64,000 nucleotides of DNA from Deltaproteobacteria bacterium (lineage in GTDB: Bacteria > Myxococcota_A > Polyangia > Fen-1088), in contig JANRKS010000032.1 of NCBI GenBank assembly GCA_033763315.1, forward strand, positions 256,001-320,000, written 5' to 3'. Each line of letters starts with the position of its first letter. The first letter of the stretch is position 1. The position numbers were made by a program, and so were the translations under genes. Under the pieces are notes generated by a model that saw nothing but the letters and a program-made list of their open reading frames with translations, ran no database searches and had not been told where the DNA came from. Positions 1 to 64,000 of the stretch are shown piece after piece.

Positions 1-3000
1 CAACACGCGCATCGCTTCACGATCATCAGGCGCATCGTCGACGATCACGCGGTAAAGCGATCGTGCGCGCGCCTTGTCGCCCAACGTCTCCAACGCCAAT
101 TTGGCGGCCTTGCGCCGCAGCCCTCGCACCAACGCCGTGGGCAATGGCCAGCCGCTCAACTCCACCTGCAGATTCACGGCACGCAGGGCATCGGCTTTGC
201 TCCCGCTGCTCAACCACAGCGAAGTCAGCGCGCTTGTGGATTGTTCCACCGCGGTGCCCACGTCAACTTTGCCAGCCGGCGTAGCGTCAGTGCGCATGAG
301 GTGCGACGCTTGTGCCAACAGCGCCAAGGCGCGCTGGGTGATCAGCGCGGCGTCGGCCAACGGATCTTGGGCCACACGCAAGGCTTCGCTGCCTGCATCA
401 AGGGACTCAGGCGCCAACGTCATCAGGTGGCAAAGCGTGGCGAACAGGGGCTTGCCCGGTTGCTTGCGCTGGGTTTGCGCCAAGCGCTCCCACGTGGGCG
501 TGTGCGTGGGGCTTTGCTTTGCGGCCCGCACCAACGCGGCTTCCATGCGCGCCTGTGCTTCGGGCGCGTGCGTTTCACACCAAGCCGCAATTTGCAGTTC
601 AAGATCGCGCGCCAACGCTTCGGGCAAGCCCGTGCGTTTGGCCAACGCTTCTGCCAGCGCATCACAGGCGGGCAGCCAGGCACCGGCGTTCTTGATCGCG
701 GCCTCGAACGCCGGCAACAACAAACCTTTCACAACCTCCGTGGAGGCGGGCGTGCGCAACATGGCTTCCGCCGCCACGGCCCATTGCTCAAGCCCTCCGG
801 CCACGCGCACCACCGCCAACTTGACCGCGGTGCGGTCGGGAGCGAGGCTCAGTGCCGCTTGGTAAGCGGCCAACGCCGCCGGCGCATCGTGCGCTTTGTT
901 TTCAAGGCAATCGCCTTGCGCCAGCCGCAGATTCAACTTGCGTGATTCGCCGTCGCTCAAGGCGGACGCGGCCTTGCCCAAGACATCTGCCGCGGCCTTC
1001 CACGACTCGGAGCTATCGCAAAGACGCAAAAGCTCGATCTCTAGGTGCGCGTTGTGGGGTGTGAGCACCAACGCTTCGCCCAACAGGGCGCGCGCCGTGG
1101 CATCATCGTGTTCCGTGCTTTGCACCCGCGACGCAAGCTCTGCCAGTACACGAGATTTGCTGGCCGGATCGGCGAGCACATTCAGGCGCTTGTCGGTCAG
1201 CGCGAGCAAAGCCGGCACTTCGCCAGCCACATCGAAGGCGCGGGCCAGCGCCGCCACGGCCGTGCGGCTGGCCAGTGGGTTTTCGAGCAGCGCCTGCAAG
1301 CCCGCACGCGCGCCGGCTTCCTTGTGGTCCAGCTGCAAAGCCACGGCGTAGGCTTCGGCGGCCTCACGGGGGCGTTCAAGGTGTAAAGACAGCACGTCGC
1401 CCAGCTGCACATAAGCGTTCACAGAACGCACGTGGTCTTGCTTTGCGATGCCGCCCAAGCGATCGGCCAAGGCGTCCCACTGCTCTTGTTGCGTGTAAAG
1501 CTCGATCAGGCTCTCGGCGGTTTCGACGCTCACGCCAAATCGACGCTCGATCTCAAGCCACGTTTCCGTGGCGTCGGCTTTGCGATCAAGGGCGTCTTCG
1601 TAAACATGCGCCAGCTGCGCCAGATCGTTGCGCTTGGCTTCGTTGTTTTGCGACAGTTCGGCGCGCGCACGCAGAACTTCGGTGAGCCGTTCCCACTGTT
1701 TGGCTTCCACCAAACCGGTCACCAAAGCGTCAAGCGCGTCGGTATCAGTGGACGACAGCGCCAACCGCGCTTCCCACGCGGCCAAGGCGCGCGGCAGATC
1801 ATTGAGCGCAGTGGCAAGCTTTGCGGCGGTGCCCCAAGCCGCTTGTTTTTCCGCAAGCTCAGGCGCCATCTTGGCCAACGTCTCAAGGGCGGCCAACCGA
1901 CGCGCGGGCTCCCCGTAGCGAGCCAAAAGCTTCGTCAAGCGTCGCAGCGCTGTGAGGTGGTGGCCCTGATCGGCGCCCGCGTCCTCGGTCACTCGTTGCA
2001 ACAGCGTGATCGCTTCGCTGTGCCGGCCGCGCACATCGTCTTCCACGCGCGCGGCTTCCAGCAGCAGCGCGGCCCGCAAATTGTCGTCGGTGCTCGACTG
2101 TGCGGCAGCCAACAGGCCTTGCACGTAGACATCGAATCGTTCCGCCACTTCGGCCAGCTGCCGCAAGCGCACACGTGCAGGCGCGTCGGTGGGGCTAAGC
2201 GACAACAATTCAACCAACCGCTCCATGGCGGCCACGTTGTAGTCCTGCGCCGTCAATCGCTCAGAGGCTTCGCGCAGCAGCCGCAGCTTCTCTTCGCCTG
2301 AAGCAAACTCATGGGCCGTCTCAAGCGCCTCCACAATGCGGGCTTTTTCACCCAGCCGCTCGTAGTCGTTGCGCAACAACGCCAGCGCCGTTTGGCGCTG
2401 CTCAGGCGCAGCGTCAGGCATCTTCAAAATGCGTTCAAGCACTTTGCACGCGGCATCGTCTTCGCGCGCCTTAAGCAGCTGCTGCGCATCGAGCAGCGCC
2501 CCGGCGACGTTGCCCAAATGATCCAGGCGCAAGTTCGCGAGGCGTGCGCGCATCTCGTGTTGTTCCGCGCCCACGAGCGTGTCTAGGCGGGCCACCCACA
2601 ACGTTTGCAGATCTTCCCAACGTTGTTCTTTGTCGAGCAGACGTTCCAGCGAGGCCGCCAAATGCGGATCGTTAGGGCGGCTGCGAAACAATTCATTGAG
2701 GTATCCGATCGCGCGATCCGCGCTGCCCAAAAAGTCTTTCGCAACACCGGCGGCTTCTTCCAGAAGCTTGCGGCGGCGCGGGCTCTCTTTGAGGCCTTTG
2801 AGCAGCTGGTCGTAAACGCTGAGCAGCTCCTCCCAGCGTTGGGACACCGACAGCAACAAGGTCAGCCGTTCGGCGGCCCATTCAAGCTCCGGCGCCTTTA
2901 GCAGCAAGCTGCGCAGCAGCTCGATGATCTCATCAGGTGTATCGCCAAACCATTCTTCGTAAAACGAAAGCGCGCGTTTGCCAAGCGTGTCGGCCACCTC

Positions 3001-3246
3001 AACGCTGGCCGTTTTGAGCACTTGCCGGTAAAGCTCGGCGACGTCTTCAGGACGTTGGCGGGCGGCCGCAAGATCTTCAAGCGCGTCCCAGGCGGTGTCG
3101 TCTGTGGGATGCGTGGCCGCGCGGTTTATCGCGGCTGCCAATGCATCGTTTTCAGGACCAGCGGCGCGGGTCATTTCGTCAGAAGGGGCCATCTTGGAAT
3201 CCTTGGAATCCGTGGAGCGCGATGTTCGAGGGTCTGTGAACGTCAT
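1..3246 (-). CDS. Very large TPR/alpha-solenoid repeat protein, myxobacterial type (runs off the left edge, 3' partial)
   Basis: Absent from the ORF track, presumably because its stop lies outside the window. Both ends translated by hand in the same frame: ATG at 3246 (AGGGG upstream) gives MTFTDPRT...DTAWDALEDLAAARQRPEDVAELYRQVL...QRWEELLSVYDQLL; the left edge reads ...APDDREAMRVL. Ala/Leu/Glu/Arg-rich helical repeats. Confidence 0.8.
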   Translation of the reverse strand, partial: MTFTDPRTSRSTDSKDSKMAPSDEMTRAAGPENDALAAAINRAATHPTDDTAWDALEDLAAARQRPEDVAELYRQVLKTASVEVADTLGKRALSFYEEWFGDTPDEIIELLRSLLLKAPELEWAAERLTLLLSVSQRWEELLSVYDQLLKGLKESPRRRKLLEEAAGVAKDFLGSADRAIGYLNELFRSRPNDPHLAASLERLLDKEQRWEDLQTLWVARLDTLVGAEQHEMRARLANLRLDHLGNVAGALLDAQQLLKAREDDAACKVLERILKMPDAAPEQRQTALALLRNDYERLGEKARIVEALETAHEFASGEEKLRLLREASERLTAQDYNVAAMERLVELLSLSPTDAPARVRLRQLAEVAERFDVYVQGLLAAAQSSTDDNLRAALLLEAARVEDDVRGRHSEAITLLQRVTEDAGADQGHHLTALRRLTKLLARYGEPARRLAALETLAKMAPELAEKQAAWGTAAKLATALNDLPRALAAWEARLALSSTDTDALDALVTGLVEAKQWERLTEVLRARAELSQNNEAKRNDLAQLAHVYEDALDRKADATETWLEIERRFGVSVETAESLIELYTQQEQWDALADRLGGIAKQDHVRSVNAYVQLGDVLSLHLERPREAAEAYAVALQLDHKEAGARAGLQALLENPLASRTAVAALARAFDVAGEVPALLALTDKRLNVLADPASKSRVLAELASRVQSTEHDDATARALLGEALVLTPHNAHLEIELLRLCDSSESWKAAADVLGKAASALSDGESRKLNLRLAQGDCLENKAHDAPAALAAYQAALSLAPDRTAVKLAVVRVAGGLEQWAVAAEAMLRTPASTEVVKGLLLPAFEAAIKNAGAWLPACDALAEALAKRTGLPEALARDLELQIAAWCETHAPEAQARMEAALVRAAKQSPTHTPTWERLAQTQRKQPGKPLFATLCHLMTLAPESLDAGSEALRVAQDPLADAALITQRALALLAQASHLMRTDATPAGKVDVGTAVEQSTSALTSLWLSSGSKADALRAVNLQVELSGWPLPTALVRGLRRKAAKLALETLGDKARARSLYRVIVDDAPDDREAMRVL

Positions 3247-3463
3247 GGGGCGCCCCTACGCATCGGCAGCTTGTTGGTGAGACTGAGCTGAACAACGCGC
3301 GCGACATCCCTAACCGTTTCGCCCCCTTGCCGCGGAAAAAAACGTGGCGCAGGGCCCACCAGTTTGCCGCTAGATGCCGCGCACCACAACAACAGGCGTG
3401 CGCAATTGTCGGATGTTCAGTATCGCTTGACGCTGCCATCTTAGGCCCCCAATCTGTTGGGTC

Positions 3464-3952
3464 GTGGCTCCGAAGACTCCCTCAACCGCCGCTGGCACCC
3501 CAATCAAGGTGTTGGGTCGCAACAAACGCGCTCGCCACGACTACCACGTGGAGGAAACGATTGAAGCGGGTTTGGTTTTGGTGGGCAGCGAGGTCAAATC
3601 GTTACGCGATGGCAAGGTGAACCTCACCGATGCCTTTGCCGATTTCTCCAAAGGGGAGGCGTGGCTGCACCAAATGGACGTGTCGACGTACAACTGGGCC
3701 CACACCCGAAACCACGAGGCGCGGCGGCGGCGCAAGTTGCTGATGCACCGGCGCGAGTTGGATCGTCTTGACGGCAAGCTTCGACAAAAGGGCTTCACGC
3801 TGGTGCCGCTTTCAATCTATGAAAAAGAGGGCCGGATGAAGGTGGAGCTGGCCCTCGTTTCAGGCAAGCAGGACTGGGATCGCCGCGAGGACATGAAAAA
3901 GCGCGACGCCAGCCGCGAAATCGATCGCGCGATGTCGTCTCGGCGACGGTAA
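3464..3952 (+). CDS. smpB: SsrA-binding protein SmpB
   Basis: NKRARHDY, EAGLVLVGSEVKSLR, RRRKLLMHRREL, GFTLVPL, GKQDWDRRE motifs. Confidence 0.97.
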   Translation: MAPKTPSTAAGTPIKVLGRNKRARHDYHVEETIEAGLVLVGSEVKSLRDGKVNLTDAFADFSKGEAWLHQMDVSTYNWAHTRNHEARRRRKLLMHRRELDRLDGKLRQKGFTLVPLSIYEKEGRMKVELALVSGKQDWDRREDMKKRDASREIDRAMSSRRR

Positions 3953-4009
3953 CGAGCCCTCGTTTTAGGCCCGCCCGGATCCTGCCGATGGTAGGGGAGG
4001 ACCGTGTTT

Positions 4010-5170
4010 ATGCGCCCTTTTGCGCCCCTCCTTCTCGTTCTGGTGGCTTGTGGTCGTTTGGGTGTGGAATCCCTGGCCGTGGGCGACGCATCCACGGACG
4101 CAGAGCTTGGGCGAGGCTCGCGGGGAGAGCCCGGCGACGATGGCGGCGTGTTTGATTTGGACGGCTTTACGCCCGTGCCTAACGCGGACGACGACGCCGC
4201 CGCGCCCGCTGGCGGTGGGTCGTTCGGCAGTGGAGGCTCCTCTGGAGCCGGCGGCGCTGTGGCCACGGGAGGCACGCCGGGCACGGGCGGTATGAGCGCC
4301 ACGGGAGGTTCGCCGGGCACAGGAGGCATGAGCGCCACGGGAGGCGCGCCCGGCACAGGTGGGGTGGCTGCCACAGGAGGCACCCCTGGAACAGGCGGGG
4401 TGGCCGCCACGGGAGGCACGCCCGGCACAGGCGGAGTGGTGGCCACGGGAGGCACGCCCGGCACGGGTGGCGTGGTTTCGGCGGCGCCATCGGCAGCCAT
4501 CGCTTCGTATTACGGCTCTTGGATCGGCTCAGCCCGCAACGCCAGCCTGACCTACCCGGTGGAGATCGCCGTCGTCGACCGCAACCCCAACGAAAAGCTT
4601 GGCCTGTTTCACATCCCCTCGTTTGACTGCGGCGGCATCACGACGCTAAGCACCTTAGGCACCACGCTGGTCTACAAAGAGACGCTGCTGTTCGACGCGC
4701 GCTCAAATTGTGGACCGGCCGGTACCACAACGTTAACACCCACCGGCTCGGGCACGTTGGACTACGCGTTCTTCGATGGCAAGAAGACGGACCGCGGCTC
4801 ATTGGCCCGGCGGGCCGGCTACATAGGCCCCAGCCCCACCTCGTGGCTCAACGTAAGCTCGCTGTGGAGCGGCTCCACAACGAACCTCAACCCCGGTGGG
4901 GTGCAGACCGTGTATGTGGCGCTGTTTCCGACGAAGGTAGGAAACATTGGGGGGCACGTGGTTTATCCCAGCAAGCGCTGCGGCGGCACGTTGACGCTCA
5001 CCGGGGTTAACGGGCAAACGTTGACGTACGTGGAGAAGCTGTCGCACGCGATCGCAAGTTGCACGGATGGCAACACCGTGACGGCCACGTCGAACGGCGC
5101 CGGGTTGACGTACACGTGGTCGGCAGGCACGGGCGCCAGCGGCTCGGGTACCTTAAGTCTGTTCAAATAG
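4010..5170 (+). CDS. Predicted lipoprotein with Gly/Thr tandem-repeat linker and two similar C-terminal beta domains
   Basis: GGGGAGG RBS; lipobox LVAC; 12-aa repeats; two ~105-aa units, each with W..G, P..CGG..TL, L.Y.E.L and a second Cys. Confidence 0.8.
   Translation: MRPFAPLLLVLVACGRLGVESLAVGDASTDAELGRGSRGEPGDDGGVFDLDGFTPVPNADDDAAAPAGGGSFGSGGSSGAGGAVATGGTPGTGGMSATGGSPGTGGMSATGGAPGTGGVAATGGTPGTGGVAATGGTPGTGGVVATGGTPGTGGVVSAAPSAAIASYYGSWIGSARNASLTYPVEIAVVDRNPNEKLGLFHIPSFDCGGITTLSTLGTTLVYKETLLFDARSNCGPAGTTTLTPTGSGTLDYAFFDGKKTDRGSLARRAGYIGPSPTSWLNVSSLWSGSTTNLNPGGVQTVYVALFPTKVGNIGGHVVYPSKRCGGTLTLTGVNGQTLTYVEKLSHAIASCTDGNTVTATSNGAGLTYTWSAGTGASGSGTLSLFK
4250..4465 (+). repeat. Six 36-bp coding tandem repeats (GGxxATGG[TSA]PGT)
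   Basis: Directly visible in DNA and protein: GGAVATGGTPGT, GGMSATGGSPGT, GGMSATGGAPGT, GGVAATGGTPGT x2, GGVVATGGTPGT. Confidence 0.95.
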
Positions 5171-5172
5171 CG

Positions 5173-5526
5173 TTAGGCAAGCTGCAGCCCGCAGTCGGGG
5201 CAAGCGCCGTCTTGCAACGCGGCCGTCGAAGCGCACGCAGGGCAGGGGGGCTCGCCATCTGTGGCCGCGCCCGTGGCCACGAAGGTGCCTTCACGTTCAA
5301 GCGCTTGGTTCCATTCGTGTTGCATAAGCGCGGCGACCCGCGGCACTTCCGCGGGTGGCACGACCAGATGAATCTTCGGACCGCAACCGCAGCCACCACC
5401 CGTGTCACACGCTTCTTGCGCCCACAACGCGGCTTCAATGCCCTGCGCTTCGCAGGCCTGCAGCAAGCGCTTGAGATCGGTTAACGGGCCCGACATACAC
5501 GGCACCCAATCAGCTCTGTCAGTCAC
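5173..5526 (-). CDS. Small hypothetical protein with C-terminal zinc ribbon
   Basis: CPAC...CPDC pair at the C-terminus and a CDTGGGCGC cluster mid-protein. Confidence 0.75.
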   Translation of the reverse strand: MTDRADWVPCMSGPLTDLKRLLQACEAQGIEAALWAQEACDTGGGCGCGPKIHLVVPPAEVPRVAALMQHEWNQALEREGTFVATGAATDGEPPCPACASTAALQDGACPDCGLQLA

Positions 5527-5557
5527 ATGCTGATGGTAGCACCGCGCGTTCGAAACG

Positions 5558-5585
5558 AAAAAGCCACAGCGCAGGCCGTGGCTTC
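5558..5585 (-). terminator. Probable intrinsic terminator after the CBS gene
   Basis: AAGCCAC(A)GC-GCAG-GC(C)GTGGCTT hairpin with an A-run on the left (U tail on the minus strand), just past the CBS stop. Confidence 0.6.
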
Positions 5586-5603
5586 GGTGGCAGCGGTGCT
5601 GGC

Positions 5604-6026
5604 TTAAGCGGCGCGCAGGCCGTTGGCGGTCACCTTCTTCGCTGCCTTCAAGGCGGCCGCGGTGAAGGGCGCGTCCATCGCAAACAACAGCCCGAGGAAC
5701 TGGCCACCGTCGTCGATCACGGCGATCGAGCTTGTTCCGTAGTGAGACAACGTCGCTTCAGCGTCGCCCAAGGCATCCGTGGGGCGGCAGCTTGGCGCTT
5801 TGCGCGCCATCACGTCTTCGATCGACATCGCGTGCGAAGCGGTTGACCAACGACGAAGTGCGCCGCGCGCGGCATCGGCCGCCACCATGCCCACCAAACG
5901 TCCCTGGCGGCTCACGACCGGCAAGCTATCCAGTCGATGGTCCATCATCTTCCGCAACGCCGTCTCCACAGAGTCTGTGGGGCGGCACACTGGCACCTTA
6001 CGATTCATCACCTTGTCGACGTTCAT
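5604..6026 (-). CDS. CBS domain pair protein
   Basis: VDKVM...LPVV...GRLVGMV and IEDVM...IAVIDDGGQFLGLL tandem CBS motifs. Confidence 0.9.
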   Translation of the reverse strand: MNVDKVMNRKVPVCRPTDSVETALRKMMDHRLDSLPVVSRQGRLVGMVAADAARGALRRWSTASHAMSIEDVMARKAPSCRPTDALGDAEATLSHYGTSSIAVIDDGGQFLGLLFAMDAPFTAAALKAAKKVTANGLRAA

Positions 6027-6287
6027 GGCAGTTTCCTTACGCGGGCTTTTCGTTCGGAAGCTTACGGTTGCGACTTAAGACGAAATCACATGCCGGACGC
6101 GGTTTTTCCGAACGCCAACGCAGTGTAGAGGAGCGGTTGTAACGGGACTGCCAAAGCTGTGTTGCTATTGAGTAAAGCATTGCAAAAACACGGAAAAACA
6201 CCGCAGAACTTGCGCACGCGTGTAGGCAAAGGAAGGCCTTGGCGCACGTTGCCGCCTGGTGAAGATCGTTGTAGGTGGCGCTGCAAT

Positions 6288-8261
6288 ATGTTTACTCGCG
6301 AACGTGGAAGCCGTTGGTGTGGGGTGTTTATGGTCTTGAGCATGGCCGTGGCGTGCTCACTGCCTCCTGACGAGGAGGAGGATCTCGCTGCCTCTGAAGC
6401 CCTCGAAAGTGGAGGCGCGGGTGGCGCCGGGGCGGTCGGCGGCGACACGCCCTCGGGCGGCGGCGGAAGTTTCGTCGGCACGGGTGGAGCGGGCACCGGG
6501 GGGGGCTCTGGCGGCACAGCAGGCTCTGGCGGCACAGCAGGCGGAGGCGGCACAGCAGGCGGAGGCACGGCGGGTGGCGGCGCCGGAGGCACGAGTACCA
6601 CTGGTGGCGTCGACATCGACGTTGATCGAAACCGCAACGACAGGGTCGACGACCTCATCGACGATCCGGACGAAGAGCTTCCCATTAAATTTGTGGAACG
6701 CTTGGGGGCGCTTGTTCTGGTCAACTGCGACAGCGATGTGGGACGCACGGCGCGTGACATGGAGGACTTCGACATCGCGGGAGCCGACGACCTGCAGGAT
6801 CTTTCGCCGTTGTCGCTTGAACTCAAAGAAGATCTCAAGCCCAGCGAAGAATTGTGGCTGGTGCTCAAGTCGAAATCTGCTGACGGCAAACTTTGGATCA
6901 ACGTCCTCGATTCGTGGGGTGGCAAGGACAAAGTTTTGGTGGGACCTACGCCTCACGTCGCCGAAGTCAGGCTCGACAACCTTTCTATCGAAGGCAGCGC
7001 CGTCATCTTTCCGGGCGGAACCAAACAGCGCTACAACGACCGCTTTTACATTGAAGGGCTCAACTTCAACAAAGAGATGGAGTTGACCCTCGAAATTCGC
7101 GGCGGCGCGTCTGAAATCAAAGACGTTGTACGCGTGCGGACCACGCCTTGGCTGGCAAACAACAACACGCAGCCTCTGGCGACACCTGCGGCGTGGTCCA
7201 TCCCCGCGAATTTGGCGAATTCAGACTCATACAGGTTCTTGCAAGCGCACGGCGCCACAATGCAAAGCGCGGGTACGGCCCTCGAATTCGTTCAAGACTC
7301 AGTTGAATGGGGTTTTCAGGTGCGACGACGCAACGATGTTCCTGGCTTCTCCCGAGCCATGATCACAGGCTTGCGCTTGTATTCTAAGTGGGAAGACAAA
7401 CACCCTCTCACCCAGTACCTAAGCGCTAAAGTGGGCGTCTATGGCTATGCGACTACGGGCAACAGCGCTGTGTCTTTTGAGCCTTACATTGATCCACCAC
7501 ATTTTACCGATGGCAGTGGCGATCAAGGCGGAAACCTAGAGTGTCTGCCTCCCTCTGTCGCATTTCCCTTCGGTCGCTTGGTTTATGGCGACACGATGTC
7601 GACTGTGCTCCGCGATTTTCTGGCGGCCCAAGAAGTGCAGACCTCGGGTGCGGGCCCTGTGGTGCTGCCCGTGAGCAAGCTAAGCCTGGCGCATGTCGAT
7701 GAGGTCCTGTTTATCGCGCCTGCCAAGAATGCTTACATTGTTGGCATGCCCGATTGGGTGCTGGGTTCCAAGCTCATGGGGAGGTCGAAGAGCGTTCAAC
7801 ACAACGTTCGTCTGGTCGCTCAAGGCGCGAACGATCTTGCCACCTACGGCGACATTCTAAAGTGGCTCAAGAAAGACGGGCAAGCCACGGACAAGTTGTT
7901 CAGCGGCACACTCATCGGGATGCAAAATCAAATCGCAGGTGCCGGTGCGCCCGTGGTGAAGTTGCCCGGACTGTTTTTGGAGGCCGCGGGCGATGTCATG
8001 AATTCTGACAGCCTGCGGGGCTTTCCACGCAACATTGCCAACAGCCAGCCCACCGTGCCTGGCAAATTGGTGGTGTCAGCCCCTCCCAACCAAACAGTAG
8101 GTAAGCAAAAGGAATCCGAGAGCCTCTTCTTACAGGAATGGAAGAAGCTCTTGAAGGCGCAAGGCATCGCCGCCGAGCCTGAGAACATGCGTACGGCGTG
8201 GCTAAAGGGCGGCGAAGCTCATTGTTCGTCGAACACGTTGCGCGAGCCAATTCGTAAGTAG
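6288..8261 (+). CDS. Protein-arginine deiminase (PADI-like, PAD_M + catalytic PAD domain), predicted lipoprotein
   Basis: LVNCDSD...DLQDLS, FVQDSVEWG, GGNLECLPP..FPFGRLVYG, FLAAQEVQ, LAHVDEVL and GGEAHCSSN match PADI motifs in order. ATG 6288 follows AGGTGG; lipobox-like AVAC then a Gly-rich linker. Confidence 0.9.
   Translation: MFTRERGSRWCGVFMVLSMAVACSLPPDEEEDLAASEALESGGAGGAGAVGGDTPSGGGGSFVGTGGAGTGGGSGGTAGSGGTAGGGGTAGGGTAGGGAGGTSTTGGVDIDVDRNRNDRVDDLIDDPDEELPIKFVERLGALVLVNCDSDVGRTARDMEDFDIAGADDLQDLSPLSLELKEDLKPSEELWLVLKSKSADGKLWINVLDSWGGKDKVLVGPTPHVAEVRLDNLSIEGSAVIFPGGTKQRYNDRFYIEGLNFNKEMELTLEIRGGASEIKDVVRVRTTPWLANNNTQPLATPAAWSIPANLANSDSYRFLQAHGATMQSAGTALEFVQDSVEWGFQVRRRNDVPGFSRAMITGLRLYSKWEDKHPLTQYLSAKVGVYGYATTGNSAVSFEPYIDPPHFTDGSGDQGGNLECLPPSVAFPFGRLVYGDTMSTVLRDFLAAQEVQTSGAGPVVLPVSKLSLAHVDEVLFIAPAKNAYIVGMPDWVLGSKLMGRSKSVQHNVRLVAQGANDLATYGDILKWLKKDGQATDKLFSGTLIGMQNQIAGAGAPVVKLPGLFLEAAGDVMNSDSLRGFPRNIANSQPTVPGKLVVSAPPNQTVGKQKESESLFLQEWKKLLKAQGIAAEPENMRTAWLKGGEAHCSSNTLREPIRK
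6504..6557 (+). repeat. Three 18-bp coding repeats (G[SG]GGTA) in the PADI linker
   Basis: ggctctggcggcacagca x2 followed by ggcggaggcggcacagca. Confidence 0.85.
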
Positions 8262-8275
8262 GAGTCAAGCTCGAT

Positions 8276-8330
8276 CCTGCGTTCGCAGCCTTGACGGCGT
8301 TCAAATCGCCGTCGTTGGCTGCCGCGCGGG
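8276..8330. other. Intergenic inverted repeat (stem-loop) between the PADI gene and the next gene
   Basis: GCAGCC-TT-GACGGCG / loop TTCAAAT / CGCCGTC-GTT-GGCTGC, extendable by CCTGCG/CGCGGG; no clean U tract. Confidence 0.55.
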
Positions 8331-8405
8331 TGAGTTTCTTAATGTGGCTGATCGAAATGCCGATGACCGCACCCTGACGGTCTCGAACCGTCCCAATCTC
8401 GAAGG

Positions 8406-10508
8406 ATGGGTATGGTTCACATTTCGCGACCGCACTGTATGTCTCTTTTGCTTATCGCCTCCGTGTGGGGATTGGGAGCATGCGATTCTGACCCGGCGGT
8501 CTGTGCCGTTGATGACGCCGGAGTCACGCTGCCTGACGCCGAACCTCCGCCCGAATCGAATGGAACGCAGACCGTTACGACGCAGGAGAAGCTGCCCAAA
8601 AGCTTCGTCCTCGACGATTCGCTTGAACTTCAGGTGCAATCAGGACGATGGACAACCACCACGCAATACGATGGGAGTTACCAGCCTGCGCAGCCCAGGG
8701 GCTCGCAAATTAACATCAGCGGCACTGTAAGCCTCAAGGCAGGGCCCTACGCCTACTCCCTCAATGGTGCCAGCATCAACATCAACAGTTTCAGTTACCC
8801 CCGCGCTGGCTATCGTGCCGACTACTTGTATGGCTACGCGCGGGTCACAATGCCGGCGCTCCACACGTTTTCGGGAATCAACAGCCCGTTGACGGCTCAG
8901 CTGGGGTTCGGTGAAGGATCCAGTTCTACGCTCAAGGCCTTGGGGATGCCGTTGGCGCCCTCGCGCCACTACTTCTATTTCACCACCACCGCTGGTCTTT
9001 CGTCGTCGTTTGGCACGGGCCCGTTTAGCGCGGACACCAGCCGCACAACCACGGTGATCGTGGACCCGAAGGATCCCGCGTTCTTTGTCGCAGGTCCCAT
9101 GGGGCCTATCTCGGCCGTCGCGTTGTCAGAAAAATCACTGATTCCTTTCAACGCGCAAACGCAGTGGGGGTTCGACACGCCCACCGATGAGTTTCCTTCG
9201 TTTAGCGGTCAAAGCTACATTGCCGGCGAAGTGTCACTGGAAGAGATCCCGATTACGGTCAGTGGCAACGTCACCACAAAATTCGTGAACTGGGATGGAC
9301 AAAGTGCGCTCGACAAAAAACTGTTCGAGCACACCCTGGGCATCAATGGTTCGTTCAACCTAGGATGGGATTTCTTGGACGGGCTGTTTCGCTTGGAGGT
9401 GCCTTTGTCGAAGGCTTCGCTTTACATGGCGTCCACCGTTCATCCCTACAAGGTGAATGCGGCTGTCAGTGGAACGGCTGGCACCGCCACGTTCATGCCT
9501 TCGTGGCTGCCTGTGCTGATGAGTGCCAACAGCAACTTCGCGGGTTACCTGGACACATCGGATGTTTCACGAAACCACATCGATGGCATGAGCGACATCA
9601 CGCTGAAGGCGTCGACCCTCGGCAAGGTCATCGGCATCGATATGAAGGACATCACGATGCAAAACGGCACGTACCACGTCGACAAGATGGGGTTCCGATA
9701 CAACGGCGAAGGCGTTGTTTCGGTGATCCCGTTCATCGAATCCACCAGCTACCGCGTTACGGCGTGTTTTGGCGGTGATACCAAGGCGTGTTTATCCGAC
9801 GATCAAACAGGTACGCCCGTTATGGGGTCCAAGGATTGGCTGTTGCGGCTGGAGGGGGATGCGTCTGTGTTCAACGTGCCTCTTTTGAACGCCACCACCA
9901 TGGCGAGCCCGCAAGGGATTTCGGTTGCAGCCACGTTCAAGACGCAGGGTCAGCGCGTGGCCATCACGGGGGCGCTGACCCCCGGACCGACGCCTGCGTC
10001 ACCGCACGTTGCTTTGACGGGGACCGCATCGTTTAGCCTTCCCCTCATCGGAATCAATGAGATTTTGGCAACCGCCGTGGCCGATGGCAGTTGCGGCTAT
10101 GACAAGATCACCGACGCCGCCAAATGCGGTTACAACCTTCTGAGTCAGGTGGGTGACATTTGCGGCGCCCCCCACTGCTCTTGGTCGTGGAAGCATGGCC
10201 TCAGGTGTAAGGCGATTTCTTGCCAAGTGAAGGTGGCGAAGACGTGCAACGGCTTAGCGAAAAAATGCCCCCCACCAAACGATGACCTCGGCAGGATCGA
10301 CGGCTCCGTTGCGCTCACAATCAACGAGCAAGGGATGTCTGGAAAAATGACGGGGCGGTTCTGCCCCGTGGGCAATGGCTCGTGCTCGTCGTTGTCAGAA
10401 GTTGGGACTTTGGATTTTTCGCAGATATCGAATCCAAAGATCTGCATCAACAGCAACGAGATCTCGTCAACGCTTCCTATTGGAAAGAAGTTCTGTGTGT
10501 CCTTCTAA
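8406..10508 (+). CDS. Hypothetical lipoprotein, beta-rich, with Cys-rich C-terminus
   Basis: 700-aa ORF; lipobox LGAC; Ser/Thr/Gly-rich beta-type body; 12 Cys in the last ~140 aa. Confidence 0.8.
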   Translation: MGMVHISRPHCMSLLLIASVWGLGACDSDPAVCAVDDAGVTLPDAEPPPESNGTQTVTTQEKLPKSFVLDDSLELQVQSGRWTTTTQYDGSYQPAQPRGSQINISGTVSLKAGPYAYSLNGASININSFSYPRAGYRADYLYGYARVTMPALHTFSGINSPLTAQLGFGEGSSSTLKALGMPLAPSRHYFYFTTTAGLSSSFGTGPFSADTSRTTTVIVDPKDPAFFVAGPMGPISAVALSEKSLIPFNAQTQWGFDTPTDEFPSFSGQSYIAGEVSLEEIPITVSGNVTTKFVNWDGQSALDKKLFEHTLGINGSFNLGWDFLDGLFRLEVPLSKASLYMASTVHPYKVNAAVSGTAGTATFMPSWLPVLMSANSNFAGYLDTSDVSRNHIDGMSDITLKASTLGKVIGIDMKDITMQNGTYHVDKMGFRYNGEGVVSVIPFIESTSYRVTACFGGDTKACLSDDQTGTPVMGSKDWLLRLEGDASVFNVPLLNATTMASPQGISVAATFKTQGQRVAITGALTPGPTPASPHVALTGTASFSLPLIGINEILATAVADGSCGYDKITDAAKCGYNLLSQVGDICGAPHCSWSWKHGLRCKAISCQVKVAKTCNGLAKKCPPPNDDLGRIDGSVALTINEQGMSGKMTGRFCPVGNGSCSSLSEVGTLDFSQISNPKICINSNEISSTLPIGKKFCVSF

Positions 10509-12669
10509 GAAATATGCAGCACGCTTTGCCGTCTTCGGATGGGTGGCGGTTGGGTTAATGGCGTGCACCGCCTCCGAGCCCACGCCGAACGCCCACATCG
10601 CGATTGTTATAGGGAGCCCTGGCACCAAGTCTGCGGCCTTGCGGCCCGTGTATGATTGGGCGATTGCCGCTGTCAATGATCGAGGCGGCGCGGGCCGCCG
10701 CAAGCTTGAGGCGAAATACTTCGACCTCACGGATCCAGTTGTCGCATCGCCCTCGGCACAGGAGGCGTTGGCCGCACAGATATTGGCGGACCCAGATTTG
10801 GTCGCCGTTGCGGGCCTCTTCTCGTTCGCCATGGCGCCCAAGTTTGTGGCGGCGCGTGTTCCCTATATATCTCCCGAAACGGGCGACGATGACGTGTTTC
10901 GAGCGTTTTCGGCGGGCGGGTATGTCTGGCGTACGCTTGAGTCAGACAGCACGCAGCTGTGGTTCATGCTTGCCGAAGCCAAAGGCCGCGGTGAGAAAAG
11001 TATGCAACCTACAACCAGCGTGGGGCTGCTGACGAGCACCGATCCCTACGGGGACACGTTCTTCGACTGGTACGGGTTTCATGCCACGGAACTTGGTCTG
11101 AAGGCTTTGCCTCCCGTGCAATACGATCAAAGCACGGGAACATGTGAACCAGCCGTAGATCGATTGTTATCGCAAGGCACACCGGATTTTCTCATCGCTG
11201 TGCCTAGTGGCCCCGATCCGGTGTTTCAGGCCACGTGCATTGTCCGCACTATGAAGGCGCTGGCGCCGACAACGAAGGTTTTGTTGGCCAATTCCGCACA
11301 CGTTCCCTCGCTTATCACGTCCCTTGGAGCCGACGCCGAAGGCTTGTCAGGCTTCAGCGCGGCGCCGGATCCCAACGCGGGATTTGCCGAAGCCTTCACA
11401 AAGTTCACAAAGCTTGACCAGGCGCCCGAGTATGCCGCCAACACGTTGGACGCGATCGCCTTGCTTGCCTACGGCCTTGAGAAGTCGCGTGGCAGGGGGG
11501 GCAAGGATTTGGATCTGGCGATGCGATCTGTGGTCAGCGGCCAAGGCGAGAAAACCACGTGGCAGGCGTTCGACCAAACCTTGGCGTTGATTCGCGACGG
11601 GCAGAGCCCGGACGTCTCCGGCGCTTCGGGGCCGCTCTCCTTCGACAAAGACGTTTATACCGATCCAACCTCGTCCTTCTACGATCGTTGGGAGGTGCAA
11701 GGCGGCGCTTTCAAGATCACGCATCACGTGACCACCGCCACCGAAGCGAGTCCGAATGTGTCGTCGCAGTCCGCTGTGGCGCGCGGGCTCAAGGCGATGA
11801 ATGTGCAGGCGATGGTGGGCTCTGGGGGCACGGCCAACCTGCCACCGGTTGCCAACAACTGGGCGTTGGTGATTGCCACATCGGCCACCTGGAAGAACTA
11901 CCGCCATCAAGCCGACGCTTTGGCACACTACCAGGCGCTTCGGGCCAATGGATTTGACGATGACCACGTTGTTCTGATCACTGTGGATGATTTGGCCGAC
12001 GCGCCTGAGAACATCCGCAAAGGACAGGTCATCAACGAGCCAGGCGGCGCCAATGTGCGCGGGGGCGCCGCGAATGATTATGTGGGAACGTCGCTTACGC
12101 CCAGCCAACTTATGACGGTGCTCGAAGGTGGAACCGATCCGGCTTTGCCGGTGGTCTTGCACAGCCAAGCCAATGACAACATTTATGTCTTTATCGTCGG
12201 CCACGGTGGCTTCGAGGGACCGTACCTGGGCATGGATGTGCGCGCGGCAGAGACGATTGATGAGGATAACTATCTTTCTCCCGAGCTGTTTGCCTCAACC
12301 GTGGCGCGCATGAAACAAAACCACCGCTTTCGTCGCATGCTGATTGCCGTGGACGCATGCCATTCAGGCGTGTTGGCGCCGGCCTTTGAGGCGATGGCGA
12401 TCCCTGACGTCGTTGTGTTTGCGGCCGCGAGCGACGCGGAGAGCTCGTTCTCAGCCAATTACGTCAGCGAGCTTGGGGTGTGGAGCGCTGACCAGTTTTC
12501 CTTCAACATGCTTAAGCAAGTGCGTAGCCCCAATGTTTCCATTCGTGAACTCTACACGCGGCTATACGAAGGCGTGGCGGGCTCTCACGTGCAGGTGGCC
12601 AACCAACAAAACTTCGGCGCCACCACGCAGATCATGCTGAGTGAGTTTGTGAAGCCCAACGCGCTCTAG
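10495..12669 (+). CDS. Lipoprotein fusion: type I periplasmic solute-binding domain (LivJ-like) + peptidase C13 (legumain/GPI8-like)
   Basis: GTG 10495 gives a signal ending LMAC. N-half: AIAAVNDRGG.G.RKL, YAANTLDAIALLAYG, GASGPLSFD. C-half: NWALVIA, NYRHQAD, NIYVFIVGHGG, DACHSG (His/Cys dyad). Confidence 0.88.
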   Translation: MCPSKKYAARFAVFGWVAVGLMACTASEPTPNAHIAIVIGSPGTKSAALRPVYDWAIAAVNDRGGAGRRKLEAKYFDLTDPVVASPSAQEALAAQILADPDLVAVAGLFSFAMAPKFVAARVPYISPETGDDDVFRAFSAGGYVWRTLESDSTQLWFMLAEAKGRGEKSMQPTTSVGLLTSTDPYGDTFFDWYGFHATELGLKALPPVQYDQSTGTCEPAVDRLLSQGTPDFLIAVPSGPDPVFQATCIVRTMKALAPTTKVLLANSAHVPSLITSLGADAEGLSGFSAAPDPNAGFAEAFTKFTKLDQAPEYAANTLDAIALLAYGLEKSRGRGGKDLDLAMRSVVSGQGEKTTWQAFDQTLALIRDGQSPDVSGASGPLSFDKDVYTDPTSSFYDRWEVQGGAFKITHHVTTATEASPNVSSQSAVARGLKAMNVQAMVGSGGTANLPPVANNWALVIATSATWKNYRHQADALAHYQALRANGFDDDHVVLITVDDLADAPENIRKGQVINEPGGANVRGGAANDYVGTSLTPSQLMTVLEGGTDPALPVVLHSQANDNIYVFIVGHGGFEGPYLGMDVRAAETIDEDNYLSPELFASTVARMKQNHRFRRMLIAVDACHSGVLAPAFEAMAIPDVVVFAAASDAESSFSANYVSELGVWSADQFSFNMLKQVRSPNVSIRELYTRLYEGVAGSHVQVANQQNFGATTQIMLSEFVKPNAL

Positions 12670-12799
12670 ACGGAACGGTCTGCCTGACGGCAAATGCTGA
12701 AAGATCCTCGGTGCCCGAGCGCACGGTTGCGGCTCAAATTGTCGATGCAAGCGTCGCCACCAATTGTTCCGCCATGGTCCAGCCGCCAGCGGCATCACG

Positions 12800-14095
12800 C
12801 TAAGGGCACGCCTTGATCGACTGGATCCATTCGTCGATGAGCTGCGTACCCAACGGATCGGGAACGGCGGTGCCGATCTGCGGCATGCGAACATTGCTGA
12901 CCTTGCTGTGCATGCGCACCGAGATCATCGAATGGGTTAATTCCCCGAACTGACCAACAGTGCTGTCTCCAGGCGTGAGCAGTTTGATGTTCTGGTACCC
13001 ATAATCGTTCTTGCTGGGAACCACATTGCAGATGCCCATCATCTTGAATGGCGTGTCGTAACGGAAATCTAGGGAAACCGCGTCCATGTTGGTGCGCGGG
13101 TCGATGGTTCCGCCTGGCTGGTGGCAATGTGAACAATTGGCGTGCAGATAAGAGCGTGCTCGCTGTTCGAGTGTGGCCCCCACTGTGTACACGGGCGTGG
13201 GCAAAGCTGGCAGCTTGGCGAGGTCGCCCGGAGCGGTCTCGAACACACCGATGTGGTCCAGCGTCTTTAGCTGGTTGGCACGTTTGCCCATGGGGTAATC
13301 GAACAGCCCATTGAACTGAAGCGTGTCTGGACCAAGCGATCGCCCAGCGGCTTCGGTATGGCAGGTGGCGCAGTTCGTGCGACTGGGGAACGTCCACTCG
13401 TTGTCGCCAAGAAAGCGTGAATCTGAGCCTTCGCCCAAGAGCTCGGCGTCTTTGCCAGCGTCATCCCACTTATAGGTATAGGCCCCCCACATGCCATCGC
13501 TGTGGCGGATCAGGAAGCGCGTTTCCAACATGACGCCATCGAGCGCGAACGACTTCAACAGAACTGTGCCGTTGGGAAAGTCGAAGTCGCCGTTGGTGGT
13601 GAAGCGAACCTTCTTGCCCTCGGGCAAAGCCATCCAACGATGCTTTTCTGCATTGTCGGACCACAGTGGGGACGCCACGCCATAAGGGATCAACCCGGGC
13701 GCGGGCTTGCGTGGGTCGGTTGCGTCAAAGCAGCCTGTGGCGCTGAGCTTTTTGGGGAAAGGATCGTTTGCCGCACCGGTGGGCCGGCCGGGATCCTTGC
13801 AGGTGGTGTTGGCGGGGCGGGTGTCTAGACCGAAATCAGCATTCGCAGGCAAAGGGGCACTGCCGGCCATGCCGCCGCCGCTGGCGCCACCGCTACCCCC
13901 TTGGTTCTTGCCGCCTGAACCGCCACTTGCGGGATCGCCGCCCTTGCCGCCCGCGGCAGGTTCCCCACCTTGGCCGGCCTCGCCACCGCCGTTGCCTCCT
14001 TGGGCGTCATCCGAGCCGCCGGATGACGAGCACGCCGTCACCACACTTACGCAGCCATAAAACAACGAACAGCGTAAAAACTTGCGGAACATCAC
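12800..14095 (-). CDS. Diheme c-type cytochrome lipoprotein (SO2930/HNE_0200-like)
   Basis: Lipobox VTAC; LSATGCF, LIPY..ASPLWSDNAEKHRW, FPNGTVLLKSF; two CxxCH motifs (CATCH, CSHCH); C-terminal RMPQIG...IDEWI. Confidence 0.85.
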   Translation of the reverse strand: MMFRKFLRCSLFYGCVSVVTACSSSGGSDDAQGGNGGGEAGQGGEPAAGGKGGDPASGGSGGKNQGGSGGASGGGMAGSAPLPANADFGLDTRPANTTCKDPGRPTGAANDPFPKKLSATGCFDATDPRKPAPGLIPYGVASPLWSDNAEKHRWMALPEGKKVRFTTNGDFDFPNGTVLLKSFALDGVMLETRFLIRHSDGMWGAYTYKWDDAGKDAELLGEGSDSRFLGDNEWTFPSRTNCATCHTEAAGRSLGPDTLQFNGLFDYPMGKRANQLKTLDHIGVFETAPGDLAKLPALPTPVYTVGATLEQRARSYLHANCSHCHQPGGTIDPRTNMDAVSLDFRYDTPFKMMGICNVVPSKNDYGYQNIKLLTPGDSTVGQFGELTHSMISVRMHSKVSNVRMPQIGTAVPDPLGTQLIDEWIQSIKACP

Positions 14096-14111
14096 AGCAA
14101 GATTAGCACAG

Positions 14112-14126
14112 GCGTTTTGTGTGCCA
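14112..14126 (-). promoter_or_regulatory. Possible sigma54-type -24/-12 element upstream of the diheme gene
   Basis: Minus strand TGGCACACAAAACGC: GG and GC are 10 nt apart, but the consensus TT before GC is missing and the site is very close to the start codon. Confidence 0.2.
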
Positions 14127-14137
14127 TCATTGCATGC

Positions 14138-15271
14138 GTGTTCACGCGTAGACGCCTGTTAAAAATAGGGACCGCGGCCTCCTTAGGCATAGCTGCGGGG
14201 GCCGCCCGCGCCGCCGCTTCGCACGGTGTTTGGGATCCGTCGCGCGCGCGTGTCTGGCAACAACAGCAAGGCTGGTTGGTGGGGTGCAATTACATCCCCA
14301 GCAACGCTGTGAACCAGCTGGAGATGTGGCAGGCGGAGACGTTTAATCTGGCCACCATCAAGCGAGAGGTCGGCTGGGCCGCGAACCTCGGCTTCACCAG
14401 TGTGCGCGTGTTTTTGCATGATCTCCTGTGGGCACAAGATGCCCACGGTTTTACCGACCGGGTTGATGCGTTCCTTGACGTCTTGCACGCGCACAAGATG
14501 GGCGCGTTGCTGGTGTTGTTCGACAGCGTGTGGCACCCCCAGCCACATCTCGGCCCGCAGCCGCCGCCTAAGCCGTTCGTACACAACCCCGGTTGGGTGC
14601 AAAGCCCAGGCGCCGCGCTGTTGCAAGCGCCACGCGCACAACAACGAGTGCTGCTTCAGTATGTCAAAGGCATCGTTTCGCACTTCCGCAACGACAAGCG
14701 TGTGCATGGCTGGGACGTCTGGAATGAGCCTGACAACACGAACAGCGGCAGTTATGGCGAGCTTGAACCCAAAGATAAAGCGGGGCTTGTTTATCCCTTG
14801 TTGCAAGAGGTTTTCCTCTCAGCCCGCGCCGCGAAGCCAACCCAACCGCTGACAAGTGGCGTGTGGGATGGCAACTGGAAATCCGCGGGCACCTTGCAGC
14901 CGCTTGAGACGTTGATGGTGAAGAACTCAGACGTCATAAGCTTTCACTCCTACGGCAAGCCACAAGCGTTGGAGCAAAAGATCAATGAACTGCGCGCGTG
15001 GAAACGTCCCCTTCTGTGCACAGAATTTATGGCTCGCCCCGAAGGCAGCACATTCGAGCCGTGCTTGGAAATCCTCAAGCGCAACAACGTCGGCGCGTAT
15101 TGCTGGGGATTTGTGTCAGGAAAAACGCAAACGATTTATCCGTGGGACTCATGGAAGCGCCCGTATCGCGAGCTTCCAAAGCAATGGTTCCACGACGTTT
15201 TGAATGCTGATGGCACACCTTATGATCCGGCCGAGGTGACGTACATCAAGCGTGTGACGGCAAAGGGCTAA
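14138..15271 (+). CDS. Tat-exported clan GH-A glycoside hydrolase (GH5-like)
   Basis: TRRRLL twin-arginine signal; GCNYIPSNAVNQLEMWQ; WDVWNEP (acid/base Glu); CTEFMAR (nucleophile); GKTQTIYPW. Confidence 0.88.
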   Translation: MFTRRRLLKIGTAASLGIAAGAARAAASHGVWDPSRARVWQQQQGWLVGCNYIPSNAVNQLEMWQAETFNLATIKREVGWAANLGFTSVRVFLHDLLWAQDAHGFTDRVDAFLDVLHAHKMGALLVLFDSVWHPQPHLGPQPPPKPFVHNPGWVQSPGAALLQAPRAQQRVLLQYVKGIVSHFRNDKRVHGWDVWNEPDNTNSGSYGELEPKDKAGLVYPLLQEVFLSARAAKPTQPLTSGVWDGNWKSAGTLQPLETLMVKNSDVISFHSYGKPQALEQKINELRAWKRPLLCTEFMARPEGSTFEPCLEILKRNNVGAYCWGFVSGKTQTIYPWDSWKRPYRELPKQWFHDVLNADGTPYDPAEVTYIKRVTAKG

Positions 15272-15274
15272 GCC

Positions 15275-17113
15275 CTACTTCGATAGCTCAGCCAAGAAGG
15301 CTTCGCCGTATTCCGCGAGTTTTTTCGGACCTACGCCTGGCAGCGCCAGAAATTCAGATTCTGAGCGCGGGCACAGCGTGGCCATCGCGCGCAGTGTGGC
15401 GTCGGAAAACACGATGTATGCAGGCAGCTTGCGTTCGTCTGCCAGTTGTTTGCGCAAGGCTTTAAGGCGCGTAAACAGATCGGCGTCCCACGTTTCTGCG
15501 TCCAGATCCATGCGCCGTGCGCCGATTGCGTCTTCGAATCGCGACAGCACTGGCGTCCGCTTCTTCGTGGGCTTCGGCAGGTTGTGCAGCAGATCCCAGC
15601 GCGCGCAGATGTCGCATGAGCTGCCGCAGCTTGAAAGCGATTCGCCTAGGTATTGCACCACCGATTGGTGGCGGCACACGCGACGATCCGCCATGTCGAA
15701 CATCTCACGGGTCTGCGCGCGGTTGCGGGCAGCGGCGTCGGCTGGGCCATCATCGATGAAGCGATCATAACTCATCACATCGGCCCACGAATAAAACAGC
15801 ACGCAATCGGATTGCAAACCATCGCGGCCCGCGCGGCCGATCTCTTGGTAATAGCTTTCCACCGAGCGCGGCATATCGCGGTGAATGACGTAGCGAATGT
15901 TTGATTTGTTGATGCCCATGCCAAACGCGATCGTGGCCACCACCACGTCGTAATCGTCGCGCAAAAACGCGTCTTGCACGCGGTCGCGTTCCACCGGATC
16001 CAACCCCGCGTGATAGGCCGACGCGCGCACGCCGGCTTCCTGCAAGAAAGCCGCGATGCTTTCCACCGACTTGCGCGTGATGCAATAAACGATGCCGCTT
16101 TCACCTTGGCGGCTGCGGATGATGTTCAAGATCGAGTCGCGCGTTTTGCTTGCCCCTTCGCCTTTTTTGTAAGCGTGCAGGTGCAGGTTCGGGCGAAAGA
16201 AGCTGCCGCGAAAGCTGACAGGATCTTCCATGCCCAACTGTTCAACGATGTCGCGCCCAACCTCGGGCGTGGCCGTGGCGGTGAGAGCCAACACCGGCAA
16301 CCCGCCGAATCGTCGTTTCAGCCCCGCAAGATTGCGATACGCAGGGCGAAAATCGTGGCCCCATTGACTGATGCAGTGGGCTTCATCCACGGCCACAAGG
16401 CGAATGCGCGCTTTGGCCAACGCGCGGCCCACGGACGCTTCAATGCCCTCAGGTGCCGCGTATACAAGTTCGTAAGCGCCGGCGGCCAAACCTTCTTCGC
16501 GTTTGCGGCGCTCTTCGGATGGCAAGCTGCTGTTTAAGTACGTGGCGCGCAAACCGTTCTCGTTTACGCCATCCACTTGATCCTTCATCAACGCAATCAG
16601 CGGCGACACCACCAACGTGGTGCCTCCCAAGACGCGCGCGGGAATTTGATATGTCAGTGATTTGCCGGCACCCGTGGGCATGATGCCGATGCAATCGCGC
16701 CCCGCGAGCACGGCGGAAATGATCTCCTTTTGGCCCGGCCGGAAGGCGTCGTAGCCGAACGCTTCTTTGAGCACCTTCAACGCGGAATCAATGGACACGG
16801 GCGCGGCGTGGGCGGCTTTGACGGCTTTGGCCAGCTTGGCCAAGCGGGGCAACGTTGTGTCGGCAAACGCGTGGGGCTGTTCTTTCCACAAGAGGCGAAG
16901 CTCGGCCAACCCAGCTTCAACTTCGGCGCGGCGCACGGGGCTGCCGGGGCCTTGTGACCACAGGGCCTCAAGGGCACTGACTTGGGCGGCAACGTTTTCG
17001 GCGGATGGGGCTTGCACAGAAGGTGTTTCGGTCGCTGGTTCCGGATGTTGCGATAAAAGTGGCCCGATTGCGACCTGGCTGTTGACCACTCGGCCGCAGC
17101 GCGTGAATTGCAT
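15275..17113 (-). CDS. recQ: ATP-dependent DNA helicase RecQ (start uncertain)
   Basis: FGYDAFRPGQ, MPTGAGKSL, DEAHCISQWGHDFRP, ATIAFGMG, YYQEIGRAGRDG, Zn site CRH...C..CDIC, C-terminal HRDC. Confidence 0.95.
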   Translation of the reverse strand: MQFTRCGRVVNSQVAIGPLLSQHPEPATETPSVQAPSAENVAAQVSALEALWSQGPGSPVRRAEVEAGLAELRLLWKEQPHAFADTTLPRLAKLAKAVKAAHAAPVSIDSALKVLKEAFGYDAFRPGQKEIISAVLAGRDCIGIMPTGAGKSLTYQIPARVLGGTTLVVSPLIALMKDQVDGVNENGLRATYLNSSLPSEERRKREEGLAAGAYELVYAAPEGIEASVGRALAKARIRLVAVDEAHCISQWGHDFRPAYRNLAGLKRRFGGLPVLALTATATPEVGRDIVEQLGMEDPVSFRGSFFRPNLHLHAYKKGEGASKTRDSILNIIRSRQGESGIVYCITRKSVESIAAFLQEAGVRASAYHAGLDPVERDRVQDAFLRDDYDVVVATIAFGMGINKSNIRYVIHRDMPRSVESYYQEIGRAGRDGLQSDCVLFYSWADVMSYDRFIDDGPADAAARNRAQTREMFDMADRRVCRHQSVVQYLGESLSSCGSSCDICARWDLLHNLPKPTKKRTPVLSRFEDAIGARRMDLDAETWDADLFTRLKALRKQLADERKLPAYIVFSDATLRAMATLCPRSESEFLALPGVGPKKLAEYGEAFLAELSK

Positions 17114-17168
17114 TTGTGGGGGCGGTGTGTGGCTTGCTCCGCTGGCCAGGCGCGGTTACCGTGGCGTT

Positions 17169-18236
17169 ATGTCTTTTCGCGCTGTTGTGATGGCCCTAGG
17201 TCTAGTTCTGCTCGGGGGGCTACCCATATCTGCTTCTGCCGAGGCGGCCCCCACTGAGGCCGATAAGGTTGAGGCTCGCAAGCATTTCGAGCAGGGCAAA
17301 CGGCTGTTCGATCTACGTCACTATATGGAATCCATCCCCGAATTCGAGGAGGCCTACCGCCTCATCGGCGATCCGGCTTTCCTTTACAACATCGCGCAGT
17401 CGTACCGTTTGGCCGACCGCCCGGACGAGGCCATCCACTACTACAACACGTTCTTAAAGCGTGATCCGAACACCCCCCGGCGCGAGGAAGTGGAGCGACG
17501 GCTGTCAGAGTTGCAAAGCGCCAAGGCGCCGCCCAACCAAGTGTCCGAGCCAGGCGCGCACTCCAACGAGCCAGCCCCGACGTCCAGCGAACCCCAGGCC
17601 GCGCCCCCACCGCCTGATACTGGATGGGGCGCCAATCCGGCCCCTGCGGATCCAAACGCACGGCCCTTGCCGGTGATCATTCCCGGACGAGCTGAACGTT
17701 TCTCGCGCGGCCTATTTTTTCAAGCCGAGCTGGGCCTGGGCGCCGTGGGCGCTGGGACGTCTGAGGACTATACGGGCTCGAAAGTTTCGCTGGTGGGTTT
17801 TGGGGCGCTTTTGAACCTGCGACTCGGGGTTTTTGTGCGGCCCCGGTTGGGTTTGTACCTTCAGGTGTCGTCGGCGGCGACCACGGATCCATCGTTTACG
17901 GCGGACGCCGGTGGCATGGACGTGTCGGGCACAGCTTCGGGCACACTCAGCCTTGGCGCGTTCGGTGGTGGCCTCGTCTACTACTTGCCGTCCGATTGGT
18001 TCGGCACGGCGGGGCTCGTGTTTCAGAAGCTGGGTTGGGATGGTGCGGATCCCATCTCAGACACACTCGGTGCCGCCTTGTCAGCTTCCATTGGCCATGA
18101 ATGGCGCCTTGGTGAACGCAGCTCGTGGGGCGTCGTTGCGCAGCTGTTGGCGGGCGGCGTTCCTGACAACGATGCGGGCGACGGATCTTGGACCACCTAC
18201 GCGCTGTGCATCGGCGGCGTGTTTACGTACAACTGA
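17169..18236 (+). CDS. Secreted TPR protein with Pro-rich linker and C-terminal outer-membrane beta-barrel-like domain
   Basis: Signal peptide ending ASA; ARKHFEQG...FEEAYRL...FLYNIAQSY TPR; alternating beta strands ending GVFTYN. True start taken as ATG 17169. Confidence 0.8.
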   Translation: MSFRAVVMALGLVLLGGLPISASAEAAPTEADKVEARKHFEQGKRLFDLRHYMESIPEFEEAYRLIGDPAFLYNIAQSYRLADRPDEAIHYYNTFLKRDPNTPRREEVERRLSELQSAKAPPNQVSEPGAHSNEPAPTSSEPQAAPPPPDTGWGANPAPADPNARPLPVIIPGRAERFSRGLFFQAELGLGAVGAGTSEDYTGSKVSLVGFGALLNLRLGVFVRPRLGLYLQVSSAATTDPSFTADAGGMDVSGTASGTLSLGAFGGGLVYYLPSDWFGTAGLVFQKLGWDGADPISDTLGAALSASIGHEWRLGERSSWGVVAQLLAGGVPDNDAGDGSWTTYALCIGGVFTYN

Positions 18237-18918
18237 GCACGCCGTCGCGCATCGTCATCACCTGATGCGAAAGATGCGCCACCATGTGCAGGTCGTGCGA
18301 GATGAATACGTAAGCCAGGCCGTGGCGTTGCTGTAAATCCATCAGCAGGTTTGCGATCTGCGCGCCCACGCTCACGTCCAGCGCCGACAGTGGTTCGTCT
18401 GCCACCAGCAGCTTGGGTTGTGTGCACAGCGCGCGCGCGATCGCCACCCGCTGCTGCTGCCCGCCGGAAAGCTCATGGGGATAGCGCAAGGCGATCGCCT
18501 CGGTCAATCCCACGTCGGCTAAGGCTTGCTGCACGCGTTCCCGATGGTTTTGCTTTGTGGTGGTCACACGCTGCAGTGTTAAAGGCTCGCCCACAATCGC
18601 ACCCACGTGCATGCGCGGGTTCAACGACGCCACCGGGTTTTGAAACACCATGCTCATAAGTCGACTGTGCATGGCACTGCGTTGCGGTGGCAGCGTTTCT
18701 CCTTGCCACAGCAGCGCACCGGCATCCGCGCGTTCAAGCCCCACCACGAGCTTCGCCAACGTGCTTTTGCCACTGCCTGAGGCGCCCACGATCCCCAGCG
18801 TTTGCCCTTCATACACCGTGAATGACGCCTCCTTAACCACGCTGCGTGCGCCGCCCGCATAGCCGTATGACTTGCACAGACCTTGCGCTTGCAGCAACGC
18901 CGGTGAAGCCGCGCTCAT
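18223..18918 (-). CDS. ABC transporter ATP-binding subunit, oligopeptide/dipeptide type
   Basis: [50 protein letters not shown]. Confidence 0.92.
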
Positions 18919-18924
18919 GTGAGC

Positions 18925-19749
18925 CTACGGCTCGCCGCAGTTGACGTCGCGTACCAGCGCATCGGGCGGCGGCGAAAGGTGAAAGCTTTCTTCGGGAATC
19001 TCAGGGTTCACACGACGATCTTTGACCTTGATCTCCACGCCATCGTCAAAGCTGGCGAAGGGTTCAGCAAAGCGAATCACATCAGGGAACGCCACTGCAC
19101 CCGTCCAATGATGCTCTTCGTATCGCACGCGCCACCAACCTTGCTTGCCGCGGCTGTTGCTCGCCAAGCCTTCGGTGCCAATCACCACCCAGCCCTTGGC
19201 TTGCTTGCGCATCAACACGCGTGTTTGCTTTGTGTGGCCTTGCCCGTCGTTGGTGGCGAACACCAATCGTTCGGCGCCCACGTCGCCATCCCAATCGTGG
19301 GCCACAAGCTTTGCGTCGGCGCCCACAGGCGCATCACCCAACAAGATCGCCGCAATCTCATCGGGCGCCAAAGGTATGCGCACAAGCGACGCCACATTCT
19401 GTGGGCACGCGGGCCCTTGCTTAAATTCGTTGCGCTCCATATCCAGCAACGCAAACGCGCGCCCATCGGTTGTGAGCGCCGCCACGCTGCCTTTGAGGCT
19501 CACTTCGGCCTCGAAACGCAGTTTCCCTTGCCGGTTCACCAACATCAGCACGGTGGCGCGGACGCGATCGCCACCCAGCCAGCTGGTGGTGCGCGTTTCC
19601 AAGTTCAGGCTTTGGGTTGCGTTTTGCCTGGCTTGCAGAGCTTTGAGCAGTTCGTCATCCGGCGGCGCTGCGGTGGTGCGTTTGATCTGCGCGTGGCCGC
19701 ACGCCATCAGCGTTACGCAAGCCATTGATAGACGGAGCAGCGCCTTCAT
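18925..19749 (-). CDS. Lipoprotein of LolA/LolB-like fold (DUF4292-like)
   Basis: Lipobox LMAC; GKLRFEA, LTTDGRAFALLD, ILLGDAP, FPDVIRF, C-terminal VNPEIPEESFHLSPP. Confidence 0.6.
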   Translation of the reverse strand: MKALLRLSMACVTLMACGHAQIKRTTAAPPDDELLKALQARQNATQSLNLETRTTSWLGGDRVRATVLMLVNRQGKLRFEAEVSLKGSVAALTTDGRAFALLDMERNEFKQGPACPQNVASLVRIPLAPDEIAAILLGDAPVGADAKLVAHDWDGDVGAERLVFATNDGQGHTKQTRVLMRKQAKGWVVIGTEGLASNSRGKQGWWRVRYEEHHWTGAVAFPDVIRFAEPFASFDDGVEIKVKDRRVNPEIPEESFHLSPPPDALVRDVNCGEP

Positions 19750-21509
19750 TTGCCACCTGGCTTCAAGATCGCGTTGAGCCGCGCGCGCATCGTTGGATCT
19801 TTGGTGAGCTCAAGCGCGCGGGTCACGTTGCGGCTTGCCAATTCCGTTTTGCCCTGCTTGGCGTAGAGCACCGCCACGTGGCCCAGGATCTCTGCGTCGT
19901 TGGGCTCGATGGCGGCGGCGCCTTCAAGAAACGGGGTGGCCGCCGTGGCGTTGTCCATCTGCATGTGAATCCAACCCACCGTATCCATGATCGCTGCGGA
20001 TCCGGGATCAAACGCGAGCGCCGCTTGCGCGCGGCCAAGTGCCTTGGGCAACATGTGTTTCTTTTCGGCGGCCACGAAGGCCCAAAAATTCAGCGCTTCG
20101 GCACTCGATAGGTCTTTTTTCAATACGGCTTCCGAAAGCGCCAACGCCTGCCGCCAATCGCCATACTTGTCTTCAAGCACCGCGCGTGACAGCGTCAGCC
20201 GCTGCGTGTGGCTGGGTTCATCACTGGTGAGCAGCAGCGTGCGGGCCTCGGGCAGCTTGCCCACGCTGGCCAACACCAATGCCCGGGCAACCAAAAGTTC
20301 TGATTGCATCGATTCATCCAGGGCGTCGCCCACCAACGGAGCCAACAACGCTTGCGCCGCTTCGCCTTGTCCTTGATCTCGGCGCAAAGCGGCCGCGCGC
20401 AGGCGGCTTTCAGCAAACGTGGGCGCGTCTTGTGGCACCGCTTCGAACGCGCGCGCGGCCTCATCGGGGCGGTGGCTGGCTTCCAGCACGGCACCTTTGG
20501 CCATCAATATGCGCCCCGCAAGTTCGGGGCCAGGTTGTGTGGCCAACACGGCGTCTGCCATCTCCAAGGCCTTCGGCAAACGCCCTGCCGCGCGCTCAAG
20601 CTCCATGCGCAAACCCAAAGACGAAGAATCCACCTCTGTGGTCTGCATTTGTTCCGCCACCGCGGCCGCTTCGTCGGGCAGACCACGTTGTGCAAGAAAC
20701 CCAGCGTACATGGCGGCCACGGATAGATCGCCTTCCGAACGTGACAACGCTTCGACGTACGTTGAACGCGCCTGATCTGGTTTGCCCAACACCGTTAACA
20801 AACGGGCCAGCAGCAAGCGGGCTTCAAGCTGATCCGGCTCCACGTGCAGCAGCCGCTCAAGGTAGCGTCGTGCGGCGGTAAGATCGCCCAACGCCCACGC
20901 GACAGAGGCCTGCCGGTAAAGGCCCATTTGCGACGTGGGCAAGCCGCTGAGCAACGATTCAAGCGTGGCCAACGCTTCTTGTGGCTGCAGGGCCATGATC
21001 TGCGCGTCCGCGCGCTCAAGGTAAACGCGTTCGGCGGCTTCAGCCTCGTTGGTGAAGTTCACAAGCGCCAGCGCTTGCTTTAGCACCTGGGCGGCAGCGC
21101 TTGCGTCGGCCCTGTGAAGATCGATGTGCGCCGATGCCACAACGCCATCAACGGTCGGGGCCACGCCCAACGATTTGCCCACGGCGGCTTGCGCTTGCGG
21201 CACATCATCGAGAGCCAAGTAAGCCTCGGCCAAGCGTGCATAAAGTTCGGCCGACTCAGGATCGTATTGCAGGGCCGCTTTGTATTCCACGATGGCGTCG
21301 GTGTAGCGATCTTCTTCTTCGTACACCATCGCGCGCGCGGCGTGTTCGTACGCGCGTGGGCTCACAGAGCGCGTTTCGATCAAACGCCCATCGACCAGCT
21401 TGGTGATCTTCGGTTGGCCACCACAAGCTCCAATCGCCACCATCAATGCGATCGCAAGCGGCAGGCGTAGGTTGGCCTGCCGCTTGTTCTTAAAGCGGGA
21501 TGTTGCCAT
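19746..21509 (-). CDS. TPR-repeat lipoprotein
   Basis: Lipobox IGAC; many TPRs; C-terminal ALNFWAF...[14 protein letters not shown]...[12 protein letters not shown]. Confidence 0.88.
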
Positions 21510-23106
21510 GTTTGCGTGCGGGCAACGTTTCGCGCTTGTTAGCCAGATCGTCGAGCGCGCGGCACAAGCGGGCGCGCGTTTGCTGCGGCCGAATGATGCC
21601 GTCGATGTAGCCTAAGGCCGCGGCTTCGTAGGGGTTGGCGAACTTCTCCCGGTATTCGGCCACATACTTTGCGCGTGCGGCTTGCGGATCGGCCGCCTTG
21701 GCGATCTCGTTGCGGAAGATGATGTTCACGGCGCCCTCGGAGCCCATCACAGCGATCTCAGCGCTTGGGTAGGCCAAGTTGAGGTCGGCGCGTATGTGCT
21801 TTGACGCCATCACGTCGTAAGCGCCACCATACGCCTTGCGTGTGATCACGGTGATCTTCGGCACCGTGGCTTCGGCGTAGGCATAGAGCAACTTGGCACC
21901 GTGACGAATGATGCCGCCGAACTCTTGCGTGGTGCCAGGCAGAAAGCCAGGCACATCCACGAACGTCACCAACGGAATGTTGAACGCGTCGCAAAAGCGC
22001 ACGAAGCGCGCCGCCTTCACCGAGGCATCAATGTCTAAACACCCTGCCAGGTGCGCCGGTTGGTTTGCCACCACCCCCACGGGCCGACCACCCAAACGCG
22101 CGAAGCCGACCACGATGTTGCGCGCAAAATCCGGCTGAATCTCGAAGAACGCTGCATCGCCTTGGCCTTCCCCTTGATCCATGATGCGCGTCACCAATGT
22201 GCGCATGTCGTAGGGCCGTGCCGGATCATCAGGAATGAATGTATCCAGATCGGCGTCTTGTCGATCGACGGGATCTTGGCTTGCCCGACGCGGCGGATCT
22301 TCGCGGTTGTTCGACGGCAAGAACGCAAGCAGCGTTCGCAGCGCTTCTAGGCACGCGGGTTCGTTGTGAAAACTTCGGTGGGCCACGCCCGAGCGGCTGG
22401 CGTGCGTGTCGGCGCCTCCTAGATCTTCTTTTGTCACTTCTTCGTGCGTGACAGCGCGGATCACGTCGGGCCCTGTGATGAACATGTGGCTTGTGCCTTC
22501 CACCATGAACACGAAATCGGTGATCGCCGGCGAATAGACGGCACCACCGGCGCATGGGCCTAAAATTGCCGACAGTTGTGGCACCACGCCCGAAGCCATG
22601 GTGTTGCGCAAAAAGATATCGGCATAGCCGCCCAGCGAAGCCACGCCTTCTTGAATGCGCGCGCCGCCAGAATCGTTCAGGCCAATAACAGGCGCGCCAG
22701 TCTTCATCGCCAAATCCATCACTTTGCAGATCTTGCCCGCGTAAGCTTCAGACAACGATCCCCCGAATACCGTGAAGTCTTGCGCGAACACATACACGGT
22801 GCGGCCATCGATGCGGCCGCTGCCTGTGACAACGCCATCGCCTGGGATCTTTTGATCAGCCAAACCAAAAGCCGTTGAGCGGTGCGTGACGAGTTTATCG
22901 TATTCAATGAACGAGCCTGGATCACACAGCAGCTCCACGCGTTCGCGCGCGGTGAGTTTGCCCGACGCGTGTTGCTTCGCGATGCGGTCGGCACCGCCGC
23001 CTTGCTCGGCTTGGCGAAGAAGCGCATCCAAGCGTGCAAACGCGGGGCTGGGCGTGGCGGGAGGTGATGCGTTTGGATCAGAAGGTGGTGCAGAGGCAGC
23101 TGTCAC
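21490..23106 (-). CDS. pccB: Acyl-CoA (propionyl-CoA type) carboxylase, carboxyltransferase subunit
   Basis: [64 protein letters not shown]. Start taken as GTG 23106. Confidence 0.93.
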
Positions 23107-23119
23107 GTGGCATTTCCGG

Positions 23120-23455
23120 TTATGTGGCATCAAGGCCAAGGCGTTCACGAACGTAGGCGTCTAACGTGCGTTTGGCTTCTAAGGAGGCCTGCGGGTAAGC
23201 GACGGCCATGCAGCCGTGCTCACCATCGCCTTCGGCGACTTCGCCCAGCAGTTCGGCGTGGCCCTTTACGATCAAAGGACCGGTACCATCGGGCAGGGTG
23301 AACACAAGTTCCACGGGCGTGCCCGGCTCCCAAGGCAGGGGCGTGTCGAAGGCGGCGCCTTGGGCCCCCACGTGCAGTGCCAAACGATAGGCGCGTCCCG
23401 CAGAGGCGCGGGCTTCCACGGGCAAGGCGCACGGAGCGGTCAGACCTAAACTCAC
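23120..23455 (-). CDS. Degenerate PilZ-like domain protein
   Basis: [30 protein letters not shown] are typical of myxobacterial PilZ; the RxxxR and DxSxxG motifs are absent. Confidence 0.55.
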
Positions 23456-23567
23456 GGGGTGCAGGGTACCACGGCGTGGTTAGTGAAGCGGAGCGTGCAC
23501 GTATCTGGGCAAAAGGAAACGGCCACGCCTTTCGGGGTGGCCGTTGTCATCATCTGAAAAGCAGCTG

Positions 23568-24149
23568 TCACTCGTTGCAGGGGATGCTGCACAGACCGTC
23601 ACATTGCACGGTGCCGCCACACCCGCAGGGTTGGCCGTAGTCGATGGGGATCGCCACGCTGCAGGAGTTGTCGCAGTAAACAGTGCCCCCACAGGCGTCA
23701 CATTCCTCGAAGAGTTGCGTGGGCGGGCTGCTGCACTCGCCTTCGCAGCTGTAGCGGCCGGGTTGCACCCCCGTGCCCCGCTCAAAACAACCGCACGCGA
23801 GACCAGCGTTTGGCAGGCACGTGCCGCCACTGCCTCCGGTGCCACCGCTGCCGCCTACGCCACCGCTGCCACCCGCGCCGCCGCTGCCACCGGTGCCACT
23901 TCTGCCCCCGTGGCCGTCGTTGTCGCCGTGGCAGTCGTGGTCTTTGTCCTTCTTGTCCTTCTTATCTTTTTTGTCCTTCTTGTCTCTCTTATCCCTTTTT
24001 TCGCCCTTGTCCTTGTGGCCGTCCCTATGGCCAGCTTTGAGAGCCTGCGACGTTTGAAGGTCACTCTCGGACGTCTCGTCTTCGGGCGCACCGCACGAGA
24101 CAGCGCAAGCGAATAAACAAAGGACCGGAACGGATAGGAGAAGTTTCAT
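23568..24149 (-). CDS. Small predicted lipoprotein with Lys/Asp/His tract, Gly linker and Cys-rich C-terminus
   Basis: Signal with LFAC/VSC; (DKK)n tract; GGSGG linker; 14 Cys in the last ~83 aa. Confidence 0.72.
   Translation of the reverse strand: MKLLLSVPVLCLFACAVSCGAPEDETSESDLQTSQALKAGHRDGHKDKGEKRDKRDKKDKKDKKDKKDKDHDCHGDNDGHGGRSGTGGSGGAGGSGGVGGSGGTGGSGGTCLPNAGLACGCFERGTGVQPGRYSCEGECSSPPTQLFEECDACGGTVYCDNSCSVAIPIDYGQPCGCGGTVQCDGLCSIPCNE
23944..23997 (-). repeat. Six 9-bp tandem units encoding DK[KR] repeats
   Basis: ttgtccttc, ttgtccttc, ttatctttt, ttgtccttc, ttgtctctc, ttatccctt on the plus strand. Confidence 0.9.
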
Positions 24150-24242
24150 CGGGCAGCCTTTCGGTGGAGCAGCCCGTCCTTCCTATCTTTGTTGCCTACC
24201 CGCCGTCAACACGATGCATCGTTCGCTAAGTAAGCGAAAATA

Positions 24243-25475
24243 CTATTCATATCGAAGCGCTTCGATCGGGGGCACGCGCGCCGCCCGCACCGCTGGGTAG
24301 AGCCCCGAAAGCAGACCCACCGCCACCGAGACGGCCAATGACACAACGATCGATGAGGGCGTCACCACCGTGGGCCACGCGGCATACGCAGCCACCGTCT
24401 TCGCCAGCACCAGCCCTATGGCCACCCCCAACAGCCCACCGAGCGCGCTCAGCGTGAATGCCTCAACAAGAAACTGCAGCACCACGTCGCCGCGGGCCGC
24501 GCCAATGGCCCGCCGCACGCCGATCTCACGCGTGCGCTCCAACACGGAAGCCAACATGATGTTCATGATGCCGATGCCGCCCACCAACAATGATATGCCC
24601 GCGATGCAGCCCATCACGATGTTAAACAAGCGTTGCGTTTGTCGGCTTTGATCCAGCAACGCTTCAGGCACGATGATCTCGTAATCGTCAACGCCGCCGT
24701 GAAGCTTATCCAGCAACGTTTTCACCACGGCGGCGCTTTGGCGTGAATCCACCACGTCGTCTAACCGAATGATCACTTCATCCAAAGGGGAGGCGAGGGG
24801 ATCGCGTTCGAGCTTGCGTAGCGTGGTGCTGATCGGCAAGAACACGGCGCGGTCAAGCGATCCTGCTGGGCTCTCGCCACTGCTGGCGGCGTTGCCCGAG
24901 GCGGCCAACACGCCGATCACTTCACACCATAACTCATTGACCTTCAAACGCTTGCCCAACGCGGGGCCAAGCACAAACAGATCTCGCCTCACCGCCGCGC
25001 CCACCACGCACACTTGCGCGTGCTCGCGCTCGTCACGTTCGTCGATAAATCGACCCTGCGCCAGCGTCAGCGACAGCACGGCCGGATGCTTGGGCGAAAC
25101 GCCATACGCAGTGCCATCGGTCTTAAGCCCCGCGGATTGAATGCGCCACGGCTCGATCTTCAACCGCGGGCCCACCAAACGCACACCGGGCACCGCCTCT
25201 TCGATCGCAAGAACGTCACGCAGCGACAGGCCCATGGATTTTTTGCGAGCCTCGCGCAATTCATCGGGGCGCAGCTGTCGTGACTGAACCAGCACGTTGC
25301 GCAAGCCCAACCGATCGATCAAGTCGTGTGCCTGCGCGGCCGCACCCGCGCCGATCGCCAGCATACCGATCACCGCGCCCACGCCAAACATCACGCCCAG
25401 CATGGTGAGCCCCGCACGCAATTTGCGTGTGGCCAAGCTGTCGCGCGCGGACCGAAACGCCTCGCCCCAACTCAT
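24243..25475 (-). CDS. MacB/FtsX-type ABC transporter permease
   Basis: KLRAGLTMLGVMFGVGAVI, GRFIDERD, ISLLVGGIGIMNIMLASVLERTREIGVRRAIGA, YPAVRAA...PIEALRYE. Confidence 0.95.
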   Translation of the reverse strand: MSWGEAFRSARDSLATRKLRAGLTMLGVMFGVGAVIGMLAIGAGAAAQAHDLIDRLGLRNVLVQSRQLRPDELREARKKSMGLSLRDVLAIEEAVPGVRLVGPRLKIEPWRIQSAGLKTDGTAYGVSPKHPAVLSLTLAQGRFIDERDEREHAQVCVVGAAVRRDLFVLGPALGKRLKVNELWCEVIGVLAASGNAASSGESPAGSLDRAVFLPISTTLRKLERDPLASPLDEVIIRLDDVVDSRQSAAVVKTLLDKLHGGVDDYEIIVPEALLDQSRQTQRLFNIVMGCIAGISLLVGGIGIMNIMLASVLERTREIGVRRAIGAARGDVVLQFLVEAFTLSALGGLLGVAIGLVLAKTVAAYAAWPTVVTPSSIVVSLAVSVAVGLLSGLYPAVRAARVPPIEALRYE

Positions 25476-26782
25476 GGCGGCGCCGCCTTGGCACCCGGCA
25501 TGGGCGCAAGCCCTGAGGTCGCGCTGGCCTTGCCGTCGCGCCCGCCTTGGCCGGCCGGCAGCTTCTCGGGATCACGCAACGCCAGCCGTGTGCCCACAGG
25601 CGGCCCTTGTTCCAACACCAACCGACCGACGGTTCCCGGGCCCAGCTTCACGGGCACACGTTCAAATTTGTTGTTGCCCACTTCCTTCCACACAACGTTT
25701 TCCCCGTCGCGTTCGAACACGGCCTGGCGTGGCACCACCACCGCTTTGTTCCGGTTCTCAAGGAAGATGCGCACCTTCACACTTTGCCCGGGCTTTAAAC
25801 CTGCTGGCAGTCCTTCTGCGCTGATGCGCGCTGTGAAGTATTGCGTGGGCACGTCTGGATGAAGCGGTTTGGGGAACGGTTCAACGGAAGACACTTTGGC
25901 CTTATATGTGATGCCTGGCTGCGATTCGACCACAAGTTCAGCGTCCTTGCCCACCGCCAACCCGCCGGCGTCGGCCTCAAGCACGAACACTTCGGCTTCC
26001 ATGCGGTCACTCGTGGCCACCTCGGCGATGCGCATGCCGGGCCACACCATATCGCCCTTGCGCAAGATGCGGTCGCCGTAACGATCCACCACGAAGATGC
26101 CCGCGCCAGCCGCGCGCACTTCAAGAGAGGCCAGCGATTTCTTCGCGTCCTCGGCTTGTTCCATCGCCTTGCGGCGATCCACACCCAACACTTCCAACTG
26201 CCGCCCCGAGACCTTTTGCTCCATCACTTTGGCATCAGCGGCGTGCTTCAGACGATTGTCGTAGAGCTTTTCGTCAAGCTGCGATTCGATCACTTCGTTG
26301 CGGGGAAAAAAGCGCTGATCTTTGACGCCCAACTCTTTGGTGCGCGCCAGCTCTTCCTTGGTGACGGTGGCTGTCAAATCGCGATCGTTCACCTTGGATG
26401 CAGCGTTGACGCGCTCCTTTTCAAGCGCGCGTTCGGCCTTTGTGCGATCGGCTTGGTTGCTTTTGACCCGCAGCAGCTCTTCGGCGTCGTCAAACCGCAG
26501 CAGCACGTCGCCTTTGGCCACCTTCGCACCGTCATCCGCCATCCACGCAATCACGCGGGGGCGCCGCTGCCCCCGCGGCGAAGTGATCGGCGTTGAATCC
26601 ACAGGCTTTAGATACCCATTCGCTTCAGCCACGCGCAGAAACGGTGCCTCAACGACGGGTGCGGTGGGCACATCGCCGTGCGTGAGCTCTTGCTGCTTTA
26701 ACGACAGCACAAGTCGGTTGGCGCCAAACGCGGCGGCGCTCAACACCAACCCCAGCGCAAGCCAGAACCCGAACCTCTTCAT
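25472..26782 (-). CDS. Periplasmic adaptor (membrane fusion protein, MacA/HlyD-like)
   Basis: N-terminal TM; DGAKVAKGDVLLRFD lipoyl half; coiled coil; LKPGQSVKVRI; VVVPRQAV. Confidence 0.9.
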   Translation of the reverse strand: MKRFGFWLALGLVLSAAAFGANRLVLSLKQQELTHGDVPTAPVVEAPFLRVAEANGYLKPVDSTPITSPRGQRRPRVIAWMADDGAKVAKGDVLLRFDDAEELLRVKSNQADRTKAERALEKERVNAASKVNDRDLTATVTKEELARTKELGVKDQRFFPRNEVIESQLDEKLYDNRLKHAADAKVMEQKVSGRQLEVLGVDRRKAMEQAEDAKKSLASLEVRAAGAGIFVVDRYGDRILRKGDMVWPGMRIAEVATSDRMEAEVFVLEADAGGLAVGKDAELVVESQPGITYKAKVSSVEPFPKPLHPDVPTQYFTARISAEGLPAGLKPGQSVKVRIFLENRNKAVVVPRQAVFERDGENVVWKEVGNNKFERVPVKLGPGTVGRLVLEQGPPVGTRLALRDPEKLPAGQGGRDGKASATSGLAPMPGAKAAPP

Positions 26783-27960
26783 GGCGCCTGGCTTCCCATG
26801 TCGGCAGTGGCCACTTCGTCGTCCGGGCGTAAGCCAGCCAAAACTTCTACGTTTGTTTTGCCGTTCGCACCCAACTTCACAGGCACCATCTCAAAACCCG
26901 TGGTGGTTTTACGGAACACCACGGGCCCCGATGGCCGGTGAAAGATCGTGTTCATCGGCGTAATCACCACGTTCGCCTTCTTCTCTATCTCCACCACACC
27001 GCGGAACTGCATCGCGGGGCGCATGGCGATGGGATCAAGTTCGTCCAGTTCGATGTCGATGTGCACCACCTTGAGCGGCGTCTTTGGGGATTGACGGTAT
27101 ACGCTGCGGCCGATTTCGGTGATCTTGCCGCGCCACTCACGTTCAGGGTGTGCCTCCAAATGCAGGCGCACCACTTGGCCCACCGACACGCGTGCTGCGT
27201 CCATCTCGTCGACTTCACCCGACGCCTTCAGTTTCGAAACGTCGGCCACCTCCAAGCACCCTTCCGTGGCCCAGCACGGATCGCCCACCTTCTTTTTTAC
27301 GCCTCGCCAGTCCGTGCGGTAGATCGCCAACCCATTGATTGAGCTTTTAACAGTGAGCGAATCAAGCGCGCTTTGCACTTCGCTGAGGCGTGTTTGCGCG
27401 CGGGCGCGTTTTTCGCCCAAGAAGTTTAGATCCGCTTTGCCCAGTTGATCGGCGTACGTCAGGCGATCTTGGGCACCCTTGAGTTCAGCGCGTGCTGCCT
27501 CCACATCAAGCTGCGCCAATTTCATGGCCACGGCTGATGTGTAGCGCGGTGGCAGATCAGCCTTGAGTTCTGCTTTGCGCAGCGCCGCCTCCGCTTCGGC
27601 AACTTTGAGTTCATTGTCTCGGTGGGCGAGCGCCAACTCTTCGCGTTTGCGTGCGATCTCCTTGACCGCCACATCAAGTTCCGAACGGCGATCCACAAGG
27701 CGCCGCTCAAGCTCCGACCCATCCAGCACAAGCGCCACATCGCCCTTCTTCACTTCGGAACCTTCGGGCGCCATACGCACGATGTTGAAGTTCCACATGC
27801 CCGGAGAAGACGGGGGACTCAGATACACCGACTCAAGCGCCGCCAAGGTGCCACGGGTCTCAACTTCCACACGCAAATCCGATCGCGTGACGGTGACCGT
27901 GGGCGTGGGCAGATCGGCGCCACAAGCCACCAACACCAAGCACAGCGCCAACCGTTTCAC
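26779..27960 (-). CDS. Periplasmic adaptor (membrane fusion protein), lipoprotein
   Basis: Lipobox LVAC; EGSEVKKGDV; coiled coil; VDEMDAARVSVGQ; MRPAMQF. Confidence 0.9.
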   Translation of the reverse strand: MKRLALCLVLVACGADLPTPTVTVTRSDLRVEVETRGTLAALESVYLSPPSSPGMWNFNIVRMAPEGSEVKKGDVALVLDGSELERRLVDRRSELDVAVKEIARKREELALAHRDNELKVAEAEAALRKAELKADLPPRYTSAVAMKLAQLDVEAARAELKGAQDRLTYADQLGKADLNFLGEKRARAQTRLSEVQSALDSLTVKSSINGLAIYRTDWRGVKKKVGDPCWATEGCLEVADVSKLKASGEVDEMDAARVSVGQVVRLHLEAHPEREWRGKITEIGRSVYRQSPKTPLKVVHIDIELDELDPIAMRPAMQFRGVVEIEKKANVVITPMNTIFHRPSGPVVFRKTTTGFEMVPVKLGANGKTNVEVLAGLRPDDEVATADMGSQAP

Positions 27961-29210
27961 GAAGCACCCGCCGGTGTGATGGCCGCGAGTGCTGTGTTGG
28001 GTGCCAGACCCTTATCCACCACGCATACCGAAGCGTTGCACGCCGAAACGCTGATGTCGCGCGTTTGACCTTGCGCCGTCGTGACCGTGGTTTTGCCCTC
28101 GACCAAACGCAACGCCGTCCGCGGCACCAGCGTGACGTCTTTGAGCTTCGACGCGATCACCTCCACACGCGCAGAGAGGCCGGGCCGCAGTTGCTTGTCG
28201 ATCGCGCCTTCCAAAACCAACCCCACCTCGAACACGCGACGCAATGATTTTTCCATCGGCTCGCGTGCGACGGTGGATACAGTGTCCACCCGCGCCGCGA
28301 ACAATTTTCCCGGGAATGTGTCCACGATCACTTCGGCTGACATGCCCGGCACCACGCGGCGATCGTCCACATCCGAAAGATACGCCTTTACACGAATTTG
28401 ATTCAGGTCCGGCATGCGCACGATTGTCATGCCCATGAACACCTCGTCGCCCACCTGCAGCGGCCGGCCTTCGGGGTGATCGCCCACCAACGCCATGCCA
28501 TCAATGGGCGCGCGCAGTTGCAGTCGTTGCAGCCCGGCCTCCACCACCGCCAGCTCTTGCTTCGCTTTGTCCAGCGCCACCTGTTGGATCTGCCGATCAA
28601 GCGCTGACGTGCGCTGTTGGTTGATAAGCGCGGCTTGTGCGCGTTGCAGATCGGTTTCCGCTTTCGTGAGCGCCAGCTTGGCTTCAAGCACATCTCGCTT
28701 TGAAAACAGGCCAACCGGCATATCTGCGTTCAAACGCGCCTTCTCCACGGCGATGCGCTTGCGTTCCATATCAAGCGTCTTTTCGCTCACAAGCAGCGCG
28801 GCCTGCGACAATTGTCGTTGCAGCTCGGTTTCGGCCTGCGACACTTGGATCGTCTTCTGCTGCAGATCGTTGGCGAACGTCGAATTGTCGAGTTCGGCGA
28901 CCAAATCGCCCTTCTTCACCATCGCGCCATTGGCGGCCAACCAACGCAACGGCGCGCGCCCGCGATCCACTTGCGGCACCTTGAGCTCCGCCGCCGCGAT
29001 GGCGTCAATTTCACCCGTCAGCAGTACACGTTGCTCGAATTCACCTTGCTCGCTGCGCAGGCCAAGGGGATCTTGCGCGCCCACAGCCTGTTTGCCTTTG
29101 TCCCCATGTGGGCCACAGCCAACGGCGAGGCACGCGCACGCGCAGACGATCGTCATCCGCGCGTACCGTCCGCGCGAAAGTGTACGAATGAAAACGCCGC
29201 TCAAGTTCAC
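27957..29210 (-). CDS. Periplasmic adaptor (membrane fusion protein), probable lipoprotein (start uncertain)
   Basis: AVGC lipobox; GAMVKKGDLVAELD; LRAPIDG; LRPGLSARVEV; LVPRTAL. Confidence 0.9.
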   Translation of the reverse strand: MNLSGVFIRTLSRGRYARMTIVCACACLAVGCGPHGDKGKQAVGAQDPLGLRSEQGEFEQRVLLTGEIDAIAAAELKVPQVDRGRAPLRWLAANGAMVKKGDLVAELDNSTFANDLQQKTIQVSQAETELQRQLSQAALLVSEKTLDMERKRIAVEKARLNADMPVGLFSKRDVLEAKLALTKAETDLQRAQAALINQQRTSALDRQIQQVALDKAKQELAVVEAGLQRLQLRAPIDGMALVGDHPEGRPLQVGDEVFMGMTIVRMPDLNQIRVKAYLSDVDDRRVVPGMSAEVIVDTFPGKLFAARVDTVSTVAREPMEKSLRRVFEVGLVLEGAIDKQLRPGLSARVEVIASKLKDVTLVPRTALRLVEGKTTVTTAQGQTRDISVSACNASVCVVDKGLAPNTALAAITPAGAS

Positions 29211-29367
29211 CGCATCATTGTAACCGGTGCCTGCGGATGCGCCCGCGCGACCAAGCGTTTCGTGTGGTGCATCCCACGGAACTTCATCGCTTCACCTTGC
29301 TTTGACACCAAACGCGCGCTTTGCTTCAAGCTTGGACGTTCAACGTCCGAAAAGGTTTTTGTGGTGC

Positions 29368-30087
29368 ATGCCCGATACGACGACGGCCCAGCCGATAGTT
29401 CAAATCTCTGATGTGTCGAAGGTGTATGGCTCGGGCGGCACGCCTGTTTATGCGTTGCGCAGCGTCAGCCTTCGCATTGAGGTGGGGCAAATGGTTGCCA
29501 TCATGGGCGCCTCGGGCTCGGGCAAGTCAACATTGTTGAACCTGCTTGGCACTTTGGATCAGCCCACCGATGGTCGTTACCTGCTTGATGGGCACGACGT
29601 GCGCACGATGGACGATCGATCGCTCGCCAAGTTCCGAAACCGCAAGATAGGTTTTGTGTTTCAGTCCTTTAATCTTTTGCCTCGATACAACGCGATCGAG
29701 AACGTGGAACTGCCCTTGCGGTACGCGAACGTCCCACGCGCCGAGCGCCGGACGCGCGCCGAAGCGGCGTTGCGCAGCGTAGGCCTTGAGGAACGCATGC
29801 ACCACTTGCCGAACCAAATGTCCGGCGGCCAGCAGCAGCGCGTGTCGATTGCGCGCGCTTTGGTCCAAGATCCCGTTTTGCTCTTGGCCGATGAACCCAC
29901 GGGCGCGCTCGACAGCCAGACCACGGATCAAATCATGGCCTTGTTTCAAGATCTGCACGCGGCAGGCAAAACCATCGTACTTGTCACGCACGAGCCCGAA
30001 GTGGCCGAGTACGCCGAGCGCGTGATTCGGTTCAAGGACGGTCGCGTGATGAGTGATGAACTTAGGCGCCCGCGCGCCCGCGCTTGA
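29368..30087 (+). CDS. MacB/LolD-type ABC transporter ATP-binding subunit
   Basis: [53 protein letters not shown]; ATG 29368. Confidence 0.95.
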
Positions 30088-30613
30088 GCTGCCGGTTCTC
30101 AACCGCGTCGCGCACGTAAGGCTCTTTGTCACGCGAAAGGCGCGCCAACGCTGTTTCGCTGGTGTTCGGGTGCGCCGCCACCAAGGCCCGCACGCGGGGA
30201 TACGCGCTGCTTGCAAGTTCGTCGAGCCGTGCCGTGGTGGTGCTGGGCGCTTCGGCTTGGGCCAAGCTTTCGTCCAGCTCATCGGCCACCTCGGCTTGGC
30301 GGGCCGACGTTTCTTTGTCCAGGAACTTGGCGAACCGATCGCGCGTGGCCGCCCATGCCGACGCCAACGCTTCATCAACGCTCCGTGGTCCCGCGGCTTG
30401 CGAAAGCTTCGTCAAAGTGTTCGCGGCGTCGTCTTCATCAAGCTGCAACGTGAAGGCTTCCGCTTTGGTTACAGACACAGGTGGAGCTTTCGCACCCGCC
30501 AACAAAGCGCGCAGCGCGATGAATGCGGTTGAACGCTGCGTGGCGGCCGCCACTTGCGCCAACTCTTTGGCAACGTCTGCAGGCAGTCTGATTTTCAGAT
30601 CACGCTTGCCCAT
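30062..30613 (-). CDS. Hypothetical protein: RHH-like N-terminus plus LRV/HEAT-like C-terminal repeats
   Basis: LKIRLPADVAKELAQVA...RSTAFI resembles a ribbon-helix-helix; VRALVAAHPNT...LARLSRD...VRDAV resembles a leucine-rich-variant repeat. Confidence 0.6.
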   Translation of the reverse strand: MGKRDLKIRLPADVAKELAQVAAATQRSTAFIALRALLAGAKAPPVSVTKAEAFTLQLDEDDAANTLTKLSQAAGPRSVDEALASAWAATRDRFAKFLDKETSARQAEVADELDESLAQAEAPSTTTARLDELASSAYPRVRALVAAHPNTSETALARLSRDKEPYVRDAVENRQLKRGRAGA

Positions 30614-30616
30614 CGC

Positions 30617-31105
30617 TTAACCCACGTACGTGACTGTCCACTCGCGGGCTTCACCTTTGACGGTGATCTCAAGTGTGTCGCCCACACGTTTGCCGAGCAC
30701 CGCTTGGCCGACGGGGCTTTTGGGTGTGACCACAGAGAGGAAGCCATCGCCGCCGGGCCCGGTCAGTTCCACGCCGGCACCCACGGGAGCCAAGAAGAAC
30801 GTGCGTCCTTGATCCCCATCTTCCACTTCAACGATCGCCCCTAAGGCGATCGCCGCGTTCGCCGCAAAATCGGGCGGCCGAAACGTTTCCAGCACCGAAA
30901 GCTCAGCGGCCGCGCGCTGCGCACGTTCGGCCTGCCCGCGCGCCAAACTCGAATACTCCATGTGGACGCGCGCGTCCTCACGTTTTTCGGCCGGGCTTGC
31001 GCCTTCGCGCGCCTCGTCTGCCGCGGCTTGTCCCGCTTTGCGCGCCACGGCCGCCGTTTCACGCAGCCGATCCATGAGCTGTTCGACCAGGAACCGCTTG
31101 TCCAT
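30617..31105 (-). CDS. GreA/GreB family protein
   Basis: ATG 31105 (MDKRFLVEQL); N-terminal coiled coil; IALGAIVEV, VVTPKSPVGQAVLGKRVGD. Confidence 0.85.
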   Translation of the reverse strand: MDKRFLVEQLMDRLRETAAVARKAGQAAADEAREGASPAEKREDARVHMEYSSLARGQAERAQRAAAELSVLETFRPPDFAANAAIALGAIVEVEDGDQGRTFFLAPVGAGVELTGPGGDGFLSVVTPKSPVGQAVLGKRVGDTLEITVKGEAREWTVTYVG

Positions 31106-31166
31106 AACCGCCAGCCTACCGGGGGCGCCTGGGCCAAGCAAAAAAGCCACCTGCCTTGCGTCAGCG

Positions 31167-32111
31167 TCAGCGGTGCAGAAGCTGTTTGGCGCGCTCTTGT
31201 ATCGGTTTGCCACCGTGCCGAAAGGCGTTCTCAAGCGCCGCTCGATCGTCGGGTTCCGCGCTTGTGGCCAAGCAATCGAGCAATTCCACACTATCCTCCA
31301 TGGCCACAGGCTCCTGGGCAAACTTGCGCGCCGCCCGCAGCACTTCGGGTGGTATCGGCTCGTTCCCGGGGCGCTGGCACAAACGTGCAGCGGCCGCCGA
31401 TTCCACGATCGCCGCGTCGTCATCCAGGCGCGCCCGCACCACGGCCATGGTCGCAGGATCGCCCGCCACAAGATTCACCGCCGCGCGACGAATCTCGGGA
31501 GCAGGGTCAACCAGAAGATCGGCGGGCGGCGCCGCGCATGTGCGCCGGGTGGTGGCCAACGCTTCGAGCGCCGCAAGCCGCGTCTCCAAAGGCCGTGCAG
31601 GGGCGCTGGCCACGGATACGAACCCCTGGCAAATGCCACGCACAGCCGTGGTGGGCACGTCCCAAGAATGCGGCTGCTCGGGCTGGCGCCCATCCAAGAG
31701 CACGGCCATCGTGCGTGCCACCTTGGCCACGTTGTCTTGCTGTGCAGGCTCGGTCACCCATAACCATGGGGCCAGCACAGGCAACCAGGCCACCGCGCCC
31801 ACTTGCGCCGGCAACACCGCCAGCGCCACCTCCAAATGGTTGGGAGATTCGCGCGAAAGCGCCGCTTGCCAGTCGGCCGACGTCAACCACGCCGCCAACC
31901 GCTGCGCTTCACCGTGATCGCCGCGCTTCCAGGCCGCTTGCACGTCGTGCCACGATCCCAGCAACCGGCCCGTTGCGGGATCGGTGGGTAACGCCTTGGC
32001 GGCTGGCGGGGGCGCCGCGGGCGTGAGGGGGGCAGGGGCGGGCGTTTGTGCGAACACCACCCCCGGCCCTAAAAGCGCAAGCAAACAGACGGCCGTGTTG
32101 CGGTAACCCAC
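31167..32111 (-). CDS. Secreted HEAT-repeat-like hypothetical protein
   Basis: Signal peptide ending VFA; DPAPEIRRAAV, DDDAAIVESAAA helical repeats. Confidence 0.65.
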   Translation of the reverse strand: MGYRNTAVCLLALLGPGVVFAQTPAPAPLTPAAPPPAAKALPTDPATGRLLGSWHDVQAAWKRGDHGEAQRLAAWLTSADWQAALSRESPNHLEVALAVLPAQVGAVAWLPVLAPWLWVTEPAQQDNVAKVARTMAVLLDGRQPEQPHSWDVPTTAVRGICQGFVSVASAPARPLETRLAALEALATTRRTCAAPPADLLVDPAPEIRRAAVNLVAGDPATMAVVRARLDDDAAIVESAAAARLCQRPGNEPIPPEVLRAARKFAQEPVAMEDSVELLDCLATSAEPDDRAALENAFRHGGKPIQERAKQLLHR

Positions 32112-32123
32112 TGTGCTGGCAGT

Positions 32124-33182
32124 TTACCCCAAGCGGTCAATAACAGCTTGGCCGGCCACCGTTGTGCCCACGCCCGTGCCTTTGGGCGCGATGTCGGCGG
32201 TCAAGACGCCCGCTGTGACGGCCTCGTTCACGGCCTTTTCAATCGCGCGTGCTTCTGTCTCAAGATCAAGCGAATAACGTAGCAACAACGCAGCACTCAA
32301 AATCGTGGCGTAGGGGTTCGCCACGCCTTTGCCGGCAATGTCAGGCGCGCTGCCGTGGATCGGTTCGTAAAGACCGCACTTGCCTTCGCCCAGCGATGCT
32401 GAGGGCAGAAGGCCCATCGATCCTGCGAGCATTGAAGCTTCGTCGGTCAAAATATCGCCGAACATGTTTTCGGTGACGATGACGTCGAAGTCGGCGGGGC
32501 GGCGAATCAAGAACATCGCGCACGCATCCACCAGGATGTGCTCAAGTTGAATCTCGGGGAACTCTTCCTTCACAACGCGTTCGGTGACCTGACGCCACAA
32601 CCGCGATGTTTCAAGCACGTTGGCCTTATCCACTGAAGTCAGCTTCTTGCGGCGGCCCATCGCAAACTTGGCGGCGGCGCGCACGATGCGCTCCACCTCT
32701 GGCACTGTGTATTCGCACACGTCAAACGCGCGATCGCCTTCGCGGCCCTTTTGCCCAAAGTAGATGCCGCCCGTCAACTCGCGCACCACCACCATATCCA
32801 CGCCTTCGAGCAACTCAGCCTTCAAGGGTGACGCTGCGGAAAGCTTCGGATGAATGCTTACGGGGCGCAGGTTGGCGTAGAGGCCCAGCGCTTTGCGAAT
32901 GCCAAGCAGGCCTTGCTCAGGCCGCACCTTCGCCTTGGGATCGTCCCACTTGGGGCCGCCCACGGCGCCCAGCAAAACCGCGTCGGCCGCTTTGCACACA
33001 GCCACCGTTTCATCGGGGATCGCCGTGCCCGTGCGATCGATCGCAACGCCGCCCAGCAGTGCTTCATTAAAAGCGAACTCGTGGCCAAACCGTTTGCCTA
33101 CGGCCGTGAGCACCTTAAGCGTTTCGCTCACCACTTCGGGGCCAATGCCGTCACCTGGAAGAACTGCAATCGTCGCTTTCAT
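32124..33182 (-). CDS. leuB: 3-isopropylmalate dehydrogenase
   Basis: [66 protein letters not shown]; ATG 33182. Confidence 0.97.
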
Positions 33183-33249
33183 GAGGGGCGAATGTGCCAA
33201 AGCCGCCCCCCAGGCGCAACCCAAGAGGACGGCAAGTGGGACTTTGGGC

Positions 33250-33284
33250 AAAAAAAAGGCCCGCAGGCAGGTGCCGCGGGCCTT
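33250..33284 (-). terminator. Intrinsic terminator ending the DUF1592/DUF1552 unit
   Basis: AAGGCCCGC(A)GGCA-GG-TGCCGCGGGCCTT hairpin with an 8-A run (U tail on the minus strand), about 30 nt after the DUF1552 stop. Confidence 0.8.
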
Positions 33285-33313
33285 GGTGTTGTGACAAATC
33301 TATGCTGGGACCA

Positions 33314-34732
33314 TCACAGCTCTGCGAGAGCCTTTGGGTTTACTCTGGGGTCACCAAAGGTAGTGAACTCAGCACCCATCGCCTTTGCGATGCTCATGAA
33401 CAGATTCGTGTGAGGCTGCCCATCGTACCGAATCAGTTGCCCCGTCTTCCCCTCCCAAGCGCCGCCCGCCTGACCTGCGACCATCCAGTTCAAGCCATTG
33501 GTGGAGTGTGTAGAGCCTTGAGCAAGCTCACCACACCAAAGGACCACGCTGTGGTACAGCATGTTCTTTCCATCGGCTGTTGGGACTGCTTTAAGCTTGC
33601 CAAGAACGTCAGCAAACTTGTTGCCCATATCTGTATGGAAAGGAACGGTCAAGTCCTTGCGGTTGTCATGATGCCAACCATGCACCGATGGGTGGCCGCT
33701 GTCCTCGATCTGAAGAGTGACGAAGCGGGTTCGGCCGCAGGCGAGGCCGAGCTGCATCAGCTTGGGCATATTATCGGACAGTATGTCGTACCAACCTGAC
33801 TGGGTTTGCGGTTTGGGTGGAACGGATTCGCTGGTGGGTACGATACACGCTGAATTTAGGGTTTGCGGCTTTCCGCTGCCCGTGGAACCGAGGGAAGGCA
33901 GAGCGTTTTCAGCTTCAGACAAGAAGTCGGCATGCGCCTGGAACCGATCAGCGGTATTGGCTCCGTAAAGATTGCTCACCTTGTCTTTCACGGAACTAAA
34001 CTGAACTCGTGCGTGTTTCAGCATCAACCTGCGTTGAGCGAAGCGCAGCTGCCCCTCACTTGGGGCCCCTGGCGTGCCGCTTCCACCGCCGGTGTCAAAT
34101 GTATCGAAGAGCTTCTTCCAAGCTTCGTTAGGACTCTGATAGACGTAATTGTGTGGAGCGTGGGCGCCGGCCTTGGCTGGAGGCCGATAGCTGATTCTTC
34201 CCAACATTTGTGAAGCGGGTGCGAACGCGCTGTCCATCACCGCTAGGTGTAAGGAAGGAATTTCAGTTAGTGCCTGGCCGCCATTCTGCCGAATCAAGTC
34301 GAAGAGAATCGCTTGATCGATCGAAGGGCCCCCCGCCGGATTGGCTCCGCCGTCCGTTATCTTGAAGGCACCGGGCGGACCGTGCGAAGTCGTTGAGTGA
34401 ATCTGACCCTGAGGGTGCCCGCTGGAATTGTCGCCGGGCGGGTTCAGCTCCGCCGAGCGCATGTTCAGCCCGGGTGTGAGGATAAGATCGTTTTTGAAGG
34501 GTGCCAGCGCGGCGGTCGCTTGTCCTAACGAGAAGCTTCGACCAGACCCTGATGCCCAAAGGTCAGGCCACTGACCTTGGTATGTATAGACCACAATAAA
34601 GTTCTTCGGGATGGCCTCTGCGGCATAGGCCGCATTCCGAAGTTCCGGCAGCAACTGAGCTGCTAAGGGGCCAAGTGCAGATGCCTTCAACAACGATCGC
34701 CGTGAAAAGCGGAGCTTATTTGTTGCGTGCAT
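33314..34732 (-). CDS. DUF1552 (HXXSHH) family protein with twin-arginine-like signal
   Basis: SRRSLLK; LAPFKNDL; GPSIDQ; LACGRTR; HGWHH; DGKNMLYHSVVLW; H...W.VAGQAGG; HTNLFMSI...FGDP. Confidence 0.85.
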   Translation of the reverse strand: MHATNKLRFSRRSLLKASALGPLAAQLLPELRNAAYAAEAIPKNFIVVYTYQGQWPDLWASGSGRSFSLGQATAALAPFKNDLILTPGLNMRSAELNPPGDNSSGHPQGQIHSTTSHGPPGAFKITDGGANPAGGPSIDQAILFDLIRQNGGQALTEIPSLHLAVMDSAFAPASQMLGRISYRPPAKAGAHAPHNYVYQSPNEAWKKLFDTFDTGGGSGTPGAPSEGQLRFAQRRLMLKHARVQFSSVKDKVSNLYGANTADRFQAHADFLSEAENALPSLGSTGSGKPQTLNSACIVPTSESVPPKPQTQSGWYDILSDNMPKLMQLGLACGRTRFVTLQIEDSGHPSVHGWHHDNRKDLTVPFHTDMGNKFADVLGKLKAVPTADGKNMLYHSVVLWCGELAQGSTHSTNGLNWMVAGQAGGAWEGKTGQLIRYDGQPHTNLFMSIAKAMGAEFTTFGDPRVNPKALAEL

Positions 34733-34749
34733 TTTGATTACTCCAATGA

Positions 34750-36510
34750 CTACTCGGCCGCGACCCGGCGTACCCGAAACGATGGGTTCTTTACCAGGTC
34801 TACAACTAATTTTTGCATATCAAACTTGTTCTCGATGAATGAAGTGGTCAGCGGTACGACTGCGCAGCCGTCTTCGTCCACCTCGCGACGGGCGTTGGCC
34901 CAGGACCACAAATGCTCGACCACGCACTGTGCAACCTGCTTGCTTTTCCCCATCTTTTCTACGAAGGGAATGGCGTTATCGAACTCGCCGTTGACGTCGA
35001 GAGTATCCATGATTGTGCTCTTGGCGTTCGTTGGCAGCTTGTAAACCATGCCCTTAAACTTGGCTTGTTCCTCGGTCTGAAACGCGCCGATCGAGTTGTA
35101 GTTCTCAAACAGGAACCCGAACGAGTCGAGAGGCTTGTGACAGTTCGCGCATTTGCCCTGCTCTGCCGTTTTCTCGACTCGCTGCCTGTAGGTCATAGCT
35201 TCGTTCTCGTCGAAAGGAATCTGCGTGATGATTCCCGGGGGTGGAGGCGGCGAGGGCGCACAAAGCAACCTCTCCATGATGAAGCCACCGCGCAAGATCG
35301 GGGCCTGCTCGGTTGTGTGTGACATACCTGCCATGATGGCGGGATTGGTTAGGATGCCCTTGCGCTGGGCTGGGTTCAGTTCCACTTCCTTCAGCTCAGC
35401 ACTGCCCGGTTTATCGACGCCGTAGATGTAGGCAACGTCGTCGTTGACCCATCCCTTCGTTGACGAGAACAGCTGCGTCATCGAGTGGTCGCCGCCGAAA
35501 AAGGCTTCCTCAATAAATTTATCCCGACCCTCAATGAGCGCCTTTGCCTGCTTCTCGTCGTACGTGGGATAAAATTCTCTATCTTTGGCAGGTGCCGCAA
35601 CGAAAGCCGAGTAGCGTTTATTGTCGAGCCACTCGTCGAAGAACTCTTTCATCGCTCCGCGAGCGCGATCGTCGCCCAACATGCGTCGCGCCTGGGCCTC
35701 GATCTTCTCGCTTTGCATGAGCTCCCCCGCCTCCGCTGCGCGAAAGAGGTCATCGTCTGGCATGGAATCCCATATCAAGTACGAGAGACGAGAAGCCATT
35801 TCCCAGTTGGATAGTGGTTGCGACTTTTTGTCAGAGATGGTGCCCTGTCCTTCCTCCAATCGAAAGAGGAACTGCGGAGATTGCAGCATCGTTCCAACGA
35901 CCGTCTCCACTGCCATGGCGTGAGAGAACTTGAGCGGTTCCGCGCGTGCTTCTTCGTAAACTTTCTTGAGGTCCGAAATCTCCCCAGACGTTAAAGGGCG
36001 ACGGAAAACACGTTTTCCGAATCCGCTTATAAGGTCGCCGATGCAGCTTCCGTCCTCTTTGGCGCAGCCAAGTTTCGACAGATCCTTGACCGCCTCGCGG
36101 GCTGCACCAATCGCCAACTGCTCGATCGCATCGGCGTAGCCGCGATCTGGCTGCTGCTGGAGCGCGTTGTTGCTAAAGCCTGCCACCCGGGACTCAGGGG
36201 GTAAATCAGTGCTTCGCACTAATTTCGCCGAGTCAGCAATTCCCGATAAAAGGTCCCGGACCGTGTTGGCTAGCTCCACGTTGGTCAGGCGTTGCAGCGG
36301 GTAAGCCGCCTCGTTCATTGTGAGGGGTTGCTCGCATGCCATCGTTTTCGCTGGGTTCCTAGTCCAGGCGTCAGAATCGGCAGGAGGAAGCTCGCTGTCA
36401 GTGTCGAGGTCTGGCTTTTGATCAGTCGGTTTACTACCGCTGCCGGTACAGGCCGTAGCCACCATAGCCGCACCCAATGCCATCGGTCTAAAACGTCCTA
36501 AGAACTTCAT
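34750..36510 (-). CDS. DUF1592/DUF1595/DUF1588/DUF1587 (PSD/PSCyt) lipoprotein with one heme motif
   Basis: Lipobox ATAC; LQRLTNVELANTVRDLL; FRRPLT; LQSPQFLFRLE; EMASRLSYLIWDSMPDD; RKGILT; PILRG; CANCH; FENYNSIG. Confidence 0.9.
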   Translation of the reverse strand: MKFLGRFRPMALGAAMVATACTGSGSKPTDQKPDLDTDSELPPADSDAWTRNPAKTMACEQPLTMNEAAYPLQRLTNVELANTVRDLLSGIADSAKLVRSTDLPPESRVAGFSNNALQQQPDRGYADAIEQLAIGAAREAVKDLSKLGCAKEDGSCIGDLISGFGKRVFRRPLTSGEISDLKKVYEEARAEPLKFSHAMAVETVVGTMLQSPQFLFRLEEGQGTISDKKSQPLSNWEMASRLSYLIWDSMPDDDLFRAAEAGELMQSEKIEAQARRMLGDDRARGAMKEFFDEWLDNKRYSAFVAAPAKDREFYPTYDEKQAKALIEGRDKFIEEAFFGGDHSMTQLFSSTKGWVNDDVAYIYGVDKPGSAELKEVELNPAQRKGILTNPAIMAGMSHTTEQAPILRGGFIMERLLCAPSPPPPPGIITQIPFDENEAMTYRQRVEKTAEQGKCANCHKPLDSFGFLFENYNSIGAFQTEEQAKFKGMVYKLPTNAKSTIMDTLDVNGEFDNAIPFVEKMGKSKQVAQCVVEHLWSWANARREVDEDGCAVVPLTTSFIENKFDMQKLVVDLVKNPSFRVRRVAAE

Positions 36511-36791
36511 TCGGATGCCTCCTCGGTGGAACTGTCGGCGCTACTGCGCGCCCGACCATCCACAAATCCTAAATCGAAGAATTAATCGCCGTTAATGGAC
36601 AAGAGGATAGCTCGAAGCGCTCGGGGATCAATCGGCAATTCTCTTCTTTACTCCGCCGTGGACGAGCATCCGGGTGCAACACTCTCACAAGAAGCGCAGT
36701 CCGAGAATGGCGCATTAAGACTGCCGAATGCGTTGGCTGGGGACGCTGCGGTATGCTAATAAATTGACCTCTTTTTGCTTGCCGCCTATCT

Positions 36792-37316
36792 GTGGGATTC
36801 GGTAGGGTATGCCCTTCCGCGCGACGGGTGGCGCTGTTTGCGGGCGATCCCACGGCGGCCTCTTTCACTGAAGCGGGCGGCCGTCTATTTGATGCCGCTG
36901 TTACGTGGGCCACGCGCACGCGCGAGATGCTGTTTGTGGTCGGCAACGCCGCGCTCAGCCCCGTCGATCAAGCCCTGCTCCTGCGCGCCACCAAGCTTGG
37001 TTTCGGCGTGCACGTTCGAGACGGAGCCAACGCGCAGGTGAGCGACACATCCAATAAGGCGCTGGTGCTTATCTCTGAATCAACTCTATCGGCCACGGTC
37101 GACGCACGTTTGCGCAACATAGCCGTGCCCGCGCTTTGTCTTGAGCCGGCCCTCTTCGACGAGTTCGGCATGACAGGTGATGTGTGGCTCACCAACTACG
37201 GACTTGGCCCTGGGCGCCTCGTGTGCACGCCAACAGCAACCCCCAAGTCCGGCCCCGCTGAAACGTTGTTCGACGATTTGTTGATCTCCGAAGGACAATG
37301 TCCTGTCTCGGGTTAG
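36792..37316 (+). pseudogene. Probable remnant of a secreted repeat-domain protein gene
   Basis: Starts mid-domain (ARRVALF...GGRLFDAAVTWA), then gives the start of a second copy (MLFVVGN...KALVLISE...VPALCLEP.LFDEFGMTG) and ends abruptly; no signal peptide or clear RBS. Confidence 0.45.
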
Positions 37317-37331
37317 CGTTCGGCCCCTCTC

Positions 37332-38240
37332 CTAAAGAAACACGTCAGCAATTTTGCCGGCCGTCGGCGCCTGACGAAGCCAGGCCGCCAGCGTGTCGAC
37401 ATCCCCGCAGCCTCGAATTCTATCGACCTCGGCAGCGGTTGGCGCGAGGCCTCTCGCCTCTAGCACCAGCAACAGGGCACTCGCTAACCCGTCGGCCTTC
37501 CCCTTGGCTTCGCCCTCGGCTTTGCCCTTGGCTTCGCCCTCGGCCTTGCCACCGTGCCAGGCCTTGCGCAGACCCTCGTCTTGAAACTCGTAGTTCTGTG
37601 GAATCATCGCCAAAGCTTCCTTTGCCGCCTCGCTCAAGGCCGCCTTCACATAATCCAAGTATACCGCCGCCTCGTCTTCACCCAGCTGCAAAATGGCTTC
37701 CATGGCGGCCAGGCCGATGCGTGCCGCCTGCTGCGCGTCGTCATCCTGTCCATGCGCCACGGCAGACAGCACCGCCAAAGCCGGCGCCGCCACAGCTTCG
37801 GCGGCGTCCTCGATCCGAGGCAACTCATCCGGCCCCAACACGGCCGCCCTCACATAACCCGTTCCCGGGCCCATCTCCAATGCGTGCCCTGCCCATTTAG
37901 CCACATGGCGATCGGGCGTGACCACCACAAGGATTGTGGGACGTTCGTGGCGCGCCCGAGCCGCCGCGACATACAACGGCCACGTGTACACCTTGCGTGG
38001 ATCAATCCGCAATTGCACTTCCAACACCACCACCATTTCGGTGCGGCCCTCCTGCTCCACACGCAGGACCGCGTCCGCTGCCAATTCCGAAGGCTGCGCG
38101 CTGCCCAGATCGGCGCTGTCGCTCACGAGCTTTTCGTGAGGTGGTAGCAACGACAGGCCTGCGCCGCGCAGCAAGCGCGCGAGCAGCTCAGGCCGATCAC
38201 GAAGCAGCCCCACGAGCGCTTCGTGCAAAAATGTTGGCAT
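37332..38240 (-). CDS. Rpn/YhgA-like PD-(D/E)XK nuclease (putative transposase-like)
   Basis: HEALVGLLRDRPEL, ADAVL, VVVLEVQL..DPRK..TWPLY, LAVLSAVAHG, GKAEGEAK repeats, LLLVLEARGL...RIRGC.D...L..W tail; ATG 38240. Confidence 0.8.
   Translation of the reverse strand: MPTFLHEALVGLLRDRPELLARLLRGAGLSLLPPHEKLVSDSADLGSAQPSELAADAVLRVEQEGRTEMVVVLEVQLRIDPRKVYTWPLYVAAARARHERPTILVVVTPDRHVAKWAGHALEMGPGTGYVRAAVLGPDELPRIEDAAEAVAAPALAVLSAVAHGQDDDAQQAARIGLAAMEAILQLGEDEAAVYLDYVKAALSEAAKEALAMIPQNYEFQDEGLRKAWHGGKAEGEAKGKAEGEAKGKADGLASALLLVLEARGLAPTAAEVDRIRGCGDVDTLAAWLRQAPTAGKIADVFL
37501..37548 (-). repeat. Two 24-bp coding repeats (KAEGEAKG)
   Basis: cccttggcttcgccctcggc(t/c)ttg x2 on the plus strand. Confidence 0.9.
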
Positions 38241-38444
38241 GTACCTTCTTCGGTGCCCCTGCGCCAAAGTTGCGAAATTTGCGTGCAGACAATGCCTGCG
38301 GGCGGGCGCTTTCGATCGCGTCGCTGCACAGGCTTTAGCGTGGGCCCGTGTCTCGTGGGCTGCTCAGACACCCGTTCGGCGTTGAGGCGGCTTTCAAAGG
38401 CTGGTTTGCATCGACCTATGCCATTGCGGGCCGCGGCCGTTCGC

Positions 38445-40289
38445 TTAGAACGGCAGCTTGGCCAGGTAAATAACGTTGTCTTTGGAAGCCCCCTGCGCTT
38501 GCAAAAGCAGCAGATCGTTCGTCGGTAAGGTCATCGAGTAGATGCGGCTGGCCTGCTTTTGCAGCAAAACGGTTCCGCTCGCCCCGGGCCAGGTTTTGCC
38601 GTCGGCGATTGGGGCGTAGCGGATGGAAACGGTGTCGGTGTCTGTGTCGTCGCTCCAGATGAGACCGCGGTCGCCCACCGTGAACCAGAAGTCCAAATCT
38701 TTCGCGTACTTCACCTTCGAGGTGCAATTTTCAGGGTTCGCCACCATGCCTTTGCCGACGAGTAAATTAGGGTCGACGTCTTCGGCCCAAAAAACAAGTC
38801 CTGCGTGTTCCAAAAACGGGCGTCCGTAAAGATCAGTTGTGGCCCCTGACTGCAAGGTGCAGCGAGAGGCGGGTGATGTTTTTGTGGCGGTGGCATTTTG
38901 CGCCACGTACGCGTCACCGAGTCCGGTTCGTTCGTTTGTGTTCTGACTAAAGTACGTGTAGCGAAGATCGCCCGAAAGGCTCGCAGTGGAAACGCCATTC
39001 GCGATGGTTACGTAGTCGTCGGGGGCGGAACGATCACGCAGCAAGCGGAAGCTGCCTCGGTTCTCAACCACGTCCGTAAATAGTCCAACGCCTCGATCCG
39101 TGTTGCTACCATCGGACAGGATAAGAAAAGCGCCGATGTTGTAGCCGATGGTCGTGACGTTCTGGCCGCTGGGGTAATCCGCCAACTTCAAAACGCCACT
39201 CGGACGGCCTTGATCGCTATAGTTGTAGCCGCTCAGATAGTAAAGCTTCTGCGTATCGCGCGAGAAGGCCCACCTCGCAGCGTCTGTGATCAAGGGCGCT
39301 GAGGCTCTTGTGCCGGTAGCCACAGCGTTGGCGGGCAATGACGACGTTAGAAAGCACCATAGGTTCTCACTGTCCGTTGGCGTGCGGCCCGTGGAATAAC
39401 AAAACTGCGAGCCGTCACGCGAGAAAGCACCCCGCCACCTTGAAACGTCGTTTGACCGGGTTGGACGGATGCGATCCAGGCGCGGCAGACCTTGCGCTTG
39501 GGCGTCGTCAAGCCGGCCCGCAAGCAAATCAAATTCAAGCGGCTTCGTTTCGTCGGGCTCGATGTTATCGAGGCACATCGCAACTTGCCCGGCGAAATGT
39601 CCCGCGCACGTGATGCCCTTCTTCGTCGAGATCTGGCGCGGCTCACTCCACGAGGGGCGCCACGCATAGATTGGCCCTTGGTACAGTTCCGTCGAGGCCG
39701 ACGTTGCATCCGCATGAAAGATCAACGTATCGCCATCAAAGCTGTGGGCGTTCGGATGTGCGGGCCCCGTTGAAGGCGTGCCAGTCCACAGGTTGGTGGT
39801 CAAACGTTTGCAGTTGCTGTCTCCAGGCACGCATCGCATGGGAACGCCCTTTGCGAAGGCCGAAACGTTGATGACCCACAACTCTGCGCGGCCGAGTTCC
39901 ACCTCGCGAGAAAAGGCGCACCACCTGTCGCCAGGCGCGGGGATCTCGTTGGTGCAACCGTTGGTGCCTTTGCCCACCAAGACCGCTTTCCCGCTGATCG
40001 GCAGCGCCATGAGACCCATCGACACATTTGGATCAACAGGCCCCGCATCCGTTGGGACGCCGGCGCCTCCGAGGGGCGCGTTGGCCGCCGCATCGCCTAT
40101 CGACGCGTCTGGTTGACCGTTCCCCCCTTCCGCGTTCGGTTCGACGGTCGTACCACCGCCCCTCCCGGCACCACCGGCGCTGATGGCGCCGGCGCCTCCG
40201 TTGCTGTTACCGGTTGCATCAATCGGATCTCCGCACCCGACGCCCGCGAACAGGAAGATCACAACCACCGCACCGCCAAAGTTTTTCAT
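38445..40289 (-). CDS. Hypothetical lipoprotein, probably beta-propeller-like
   Basis: Lipobox GVGC; Gly/Ala linker; repeated FSRDG/FSRD/LSGD-type turns; several Cys pairs. Confidence 0.75.
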   Translation of the reverse strand: MKNFGGAVVVIFLFAGVGCGDPIDATGNSNGGAGAISAGGAGRGGGTTVEPNAEGGNGQPDASIGDAAANAPLGGAGVPTDAGPVDPNVSMGLMALPISGKAVLVGKGTNGCTNEIPAPGDRWCAFSREVELGRAELWVINVSAFAKGVPMRCVPGDSNCKRLTTNLWTGTPSTGPAHPNAHSFDGDTLIFHADATSASTELYQGPIYAWRPSWSEPRQISTKKGITCAGHFAGQVAMCLDNIEPDETKPLEFDLLAGRLDDAQAQGLPRLDRIRPTRSNDVSRWRGAFSRDGSQFCYSTGRTPTDSENLWCFLTSSLPANAVATGTRASAPLITDAARWAFSRDTQKLYYLSGYNYSDQGRPSGVLKLADYPSGQNVTTIGYNIGAFLILSDGSNTDRGVGLFTDVVENRGSFRLLRDRSAPDDYVTIANGVSTASLSGDLRYTYFSQNTNERTGLGDAYVAQNATATKTSPASRCTLQSGATTDLYGRPFLEHAGLVFWAEDVDPNLLVGKGMVANPENCTSKVKYAKDLDFWFTVGDRGLIWSDDTDTDTVSIRYAPIADGKTWPGASGTVLLQKQASRIYSMTLPTNDLLLLQAQGASKDNVIYLAKLPF

Positions 40290-40369
40290 GAATAATGTCG
40301 CCGAGCAGCATCATTGCTATGAATTGGATGGGCCGCAAGCTTTAGATCGCCGAACGTGCCATTGCAACC

Positions 40370-42043
40370 TCAGCCCGGATCCCGGAACCCATGGGCGATC
40401 GGAAACCGCCGCCCCGTGCCGAACGCCTTGGCCGATACCTTCAACCCCGGTGCGGCCTGGCGGCGCTTGTGCTCGGCGAGACGCACCAATTTAAGGATGT
40501 CCCGCACCGTGTCCCTTGGGAAGCCTGCCGCGACCAAGGCGTCGGCGTCCATGTCGCGCTCAAGATGAGCCTCAAGCAACGGATCCAGAACGCTGTACGG
40601 GGGCAACGAGTCTTCGTCTTTTTGGTCGGGGCGTAACTCGGCCGAGGGGGGCTTGTCGATCGTGTTTATTGGGATGATCTCGCGGTCGCGGTTGATGTGA
40701 CGGGCCAGTTCATAGACACGCAGCTTGAACACATCCGCAATCACGCCCAAGCCGCCGCACATATCGCCGTAAAGGGTAGAGTAGCCGGTGGCGATTTCGC
40801 TTTTGTTGCCGGTGGTGAGCAGCAGAGCGCCGAACTTGTTTGAAAGAGCCATCAACGTGGTGCCACGCAGGCGCGCTTGCAGGTTCTCTTCGGTGACGTC
40901 GGCTGGCCGGCCCGCGAACGCGGGTGCCAACGTTTGCAAAAAGGCGGCAAACGGCGCCTCGATCGGGATCTCAGAAAAGCGAATGCCGAGGTTTTCGGCC
41001 AGCGCTTGAGCGTCGCCGCGTGAATGATCAGACGAATAGCGCGACGGCAGCGCCACGCCATGAACGTTCTCGGGGCCCAGCGCTTCGGCGGCAATGCAGG
41101 CCACCACCGCCGAATCGATGCCACCTGAGAGACCGAGCAGCGCCTGCTTAAAGCCACACCGGCGGGCGTAGTCGCGTGTGCCCAAGACCAACGCTTGCAG
41201 CAAGGACTCGGTTTCGCCCAGGGCCGGCCGCGCGACGCCGGCGCTTGCCGCTTGTGTATCAACGACCACTAGGTCGCTTTGATGTTGATGGGCCTGGGCC
41301 AGCCGGGCGCCGGTGGCGTCCAGCGCGAACGAGCCGCCGTCAAACAACAGATCGTCGTGGCCGCCCACTTGGTTCACGAACACCAGTGGCCGCTGCCACC
41401 GCCTCACCGTGTGCGAGAGCATCGCCAGCCGTTGGCCATGCTTTGCGATGCCGAACGGCGAAGCGCTGAGGTTGACCAGAATGTCGGCGCCGGCGTTAAC
41501 CACTTCCTGCACCGGATCCAGCGTGTACCGTCGGTGTGGCCAGAACAGTTCGTCGTTCCAAGCGTCTTCGCAGATGGTGATGCCCAACCTGTGGCCGCGA
41601 AAGCTGACGACGCCAGTTTGGGTGCCGGGCTCGAAATAACGATCTTCGTCGAACACATCGTAGGTGGGCAGCAAGCGCTTACGAATAACGGCTTGAACGC
41701 GGCCCTCGAACAGAAAAGCCGCGCTGTTGGCCAAGGGGCGTCCGGCGTGTGGCTGCTCGTGCGCTTGCGTGTGCGAGAGCCGCTCGGCGAAACCAACAAG
41801 GACGGCGGTTGTGCTGCCCACGAGCGCCGCCAGTTTTTGCAGCGTTTGTTCCATCGCGTGTAAGAAAGCATCACGGGTCAGGAGGTCACGTGGGGGATAT
41901 CCACACAGGGCGAGCTCTGGCAGCACCAACACGTCGGCGTTTGCTGCTTCCGCTTGTGCGAGCGCCGAAGCGATAAGCGCGGTGTTTCCCGCGAAATCGC
42001 CCAACGTGGGGTTGATTTGGCCAAGCGCGAACTTCACATTCAC
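40370..42043 (-). CDS. nadE: Glutamine-dependent NAD+ synthetase
   Basis: Nitrilase-type domain (PEL, KRLLPTYDVFDE, ICED) plus GLSGGIDS, ENLQARLRG, TGNKSE..GYSTLYGD, PPSAELRPDQKDEDSLP. Confidence 0.96.
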   Translation of the reverse strand: MNVKFALGQINPTLGDFAGNTALIASALAQAEAANADVLVLPELALCGYPPRDLLTRDAFLHAMEQTLQKLAALVGSTTAVLVGFAERLSHTQAHEQPHAGRPLANSAAFLFEGRVQAVIRKRLLPTYDVFDEDRYFEPGTQTGVVSFRGHRLGITICEDAWNDELFWPHRRYTLDPVQEVVNAGADILVNLSASPFGIAKHGQRLAMLSHTVRRWQRPLVFVNQVGGHDDLLFDGGSFALDATGARLAQAHQHQSDLVVVDTQAASAGVARPALGETESLLQALVLGTRDYARRCGFKQALLGLSGGIDSAVVACIAAEALGPENVHGVALPSRYSSDHSRGDAQALAENLGIRFSEIPIEAPFAAFLQTLAPAFAGRPADVTEENLQARLRGTTLMALSNKFGALLLTTGNKSEIATGYSTLYGDMCGGLGVIADVFKLRVYELARHINRDREIIPINTIDKPPSAELRPDQKDEDSLPPYSVLDPLLEAHLERDMDADALVAAGFPRDTVRDILKLVRLAEHKRRQAAPGLKVSAKAFGTGRRFPIAHGFRDPG

Positions 42044-42123
42044 GCATCTAGCACAGCAGACGATGTGTATGTAACTGCGCGCGTTTGCGCCAGCTGCTGT
42101 ACGCTACAGAAATTCACCACCAC

Positions 42124-43626
42124 ATGCGCCTCCTGCCGATCGGGTTCATTTCACTGTTGTTTGGTATTGGGGCCTGTCGCCACGGCGACGACAACTTGGC
42201 TCGGCCGTCCACCCCGCTGACCGAGAAGATGCAGGAGCCGCCGCGCCCGGTCGTCGCGGCGCCGTTGCCGGATCCCGTGGCAGACGAACGTGCGGCCTTC
42301 GTGGCTTGGCTCAAGGCGCGGTTACCCGAACAGGCACAAGTCATTGACGAGCCCGGGCAACCCGTGCAGGTGCAATTCACCACCGTGAAGAACAACACAT
42401 ATGCGCAAGTGGCGCGCAGCTTGTTGAACGTCACGAGCGCTTATGAGGTGCCTGATCTGGCCAGCGCGATCCAGCGGCAACTGCACGACAGCCGCAAGGA
42501 CATTGGCGCCACGATGAAGGCGGGTCTTACCTTCGCTGTTCCGCTCCTGTTGTCGAAGCCCTACGCCGAAGGCGACGCCGCCCGTTTGGGTTGGCCCGCG
42601 GACAAATCGCTGCGCGGTTTGTATGTGCGCGGCCCGAACGCGCGCGGGCCACGTTACCTGCGCACGCTTCGCAACATGGTGGCCCACGACTACAACGCCA
42701 TCGTGCTTGATCTGCGTGATTACGATGGCCTCATCACCTACGATACCAAGGTGCCGCTGGCCATTGAGACGAAGGCTTCACGGGGGGCACCGATTCACGA
42801 CCTGGCCCGCGCCATCCGCTTTGCTCACAACTTTGGCGTGCGCGTGATCGCGCGCATCTCCTGCTTCCACGATGAAACGGTGTCTAAGGTGAGACCGGAT
42901 CTGGTGGTGCGCAACAAGCAAGGGCGGCCGCACAGCATTGGCTGGTTGGATCCACGCAATCCCACGGCGCAAGACTATGTGATCGCGCTGGCCACCGAAG
43001 CCATGGACGCGGGTGCCGACGAAGTGCAGCTTGATTATGTTCGTTACCCCGTCAAAGGCATCAAGAACGCCGATTTTGGTTTGGAAGGCACAAAGATCAC
43101 GAAGATTGACGTCATTCGCGACTTCGTTCATCGCGTGCATGCGGTGACGCAGCCGCGGGGCGTGCCGTTGTCTCTCGATATTTTCGGCATGGCGGCGCAA
43201 GGGCATCGGTCTGACGTGGAGGCGTTGGGGCAAGATCCGGCGGTGCTCGCGCGTGAATGCGAGGTGCTATCGCCGATGGTCTACCCATCCCACTACGACA
43301 AGGGCTTTGCGGGGTTCTCGGTCCCAGGCGATCACCCAGAGCTCGTAGGTTTGGGCACCCGCCGCGCGCTTGATCTCTTGGACAAAGGCTCAACGACGAT
43401 CGTTCGTTCTTGGGTGCAAGCCGTAAGCTGGAACTCGCCAAGCTACAGCCCCGAATACCTGCGCCAAGAAATGGAATCAGCGGAAGCCAACGGCGGCATC
43501 GGCTGGCTGTTGTGGCAACCGGCCCAGGATTACTCTTACGCGTGGGTGGCGCGGCCGCTCAAAACGGCTCCGAAATTGGCGGCGAAAGCCGTCAAAGGCA
43601 GCACGGCGATGCAAGCTGAACGTTGA
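42124..43626 (+). CDS. Putative glycoside hydrolase lipoprotein (DUF4015-like TIM barrel)
   Basis: Lipobox IGAC; LRGLYV, NAIVLDLRDYDG, IARISCFHD, WLDP, DEVQLDYVRYP, SLDIFG, SPMVYPSHY, VRSWVQA. Confidence 0.8.
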   Translation: MRLLPIGFISLLFGIGACRHGDDNLARPSTPLTEKMQEPPRPVVAAPLPDPVADERAAFVAWLKARLPEQAQVIDEPGQPVQVQFTTVKNNTYAQVARSLLNVTSAYEVPDLASAIQRQLHDSRKDIGATMKAGLTFAVPLLLSKPYAEGDAARLGWPADKSLRGLYVRGPNARGPRYLRTLRNMVAHDYNAIVLDLRDYDGLITYDTKVPLAIETKASRGAPIHDLARAIRFAHNFGVRVIARISCFHDETVSKVRPDLVVRNKQGRPHSIGWLDPRNPTAQDYVIALATEAMDAGADEVQLDYVRYPVKGIKNADFGLEGTKITKIDVIRDFVHRVHAVTQPRGVPLSLDIFGMAAQGHRSDVEALGQDPAVLARECEVLSPMVYPSHYDKGFAGFSVPGDHPELVGLGTRRALDLLDKGSTTIVRSWVQAVSWNSPSYSPEYLRQEMESAEANGGIGWLLWQPAQDYSYAWVARPLKTAPKLAAKAVKGSTAMQAER

Positions 43627-43628
43627 TC

Positions 43629-44159
43629 CTAAAAGCCCAGCACAAAACCCAGTCCCCAGCGCTGCAAGCTGCAGCCTGTGGACAGCGTTGTGCAATCGCC
43701 ACGTGGAAAGAGGCGCAGGTACTCGTACGACACCTGCAGCGCCACGCGACCGCTTAACCCGACGATGACGCCCACCGTGCCGCCGGCTCCCCACAAATCA
43801 GGGTTGTTCTCGATGAACAGGCGGCCCGCGCGCGGCACCAGCAAGGGCCACACGCTGCCAGACCGCCAGGGCAAAAGGCGCAACGCCGCCATCGTACGTG
43901 CGACGGTCAACACTTGCGAGCCTCCCGAAACGGACACTTCCGCCGTTGGGGCCACGCCGTCCATTATGAAATGACCGTACTCAGCCCCCGCCGCCCAGAC
44001 CAATCCATTGCCACTGCCGAGACCCAACGAAACGCCCACGTGGTTCGTGCCTGCGTCGCCGTAGCGTTGCGGTGCCTCGAACTCGCTTTGCGCGCGGGCT
44101 GAGCCCACACCTAGTGAAGCTGAAGCCACCGCTGCCAACACCACCGCAAAAGCACGCAT
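43629..44159 (-). CDS. Small outer-membrane beta-barrel-like protein
   Basis: Signal ending ARA; alternating hydrophobic strands; C-terminal Phe (GLGFVLGF). Confidence 0.65.
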   Translation of the reverse strand: MRAFAVVLAAVASASLGVGSARAQSEFEAPQRYGDAGTNHVGVSLGLGSGNGLVWAAGAEYGHFIMDGVAPTAEVSVSGGSQVLTVARTMAALRLLPWRSGSVWPLLVPRAGRLFIENNPDLWGAGGTVGVIVGLSGRVALQVSYEYLRLFPRGDCTTLSTGCSLQRWGLGFVLGF

Positions 44160-44214
44160 GGTGAGGGTTTGGCGCAAGATTGTGGCGTTGTCAAAACCGC
44201 TCAGGCGGCAGCGA

Positions 44215-45411
44215 TCAATTGCCGCAGCGGTTGTCGACGCCGTTGCGCAACATCCCCGATCGTGCCGTTATGGCTTGCGGGCACACCACCTCTTTGTATT
44301 TCACCGCGGGGTTATCGGCAGCCTGGTACCAGTCGACGAACCAACGGCACGCCGCCGCAAGATCAGTGAGGCCGCGTGACGCAAAAACCGAAGTGCACTT
44401 TTGCAGCACGCACGCTTTGACCGCGTCGTGGTTGTTGTTGCTTTGGCGGCACACCGATAAGAAGCCGCCGTATTGTTGGCCAAGCTCATTGTTTGATACA
44501 CCCCACTGCGAGGAACACGCGTTGAACGCTCCCACGCCGCCGCCCGGGATGGCGATGTCGAATTGGCCGCCGCCCACGTCGAAGCCAATGTTGATGGCCT
44601 GCACGATCATCGTTTTGCCTTGCAGCGCCTTGCTTCCCTGATCGTCGCCGCCGTTGTGTGAGCTGCCCGTGAACTGCAGTTGATAGCAGCGGCCACACAC
44701 GTCACCGCTTGAGGTGGCGGCAAAGCCATAAGCCAAGCCGCTGTTCACCGACCAAGGGGTGAGGCCCGAGCACATAAACGCGCCGCCGCCGTTGCACGAG
44801 CTTTGCGTGTTGGCCGCAACCGATTGATTGGCGGCGCTGCAACTGTTCAAGGGCTTTACACCGCCCGAGACGTTGCCGGGCCACGAGCAGTGTGGTTTGC
44901 AACAGTCCCAAAACCGCGTGGCGTAGCCGCTGCACCCGTTCTGGATCGGCGTGGGATTCATGGCCGTGTTGGTGGTGCCGCCGGTGCCCATATTGGTGGT
45001 GCCGCCCGTATTGCTGGGGCGTCCGCCCGTGGCGCTCACGCCGCCTGTGCCGGTGGTGCCGCCGGTGCGTGCCCCGCCTGTGCCGGTGGTGCCGCCGGTG
45101 CGAGCTCCGCCCGAGCCTGAATTGCCGCCGCGGCTGCCGCCTGCGTTCATCGAGGTGCCACCTGCGTTCATCGAGGTGCCACCTGCCCCATCGCCGCCGG
45201 TGGTGCCGCCGCCTTGCGTGCCGCCTTCTTCCGCGGTGCCGTTGTCGCCGGCCTCGCCCCCCATTTGGTCGCTTGGCTCAATGGGATCTTTGGCGCACGC
45301 CCAAAGCAACGCGCCCGTAAGCAGCGCTGCGGGTCCGCGCCATCGGTTGCTGGCACCGCGCCCGCGCGCGGCACTCGTTGGACGGTCGTGAATGAACTTC
45401 TTCACACACAC
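44215..45411 (-). CDS. GH45 endoglucanase, lipoprotein with Gly/Thr linker (start uncertain)
   Basis: ATRFWDCCKPHCSW (catalytic Asp), PWSVN..LAYGFAA, CGRCYQLQFT, GKTMIVQ, QFDIAIPGGGVG (catalytic Asp), GQQYGG, ADNP; LWAC lipobox. Confidence 0.93.
   Translation of the reverse strand: MCVKKFIHDRPTSAARGRGASNRWRGPAALLTGALLWACAKDPIEPSDQMGGEAGDNGTAEEGGTQGGGTTGGDGAGGTSMNAGGTSMNAGGSRGGNSGSGGARTGGTTGTGGARTGGTTGTGGVSATGGRPSNTGGTTNMGTGGTTNTAMNPTPIQNGCSGYATRFWDCCKPHCSWPGNVSGGVKPLNSCSAANQSVAANTQSSCNGGGAFMCSGLTPWSVNSGLAYGFAATSSGDVCGRCYQLQFTGSSHNGGDDQGSKALQGKTMIVQAINIGFDVGGGQFDIAIPGGGVGAFNACSSQWGVSNNELGQQYGGFLSVCRQSNNNHDAVKACVLQKCTSVFASRGLTDLAAACRWFVDWYQAADNPAVKYKEVVCPQAITARSGMLRNGVDNRCGN
45041..45186 (-). 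repeat. Coding duplications in the GH45 linker (GGTSMNA x2; GGARTGGTTGT x2)
   Basis: 21-bp cctgcgttcatcgaggtgcca x2 and a ~33-bp duplicated unit. Confidence 0.85.
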
Positions 45412-45491
45412 TTAACGCTGACCCACGCAAATGTGGGTCGTCGGCCGGCGTCGTTCCTGCCAATTTTACGCCGGCCGCAGGCCTAAGTTGC

Positions 45492-46373
45492 CTATTTTGC
45501 AGGCTTTACGAAGCGGAGCGTGAACCGATCACTTTCGCCAATCTTGGCGTACTTGTCGCGATCTTGATCGCCCGCGGCGAAGGTGGGTGGCAAGGTCCAC
45601 ACGCCCTTGGGGTAATCCTTGGTGTCGGCGGGGTTGGCGTTGATCTCGCTCTTTTCAGCCAACGTGAATCCGGCGGCTTTGGCCAAATCGATGGCCGTTT
45701 GCTCAGGCACGTAGCCACCGCCGGGCTTGGTGCCGGGGTTGCCTCGGTGGCCTTCGATGCCGAAGGTGCCGCCGGGCTTGAGCACGTTGAAGATCGCAGT
45801 CAGGAACTTTTCCGCGTTGCCGCCCTCCACCCAACCATGCAGGCTGCGGAACACCACCACCATATCAACCGAATTGTCAGCGCCAAGCTTTGGCTCTTTG
45901 ACATCGATGATCACCTTGCCGACTTTGTCGAACACCTCAGGGTGCGCGCCCAGCAAGGCATCCATCTCCTTGGCGCGTTTGACTTGATAGTCTTCGGGGT
46001 TGCCGTTGGTGTCGGCCGACGTGATCAACAACTTGCCGTTGTCACGCAAGGTGGGCGCCAAGATTTCGGTGTACCAACCGCCGCCAGGAAACATCTCGAG
46101 CACGGTGAAGTTGTCTTGCAGTCCGAAGAACGCCAGCGTTTGCGACGGGTGACGGTATTTGTCGCGCGCTTTGTTTTCAGGTGAACGGTGGGGCGCCGCG
46201 AGCGCCGCCAGCACCTTCTCGTTGGCGCTTTGGGTGGGGGAGGGCTGTTCTAAAAGTTTTGCTTCTTCTTTACTTGGGCCCGTCGTGGCACATGCAGAAA
46301 GCGCAAGAAACCCGGCCAAAAGGCGCGAGGACAAGGGCAAACACAGGCTGTGAAGTGATCGTGGCTTCGTCAT
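45492..46373 (-). CDS. Predicted class I SAM-dependent methyltransferase, lipoprotein
   Basis: LSAC lipobox; RDKYRHP..TLAFFG, VLEMFPGGGWYTEILAP, LKPGG, SEINANPADT, IGESDRFTLRF. Confidence 0.88.
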   Translation of the reverse strand: MTKPRSLHSLCLPLSSRLLAGFLALSACATTGPSKEEAKLLEQPSPTQSANEKVLAALAAPHRSPENKARDKYRHPSQTLAFFGLQDNFTVLEMFPGGGWYTEILAPTLRDNGKLLITSADTNGNPEDYQVKRAKEMDALLGAHPEVFDKVGKVIIDVKEPKLGADNSVDMVVVFRSLHGWVEGGNAEKFLTAIFNVLKPGGTFGIEGHRGNPGTKPGGGYVPEQTAIDLAKAAGFTLAEKSEINANPADTKDYPKGVWTLPPTFAAGDQDRDKYAKIGESDRFTLRFVKPAK

Positions 46374-46426
46374 GCGCGCGACTATAACCGCGCGGCCCAC
46401 ACAAAGGAAACCGCCGTTGAACGTAC

Positions 46427-47191
46427 TTATTCGGGCTCTATGCGCGCGAGCACAACCGTGGTGTTGTCGAGGCCACCATTGCCGTTGGCGGCTGTGACCA
46501 GATCGTTGCACAACCGATCCAAATCAGGTTGGCCTGCCACGATCTCGGCCAGGTCGGTGTCAGCCACCATGCCTGATAAGCCATCCGAGCACAGCAAGTA
46601 CACATCGCCCAAGCGGGGTTGTTCCACCAACACGTCCACTTGCACGGTGCTCTTCATGCCCAACGCGCGCACGATCACGTTCTTGTGCGGGAAGGCGGCG
46701 ATCTCTTCCGCCGTCAGGTGCTTCATCTTGATGTAGTCGTTGAGCAGCGAGTGATCTTCGGTGAGCTGATCAAACAAGCCCTCGCGCAAGCGATACACGC
46801 GGCTGTCACCCACGTGCCCAATCACGAGCGCGTCGTCGACAAAGCAACACGACACCACCGTGGTGCCCATGCCGCGGCACTTGGGGTTGTTGGATGACTC
46901 TTCGTGGATCTTGAGGTTCGCCAGTTTGATCGCCGTGGTCATGCGGTTCACGCTGTTGCGGTTGCCGCGATCCACTTTGTAAGGCCACGTGAGATCCTGT
47001 TCGATCTCGGTCTCGCGAAAGTAGGTGGAGATGGTGTCCACCGCCAAGCGGCTCGCGATCTCGCCCGACGCGTGCCCACCCATGCCATCGGCGACGATGC
47101 ACAGTCGTTCGCTGCGCGGCAGATAAAAGCTATCTTCGTTGTGCTCGCGCTTTAGACCTACATTGGTCTCGCCGGCAAACCGAACCCGCAT
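46427..47191 (-). CDS. PP2C-family Ser/Thr phosphatase (Stp1/PrpC type)
   Basis: GLKREHNEDS, VADGMGGH, GMGTT, HVGDSRVY, TEDHS, LLCSDGL, GGLDNTT. Confidence 0.95.
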   Translation of the reverse strand: MRVRFAGETNVGLKREHNEDSFYLPRSERLCIVADGMGGHASGEIASRLAVDTISTYFRETEIEQDLTWPYKVDRGNRNSVNRMTTAIKLANLKIHEESSNNPKCRGMGTTVVSCCFVDDALVIGHVGDSRVYRLREGLFDQLTEDHSLLNDYIKMKHLTAEEIAAFPHKNVIVRALGMKSTVQVDVLVEQPRLGDVYLLCSDGLSGMVADTDLAEIVAGQPDLDRLCNDLVTAANGNGGLDNTTVVLARIEPE

Positions 47192-47306
47192 CCCATCGAG
47201 AGGGAAGGACGTGCTCATGAGCATTTGACTCCCATGCAATTTTCCATGCTAGCCCCGTCGGCCGTGTGGGAGCAAATGTGATTCGCGAATTCGTGTGAGG
47301 GCTGTT

Positions 47307-48248
47307 TCACTGGGGCCGTGCCAGACGCAACAGAGGGCCGATTCGCAGATCAAGCGGCGCCGACGTGCGATACATGTCGCCGTCGATGGTGTAGGGCATG
47401 TCGGGTTGGGTTGGGTGCAGCCGCACGTGGCTTGCCAGCAGGCTGTCGGCGCGCGCCGGAGAAATGCCTTGCCCGAGGCGCACGGGCAGCAGATCCACCA
47501 ACAGCTCTAGGGGCTGGCCCTTGACCACCACCAAATTGAAGCGATCGGGATCTTCATCGGCCCGGTTGTGCAGCTTGAACCCCAAACCCACTTCGCGAAC
47601 GGTGGCGGCACACACGGCGGTGAAGCTGCGGCCGGGGTGCGGGAGCCCATCCACCTCGATGAGGCCCTCGAACGGCGGCAGGGTGTGTTTGCCATAAGCG
47701 CTGCCTGTGACCTTCGACGACATCGCACGCACGCCGATCCATAAGGCGCGGCTGGCGCCATAGCTGCCGGTGGAATAATACTCATCAAGAAAGCCGGCCA
47801 CGCTGCCGTTGCCGAACACGAACCCATAGTGGGCGCCAACCTGGAGGCACCGCCGTGCCACGATGTCGGGCGCGCGGCCTGCCCGTTGGCAAGCGGCTAG
47901 GTGCTCCATGAAGGCCACGGGTGGGGCCGCCAGACCCAAAGATCGCGGCACCACGTTCATGGTTCCCCCCGTCAGCAGCGCCAACGGGGGCAACGGGCGA
48001 TCGCCCGCGGCTGCGAAGGCGGGGATGAGGCGGGTGATGACGCTGTGGACGGTGCCGTCACCGCCATGGATGGCGATGATGTCGGGCGGCGCTTGCGCCA
48101 GGCTCACCGCCAAATCGGCGACCGCGTCCAGGCTTGGCGGGCTGAATACCTGACCCGTCTCCCCCATGGCGCGCGCCAAGGCATGAATGCCGTCCGGGTT
48201 CTTGCGGTTGGCGCGGGAGCGCGGGTTTATGAACAGGGCGATGCCCAC
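47307..48248 (-). CDS. Diacylglycerol/lipid kinase family protein
   Basis: FINPRS, GGDGT, LALLTGGTMN, YTIDGD; start taken as GTG 48248. Confidence 0.88.
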   Translation of the reverse strand: MGIALFINPRSRANRKNPDGIHALARAMGETGQVFSPPSLDAVADLAVSLAQAPPDIIAIHGGDGTVHSVITRLIPAFAAAGDRPLPPLALLTGGTMNVVPRSLGLAAPPVAFMEHLAACQRAGRAPDIVARRCLQVGAHYGFVFGNGSVAGFLDEYYSTGSYGASRALWIGVRAMSSKVTGSAYGKHTLPPFEGLIEVDGLPHPGRSFTAVCAATVREVGLGFKLHNRADEDPDRFNLVVVKGQPLELLVDLLPVRLGQGISPARADSLLASHVRLHPTQPDMPYTIDGDMYRTSAPLDLRIGPLLRLARPQ

Positions 48249-48398
48249 GCGGCAATGTAAACCCTGTAGACGCCGTGGCCGCAAGGTCTCGCCCCAACAT
48301 TTGGTCCAAATGCCACGACGCGCCTCAATAACAAGGCTGTTCTTCCGATGATCATGGGTGAACGCGGACGCCTTTGCGGCGTGCTGTCGTTGTGTTCC

Positions 48399-50177
48399 AT
48401 GGGAAGCCCGAGCCTCGTGACCGAACCGCAAGACCCAACACCGGCGGCTGAAGGCAGCCTTGCAGACCGACCGATTCCACGTTTGATCCAGCAGCTTTAC
48501 CGCAAGCGGGTGACAGGAAGGTTGTGCCTGCAGGACGATTCCGGCGACGAAAGTGTGGTGTATCTGCGCGAGGGCTCTGCTGTGCACATCGAGCGGCCGA
48601 ACGATCTCGACCGGCTCGATCGCGTGTTGGCAGAGACGGGTTTGGTTTCTGAGCGGGTGTTGCAACGGGCCGAAGAGCTGTCACGCCAGCAACACAAGCG
48701 GCTTGGCCTGGTGCTTGTGGAAATCGGCGCGCTGGCGCCGGACGTGCTTTCTGATGCCATTCGCGCGCAGCTGCGACGCAAGCTCATCCGGTTGTTCTTC
48801 GTGCGCAAAGGGCGTTACGAGATCTATCTGCACGAACACGATTTCGGCAAAGACGATGAACTGGCCCGCATCCGCCTGGATCCACGCAGCTTGATCTACC
48901 CAGGCATTCGCACCGCTTATGATGACGTGCGTCTGATGGAAGAGTTGCGGCCCCTTGTGGGCTTCGGCTTTCGATTGGTGACGCTGCCGCCGGGTTTCCT
49001 GGAAGCCATGGGCATGTCGGCCACGGATCCCGCCGTGAAATTGTTGTACGAGCGGCTGCTGCAGTTGGACGAGCTTGGCACCATCGGAAGCAAACCTTCC
49101 GACAGCCGCGCCGCCGTTTTGGCTTTGCTGTACTCGGATCTGCTTGAGACTGAACGCCTGCCTGACATGACGCCTGCCCGTGTGCAGCCCCTTGATGGAG
49201 GCGCGCAATCGCGTGTGGCGCGATCCTTATCCCCGGTGCCATCGCCGCGAACCCCGTCCAAACCGCCACGGATCACGCCTTTGCCCACGGGTGCGGGGCG
49301 CAACGGGGGTTTGGCGCCTCCGCCTCCGCGCATTCGCGTGGGTAGCGGTGACGCTGTTCCTCAGCCCATCCCCGCCACGAATTCAGCCGCCGTGGCTGCG
49401 GGCGCCGAGATTCGCAAGAAGGTGGAGGCGCTGATGCCCAAGATCGACGACATGACGTTGTTCGAGTTGTTGGGTCTCTCTGAAGCCGCGACGCCCGAAC
49501 AAGTGAGCGCCGCTTATATGTCCGGCGTGCGGCAGTTTCATCCTGATCGGTTGATGGGCCTCGGCCTTGGAGAGCTCACCAAGGAAGCCGAACGCATCAT
49601 GGCTCGCTACGGCGAAGCCTCGGCTGTGCTTTCAGACCCAAAGCGACGCTCGGATTACGTTCGCAAGCTGCGCGGACAACCCACCGAAGCAGAGACGGCT
49701 CGCAACATTTTGGAAGCGGAGCAATCTTTTAAGAATGGTGAAGTGGCGCTTAAACGCGGCGATTTTGCCAGGGCTTTAGAACGCTTCACCGACGCCGTGA
49801 AACGCAACCCAGCCGAAGGCGAATACCGGGCCTACTTGGCTTGGTGCCGTTACAGCGATTCAGCTTCAAGCAAGAACATGCTGGCCGCTGACACGATCCG
49901 CATCATTCGCGATGCCTTGCACGAACGAAAACACTTCGCGCGCGGGCATTATTGGATCGGCGAGATCTTAAAGCTCACAGGCGATATGGAAGGCGCCGAA
50001 AAAGCGTTCAAAGACTGCCTTGAGATCGACAAAGACTTTATCGAAGCGCAGCGCGAACTGCGTTTGATCGAGATGCGGCGAAACAAACCCAAAACGCGCG
50101 AAGTCAGCACCACAGAGCCCACCGCCAGCAAAACGGGTGGCGCGCAGGCTCTGTTGAACAAGTGGCTGCGACGCTGA
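48399..50177 (+). CDS. DUF4388 + J-domain + TPR protein (start uncertain)
   Basis: EGSLADRPIPRLI...TGRL; Pro-rich linker; LFELLGL...FHPDRL (HPD motif); C-terminal TPRs ending AQRELRLI. Confidence 0.88.
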   Translation: MGSPSLVTEPQDPTPAAEGSLADRPIPRLIQQLYRKRVTGRLCLQDDSGDESVVYLREGSAVHIERPNDLDRLDRVLAETGLVSERVLQRAEELSRQQHKRLGLVLVEIGALAPDVLSDAIRAQLRRKLIRLFFVRKGRYEIYLHEHDFGKDDELARIRLDPRSLIYPGIRTAYDDVRLMEELRPLVGFGFRLVTLPPGFLEAMGMSATDPAVKLLYERLLQLDELGTIGSKPSDSRAAVLALLYSDLLETERLPDMTPARVQPLDGGAQSRVARSLSPVPSPRTPSKPPRITPLPTGAGRNGGLAPPPPRIRVGSGDAVPQPIPATNSAAVAAGAEIRKKVEALMPKIDDMTLFELLGLSEAATPEQVSAAYMSGVRQFHPDRLMGLGLGELTKEAERIMARYGEASAVLSDPKRRSDYVRKLRGQPTEAETARNILEAEQSFKNGEVALKRGDFARALERFTDAVKRNPAEGEYRAYLAWCRYSDSASSKNMLAADTIRIIRDALHERKHFARGHYWIGEILKLTGDMEGAEKAFKDCLEIDKDFIEAQRELRLIEMRRNKPKTREVSTTEPTASKTGGAQALLNKWLRR

Positions 50178-50198
50178 GGCCAGCGGCGCGGCGTTTGC

Positions 50199-50531
50199 CT
50201 ATTCGTCGCCGGCGTCAGCTTCGGGCTCGCCCTCGCCCGATTCGGTCATCAACGGGAACCACTGCTCAAACACGCCGGTGATTTGCTTGGCTTGCTTGAC
50301 GGAGGAGACGTTGAAGTTCGATTGTTTGCGGTAAGAGCCTTTGAACTTCTTGAACCGCACGATCGATATCTTGGGCGCGCGGAACTTGCCCGTGTTCTTA
50401 TCCAGCTCTTGGTAAAGGAACATAATGGTGGCCCAGGTGCCCTTGGTGAGCACTTCCTTGGCCAGTTGTTTGCGGACCAATACACCTTGGTCCTCGTAAT
50501 CGTATGTCAGCTCTTCAAGCGTTTCAGCCAT
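50199..50531 (-). CDS. Conserved hypothetical protein
   Basis: Compact ORF with plausible RBS and host-like codons; KEVLTKGTWATIMFLYQE...YRKQSNFNVSS recalled as a deltaproteobacterial hypothetical. Confidence 0.8.
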   Translation of the reverse strand: MAETLEELTYDYEDQGVLVRKQLAKEVLTKGTWATIMFLYQELDKNTGKFRAPKISIVRFKKFKGSYRKQSNFNVSSVKQAKQITGVFEQWFPLMTESGEGEPEADAGDE

Positions 50532-50572
50532 CGTGATTCCTTGGTGGTTCCTTTGGGGGGCCCCTGTTTACG

Positions 50573-50932
50573 TCACGAGCTGGTCGCCGACAAGGTCATC
50601 AAGCTAAGAAGCAACGATTTACGGTCAGAGTCAGCCAAACGGACGAATTCGATGCCCATGCCACCTTGCCCCTGGCTTTGGTTGGTGCGCACCACGCGCG
50701 CCGTGGCTTTGATGGTGCGGCCGCCGGGCAGGGCAATGTCCACGTTCACGATTTCGCCCTCCTCAAGCAACAGATCCGAGCGCAAAAACGCGCCGCCTTC
50801 GGATAAGTCTCCTGAGGGGAACTGCAACTGGCCCACCACTTTGGGGCCATCCACCGTGGAAACGTTGATGGTCAATTCAGCGCGACGCCGGGCGTGCTTG
50901 CGCTGATCTTTGCGGCCTTGTGTGGCTTTCAC
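50573..50932 (-). CDS. PilZ domain protein (c-di-GMP binding motifs intact)
   Basis: RKHAR (RxxxR), DLSEGG (DxSxxG), GMGIEF; GTG 50932. Confidence 0.88.
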   Translation of the reverse strand: MKATQGRKDQRKHARRRAELTINVSTVDGPKVVGQLQFPSGDLSEGGAFLRSDLLLEEGEIVNVDIALPGGRTIKATARVVRTNQSQGQGGMGIEFVRLADSDRKSLLLSLMTLSATSS

Positions 50933-51840
50933 TGCGTAATTTCTACCAAAGCCGAAGCGCGGGTTTCCAGCGACAAACGGGCGGGTTCGCCGCCGATCTG
51001 CACGATCTGACGGTTTCTCCACACCACGTCCAAGGAGACAGGTGCGTGAGCCGCGGTGCCTATCAAGCGGTTCAGCAGTTCGGCGGGCACAGTCACGCGG
51101 CCTTCGCCACCCACGGGGCAGGCCGCCCACGTTGTGGCGCCAAACGGGCGCAGTTCCACGTACGAGCCCTTGGTGCCGGTGACGGTCAGCCGCAAGTCGG
51201 CACGGCTTGAGAACTTTTGCCCTGCAACGATGGCCATGCCATCGGCGCCCGTAACTTGGGGCAGGGTTGGCACTTGCAGCACCACGTCGCCGCCCGCTTC
51301 GGATTTGAGCGTGAGGCTGGGTGGCAGCTCGGCTAGATCTTCGGGGCCCGCTTCAGCAACCACGCCCGTGACCACGGAGGCGAGGTCGGGATAAACGCGA
51401 GGCACCGGCCGGAGGCTCGCGGTGGGGCCCAGCACCACCCAGAAGCGCGAGAGGCCTTCAAGTTCAACCGCGCCGCGCCCATCGCGCAACAAACGAATCG
51501 TTTCATCCACCTGGCGAAGGGCGCATTTGCCGTCGGGGCCGGCCACCATGAGGGGATCAACAGCACCCGCGACTTGTTCCGATTCGATGCCCACCACCTT
51601 GGCCTTGAACGCCACAAGGGACGCTGAGGGCAACCCGCCCGCAGGTGCATCCAAACGAACCACAAGTTCAGCCGTCTTTTGCCCACCCGCCGCGCTGCCT
51701 TCAGGATCGGCGTCGGGCAGCGAACGCGCGCTGCCGTCACAGGCGGCCACCCCAGCTGCCAAAAGCAGGGTGCAAAGCGCTTGGCGGCACACGCCAAGGC
51801 CTGTTTGTGACAAACGCGAGGCCGAAAATGCACGGTTCAT
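50929..51840 (-). CDS. Hypothetical lipoprotein
   Basis: ATG 51840; LLLAAGVAAC lipobox; stop overlaps the PilZ start. Confidence 0.7.
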   Translation of the reverse strand: MNRAFSASRLSQTGLGVCRQALCTLLLAAGVAACDGSARSLPDADPEGSAAGGQKTAELVVRLDAPAGGLPSASLVAFKAKVVGIESEQVAGAVDPLMVAGPDGKCALRQVDETIRLLRDGRGAVELEGLSRFWVVLGPTASLRPVPRVYPDLASVVTGVVAEAGPEDLAELPPSLTLKSEAGGDVVLQVPTLPQVTGADGMAIVAGQKFSSRADLRLTVTGTKGSYVELRPFGATTWAACPVGGEGRVTVPAELLNRLIGTAAHAPVSLDVVWRNRQIVQIGGEPARLSLETRASALVEITQ

Positions 51841-52048
51841 GGTGGGGACAAATCGGGAGGGGACGGATCGCAGTGTAGGACAAAAACGCGAACGAGGCGA
51901 ATTCGCCGCAGGGACATCCATTATAACGCCTGGCGCCGGCTCCGCTACGGTCGAATCTTGCGATAAACCAGGTCCCGCAAGGGCGCCAAGACTGGTAAAA
52001 CGCCGCAACACAAAACGGTGGCGAGGGCCACCGCGCATCCGAGGCACA

Positions 52049-52369
52049 ATGTCGCGAATCGATCCGAAGGAAGTTAGGCAGATTGCCGTCTTGGCGCGGC
52101 TGGGGCTCAGCGAAGCCGAGGTCACGAAGTTGACCCATGAGCTCGACGGCATCTTGGGCTACATCGCCGCCGTCCAAGGGGTGAACACCACGGGTGTTGA
52201 GCCGTTAACCCACGCGGTTGGGTTTGCGTGCCCGCTGCGTCCCGATGAGGTGCAGCCTTCGTTTGACAACGACGACGCTTTGGCGAACGCGCCTCGGCGC
52301 CACGAACGCTTCTTTGAAGTGCCACGCATCGTACCCGTGTCGGGCTCAAGCGACGGCGGGGGCTCGTGA
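52049..52369 (+). CDS. gatC: Asp/Glu-tRNA amidotransferase subunit C
   Basis: IDPKEVRQIAVLARL, ILGYI, TTGVEPL, LRPD, ALANAP, FFEVPRI; directly precedes gatA. Confidence 0.95.
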   Translation: MSRIDPKEVRQIAVLARLGLSEAEVTKLTHELDGILGYIAAVQGVNTTGVEPLTHAVGFACPLRPDEVQPSFDNDDALANAPRRHERFFEVPRIVPVSGSSDGGGS

Positions 52370-53847
52370 TGTCGACGGCCGCCATCGAAACGCTGTTGCT
52401 GGAACAGTCTGTGGTTGCCCAAGCGGAAGCCGTGCGGGGCGGCACCGTCAAGGCGCGCGACTTGGCTGAAGGCTACCTGGATCGCGTGGGCCGTTTCGAC
52501 AAAACCCTCGGATCCTTCCTGCTTGTGGACGGCGCCGGCGCTCGCGCCGCGGCAGATAAGGTGGATGCCGCCATCGCTGCGGGTCAACCCGGCGGACCGC
52601 TGGCTGGCGTGCCCTTGGGGATCAAAGACATTTTCGTGACCAAAGGCGTGGAGACCACAGCGGGCTCGCGCGTGTTGAAAGGCTTCATTCCGCCTTACGA
52701 GAGCACCGTGACCGCGCGCTTGGCCGCAGCGGGGGCGGTGTCTTTGGGCAAGCTGAACATGGACGAGTTCGCGATGGGCTCGTCAAATGAGAACAGTGCC
52801 TTTGGTCCCGTGCGCAACCCTTGGGACACCACGCGCGTTCCCGGCGGCTCGTCGGGCGGGTCAGCGGCCGCGGTGGCAGGCGGTTTGTGCGCAGCGAGCT
52901 TGGGCACTGACACAGGCGGCTCGATTCGCCAACCGGCTGCGTTCTGTGGCATCACCGGCTTAAAGCCCACCTACGGGCGCGTGTCACGTTATGGCGTGAT
53001 CGCCTTTGCCTCATCCTTGGATCACCCAGGGCCCTTTGGCCGCTCGGCCGAGGATGTGGCCGCGTTGATGGAGGTTATGGCGGGAGGCGATCCGATGGAC
53101 GCCACGTCCATCAGCGCTCCGGTGGGGCGTTACCAAGCGGCTTGCAAGGCGGGCCTCGCAGGTTTGCGTGTGGGCATGCCATCCGAATACTTTGCGGCCG
53201 GCATGGATCCGGCCGTCGAGGCGGCGGTGCGTGCGGGCATCGAACAGTTGGCGGCGTTGGGCGCGCAGGTGGTGCCCGTGACTTTGCCGCACACGCCTTA
53301 CGCCGTGCCCACTTACTATTTGGTGTGCACGGCCGAAGCGTCATCGAACTTGGCCCGCTACGACGGTGTGAAATATGGCCACCGCACCGAAACGGCGGCC
53401 TCGCTGGAGGAGCTGTATGCGCGCACGCGCGACGAAGGTTTCGGCCCCGAGCCGAAGCGTCGAATCGTGCTTGGCAACTACGTTCTGCGTTCGGGTTACT
53501 ACGACGCGTATTACGGCAAGGCACAACGCGTGCGCCGCTTGATCGCCAACGATTTCGCAAAGGCCTTCACTGAGTGTGATGTGTTGGCCACCCCCACCAC
53601 GCCGATGACGGCTTTCAAGTTGGGTGAAAAAACGGAGGATCCGTTGCAGATGTACTTGGCCGACATTTATACGGTGGCGCCCGCTTTGGCCGGCGTGCCA
53701 GCGATGGCGTTGCCATGTGGCTTCGCGGCTGGCTTGCCGATCGGCATGCAACTGATTGGCCCTCCGTTGGGTGAAGAAACTCTGTTCCGCGTTGCGGGCG
53801 CTTACCAGCGCGCCACCGATTGGCATACGCGCAGGCCATCGCTGTGA
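52366..53847 (+). CDS. gatA: Asp/Glu-tRNA amidotransferase subunit A
   Basis: GKLNMDEFAMGSS, GGSSGGS, GTDTGGSIRQPA, SSNLARYDG, KRRIVLG..VLRSGYYDAYY, MYLADIYT. Confidence 0.97.
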   Translation: MMSTAAIETLLLEQSVVAQAEAVRGGTVKARDLAEGYLDRVGRFDKTLGSFLLVDGAGARAAADKVDAAIAAGQPGGPLAGVPLGIKDIFVTKGVETTAGSRVLKGFIPPYESTVTARLAAAGAVSLGKLNMDEFAMGSSNENSAFGPVRNPWDTTRVPGGSSGGSAAAVAGGLCAASLGTDTGGSIRQPAAFCGITGLKPTYGRVSRYGVIAFASSLDHPGPFGRSAEDVAALMEVMAGGDPMDATSISAPVGRYQAACKAGLAGLRVGMPSEYFAAGMDPAVEAAVRAGIEQLAALGAQVVPVTLPHTPYAVPTYYLVCTAEASSNLARYDGVKYGHRTETAASLEELYARTRDEGFGPEPKRRIVLGNYVLRSGYYDAYYGKAQRVRRLIANDFAKAFTECDVLATPTTPMTAFKLGEKTEDPLQMYLADIYTVAPALAGVPAMALPCGFAAGLPIGMQLIGPPLGEETLFRVAGAYQRATDWHTRRPSL

Positions 53848-53872
53848 TGAACTTCATTCAAGAGAAAATTCC

Positions 53873-55324
53873 ATGTCTGTAACTCTTCTTGAAAAATACG
53901 AGCCGGTGATTGGCCTTGAGGTGCACGTGCAGCTGGCCACGCTCACCAAGATTTTCTCTGGCTCTTCTGCAAGCTTCGGCCTGGCGCCCAACGCGGCCAC
54001 CGATCCTGTGGTTCTTGGTTTGCCCGGAAGCCTGCCCGTGCTCAACAAAGCCGCGGTGCAGATGGCTGTGCGCTTGGGATTGGCGGTGGGCTCGCACATC
54101 CGGCCGGTGTGCCGGTTTTCCCGCAAACACTATTTTTATCCCGATTTGCCGAAGGGCTATCAAATCTCGCAATTCGACGAACCTTTGTGCGAAGGCGGCG
54201 CTGTGCGCTTTCGTTTCAACGGCGCGGATCACAGCGTGCCGCTCACACGCATCCACATGGAAGAAGACGCCGGCAAGAACATCCATGCCGAAGGCGGCGT
54301 GTCTTACGTGGACTACAACCGCGCGGGCGTGCCGTTGTGCGAGGTTGTGAGTGAGCCTGCCCTGCGCTCTGCGGATGAGGCCGCCGAATATCTGCGCGCC
54401 TTGCGGACGTTGATCCGATACTTGGGCATCAGCGATGGCAACATGGAGGAAGGCTCCATGCGCTGTGACGCCAACGTGTCGCTGCGTTTGCGCGGCGCCA
54501 CAAAATTGGGCACGCGGGCTGAACTCAAAAACATCAACAGCTTCAAGAACGTCAAAGAAGCCATCGAGCACGAGATTCGTCGTCAAGCTGGCATTTTGGA
54601 TCGCGGCGAAGCCGTGGTGCAGGAAACGAGATTGTGGGACGCCGTGCGTGGGCGTTCGCAATCCATGCGTTCAAAAGAAGAAGCGCACGACTACCGTTAT
54701 TTTCCGGAGCCCGATCTGCCGCCTTTGCAAGTGGACGAAGCGTGGCGGCAGGCGGCTTTGGCCGGCTTGCCCGAACTGCCCGAGCAGCGCTTCGTGCGCT
54801 ACACAACGGTGCTGGGGCTCTCCGCGCAAGATGCGGGCGTGCTCGTCAATGAGCGCGAGATCAGTGATTACTTCGACGCTGTGGTGGGCAAGAGTCCGGC
54901 TGAAGGCGTGGGCAAAAAAGCCGCCAACTGGGTGGTGAACGAAGTGTTGGCACGCGTGGAAGATCCACGCGCGTTGGGCCAGGACGTCCCCGTGCCACCC
55001 GACGCGTTGGCCGAATTGGTGGACCTCATCGAAAAGGGCACGCTTTCGGGCAAGCTGGCCAAAGACGTGTTTGGGCGCATGTGGACGGAAAAACGCCGCG
55101 CCAGCGACATCGTTGCCAAAGAAAGTGTGGCGCAAGTCTCTGACGAGGGCGTGATCGAAGCGGCCTGCAAACAAGTGATTGAAGCGAATCCGAAAGAGGC
55201 AGAACGCTACCGCGCAGGCGATAAGAAACTGGTGGGCTTCTTCGTAGGCCAGATCATGAAGCTCACGGAAGGCAAAGCCAACCCGAAGGCCGTGAACCAA
55301 ATCCTGGCCAAGTTGCTGTCGTAG
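53873..55324 (+). CDS. gatB: Asp/Glu-tRNA amidotransferase subunit B
   Basis: VIGLEVHVQL, RKHYFYPDLPKGYQISQ, HMEEDAGK, DYNRAG, RCDANVS, ELKNINS, YRYFPEPDL, GKANP; ATG 53873. Confidence 0.97.
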   Translation: MSVTLLEKYEPVIGLEVHVQLATLTKIFSGSSASFGLAPNAATDPVVLGLPGSLPVLNKAAVQMAVRLGLAVGSHIRPVCRFSRKHYFYPDLPKGYQISQFDEPLCEGGAVRFRFNGADHSVPLTRIHMEEDAGKNIHAEGGVSYVDYNRAGVPLCEVVSEPALRSADEAAEYLRALRTLIRYLGISDGNMEEGSMRCDANVSLRLRGATKLGTRAELKNINSFKNVKEAIEHEIRRQAGILDRGEAVVQETRLWDAVRGRSQSMRSKEEAHDYRYFPEPDLPPLQVDEAWRQAALAGLPELPEQRFVRYTTVLGLSAQDAGVLVNEREISDYFDAVVGKSPAEGVGKKAANWVVNEVLARVEDPRALGQDVPVPPDALAELVDLIEKGTLSGKLAKDVFGRMWTEKRRASDIVAKESVAQVSDEGVIEAACKQVIEANPKEAERYRAGDKKLVGFFVGQIMKLTEGKANPKAVNQILAKLLS

Positions 55325-55336
55325 GGAGCTTGGCCT

Positions 55337-56077
55337 ATGCCTCGCACGCGCAAATTGGCATCTTTGTCCGAGGCCTTTCCCAGCGTGCAGGCGCTGACCG
55401 CCACGTTGAAAGGCGAGGGCACGCTTGTGCGTGCGGAGCGCGAGAAGGCCTATCTCAAAAGCGATCTCAAGTTCTTGGGCGTCAGCGTGCCGCAGGTGCG
55501 CGCGCATGCCAAAGCGCTGCATAAGCAAACGCCCCATGCGGACCGCGAGACGGTTTTGTCGTTCGCCGAAGCGATGTGGGCCACGCGCATTCACGAGCTG
55601 AGATCGCTGGCCATCAATGTTCTGGCTTTGAAGGTGCAGGTGCTGCGCCCGGAGGATTTGAAGATCATCGAAACGATGTTGCGCTCGGCACGCACGTGGG
55701 CCCACGTGGATGAATTGGCCACGCAGGTGGTGGCCCCCCTGTGTGACGCGCGACCGGCGGGGCTGCGCATTGTGGCCCGTTGGCAACGTGATGAAGATTT
55801 CTGGATGAGGCGCACGGCATTGTTGGCGTTGCTGCCGGCTCTGCGCAAAGGCGGCGGTGATTTTGCCTTGTTCGAGAAGTGGGCCGCGCCTTTGCTCGAA
55901 GAAAAAGAATTCTTCATTCGCAAAGCCATCGGCTGGGTTCTGCGCGAAGTTTCAAAGAAGCGGCCGAAGCTGGTGTTTGTGTTTCTGCAAAAGCACCGCG
56001 AGCGCGTGTCGGGGCTCACGATGCGCGAAGGAAAGAAATATTTGCCGGCGGAATGGCAAGCCAAGCTGGTGGCTTAA
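55337..56077 (+). CDS. DNA alkylation repair protein (AlkD-like)
   Basis: AYLKS..FLGVSVP, WAHVDELA, DFWMRRTA, EFFIRKAIGWVLRE, LTMREG.KY. Confidence 0.9.
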   Translation: MPRTRKLASLSEAFPSVQALTATLKGEGTLVRAEREKAYLKSDLKFLGVSVPQVRAHAKALHKQTPHADRETVLSFAEAMWATRIHELRSLAINVLALKVQVLRPEDLKIIETMLRSARTWAHVDELATQVVAPLCDARPAGLRIVARWQRDEDFWMRRTALLALLPALRKGGGDFALFEKWAAPLLEEKEFFIRKAIGWVLREVSKKRPKLVFVFLQKHRERVSGLTMREGKKYLPAEWQAKLVA

Positions 56078-56281
56078 CGGGGTTTTCACCTGGCATAACG
56101 CCCCAGCATGGGGCCGTGGGGGCTTGTTCGCGGCGGGCTCGCCCAAGGGCGTATGAACCTTGTGGCCTCCCGTATCACACATCGGTTACGGCCCGGTAGC
56201 GTCATGCCGCGTTGACAGCGCCAACCCGAACGCGCTCCAATTTCTTAGGACCGCACCTTTGGTGACGCGCCCGGCCCGCCG

Positions 56282-59200
56282 ATGACTTATGGCCGGATGT
56301 CTGGGTCCAAGAAAGTCTCCTTTGCCTCCGTTTCCCTGGGGGGCTTTGCCGAGGTTTTGCTTTTGGCCGTGCTCTACTTTGGGACCGCCAGGCTTTCGCT
56401 TCTGTTTGCGTTTTCCGACACGAATGCCTCGCCGGTGTGGCCGCCCTCTGGTCTGGCACTGGCGGCGCTGCTGGTGCGAGGCTCTCGACTGTGGCCGGGC
56501 GTGCTGCTCGGCGCGTGTGCCGCGAACCTCACCACCTTCTTGGCCAACGGCACGTCCCTTGGGCATGCGGCGCTGGCGTCGCTTCTGATCTCCTGTGGGA
56601 ACTCATCGGAAGCACTTCTGGCGAACTACCTGATACGCCGTTCGCCGGACCCGCTGCTGCGGCCGCTTTCCGTGCTCAAATTCAGCGTGGCGTGTGCTGT
56701 CTCAGCCCTTGTGGCGGCATGCTTGGGCGCGGCCACCCTTGTTGTGTGTAAAGCCGTCGCCCCGCAGCTGTGGCGCACGGTGCTTGGCGTGTGGTGGGTG
56801 GGCGATGTTTCGGGGATGTTGGGGCTGACGCCTTGCCTGTTGTTGCTGTTCAAGCGGGAGCGCGCGCAAGGGCGCGCTTTTGATTCAGAGGCCTTGTTCT
56901 GCACGGGGCTCGTGGCGGCGGCTTCCGTTGTTGCGTTCTGCATGCCTTTGCCGCCGGGGCTGCGACCGTCAGCGCCGCTTTTGGTGGTGGCCGTACTCGT
57001 GTGGCCTTTGCTGCGACTTGATCACGCTGTGCTTGGGGTTTCGATTGTCATCGCGATGTTTTGTGCGGTGTGGGGGACCGTGCGCGGCACGGGGCCTTTT
57101 GGATCGCACGACGCAACGATGGCCTTGATCCAGCTTGATGCGTTTTTAGTCATCACGGCCTTGGGCATTCACATGGTGGCGGCGGCGCTGCGCGGGCGCG
57201 AAATTCCGGGCAGAGCTGCGGCACCACCGGCCGAGCCATCGTCCTTGCTGATCTGGTGGCCTGCGGTGGTGGCGGGCATCATGGGTACGCTCATCAGTTG
57301 TGCCTTGTGGTTGTGGCTGTTGCGCGATGAACGGATGGCCATTCGCAAGCAAACGCTTGCGCGCGCTGAGGGGCTTGCGACCGTGATCGAATCATCGATT
57401 CAGCGATCCGCGCAGTCTCTCAAACGCATGGCCGTACGGTGGAGCGAAGCCAATGGCACGCCTGAACATGTTTGGCGACGTGACGCCGAGAATTTCGCCG
57501 CCGACACGCCTGAGCTGCAAGCAATTGAGTGGCTCGACGATCAGCACGTTGTGCGTTGGGTGGAACCGCAGCAGGGCAACGAAGGGGTTGTTGGCTTCAA
57601 CTTGAGTGGCAGCCCCGAGCGCCTGGCAGCGCTGCAACGTTCAAAACAAACAAGGTCTATCACCTTCACCCCCGTGCTTGATCTGCAGCAAGGTGGCAAG
57701 GGTTTCCTCAGCATTCACAGCTTGCAGGCAAGCGGGGGCGCGCCCTCGGGTTTCTTGCTTGGCGTGTTCCGCGTGGACCGCTTGCTGGGTGATGTGCTGT
57801 CGAAGTTCGGCGACAATTATGTTTTGCAAATGAGCCACGACGCAAAGGTGATTTTTTCGCGTGGCGATTGGTCGCAAGGGATGGCGCCTTACGAGCAGGA
57901 ATACAGCCAAAGCGTTGGCGCTTTGAGGTGGACGTTGCGGTTGCGGCCGGCCCGTTCTACGGCGGCGGCCAGCCGATCACCTCTGCCCACGGCTGTGTTG
58001 TCACTTGGTTGTTTGATGTCGGCCTTGGTGGCTTTGGCGATGCATCTGGCGTATGTGGCCTCGAACCGTGCCAAGGATCTGCGCGCTGTGCTTGTTGACC
58101 TGCAAAACGAAACGTCGCGCGCCAATCACGCCGCACAGGTCAAGGCGTCATTCCTGGCCACCATGAGCCACGAGATTCGAACACCCATGAATGGCGTTCT
58201 CGGTATGGCTGGTTTGTTGGCAGACACACAATTGCAGCCCTCTCAGGCGGAGATGCTTCAAACAATTCGATCCTCTGGTGAAGCGCTTTTGCAAATCTTG
58301 GACGACATTCTCGATTTCACGAAGCTTGAAGCGGGCCACGTGGAAATTGAAAACAAGTCGTTCCCGCTGCGCACCTTGGTTGAGGACGCCTTGGATCTCA
58401 TTGCTGTGAAGGCGCACACCAAGGGCATCGAGCTGTTGGCTGACATCGATGCTCAATGTCCCGAGGTGGTGTCAGGCGATGCGGGCCGCATTCGTCAAAT
58501 CTTGCTGAACCTTCTGGGCAACGCCGTGAAGTTTACGGCCAAAGGCTCTGTGGTGTTGTTGGTGAAGTCTGCCGCCAAGCAACACATCGTTTTCGAGGTC
58601 GAGGACACCGGCATGGGCATTGAGCCTTACGTGCTTGGTCAGCTGTTCGCGCCGTTTAAACAGGGCGACGCCACGATGGCGCGCCGCTTTGGCGGCACCG
58701 GCTTAGGGTTATCTATCTCAAAGCGCTTGGCCGAAGCGATGGGCGGCACGGTGGCCGTGCGAAGCCAGCTTGGCCGTGGCTCCACCTTCGCTTTGGATCT
58801 CGTGCTGCCCGAAGTTGTGGGGCAAAGCGATCCCGCCCTACCGCGTTCCGAAATCCTTGGCATCGTGGCGGCGCATCCGGTGGCCCGCCGTGCCCTGGAA
58901 GACCAGTTGCTGTCAGCAGGTTGGCTCAATGTTTTGTCGGCGCCTTCGGAGCCTGAGCTTTTGCGCCTGCCTGGTGCGCAAGCCGCTGCGTTGATCGTCG
59001 TGGACGATGGCCTTTCAGATCGCCCGCGTTCGGGCGGTCGTGTGCCTCACATTCACCTCATCGATCGACGCCGCGCCGGCAGCGCCAATGAAAGAAACTT
59101 GCTCAAGCCCGTACGCCTGCACCGATTGGCTGAAGCCGTGAAGAAGGCACTCTCGGTTGAAAAGCCCGTGCTCTTGCCAAGCCAGGTCGATGATTCGGCC

Positions 59201-59593
59201 TTTGCCGAGGCGTTTTCCGGCCGCTGTGTGCTGGTGGTTGAAGACGCGGCGATCAACCAGCAGGTCATGCGCCTCATGCTGACGCGGCTCGGATGCAAGG
59301 TGACGATCGCCAACGACGGTGTCGAAGCGGTGGCCGCGGCCGAACGGCAGGCGTTCGACATCGTGTTTATGGATTGCCAAATGCCGCACATGGATGGCTA
59401 CCAAGCCACGCGCCAAATTCGCTCCCGCGAGTTTGATCACCACACCCCGATCGTCGCGCTCACCGCCAACGCGTTTGCTGCCGATCGTGCGGCGTGCCTG
59501 GCGGCGGGCATGGACGCCGTTTTGGTTAAACCGGCGGGCAAGCCTGAGATCTTGGCAATGATGTCGAGGTTTGTTGCCAGTCCTGCCGCTTAG
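56282..59593 (+). CDS. Hybrid sensor histidine kinase (MASE1-CHASE-HisKA-HATPase-REC)
   Basis: SPVWPPSGLALA and WWVGD (MASE1); GNEGVVGFNL...LQQGGKG (CHASE); FLATMSHEIRTPMNG; NLLGNAVKFT; GGTGLGL; FMDCQMPHMDG. Confidence 0.95.
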   Translation: MTYGRMSGSKKVSFASVSLGGFAEVLLLAVLYFGTARLSLLFAFSDTNASPVWPPSGLALAALLVRGSRLWPGVLLGACAANLTTFLANGTSLGHAALASLLISCGNSSEALLANYLIRRSPDPLLRPLSVLKFSVACAVSALVAACLGAATLVVCKAVAPQLWRTVLGVWWVGDVSGMLGLTPCLLLLFKRERAQGRAFDSEALFCTGLVAAASVVAFCMPLPPGLRPSAPLLVVAVLVWPLLRLDHAVLGVSIVIAMFCAVWGTVRGTGPFGSHDATMALIQLDAFLVITALGIHMVAAALRGREIPGRAAAPPAEPSSLLIWWPAVVAGIMGTLISCALWLWLLRDERMAIRKQTLARAEGLATVIESSIQRSAQSLKRMAVRWSEANGTPEHVWRRDAENFAADTPELQAIEWLDDQHVVRWVEPQQGNEGVVGFNLSGSPERLAALQRSKQTRSITFTPVLDLQQGGKGFLSIHSLQASGGAPSGFLLGVFRVDRLLGDVLSKFGDNYVLQMSHDAKVIFSRGDWSQGMAPYEQEYSQSVGALRWTLRLRPARSTAAASRSPLPTAVLSLGCLMSALVALAMHLAYVASNRAKDLRAVLVDLQNETSRANHAAQVKASFLATMSHEIRTPMNGVLGMAGLLADTQLQPSQAEMLQTIRSSGEALLQILDDILDFTKLEAGHVEIENKSFPLRTLVEDALDLIAVKAHTKGIELLADIDAQCPEVVSGDAGRIRQILLNLLGNAVKFTAKGSVVLLVKSAAKQHIVFEVEDTGMGIEPYVLGQLFAPFKQGDATMARRFGGTGLGLSISKRLAEAMGGTVAVRSQLGRGSTFALDLVLPEVVGQSDPALPRSEILGIVAAHPVARRALEDQLLSAGWLNVLSAPSEPELLRLPGAQAAALIVVDDGLSDRPRSGGRVPHIHLIDRRRAGSANERNLLKPVRLHRLAEAVKKALSVEKPVLLPSQVDDSAFAEAFSGRCVLVVEDAAINQQVMRLMLTRLGCKVTIANDGVEAVAAAERQAFDIVFMDCQMPHMDGYQATRQIRSREFDHHTPIVALTANAFAADRAACLAAGMDAVLVKPAGKPEILAMMSRFVASPAA

Positions 59594-59646
59594 GCGGCAA
59601 CCACAACGGCTTTGCTGGCATTGGTTTGCTACGTTGGTGACTTCCT

Positions 59647-60477
59647 GTGCGTCTTGACCTTCATTGCCACTCGCTGCATTCCGACGGCACCTTGCCGGTG
59701 TCCCAGATCGTTTCGCAGGCCAAAGCCCGCGCGCTTGAGCTGTTCTGTCTCACCGACCACGACACCTTGGCGGGCTTCGATGAGGTGAAGGCCGGTTTGC
59801 CCGGTGTGACAGTGTTGCGTGGCCTTGAGCTCTCAACGCATGGCCACGGGCGCACGATTCATCTTTTGCTCTATGGCGTAACCGAGGGTGCGGCCTCGTG
59901 CGCGTTGGAGGGCCGCTTGGCCACGCTTCGTGAGCAACGACGTCAGCGAATCTTCGAGATCTGCTCGCGTTTGACCCGCTGGAACATCACGTTGGATGCA
60001 GAAGTCATCGTCGCCAAATCTGGGCACGGCACGGCTGGCCGCCCGCATGTGGCCGCAGCTTTGGTGGCGGCCGGCGTGTGCAAGAGCGTGCGCGAAGCGT
60101 TCGATCGTTTCCTCGGTGACAAGGGGCCCGCCATGGTGCCCTCACCACGCCTGTCTGTTGAAGAGGGCCTCGCCTTGGCGTCGTCTTGTGCGGCCAAGGT
60201 TTCGTTGGCCCACCCGCATCTCGTGGGGCCACCCGAGCTCGTTAAGGCGCTTTGCAAAGAGTGGAAGCCCCTTGGCCTCGGCGGCATTGAGGCCGAATAC
60301 GGAATGTACGCGCAAAGGCAGCGCGCGCTTTGGAGCGCCGTGGGCGACGACGTGGGTTTGATCGTCACCGCAGGATCGGATTTCCACGGCACCGACGTTG
60401 TTCCCGATGTACCGCACGTGGGCGTGGAGCTTCACGCGGCCCGCGCCCTCCCGCTACGCGATTGGTTGTTGTCTTAG
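59647..60477 (+). CDS. PHP domain metal-dependent phosphoesterase (TrpH/YciV-like)
   Basis: DLHCHSLHSDG, LTDHD, GLELS, GRPHVA, LAHP, GSDFHG. Confidence 0.92.
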   Translation: MRLDLHCHSLHSDGTLPVSQIVSQAKARALELFCLTDHDTLAGFDEVKAGLPGVTVLRGLELSTHGHGRTIHLLLYGVTEGAASCALEGRLATLREQRRQRIFEICSRLTRWNITLDAEVIVAKSGHGTAGRPHVAAALVAAGVCKSVREAFDRFLGDKGPAMVPSPRLSVEEGLALASSCAAKVSLAHPHLVGPPELVKALCKEWKPLGLGGIEAEYGMYAQRQRALWSAVGDDVGLIVTAGSDFHGTDVVPDVPHVGVELHAARALPLRDWLLS

Positions 60478-60481
60478 TCGC

Positions 60482-63115
60482 TCAATGGTGCTCGTAGGCC
60501 CCGATGTCGGGCTTATCGTCGCGCTTTTGACCATCACGATCCCACAGAGGGGCGCCGGTGCTGGTGCCCTTATCGATCGCGGATGAACCGTCTTCCAGAT
60601 GTACGTCGTTGGGCCAACCCACGAACTTTGGATCGCCTGAGATGTTGTTGCGGCGTACCGACGAAGCTGTGTTCTTGTTTAGATCACTGACCGACAGCAA
60701 ATCTTTGCCGTCTGCCAAGAACGCGGGCAAATCCATGGCGCGATCGAAGAGGTTGAACTCAAGCACGCGCGCGTGGGCTTTGGCGTCTCGCTCTTCGACC
60801 AAAGTGCCGCGGCACACGTGGTGGCTGAAGATGTTGTTGCGGATGGTGCCCGCCACGCCGCCCGTTGTGTCTGCGCGAGACGCGATCGTCATCGTGGCGC
60901 CGGTGCACGAGCCCGTGCCCTCGGCCGTGTCGATCGTATTTGAATGCAGATCCACGGCCCTGCGCGCGTCGCCGATCAGCAAGCTGACCCCCGTGGGTTG
61001 CACCACCGATGACGTGGAGCACGTGGCACCAAAGATGACGTTGTTGTCGATGCGGCTGCCGCTGTCGGCGGCCACGATGCCCGTGCTGGCCACGCTGCCG
61101 CAGCCCCCTGAAATCAGATTGCCTGCCACACGGGCCGAACCGCCTTCAAGCCACAAGCCGTATGTACGTTTCGCGCGGCCACCGTCGATCAGCGCGTTGT
61201 CTTGCACCACGGCGCATGCGTTGGCTTCGCACCGGATGGCGGCCGCGGTTTCGGCGGCTTCGGACGTGCCGCTGCGAATCTGCAGATTGCGCGCGATGTG
61301 GCACGCACTGGCTTTGCCAGCTTCCACGCCGCACGACACCCCTACGCTACCTTTGCCTTGGCTGCCTGTGGTGTTGATCAATAGGTTGTCCTCAATGCGC
61401 GGGTGGCAATCCCCCGTGCTCAGAACGGCCGCAAGGTTGCTGCCGCCCGTGGCCAACGCCGTAAGGCTCGTGTTGTTGACGATCCACGGACGCGCGCCCC
61501 CGCAGCTTGTCAGCCACACGGCCGCTGCGTTTGTCTCGACGCCGGCCGCGCGCACAACGTTGCCCGCCATCGCGATGCTGCCGGAGGCGCCCTCCACTTT
61601 GACGCCAGCGCTGTTGGTGCCCCCCGTGGTGCACAAAGCGTTGTTCCTCAGCAGGGCAAGGGTGGCGCCGTCTAAAACAACGGCGCGGACGTCGCCTTTG
61701 CTTTCCCCCGTACCGGCGCGCAACGCCGGCAACTCAGAGGCGCATGTGGCTTTGCAGCGGCCGGAGGCGTCGAAGGCATCGCAATTGTCTACGATCGCCA
61801 CAGCGGAGCCTTTCACGTTCACGGCCGCCGCGCGCACGGCGCCGGCACCCACGTTGATGTCGCAATGGCTCACAATCGCTTCGGCTTTGCCGTTGATGTC
61901 AATGCCGACGTTGACGTCAGCGTCTTGCACGGGCAGCACCTTGACGTTTGCCACCACCGCATTGCGGGCGCCGCGAATTGTGATGGCCGCGCTGTTTTTA
62001 ACCTGAATCGGACGTTCGATCACGAACCCAGCCAAAACGGTGGGCGTGGTCACCGCTTCCGAGAACAGCACGCCATCGGCGTCCCGCGTGATGAGCACAG
62101 GTGCGTTGCGTGACAACACGCTGCCCGCGGCTCTGGGGCACAAACTCCACGTCGTGGACTCGTAACCACCCACGACGGAAATGCCATTCTTCATCGTGAA
62201 CGTTTTTCCTTCAGGCTCGATGAAGCGACCTTGGTTCACCGCCAGATCGGAGCAGGTGAGGCTGGCCGCCACGCAGACAAGCTTGGGCCGTCCAGGATTC
62301 GCCGCGGCCCAATCGACGGCCGCTTGCAACGTGCGGAATGGCAACAGCGTTGAGCCATCGGCCTTCGCATCGATGCCCGTCGTGGTGACGTGCACGCACG
62401 TTTGGCAGTCTTCATCGATGAGACCGTCGCAGTCTTCATCGCCGCCACCACAGGCGTCCACGCCGCTGGCGGCCTCCTTCGGCATACACAGACCGGCAGC
62501 CGAACACGCGTCCACCGTTGTGGCGCACACGCCCAGCCCGCAAGAGACAGGCGGCAGATCGTCCACCTTGCTGTTGCAGTCGTCATCTTGTTCATTGCAG
62601 CTTTCGACCAACGGCAGCTGCTGACCTTGGCATTCCGTCCACACGCCAGCCGTGCAGCTTTTCACGCCGCTTCTACAGATGCCTTTGCCGGCGGTGCCCG
62701 CCGCGCCTTCGTAACAACTGCGCGCCGCCACATCGCCCGCCACATTTGGCTCGTTGTCATCGCAGTCGGGACCGGCGCAACCGGCGCCCACGCCGAAGCC
62801 GTCCCGATCTTTGTCCTGGCACATGGGGCACAGCACCTGGCACGCCGTGCCCGCGCACGACCACTTGCCACACGGGGCCGGCCCGAAGTTCACTTCACAC
62901 GAGGCCGGTGTGCACATGCCGCCATCCACGGTGCGCGCGTCAGGAACCGACGCATCGGCCTCGGCGTCCAAACCAGGCGCGGCACCATCGTCAATGATGG
63001 CCGCGTCGATGTCGGGCTCTGCCACAGGCCCCAGGTAATACGGGTTGGGCTCTTGGCAAGCCGTGAGGATCAGCAGCGCCACGGTGGCACCTAGCGCACG
63101 CGATATGCTCGTCAT
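60482..63115 (-). CDS. Large lipoprotein: Cys/Asp-rich metal-binding-type repeats + DUF1565-like/parallel beta-helix region
   Basis: LTAC lipobox; DKDRDGFG..DCDD, ESCN..DDDCN..VDD repeats; DGS..PFRTLQAAV; repeated I.NN turns; C-terminal SAIDKG...DIGAYE. Confidence 0.8.
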   Translation of the reverse strand: MTSISRALGATVALLILTACQEPNPYYLGPVAEPDIDAAIIDDGAAPGLDAEADASVPDARTVDGGMCTPASCEVNFGPAPCGKWSCAGTACQVLCPMCQDKDRDGFGVGAGCAGPDCDDNEPNVAGDVAARSCYEGAAGTAGKGICRSGVKSCTAGVWTECQGQQLPLVESCNEQDDDCNSKVDDLPPVSCGLGVCATTVDACSAAGLCMPKEAASGVDACGGGDEDCDGLIDEDCQTCVHVTTTGIDAKADGSTLLPFRTLQAAVDWAAANPGRPKLVCVAASLTCSDLAVNQGRFIEPEGKTFTMKNGISVVGGYESTTWSLCPRAAGSVLSRNAPVLITRDADGVLFSEAVTTPTVLAGFVIERPIQVKNSAAITIRGARNAVVANVKVLPVQDADVNVGIDINGKAEAIVSHCDINVGAGAVRAAAVNVKGSAVAIVDNCDAFDASGRCKATCASELPALRAGTGESKGDVRAVVLDGATLALLRNNALCTTGGTNSAGVKVEGASGSIAMAGNVVRAAGVETNAAAVWLTSCGGARPWIVNNTSLTALATGGSNLAAVLSTGDCHPRIEDNLLINTTGSQGKGSVGVSCGVEAGKASACHIARNLQIRSGTSEAAETAAAIRCEANACAVVQDNALIDGGRAKRTYGLWLEGGSARVAGNLISGGCGSVASTGIVAADSGSRIDNNVIFGATCSTSSVVQPTGVSLLIGDARRAVDLHSNTIDTAEGTGSCTGATMTIASRADTTGGVAGTIRNNIFSHHVCRGTLVEERDAKAHARVLEFNLFDRAMDLPAFLADGKDLLSVSDLNKNTASSVRRNNISGDPKFVGWPNDVHLEDGSSAIDKGTSTGAPLWDRDGQKRDDKPDIGAYEHH

Positions 63116-63240
63116 TCGTTGCCTCCCAAAAAGCTAAGACGCCCTATGCGGCCGTGCCACAAGTCTACCAGCCGCCGCGGCCGCTTCACCAGCACCACTT
63201 GGGGTGGCAACTATCGATCTAGGTGGCCAACCGGTGTAGC

Positions 63241-64000
63241 ATGCTGGCAATGGCATTTCGTGTGCGGCTGCTTGTGTCTGTGTGTGCTGCCGTGGGTTCG
63301 TTCATCCTACCTTGCGCACGGCTGGCTCTCGCACAGTCACCAAAGACAGTCCAGCGTGTGGCCGTGGTTCGTATGCACTATCAAGGCGACGTGCCCCCCG
63401 GCCACCGCGAGGCCTTCAGCGCCCGCTTGGTTGAAGGCTTGGCTATGGCGTCGTTCGAGGTGTTTTCGGGCTCGCCGGTTGAACGCAAACTGTCCGACCG
63501 CCAACTGCAAAAGTGCGACAACGTCGATTGTTACCCCAAGGTCGCCGACACGCTTGAGGTTGGGTACCTTGTGGTGGGCAGCATTGAAGAATCAAACAAG
63601 AACTACGAGATCTCACTTGAGATTATCAACGGCCGCACGGGCGCCAGCATCGGCAACAGCCGCGAGCGCTGTGAAACCTGCGGCATGGCAGAAGCGGCAG
63701 AGAAGGTGGGGTTGGCCGCATCGGCGTTGCGCACACGTTTAGAAGCGCTTTCAAGCACGCCATCGCGCGTGGTGTTGCGCAGCCGTCCCGCGGGCGCCTT
63801 GGCCACCGTGGATGGCAAAACCGTCGGCGAAACCCCCACAGATCTCGAGCTGCCCGGTGGCATTCACACGCTCACGCTGCACAAGGATGGCTACAATAGA
63901 GTCGAACGCACGTTTACCGTTGTCAGCGGCGTGGATGAGACACTTAACCTTGAGATGCTCAAGCCTCCCAGCCAATTTTCTTATCGAGGTTGGGGGTGGA
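63241..64000 (+). CDS. PEGA domain protein (3' partial)
   Basis: Translated by hand from ATG 63241: signal peptide ending ALA, C...C helical domain, then SRPAGALATVDGKTVGETP..LPGGIHTLTLHKDGY (PEGA); open to the window end. Confidence 0.85.
   Translation, partial: MLAMAFRVRLLVSVCAAVGSFILPCARLALAQSPKTVQRVAVVRMHYQGDVPPGHREAFSARLVEGLAMASFEVFSGSPVERKLSDRQLQKCDNVDCYPKVADTLEVGYLVVGSIEESNKNYEISLEIINGRTGASIGNSRERCETCGMAEAAEKVGLAASALRTRLEALSSTPSRVVLRSRPAGALATVDGKTVGETPTDLELPGGIHTLTLHKDGYNRVERTFTVVSGVDETLNLEMLKPPSQFSYRGWGW

Follow-up and report, generated by a model that had tools for sequence, protein, structure and literature searches.

A predicted exported lipoprotein of the peptidyl-arginine deiminase family, from a rare and divergent clade, in a Deltaproteobacteria bacterium

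The window, a 64,000-nucleotide stretch of contig JANRKS010000032.1 from Deltaproteobacteria bacterium, carries at 6288-8261 (+) an open frame whose translation, P0001, is a 657 aa protein of the peptidyl-arginine deiminase (PAD) family with a predicted lipoprotein signal; two further lipoprotein genes follow on the same strand. The features are as follows:

6273..6278, +: Shine-Dalgarno-like AGGTGG, 9 nt before ATG 6288 (read from the sequence)
6288..8261, +: coding sequence of the predicted PAD-family lipoprotein, 657 aa plus stop (translation; Pfam PAD and PAD_M; homologues with 40-49% identity by BLASTP)
6288..6356, +: predicted lipoprotein signal peptide, residues 1-23, with n-region MFTRERGSR, h-region WCGVFMVLSMAVA and lipobox MAVAC, Cys23 at 6354-6356 (pattern script)
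6357..6611, +: linker of about 85 residues (24-108), acidic and then Gly/Thr/Ala-rich (translation; no Pfam domain)
6615..7115, +: PAD_M (Ig-like middle) domain, residues 110-276 (Pfam PAD_M at residues 110-200; PAD4 alignment; model), including the DIDVDRNRND loop (alignment to PAD4)
6723-6800, +: Ca3/Ca5-type acidic cluster N146..D171 (direct alignment to PAD4)
7116..8252, +: PAD catalytic domain, residues 277-655 (Pfam PAD; VIA Z 32)
7296..7298, +: catalytic Asp337 (PAD4 D350) in FVQDSVE (invariant column; profile-to-PAD4 and hmmalign mapping)
7692..7700, +: His469-Val470-Asp471 (PAD4 H471/D473) in LAHVDE (HMMER alignment to PAD4 HVDE)
8223..8225, +: catalytic Cys646 (PAD4 C645) in GEAHCSSN (alignment to PAD4; conserved column)
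8406..10508, +: possibly co-transcribed neighbour, a 700-aa lipoprotein with lipobox LGAC and no Pfam family (ORF list; Pfam)
10495..12669, +: neighbour lipoprotein with lipobox LMAC and a C-terminal Peptidase_C13 domain, its GTG start overlapping the previous stop

The PAD frame is enclosed by a mechanical ORF at 6159-8261. ATG 6288 is the best candidate for the start, since AGGTGG lies 9 nt upstream and the longer 5' extension is AT-rich without a match in homologues; an earlier sequence-only reading, which had the start upstream of the lipobox, is upheld on this point. It is highly improbable that P0001 is cytoplasmic through a mis-chosen start, or is a non-catalytic binding protein; the GTG at 6159 and internal ATGs at residues 15 and 19 do offer other starts, and animal PADI6 is described as an inactive family member, but the extension from 6159 would bury the hydrophobic segment, while a start at Met15 or Met19 would remove the n-region and still leave the Gly-rich linker to follow. 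Furthermore, homologues bear signal peptides of their own, and the catalytic tetrad does not vary within the clade. An 18-bp tandem repeat lies at 6504-6566 within the linker (TRF); opposite-strand ORFs at 6086-6931 and 6357-6956 both overlap this Gly-rich repeat region and are considered spurious. No RNA sequencing runs were listed as carrying the PAD gene, and one DNA run was listed with 0.06 of its words.

The N-terminus of P0001, MFTRERGSRWCGVFMVLSMAVAC followed by S, matches the lipobox pattern applied by script (a basic n-region, an uncharged h-region and [LVI..][..][AGS]C, with the Cys in the first ~35 residues); the pattern is PROSITE-like, and the lipoprotein call is pattern-based. 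Position -3 of the lipobox is Ala, where Leu is the commonest residue. The same genome encodes both Lsp (Peptidase_A8, E 8.9e-38) and Lgt (LGT, E 1.2e-56). After Cys23 the +2 residue is Ser and the +7 residue is Glu; in Myxococcus xanthus lipoproteins a +2 Lys is reported to mark the inner membrane and a +7 Ala the matrix (PMC3222651), and if such sorting rules apply here the outer membrane is the most likely location of P0001. The lipoprotein build proposed earlier stands as far as the signal goes, but a lipobox is found at 18 of the 21 other PAD loci of the phylum that were sampled, so the arrangement is not special to this gene. Among the nearest metagenomic representatives of the family, 56 of 106 have the look of exported proteins by a crude heuristic.

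P0001 belongs to PF03068/PF08527 and, as previously proposed, is not of the Porphyromonas PPAD or agmatine deiminase type; PF04371 (PAD_porph) is absent from the Pfam families listed at E<=1. Both expected domains score above their Pfam gathering cut-offs: PAD (PF03068) at 49.1 bits (cut-off 25, E 5.4e-13), where residues 277-655 span positions 3-389 of the 395 in the profile, and PAD_M (PF08527) at 30.2 bits (cut-off 24.8, E 3.9e-7). Searched against the PDB with phmmer, P0001 finds PAD4 at E 2e-10, and a profile built from its subfamily only finds PAD2 at E 1e-26, although identity to the human PADs is only 20-25%. The AF2 model (pLDDT 88.5, pTM 0.90) is predicted to have the PAD fold, with an Ig-like middle domain and an alpha/beta propeller; the Foldseek matches listed for it are all human PAD1-4 (best E 8e-30), and VIA aligns 463 residues to PAD4 with Z 32.2 and an rmsd of 3.0 A, a comparison of a predicted model by residue ranges (1-553 on PAD4 112-656). 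Taken together, these matches go far beyond what chance would give. Pfam gives no match to PAD_N (PF08526) at E<=1, and residues 1-108 consist of the signal peptide and a low-complexity linker. No NCBIfam assignment is made; a DarH match of 14.7 bits stays below the family's cut-off of 300.

The catalytic set is intact. The codons read from the DNA as Asp (7296), HVD (7692-7700) and Cys (8223) prove exact, and D337, H469, D471 and C646 are invariant in all 10 subfamily sequences (alignment A2) and invariant or at least 90% conserved in a 28-sequence alignment (A1). In the middle domain HMMER aligns LVLVNCDSD, DMEDFD and DLQDLS, strings already pointed out in the sequence-only reading, with GAILLVNCDRD, MDCEDDE and DLQDMS of PAD4; N146, D148, D150 and D157 fall on PAD4 N153, D155, D157 and D165, and D160, D162, D168 and D171 on D168, E170, D176 and D179. 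By the assignment of PAD4 residues to the individual calcium sites (Ca1-Ca5) in the PAD4 structure literature, the Ca1-type ligands are kept (Q336, E340 and E418, aligned with PAD4 Q349, E353 and E411) together with the Ca3/Ca5 acidic cluster, as had been suggested. The Ca2 ligands are lost: S338 stands at the position of E351, R363 and L364 at those of D369 and S370, N373 has no equivalent, and by profile-to-PAD4 and hmmalign mapping GLRLYSK takes the place of a DSPRN-like segment; both the Ser and the missing segment had been noticed beforehand. PAD4 D388 (PADI2 D389), the Asp switch, is K381 in P0001, in a column that varies among N, K, Q, E or H across the clade. Neither the Ca2 nor the Ca4 ligands are found in P0001. 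Cummings et al. (PMC8826395) describe these two sites as confined to the cyanobacterial/animal clade, and loss of Ca2 is thus the general state of two-domain PADs and no trait particular to P0001. With no PAD_N and neither the Ca2 nor the Ca4 ligands, the protein can be called animal-type only at the level of the family.

Considered together, P0001 is probably a calcium-dependent, extracytoplasmic peptidyl-arginine deiminase of two domains (PAD_M and PAD), exported as a lipoprotein. It would be made with a type II signal peptide, exported by Sec and lipidated on Cys23, and the flexible Gly-rich tether of ~85 residues would hold it on the membrane. Outside the cytoplasm calcium is expected to occupy the retained Ca1, Ca3 and Ca5-type sites, and the Asp337/His469/Asp471/Cys646 centre would then hydrolyse the guanidinium of Arg side chains, whether in a peptide or a protein, yielding citrulline and ammonia and removing positive charge from extracytoplasmic targets. 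Candidate roles are the neutralization of cationic peptides and the modification of prey or self surface proteins. A precedent for peptide citrullination comes from the Streptomyces PAD (PF03068) that makes citrulassin (bioRxiv 10.1101/2020.07.16.207027).

The substrate is the part of this proposal most open to an alternative, in which the same fold and chemistry would serve to scavenge nitrogen or to detoxify, acting in the periplasm or at the surface on free L-arginine, on the C-terminal Arg of peptides as PPAD does, or on some other small guanidino compound; this is possible but rather unlikely. PAD4 W347, H640 and R374, which contact the substrate, are not conserved: hmmalign places Phe334 and Gly641 at the first two and finds no clear equivalent of the third. 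The clade has invariant arginines of its own at R346, R347, R356 and R581 (alignment A2), including those in QVRR, SRxM and FPRNxANSQ, which could bind a carboxylate, and the substrate could therefore differ from internal peptidyl-arginine. The Asp/His/Asp/Cys set is also described as common to the whole guanidino-group-modifying superfamily (bioRxiv 10.1101/2020.07.16.207027), and an exported protein with a peptidase domain is encoded nearby. Against this, the model retains PAD_M and an overall PAD4-like architecture, and the PF03068 enzymes characterized in the literature used here all act on peptidyl-arginine (PMC8826395; bioRxiv 10.1101/2020.07.16.207027). The nearby peptidase is of the C13 (legumain) type, not Arg-specific, and the gene set is not recovered with other clade members, the neighbourhoods of the two Verrucomicrobiae loci being unlike that of the PAD gene. 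The idea that the PAD and the C13 peptidase work together, modeled on PPAD and gingipains, was dropped on two counts: C13 peptidases have no Arg specificity, and the two genes are not seen linked elsewhere.

P0001 sits in a rare, very divergent long-branch clade, apart from the PADs of its phylum-mates. The clade comprises 12 library clusters at E<=1e-30, with an SH-aLRT of 100 and a stem of 1.0 (~1 change per site), in an LG+G4 'quick' tree built without named animal, cyanobacterial, actinobacterial or fungal PADs; the joining of P0020 to it may be long-branch attraction, according to the tree tool's warning. Clade members score 27-53 bits against Pfam PAD, whereas three PADs from related genomes reach 272-325 bits, and the subfamily profile gives E 8.5e-258 for P0001 and 5.6e-21 for the best of loci L003-L028. 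The clade is marked by the motifs QVRR, SRxM, GDQGGNLECLPP and FPRNxANSQPT; by a heuristic, seven of its ten full-domain proteins have signal-peptide-like N-termini, one of the other three being an N-terminal fragment. A profile search of genome contigs places the clade in only two named genomes, both Verrucomicrobiae, and there the proteins carry fused Calx-beta, Ig, cadherin-like and LamG modules; no other member was found among 400 sampled genomes of the phylum. A word-indexed homologue search gave 7 matches for the protein and 11 for profile A1, none of them a named canonical, animal or cyanobacterial PAD, and two scans of metagenome contigs (profile A2; protein P0004) gave no confirmed relatives. 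The view that bacterial PADs come mainly from cyanobacteria and actinobacteria needs widening, as the available literature adds Proteobacteria (PMC8826395; bioRxiv 10.1101/2020.07.16.207027).

The PAD gene lies within a segment missing from two congeneric genomes. The GC content of this segment is 0.56-0.60, against 0.61-0.67 upstream, and RecQ downstream is also at 0.58; the composition weakly suggests a foreign origin. The 145 bp between the PAD gene and the gene of the 700-aa lipoprotein showed no terminator-like site on the plus strand, and promoter and terminator scans did no better than shuffles. No fold is claimed for the 700-aa lipoprotein, for which the Atlas rows are only AsmA/TamB-like with TM < 0.5. 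Positions 1-20000 hold no tRNA or tmRNA genes. The surroundings also bear on whether P0001 tailors a ribosomal peptide or other natural product, as the Streptomyces enzyme does, which is very unlikely. The citrulassin PAD is the only functionally tied PF03068 enzyme outside the cyanobacteria in the sources used, and its gene lies apart from those of its substrate (PMC8826395; bioRxiv 10.1101/2020.07.16.207027 for the former, the latter preprint for the location), but there are no biosynthetic genes within the 16 kb around the PAD gene, P0001 belongs to a different, long-branch clade, and the export signal and lipid anchor would put it outside the cytoplasm, while such peptides normally mature inside.

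If the favored assignment as an exported peptidyl-arginine deiminase is correct and the enzyme is active, bacteria would carry out citrullination beyond the cytoplasm by means of a relative of the human enzymes; this would bear on the origin of the family's calcium control, on microbial warfare, and on possible environmental sources of citrullinated antigens. The calcium dependence of PADI enzymes is usually treated as a switch that works inside cells, and to our knowledge those of known function are all intracellular, namely the animal PADs, a cyanobacterial PAD and the Streptomyces citrulassin PAD. In this phylum of predatory soil bacteria, by prediction, the membrane-tethered exported form is the rule. 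A wider and more speculative proposal, considered unlikely as a whole, is that extracytoplasmic citrullination is widespread but overlooked in bacteria: lipid-anchored myxobacterial PADs would be kept on by ambient calcium, and the P0001 clade would be a horizontally moving, surface-tethered, arginine-neutralizing group, shared with Verrucomicrobiae and used on the proteins or cationic peptides of other cells in predation or competition. The gene is in any case a cloneable representative of a rare divergent clade, with which drift of the PAD active site under kept chemistry can be tested.

Compared to human PAD4 and PAD2, P0001 shares PAD_M and catalytic domains that superpose in the model (Z 32, 463 residues), the Asp/His/Asp/Cys set, and the Ca1 and Ca3/Ca5-type ligands; it differs in having no PAD_N, replaced Ca2 ligands, Lys for D388, Phe for W347 and no C-terminal WW tail, and in being exported and lipid-anchored by its predicted signal, whereas the human enzymes are cytosolic or nuclear. 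The canonical lipoprotein PADs of the phylum (L003-L028) likewise place a lipobox just ahead of PAD_M, in many cases with an acidic or Gly-rich linker after it; however, they belong to other clades, and none groups with P0001. PPAD of Porphyromonas gingivalis, which needs no calcium, is specific for C-terminal Arg and leaves the cell through the type IX system, is exported, surface-associated and citrullinates peptides, and would be a functional analogue of the proposed role, although it belongs to the separate Pfam family PF04371; its features as a bacterial peptide-citrullinating enzyme are treated in the citrulassin work (bioRxiv 10.1101/2020.07.16.207027). In the main texts of PMC8826395 and bioRxiv 10.1101/2020.07.16.207027, terms for signal peptides, secretion and lipoproteins have a count of 0. 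The two-domain bacterial and fungal PADs (clade B of Cummings et al. 2021, PMC8826395, and the citrulassin PAD) resemble P0001 in lacking PAD_N and Ca2/Ca4; P0001 is distinguished from the two-domain PADs of related genomes by its score against Pfam PAD (49 compared to 272-325 bits), its separate clade and its own motifs.

P0001 is a 657-aa protein of the PAD family; the reading with most support is that of a lipid-anchored, calcium-binding deiminase, exported by Sec, which would turn arginine side chains into citrulline on peptides or proteins outside the cytoplasm. The gene lies as follows:

6288-8261, plus strand: P0001, read from ATG 6288 within the open frame 6159-8261

The Pfam PAD profile (PF03068; cut-off 25 bits) matches residues 277-655 with 49.1 bits, spanning profile positions 3-389 of 395, and PAD_M (PF08527; cut-off 24.8 bits) matches with 30.2 bits, as expected from the sequence-only reading of P0001 as an animal-type PADI built as an exported lipoprotein. 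That reading had placed the catalytic residues exactly (Asp337 at 7296, His469-Val-Asp471 at 7692-7700, Cys646 at 8223), and the strings it quoted, LVLVNCDSD, DMEDFD and DLQDLS, are present; P0001 is a real, divergent and exported family member, while the interpretation built on this is only partly supported. A Pfam scan at E<=1 finds no other family, and an NCBIfam scan nothing above threshold. Among PDB sequences, phmmer ranks human PAD4 first (E 2e-10), then PAD2, PAD1, PAD3 and PAD6; NCDSD..DMEDFD..DLQDLS of P0001 is paired with NCDRD..DCEDDE..DLQDMS of PAD4, and GGNLE, HVDE and HC are also paired with their counterparts. A model of residues 105-657, built with a 28-row alignment, has a mean pLDDT of 88.5 and a pTM of 0.90; in Foldseek the PDB matches listed are human PAD1-4 only (best E 8e-30), with a query-normalised TM of 0.62-0.72 (0.69-0.72 among the top-ranked entries with bound Ca or ligand). 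VIA-align pairs 463 residues of the model with PAD4 (Z 32.2, rmsd 3.0 Å), model residues 1-553 corresponding to PAD4 112-656, the middle and catalytic domains; these structural alignments are residue ranges, and that the four catalytic side chains superpose rests on sequence alignments rather than coordinates.

The N-terminus, MFTRERGSRWCGVFMVLSMAVAC|SLPPDEEEDL, combines a basic n-region with an uncharged h-region, has its lipobox Cys at residue 23, and matches a PROSITE-style lipobox pattern by script. After Cys23 an acidic stretch leads into a Gly/Thr/Ala-rich linker, which contains an 18-bp tandem repeat and extends to about residue 108. A cytoplasmic protein with a wrongly chosen start is unlikely: ATG 6288 is favoured by the AGGTGG lying 9 nt 5' of it, and the 43 codons that a start at GTG 6159 would add are AT-rich and matched in none of the homologues. 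Lsp and three Lgt-like genes are present in the genome. In Myxococcus xanthus lipoproteins, PMC3222651 describes Lys at +2 as directing to the inner membrane and Ala at +7 to the matrix; since P0001 has Ser at +2 and Glu at +7, neither mark is present, and the default route to the outer membrane is the best guess, extrapolated from M. xanthus to a different myxobacterial lineage.

The lipoprotein build is not distinctive of P0001. Of all PAD loci returned from elsewhere in the phylum, 21 remain once own-genome duplicates, a further duplicate and a fragment are set aside; in 18 of them PAD_M is directly preceded by a lipobox that has a start upstream of it, so the lipoprotein build is the rule for PADs in the phylum. 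Beyond these, L003 has a lipobox by eye (LWGC), no signal was found in the open frame of L002, and the frame of L019 runs off the locus end. Adjacent double PAD copies occur in several phylum genomes among loci L003-L028 (e.g. G160 C16, G174 C13, G273 C214). Among 119 library proteins with near-complete PAD_M and PAD, 106 start with Met, and 56 of these appear to bear a signal peptide by a crude hydrophobicity/charge rule. The main texts of Cummings et al. (PMC8826395) and the citrulassin paper (bioRxiv 10.1101/2020.07.16.207027) contain no mention of signal peptides, secretion or lipoproteins; literature searches on PADs and citrullination in myxobacteria and on signal peptides of bacterial PADs gave nothing on this point either.

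PADs are common in the phylum, and the P0001 kind is confined to its own genome in the sample: the subfamily profile gives a PAD-family match at E<=1e-5 in 77 of 401 genomes, and its E value falls from 8.5e-258 in the own genome to 5.6e-21 in the next best, with no P0001-kind PAD in any other of the 401. The own genome has one PAD. Within the close-relatives set, PF03068 matches in 5 of 41 genomes, the own genome included (none of two same-genus and two of 24 same-family genomes), and three close-relative PADs score 272-325 bits against about 50 bits for P0001.

Searched exhaustively with phmmer, 1.84 billion representatives gave 359 matches at E<=1e-3, only 12 of them at E<=1e-30 before a drop to 3e-20. 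All six clade members scanned score 27-53 bits with Pfam PAD. In a 'quick' LG+G4 tree built from 78 domain regions (those of the 10 clade members, of 16 loci from the phylum and of every second of the other 104 library proteins), the ten members form one group with an SH-aLRT of 100, its stem measuring 1.01 changes per site, and the 16 phylum loci all fall outside it; the joining of P0020 to the clade is flagged as a possible long-branch artefact. The tree holds no named animal, cyanobacterial, actinobacterial or fungal sequences and so does not place the clade against published ones. A two-motif scan of 185,579 species genomes, a set that may omit the window's own, confirmed only two loci, both in Verrucomicrobiae. 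In verrucomicrobial members the PAD is fused to modules typical of extracellular proteins, namely Calx-beta, Ig, cadherin-like and LamG. At one of the two loci (L008 5048-11659, on a Verrucomicrobiae MAG contig) the clade's PAD forms the C-terminus of a secreted giant protein of 2,203 aa; its library relative P0009 (2,188 aa) has Laminin_G_3, four Calx-beta stretches, Big_9, cadherin-like and CarboxypepD_reg modules before the PAD. A PAD in a myxobacterium is not new as such; what is new is this clade, and lipid-anchored PADs as the norm in the phylum.

The PAD gene is preceded by SmpB, a repeat-rich lipoprotein, a small ORF and a CBS gene that is transcribed divergently. Downstream, a gap of 145 bp separates it from a 700-aa lipoprotein, which is followed by a C13 lipoprotein, by genes resembling cytochrome c and GH5, and by RecQ. 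In this setting a role in natural-product tailoring is considered unlikely. The lipoprotein neighbours are:

4004-5170, plus strand: repeat-rich lipoprotein, 36-bp and 108-bp tandem repeats encoding (TGGTPGTGGxxA)n, no Pfam family
8406-10508, plus strand: 700-aa lipoprotein, no Pfam family
10495-12669, plus strand: C13 lipoprotein (lipobox LMAC), C-terminal Peptidase_C13 (legumain-type), E 4e-47

The C13 lipoprotein has a GTG start (10495) overlapping the preceding stop by 14 nt and a long N-terminal region without a Pfam match. Of 401 phylum genomes, 14 have a homologue of the 700-aa lipoprotein, whose Atlas structure rows are AsmA/TamB-like, all with TM below 0.5. A 54% identical paralogue (L043 5152-7236, own-genome contig C5) sits between a pectate-lyase-like and a phage-tail-lysozyme-like ORF; the arrangement of exported enzyme, 700-aa-type lipoprotein and exported enzyme thus occurs twice in the genome.

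The order SmpB, small ORF, CBS, RecQ is kept in two same-genus genomes, where CBS and RecQ are about 2.4-2.6 kb apart versus 9.2 kb in the window. In one of them, G001 (SmpB 79% identical), the slot holds, by eye from translations, a 494-aa methyltransferase-like ORF (contig C11, L035 1427-2911) and a thioredoxin-like ORF (about 2900-3471) in place of the PAD segment. The genus thus varies at this slot, and the variable segment takes in the PAD together with its neighbours downstream. G001 also lacks the 4004-5170 gene, SmpB being followed within about 25 bp by a homologue of window ORF 5173-5526. The variable segment and the patchy distribution of the clade are consistent with horizontal acquisition; a GC dip at the PAD segment is a weak sign of foreign origin, and no tRNA gene was found near it.

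D337, H469, D471 and C646 are invariant in the ten closest relatives and invariant or at least 90% conserved in the 28-row alignment; a pseudoenzyme is unlikely, and P0001 is probably active. PAD4 residues were mapped by direct alignment and by a profile-to-PAD4 alignment combined with hmmalign.

PAD4 residues and P0001 counterparts; calcium sites assigned after the PAD4/PAD2 structure literature
Ca3/Ca5: PAD4 N153, D155, D157, D165, D168, E170, D176, D179; P0001 N146, D148, D150, D157, D160, D162, D168, D171; kept
Ca1: PAD4 Q349, E353, E411; P0001 Q336, E340, E418; kept
Ca2: PAD4 E351, D369, S370, N373; P0001 S338, R363, L364, no equivalent; lost
Ca4/switch: PAD4 D388; P0001 K381 (variable within the clade); lost
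Substrate contacts: PAD4 W347, H640, R374; P0001 F334, G641, no clear equivalent; not kept

The main alternative, in which the same chemistry acts on arginine that is free or C-terminal, or on some other guanidino compound, carries some weight, as the substrate contacts of PAD4 are not conserved and the clade has invariant arginines of its own; its invariant motifs are FVQDxxEWGFQVRR, SRxM, GDQGGNLECLPP and FPRNxANSQPT. Peptidyl arginine would nonetheless be the more likely substrate of a presumably calcium-dependent P0001, which may serve in predation, cationic-peptide defence or self-modification. The suggestion that Ca2 may be lost was right, and the loss is not special to P0001: Cummings et al. 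(PMC8826395) report calcium sites 2 and 4 from the late cyanobacterial/animal clade alone and describe the remaining bacterial and fungal PADs as being without PAD_N, so two-domain PADs lack Ca2 in general. The clade departs from canonical PAD sequences at its C-terminus, which is without their WW tail and reads HCSSNxIREPIKK.
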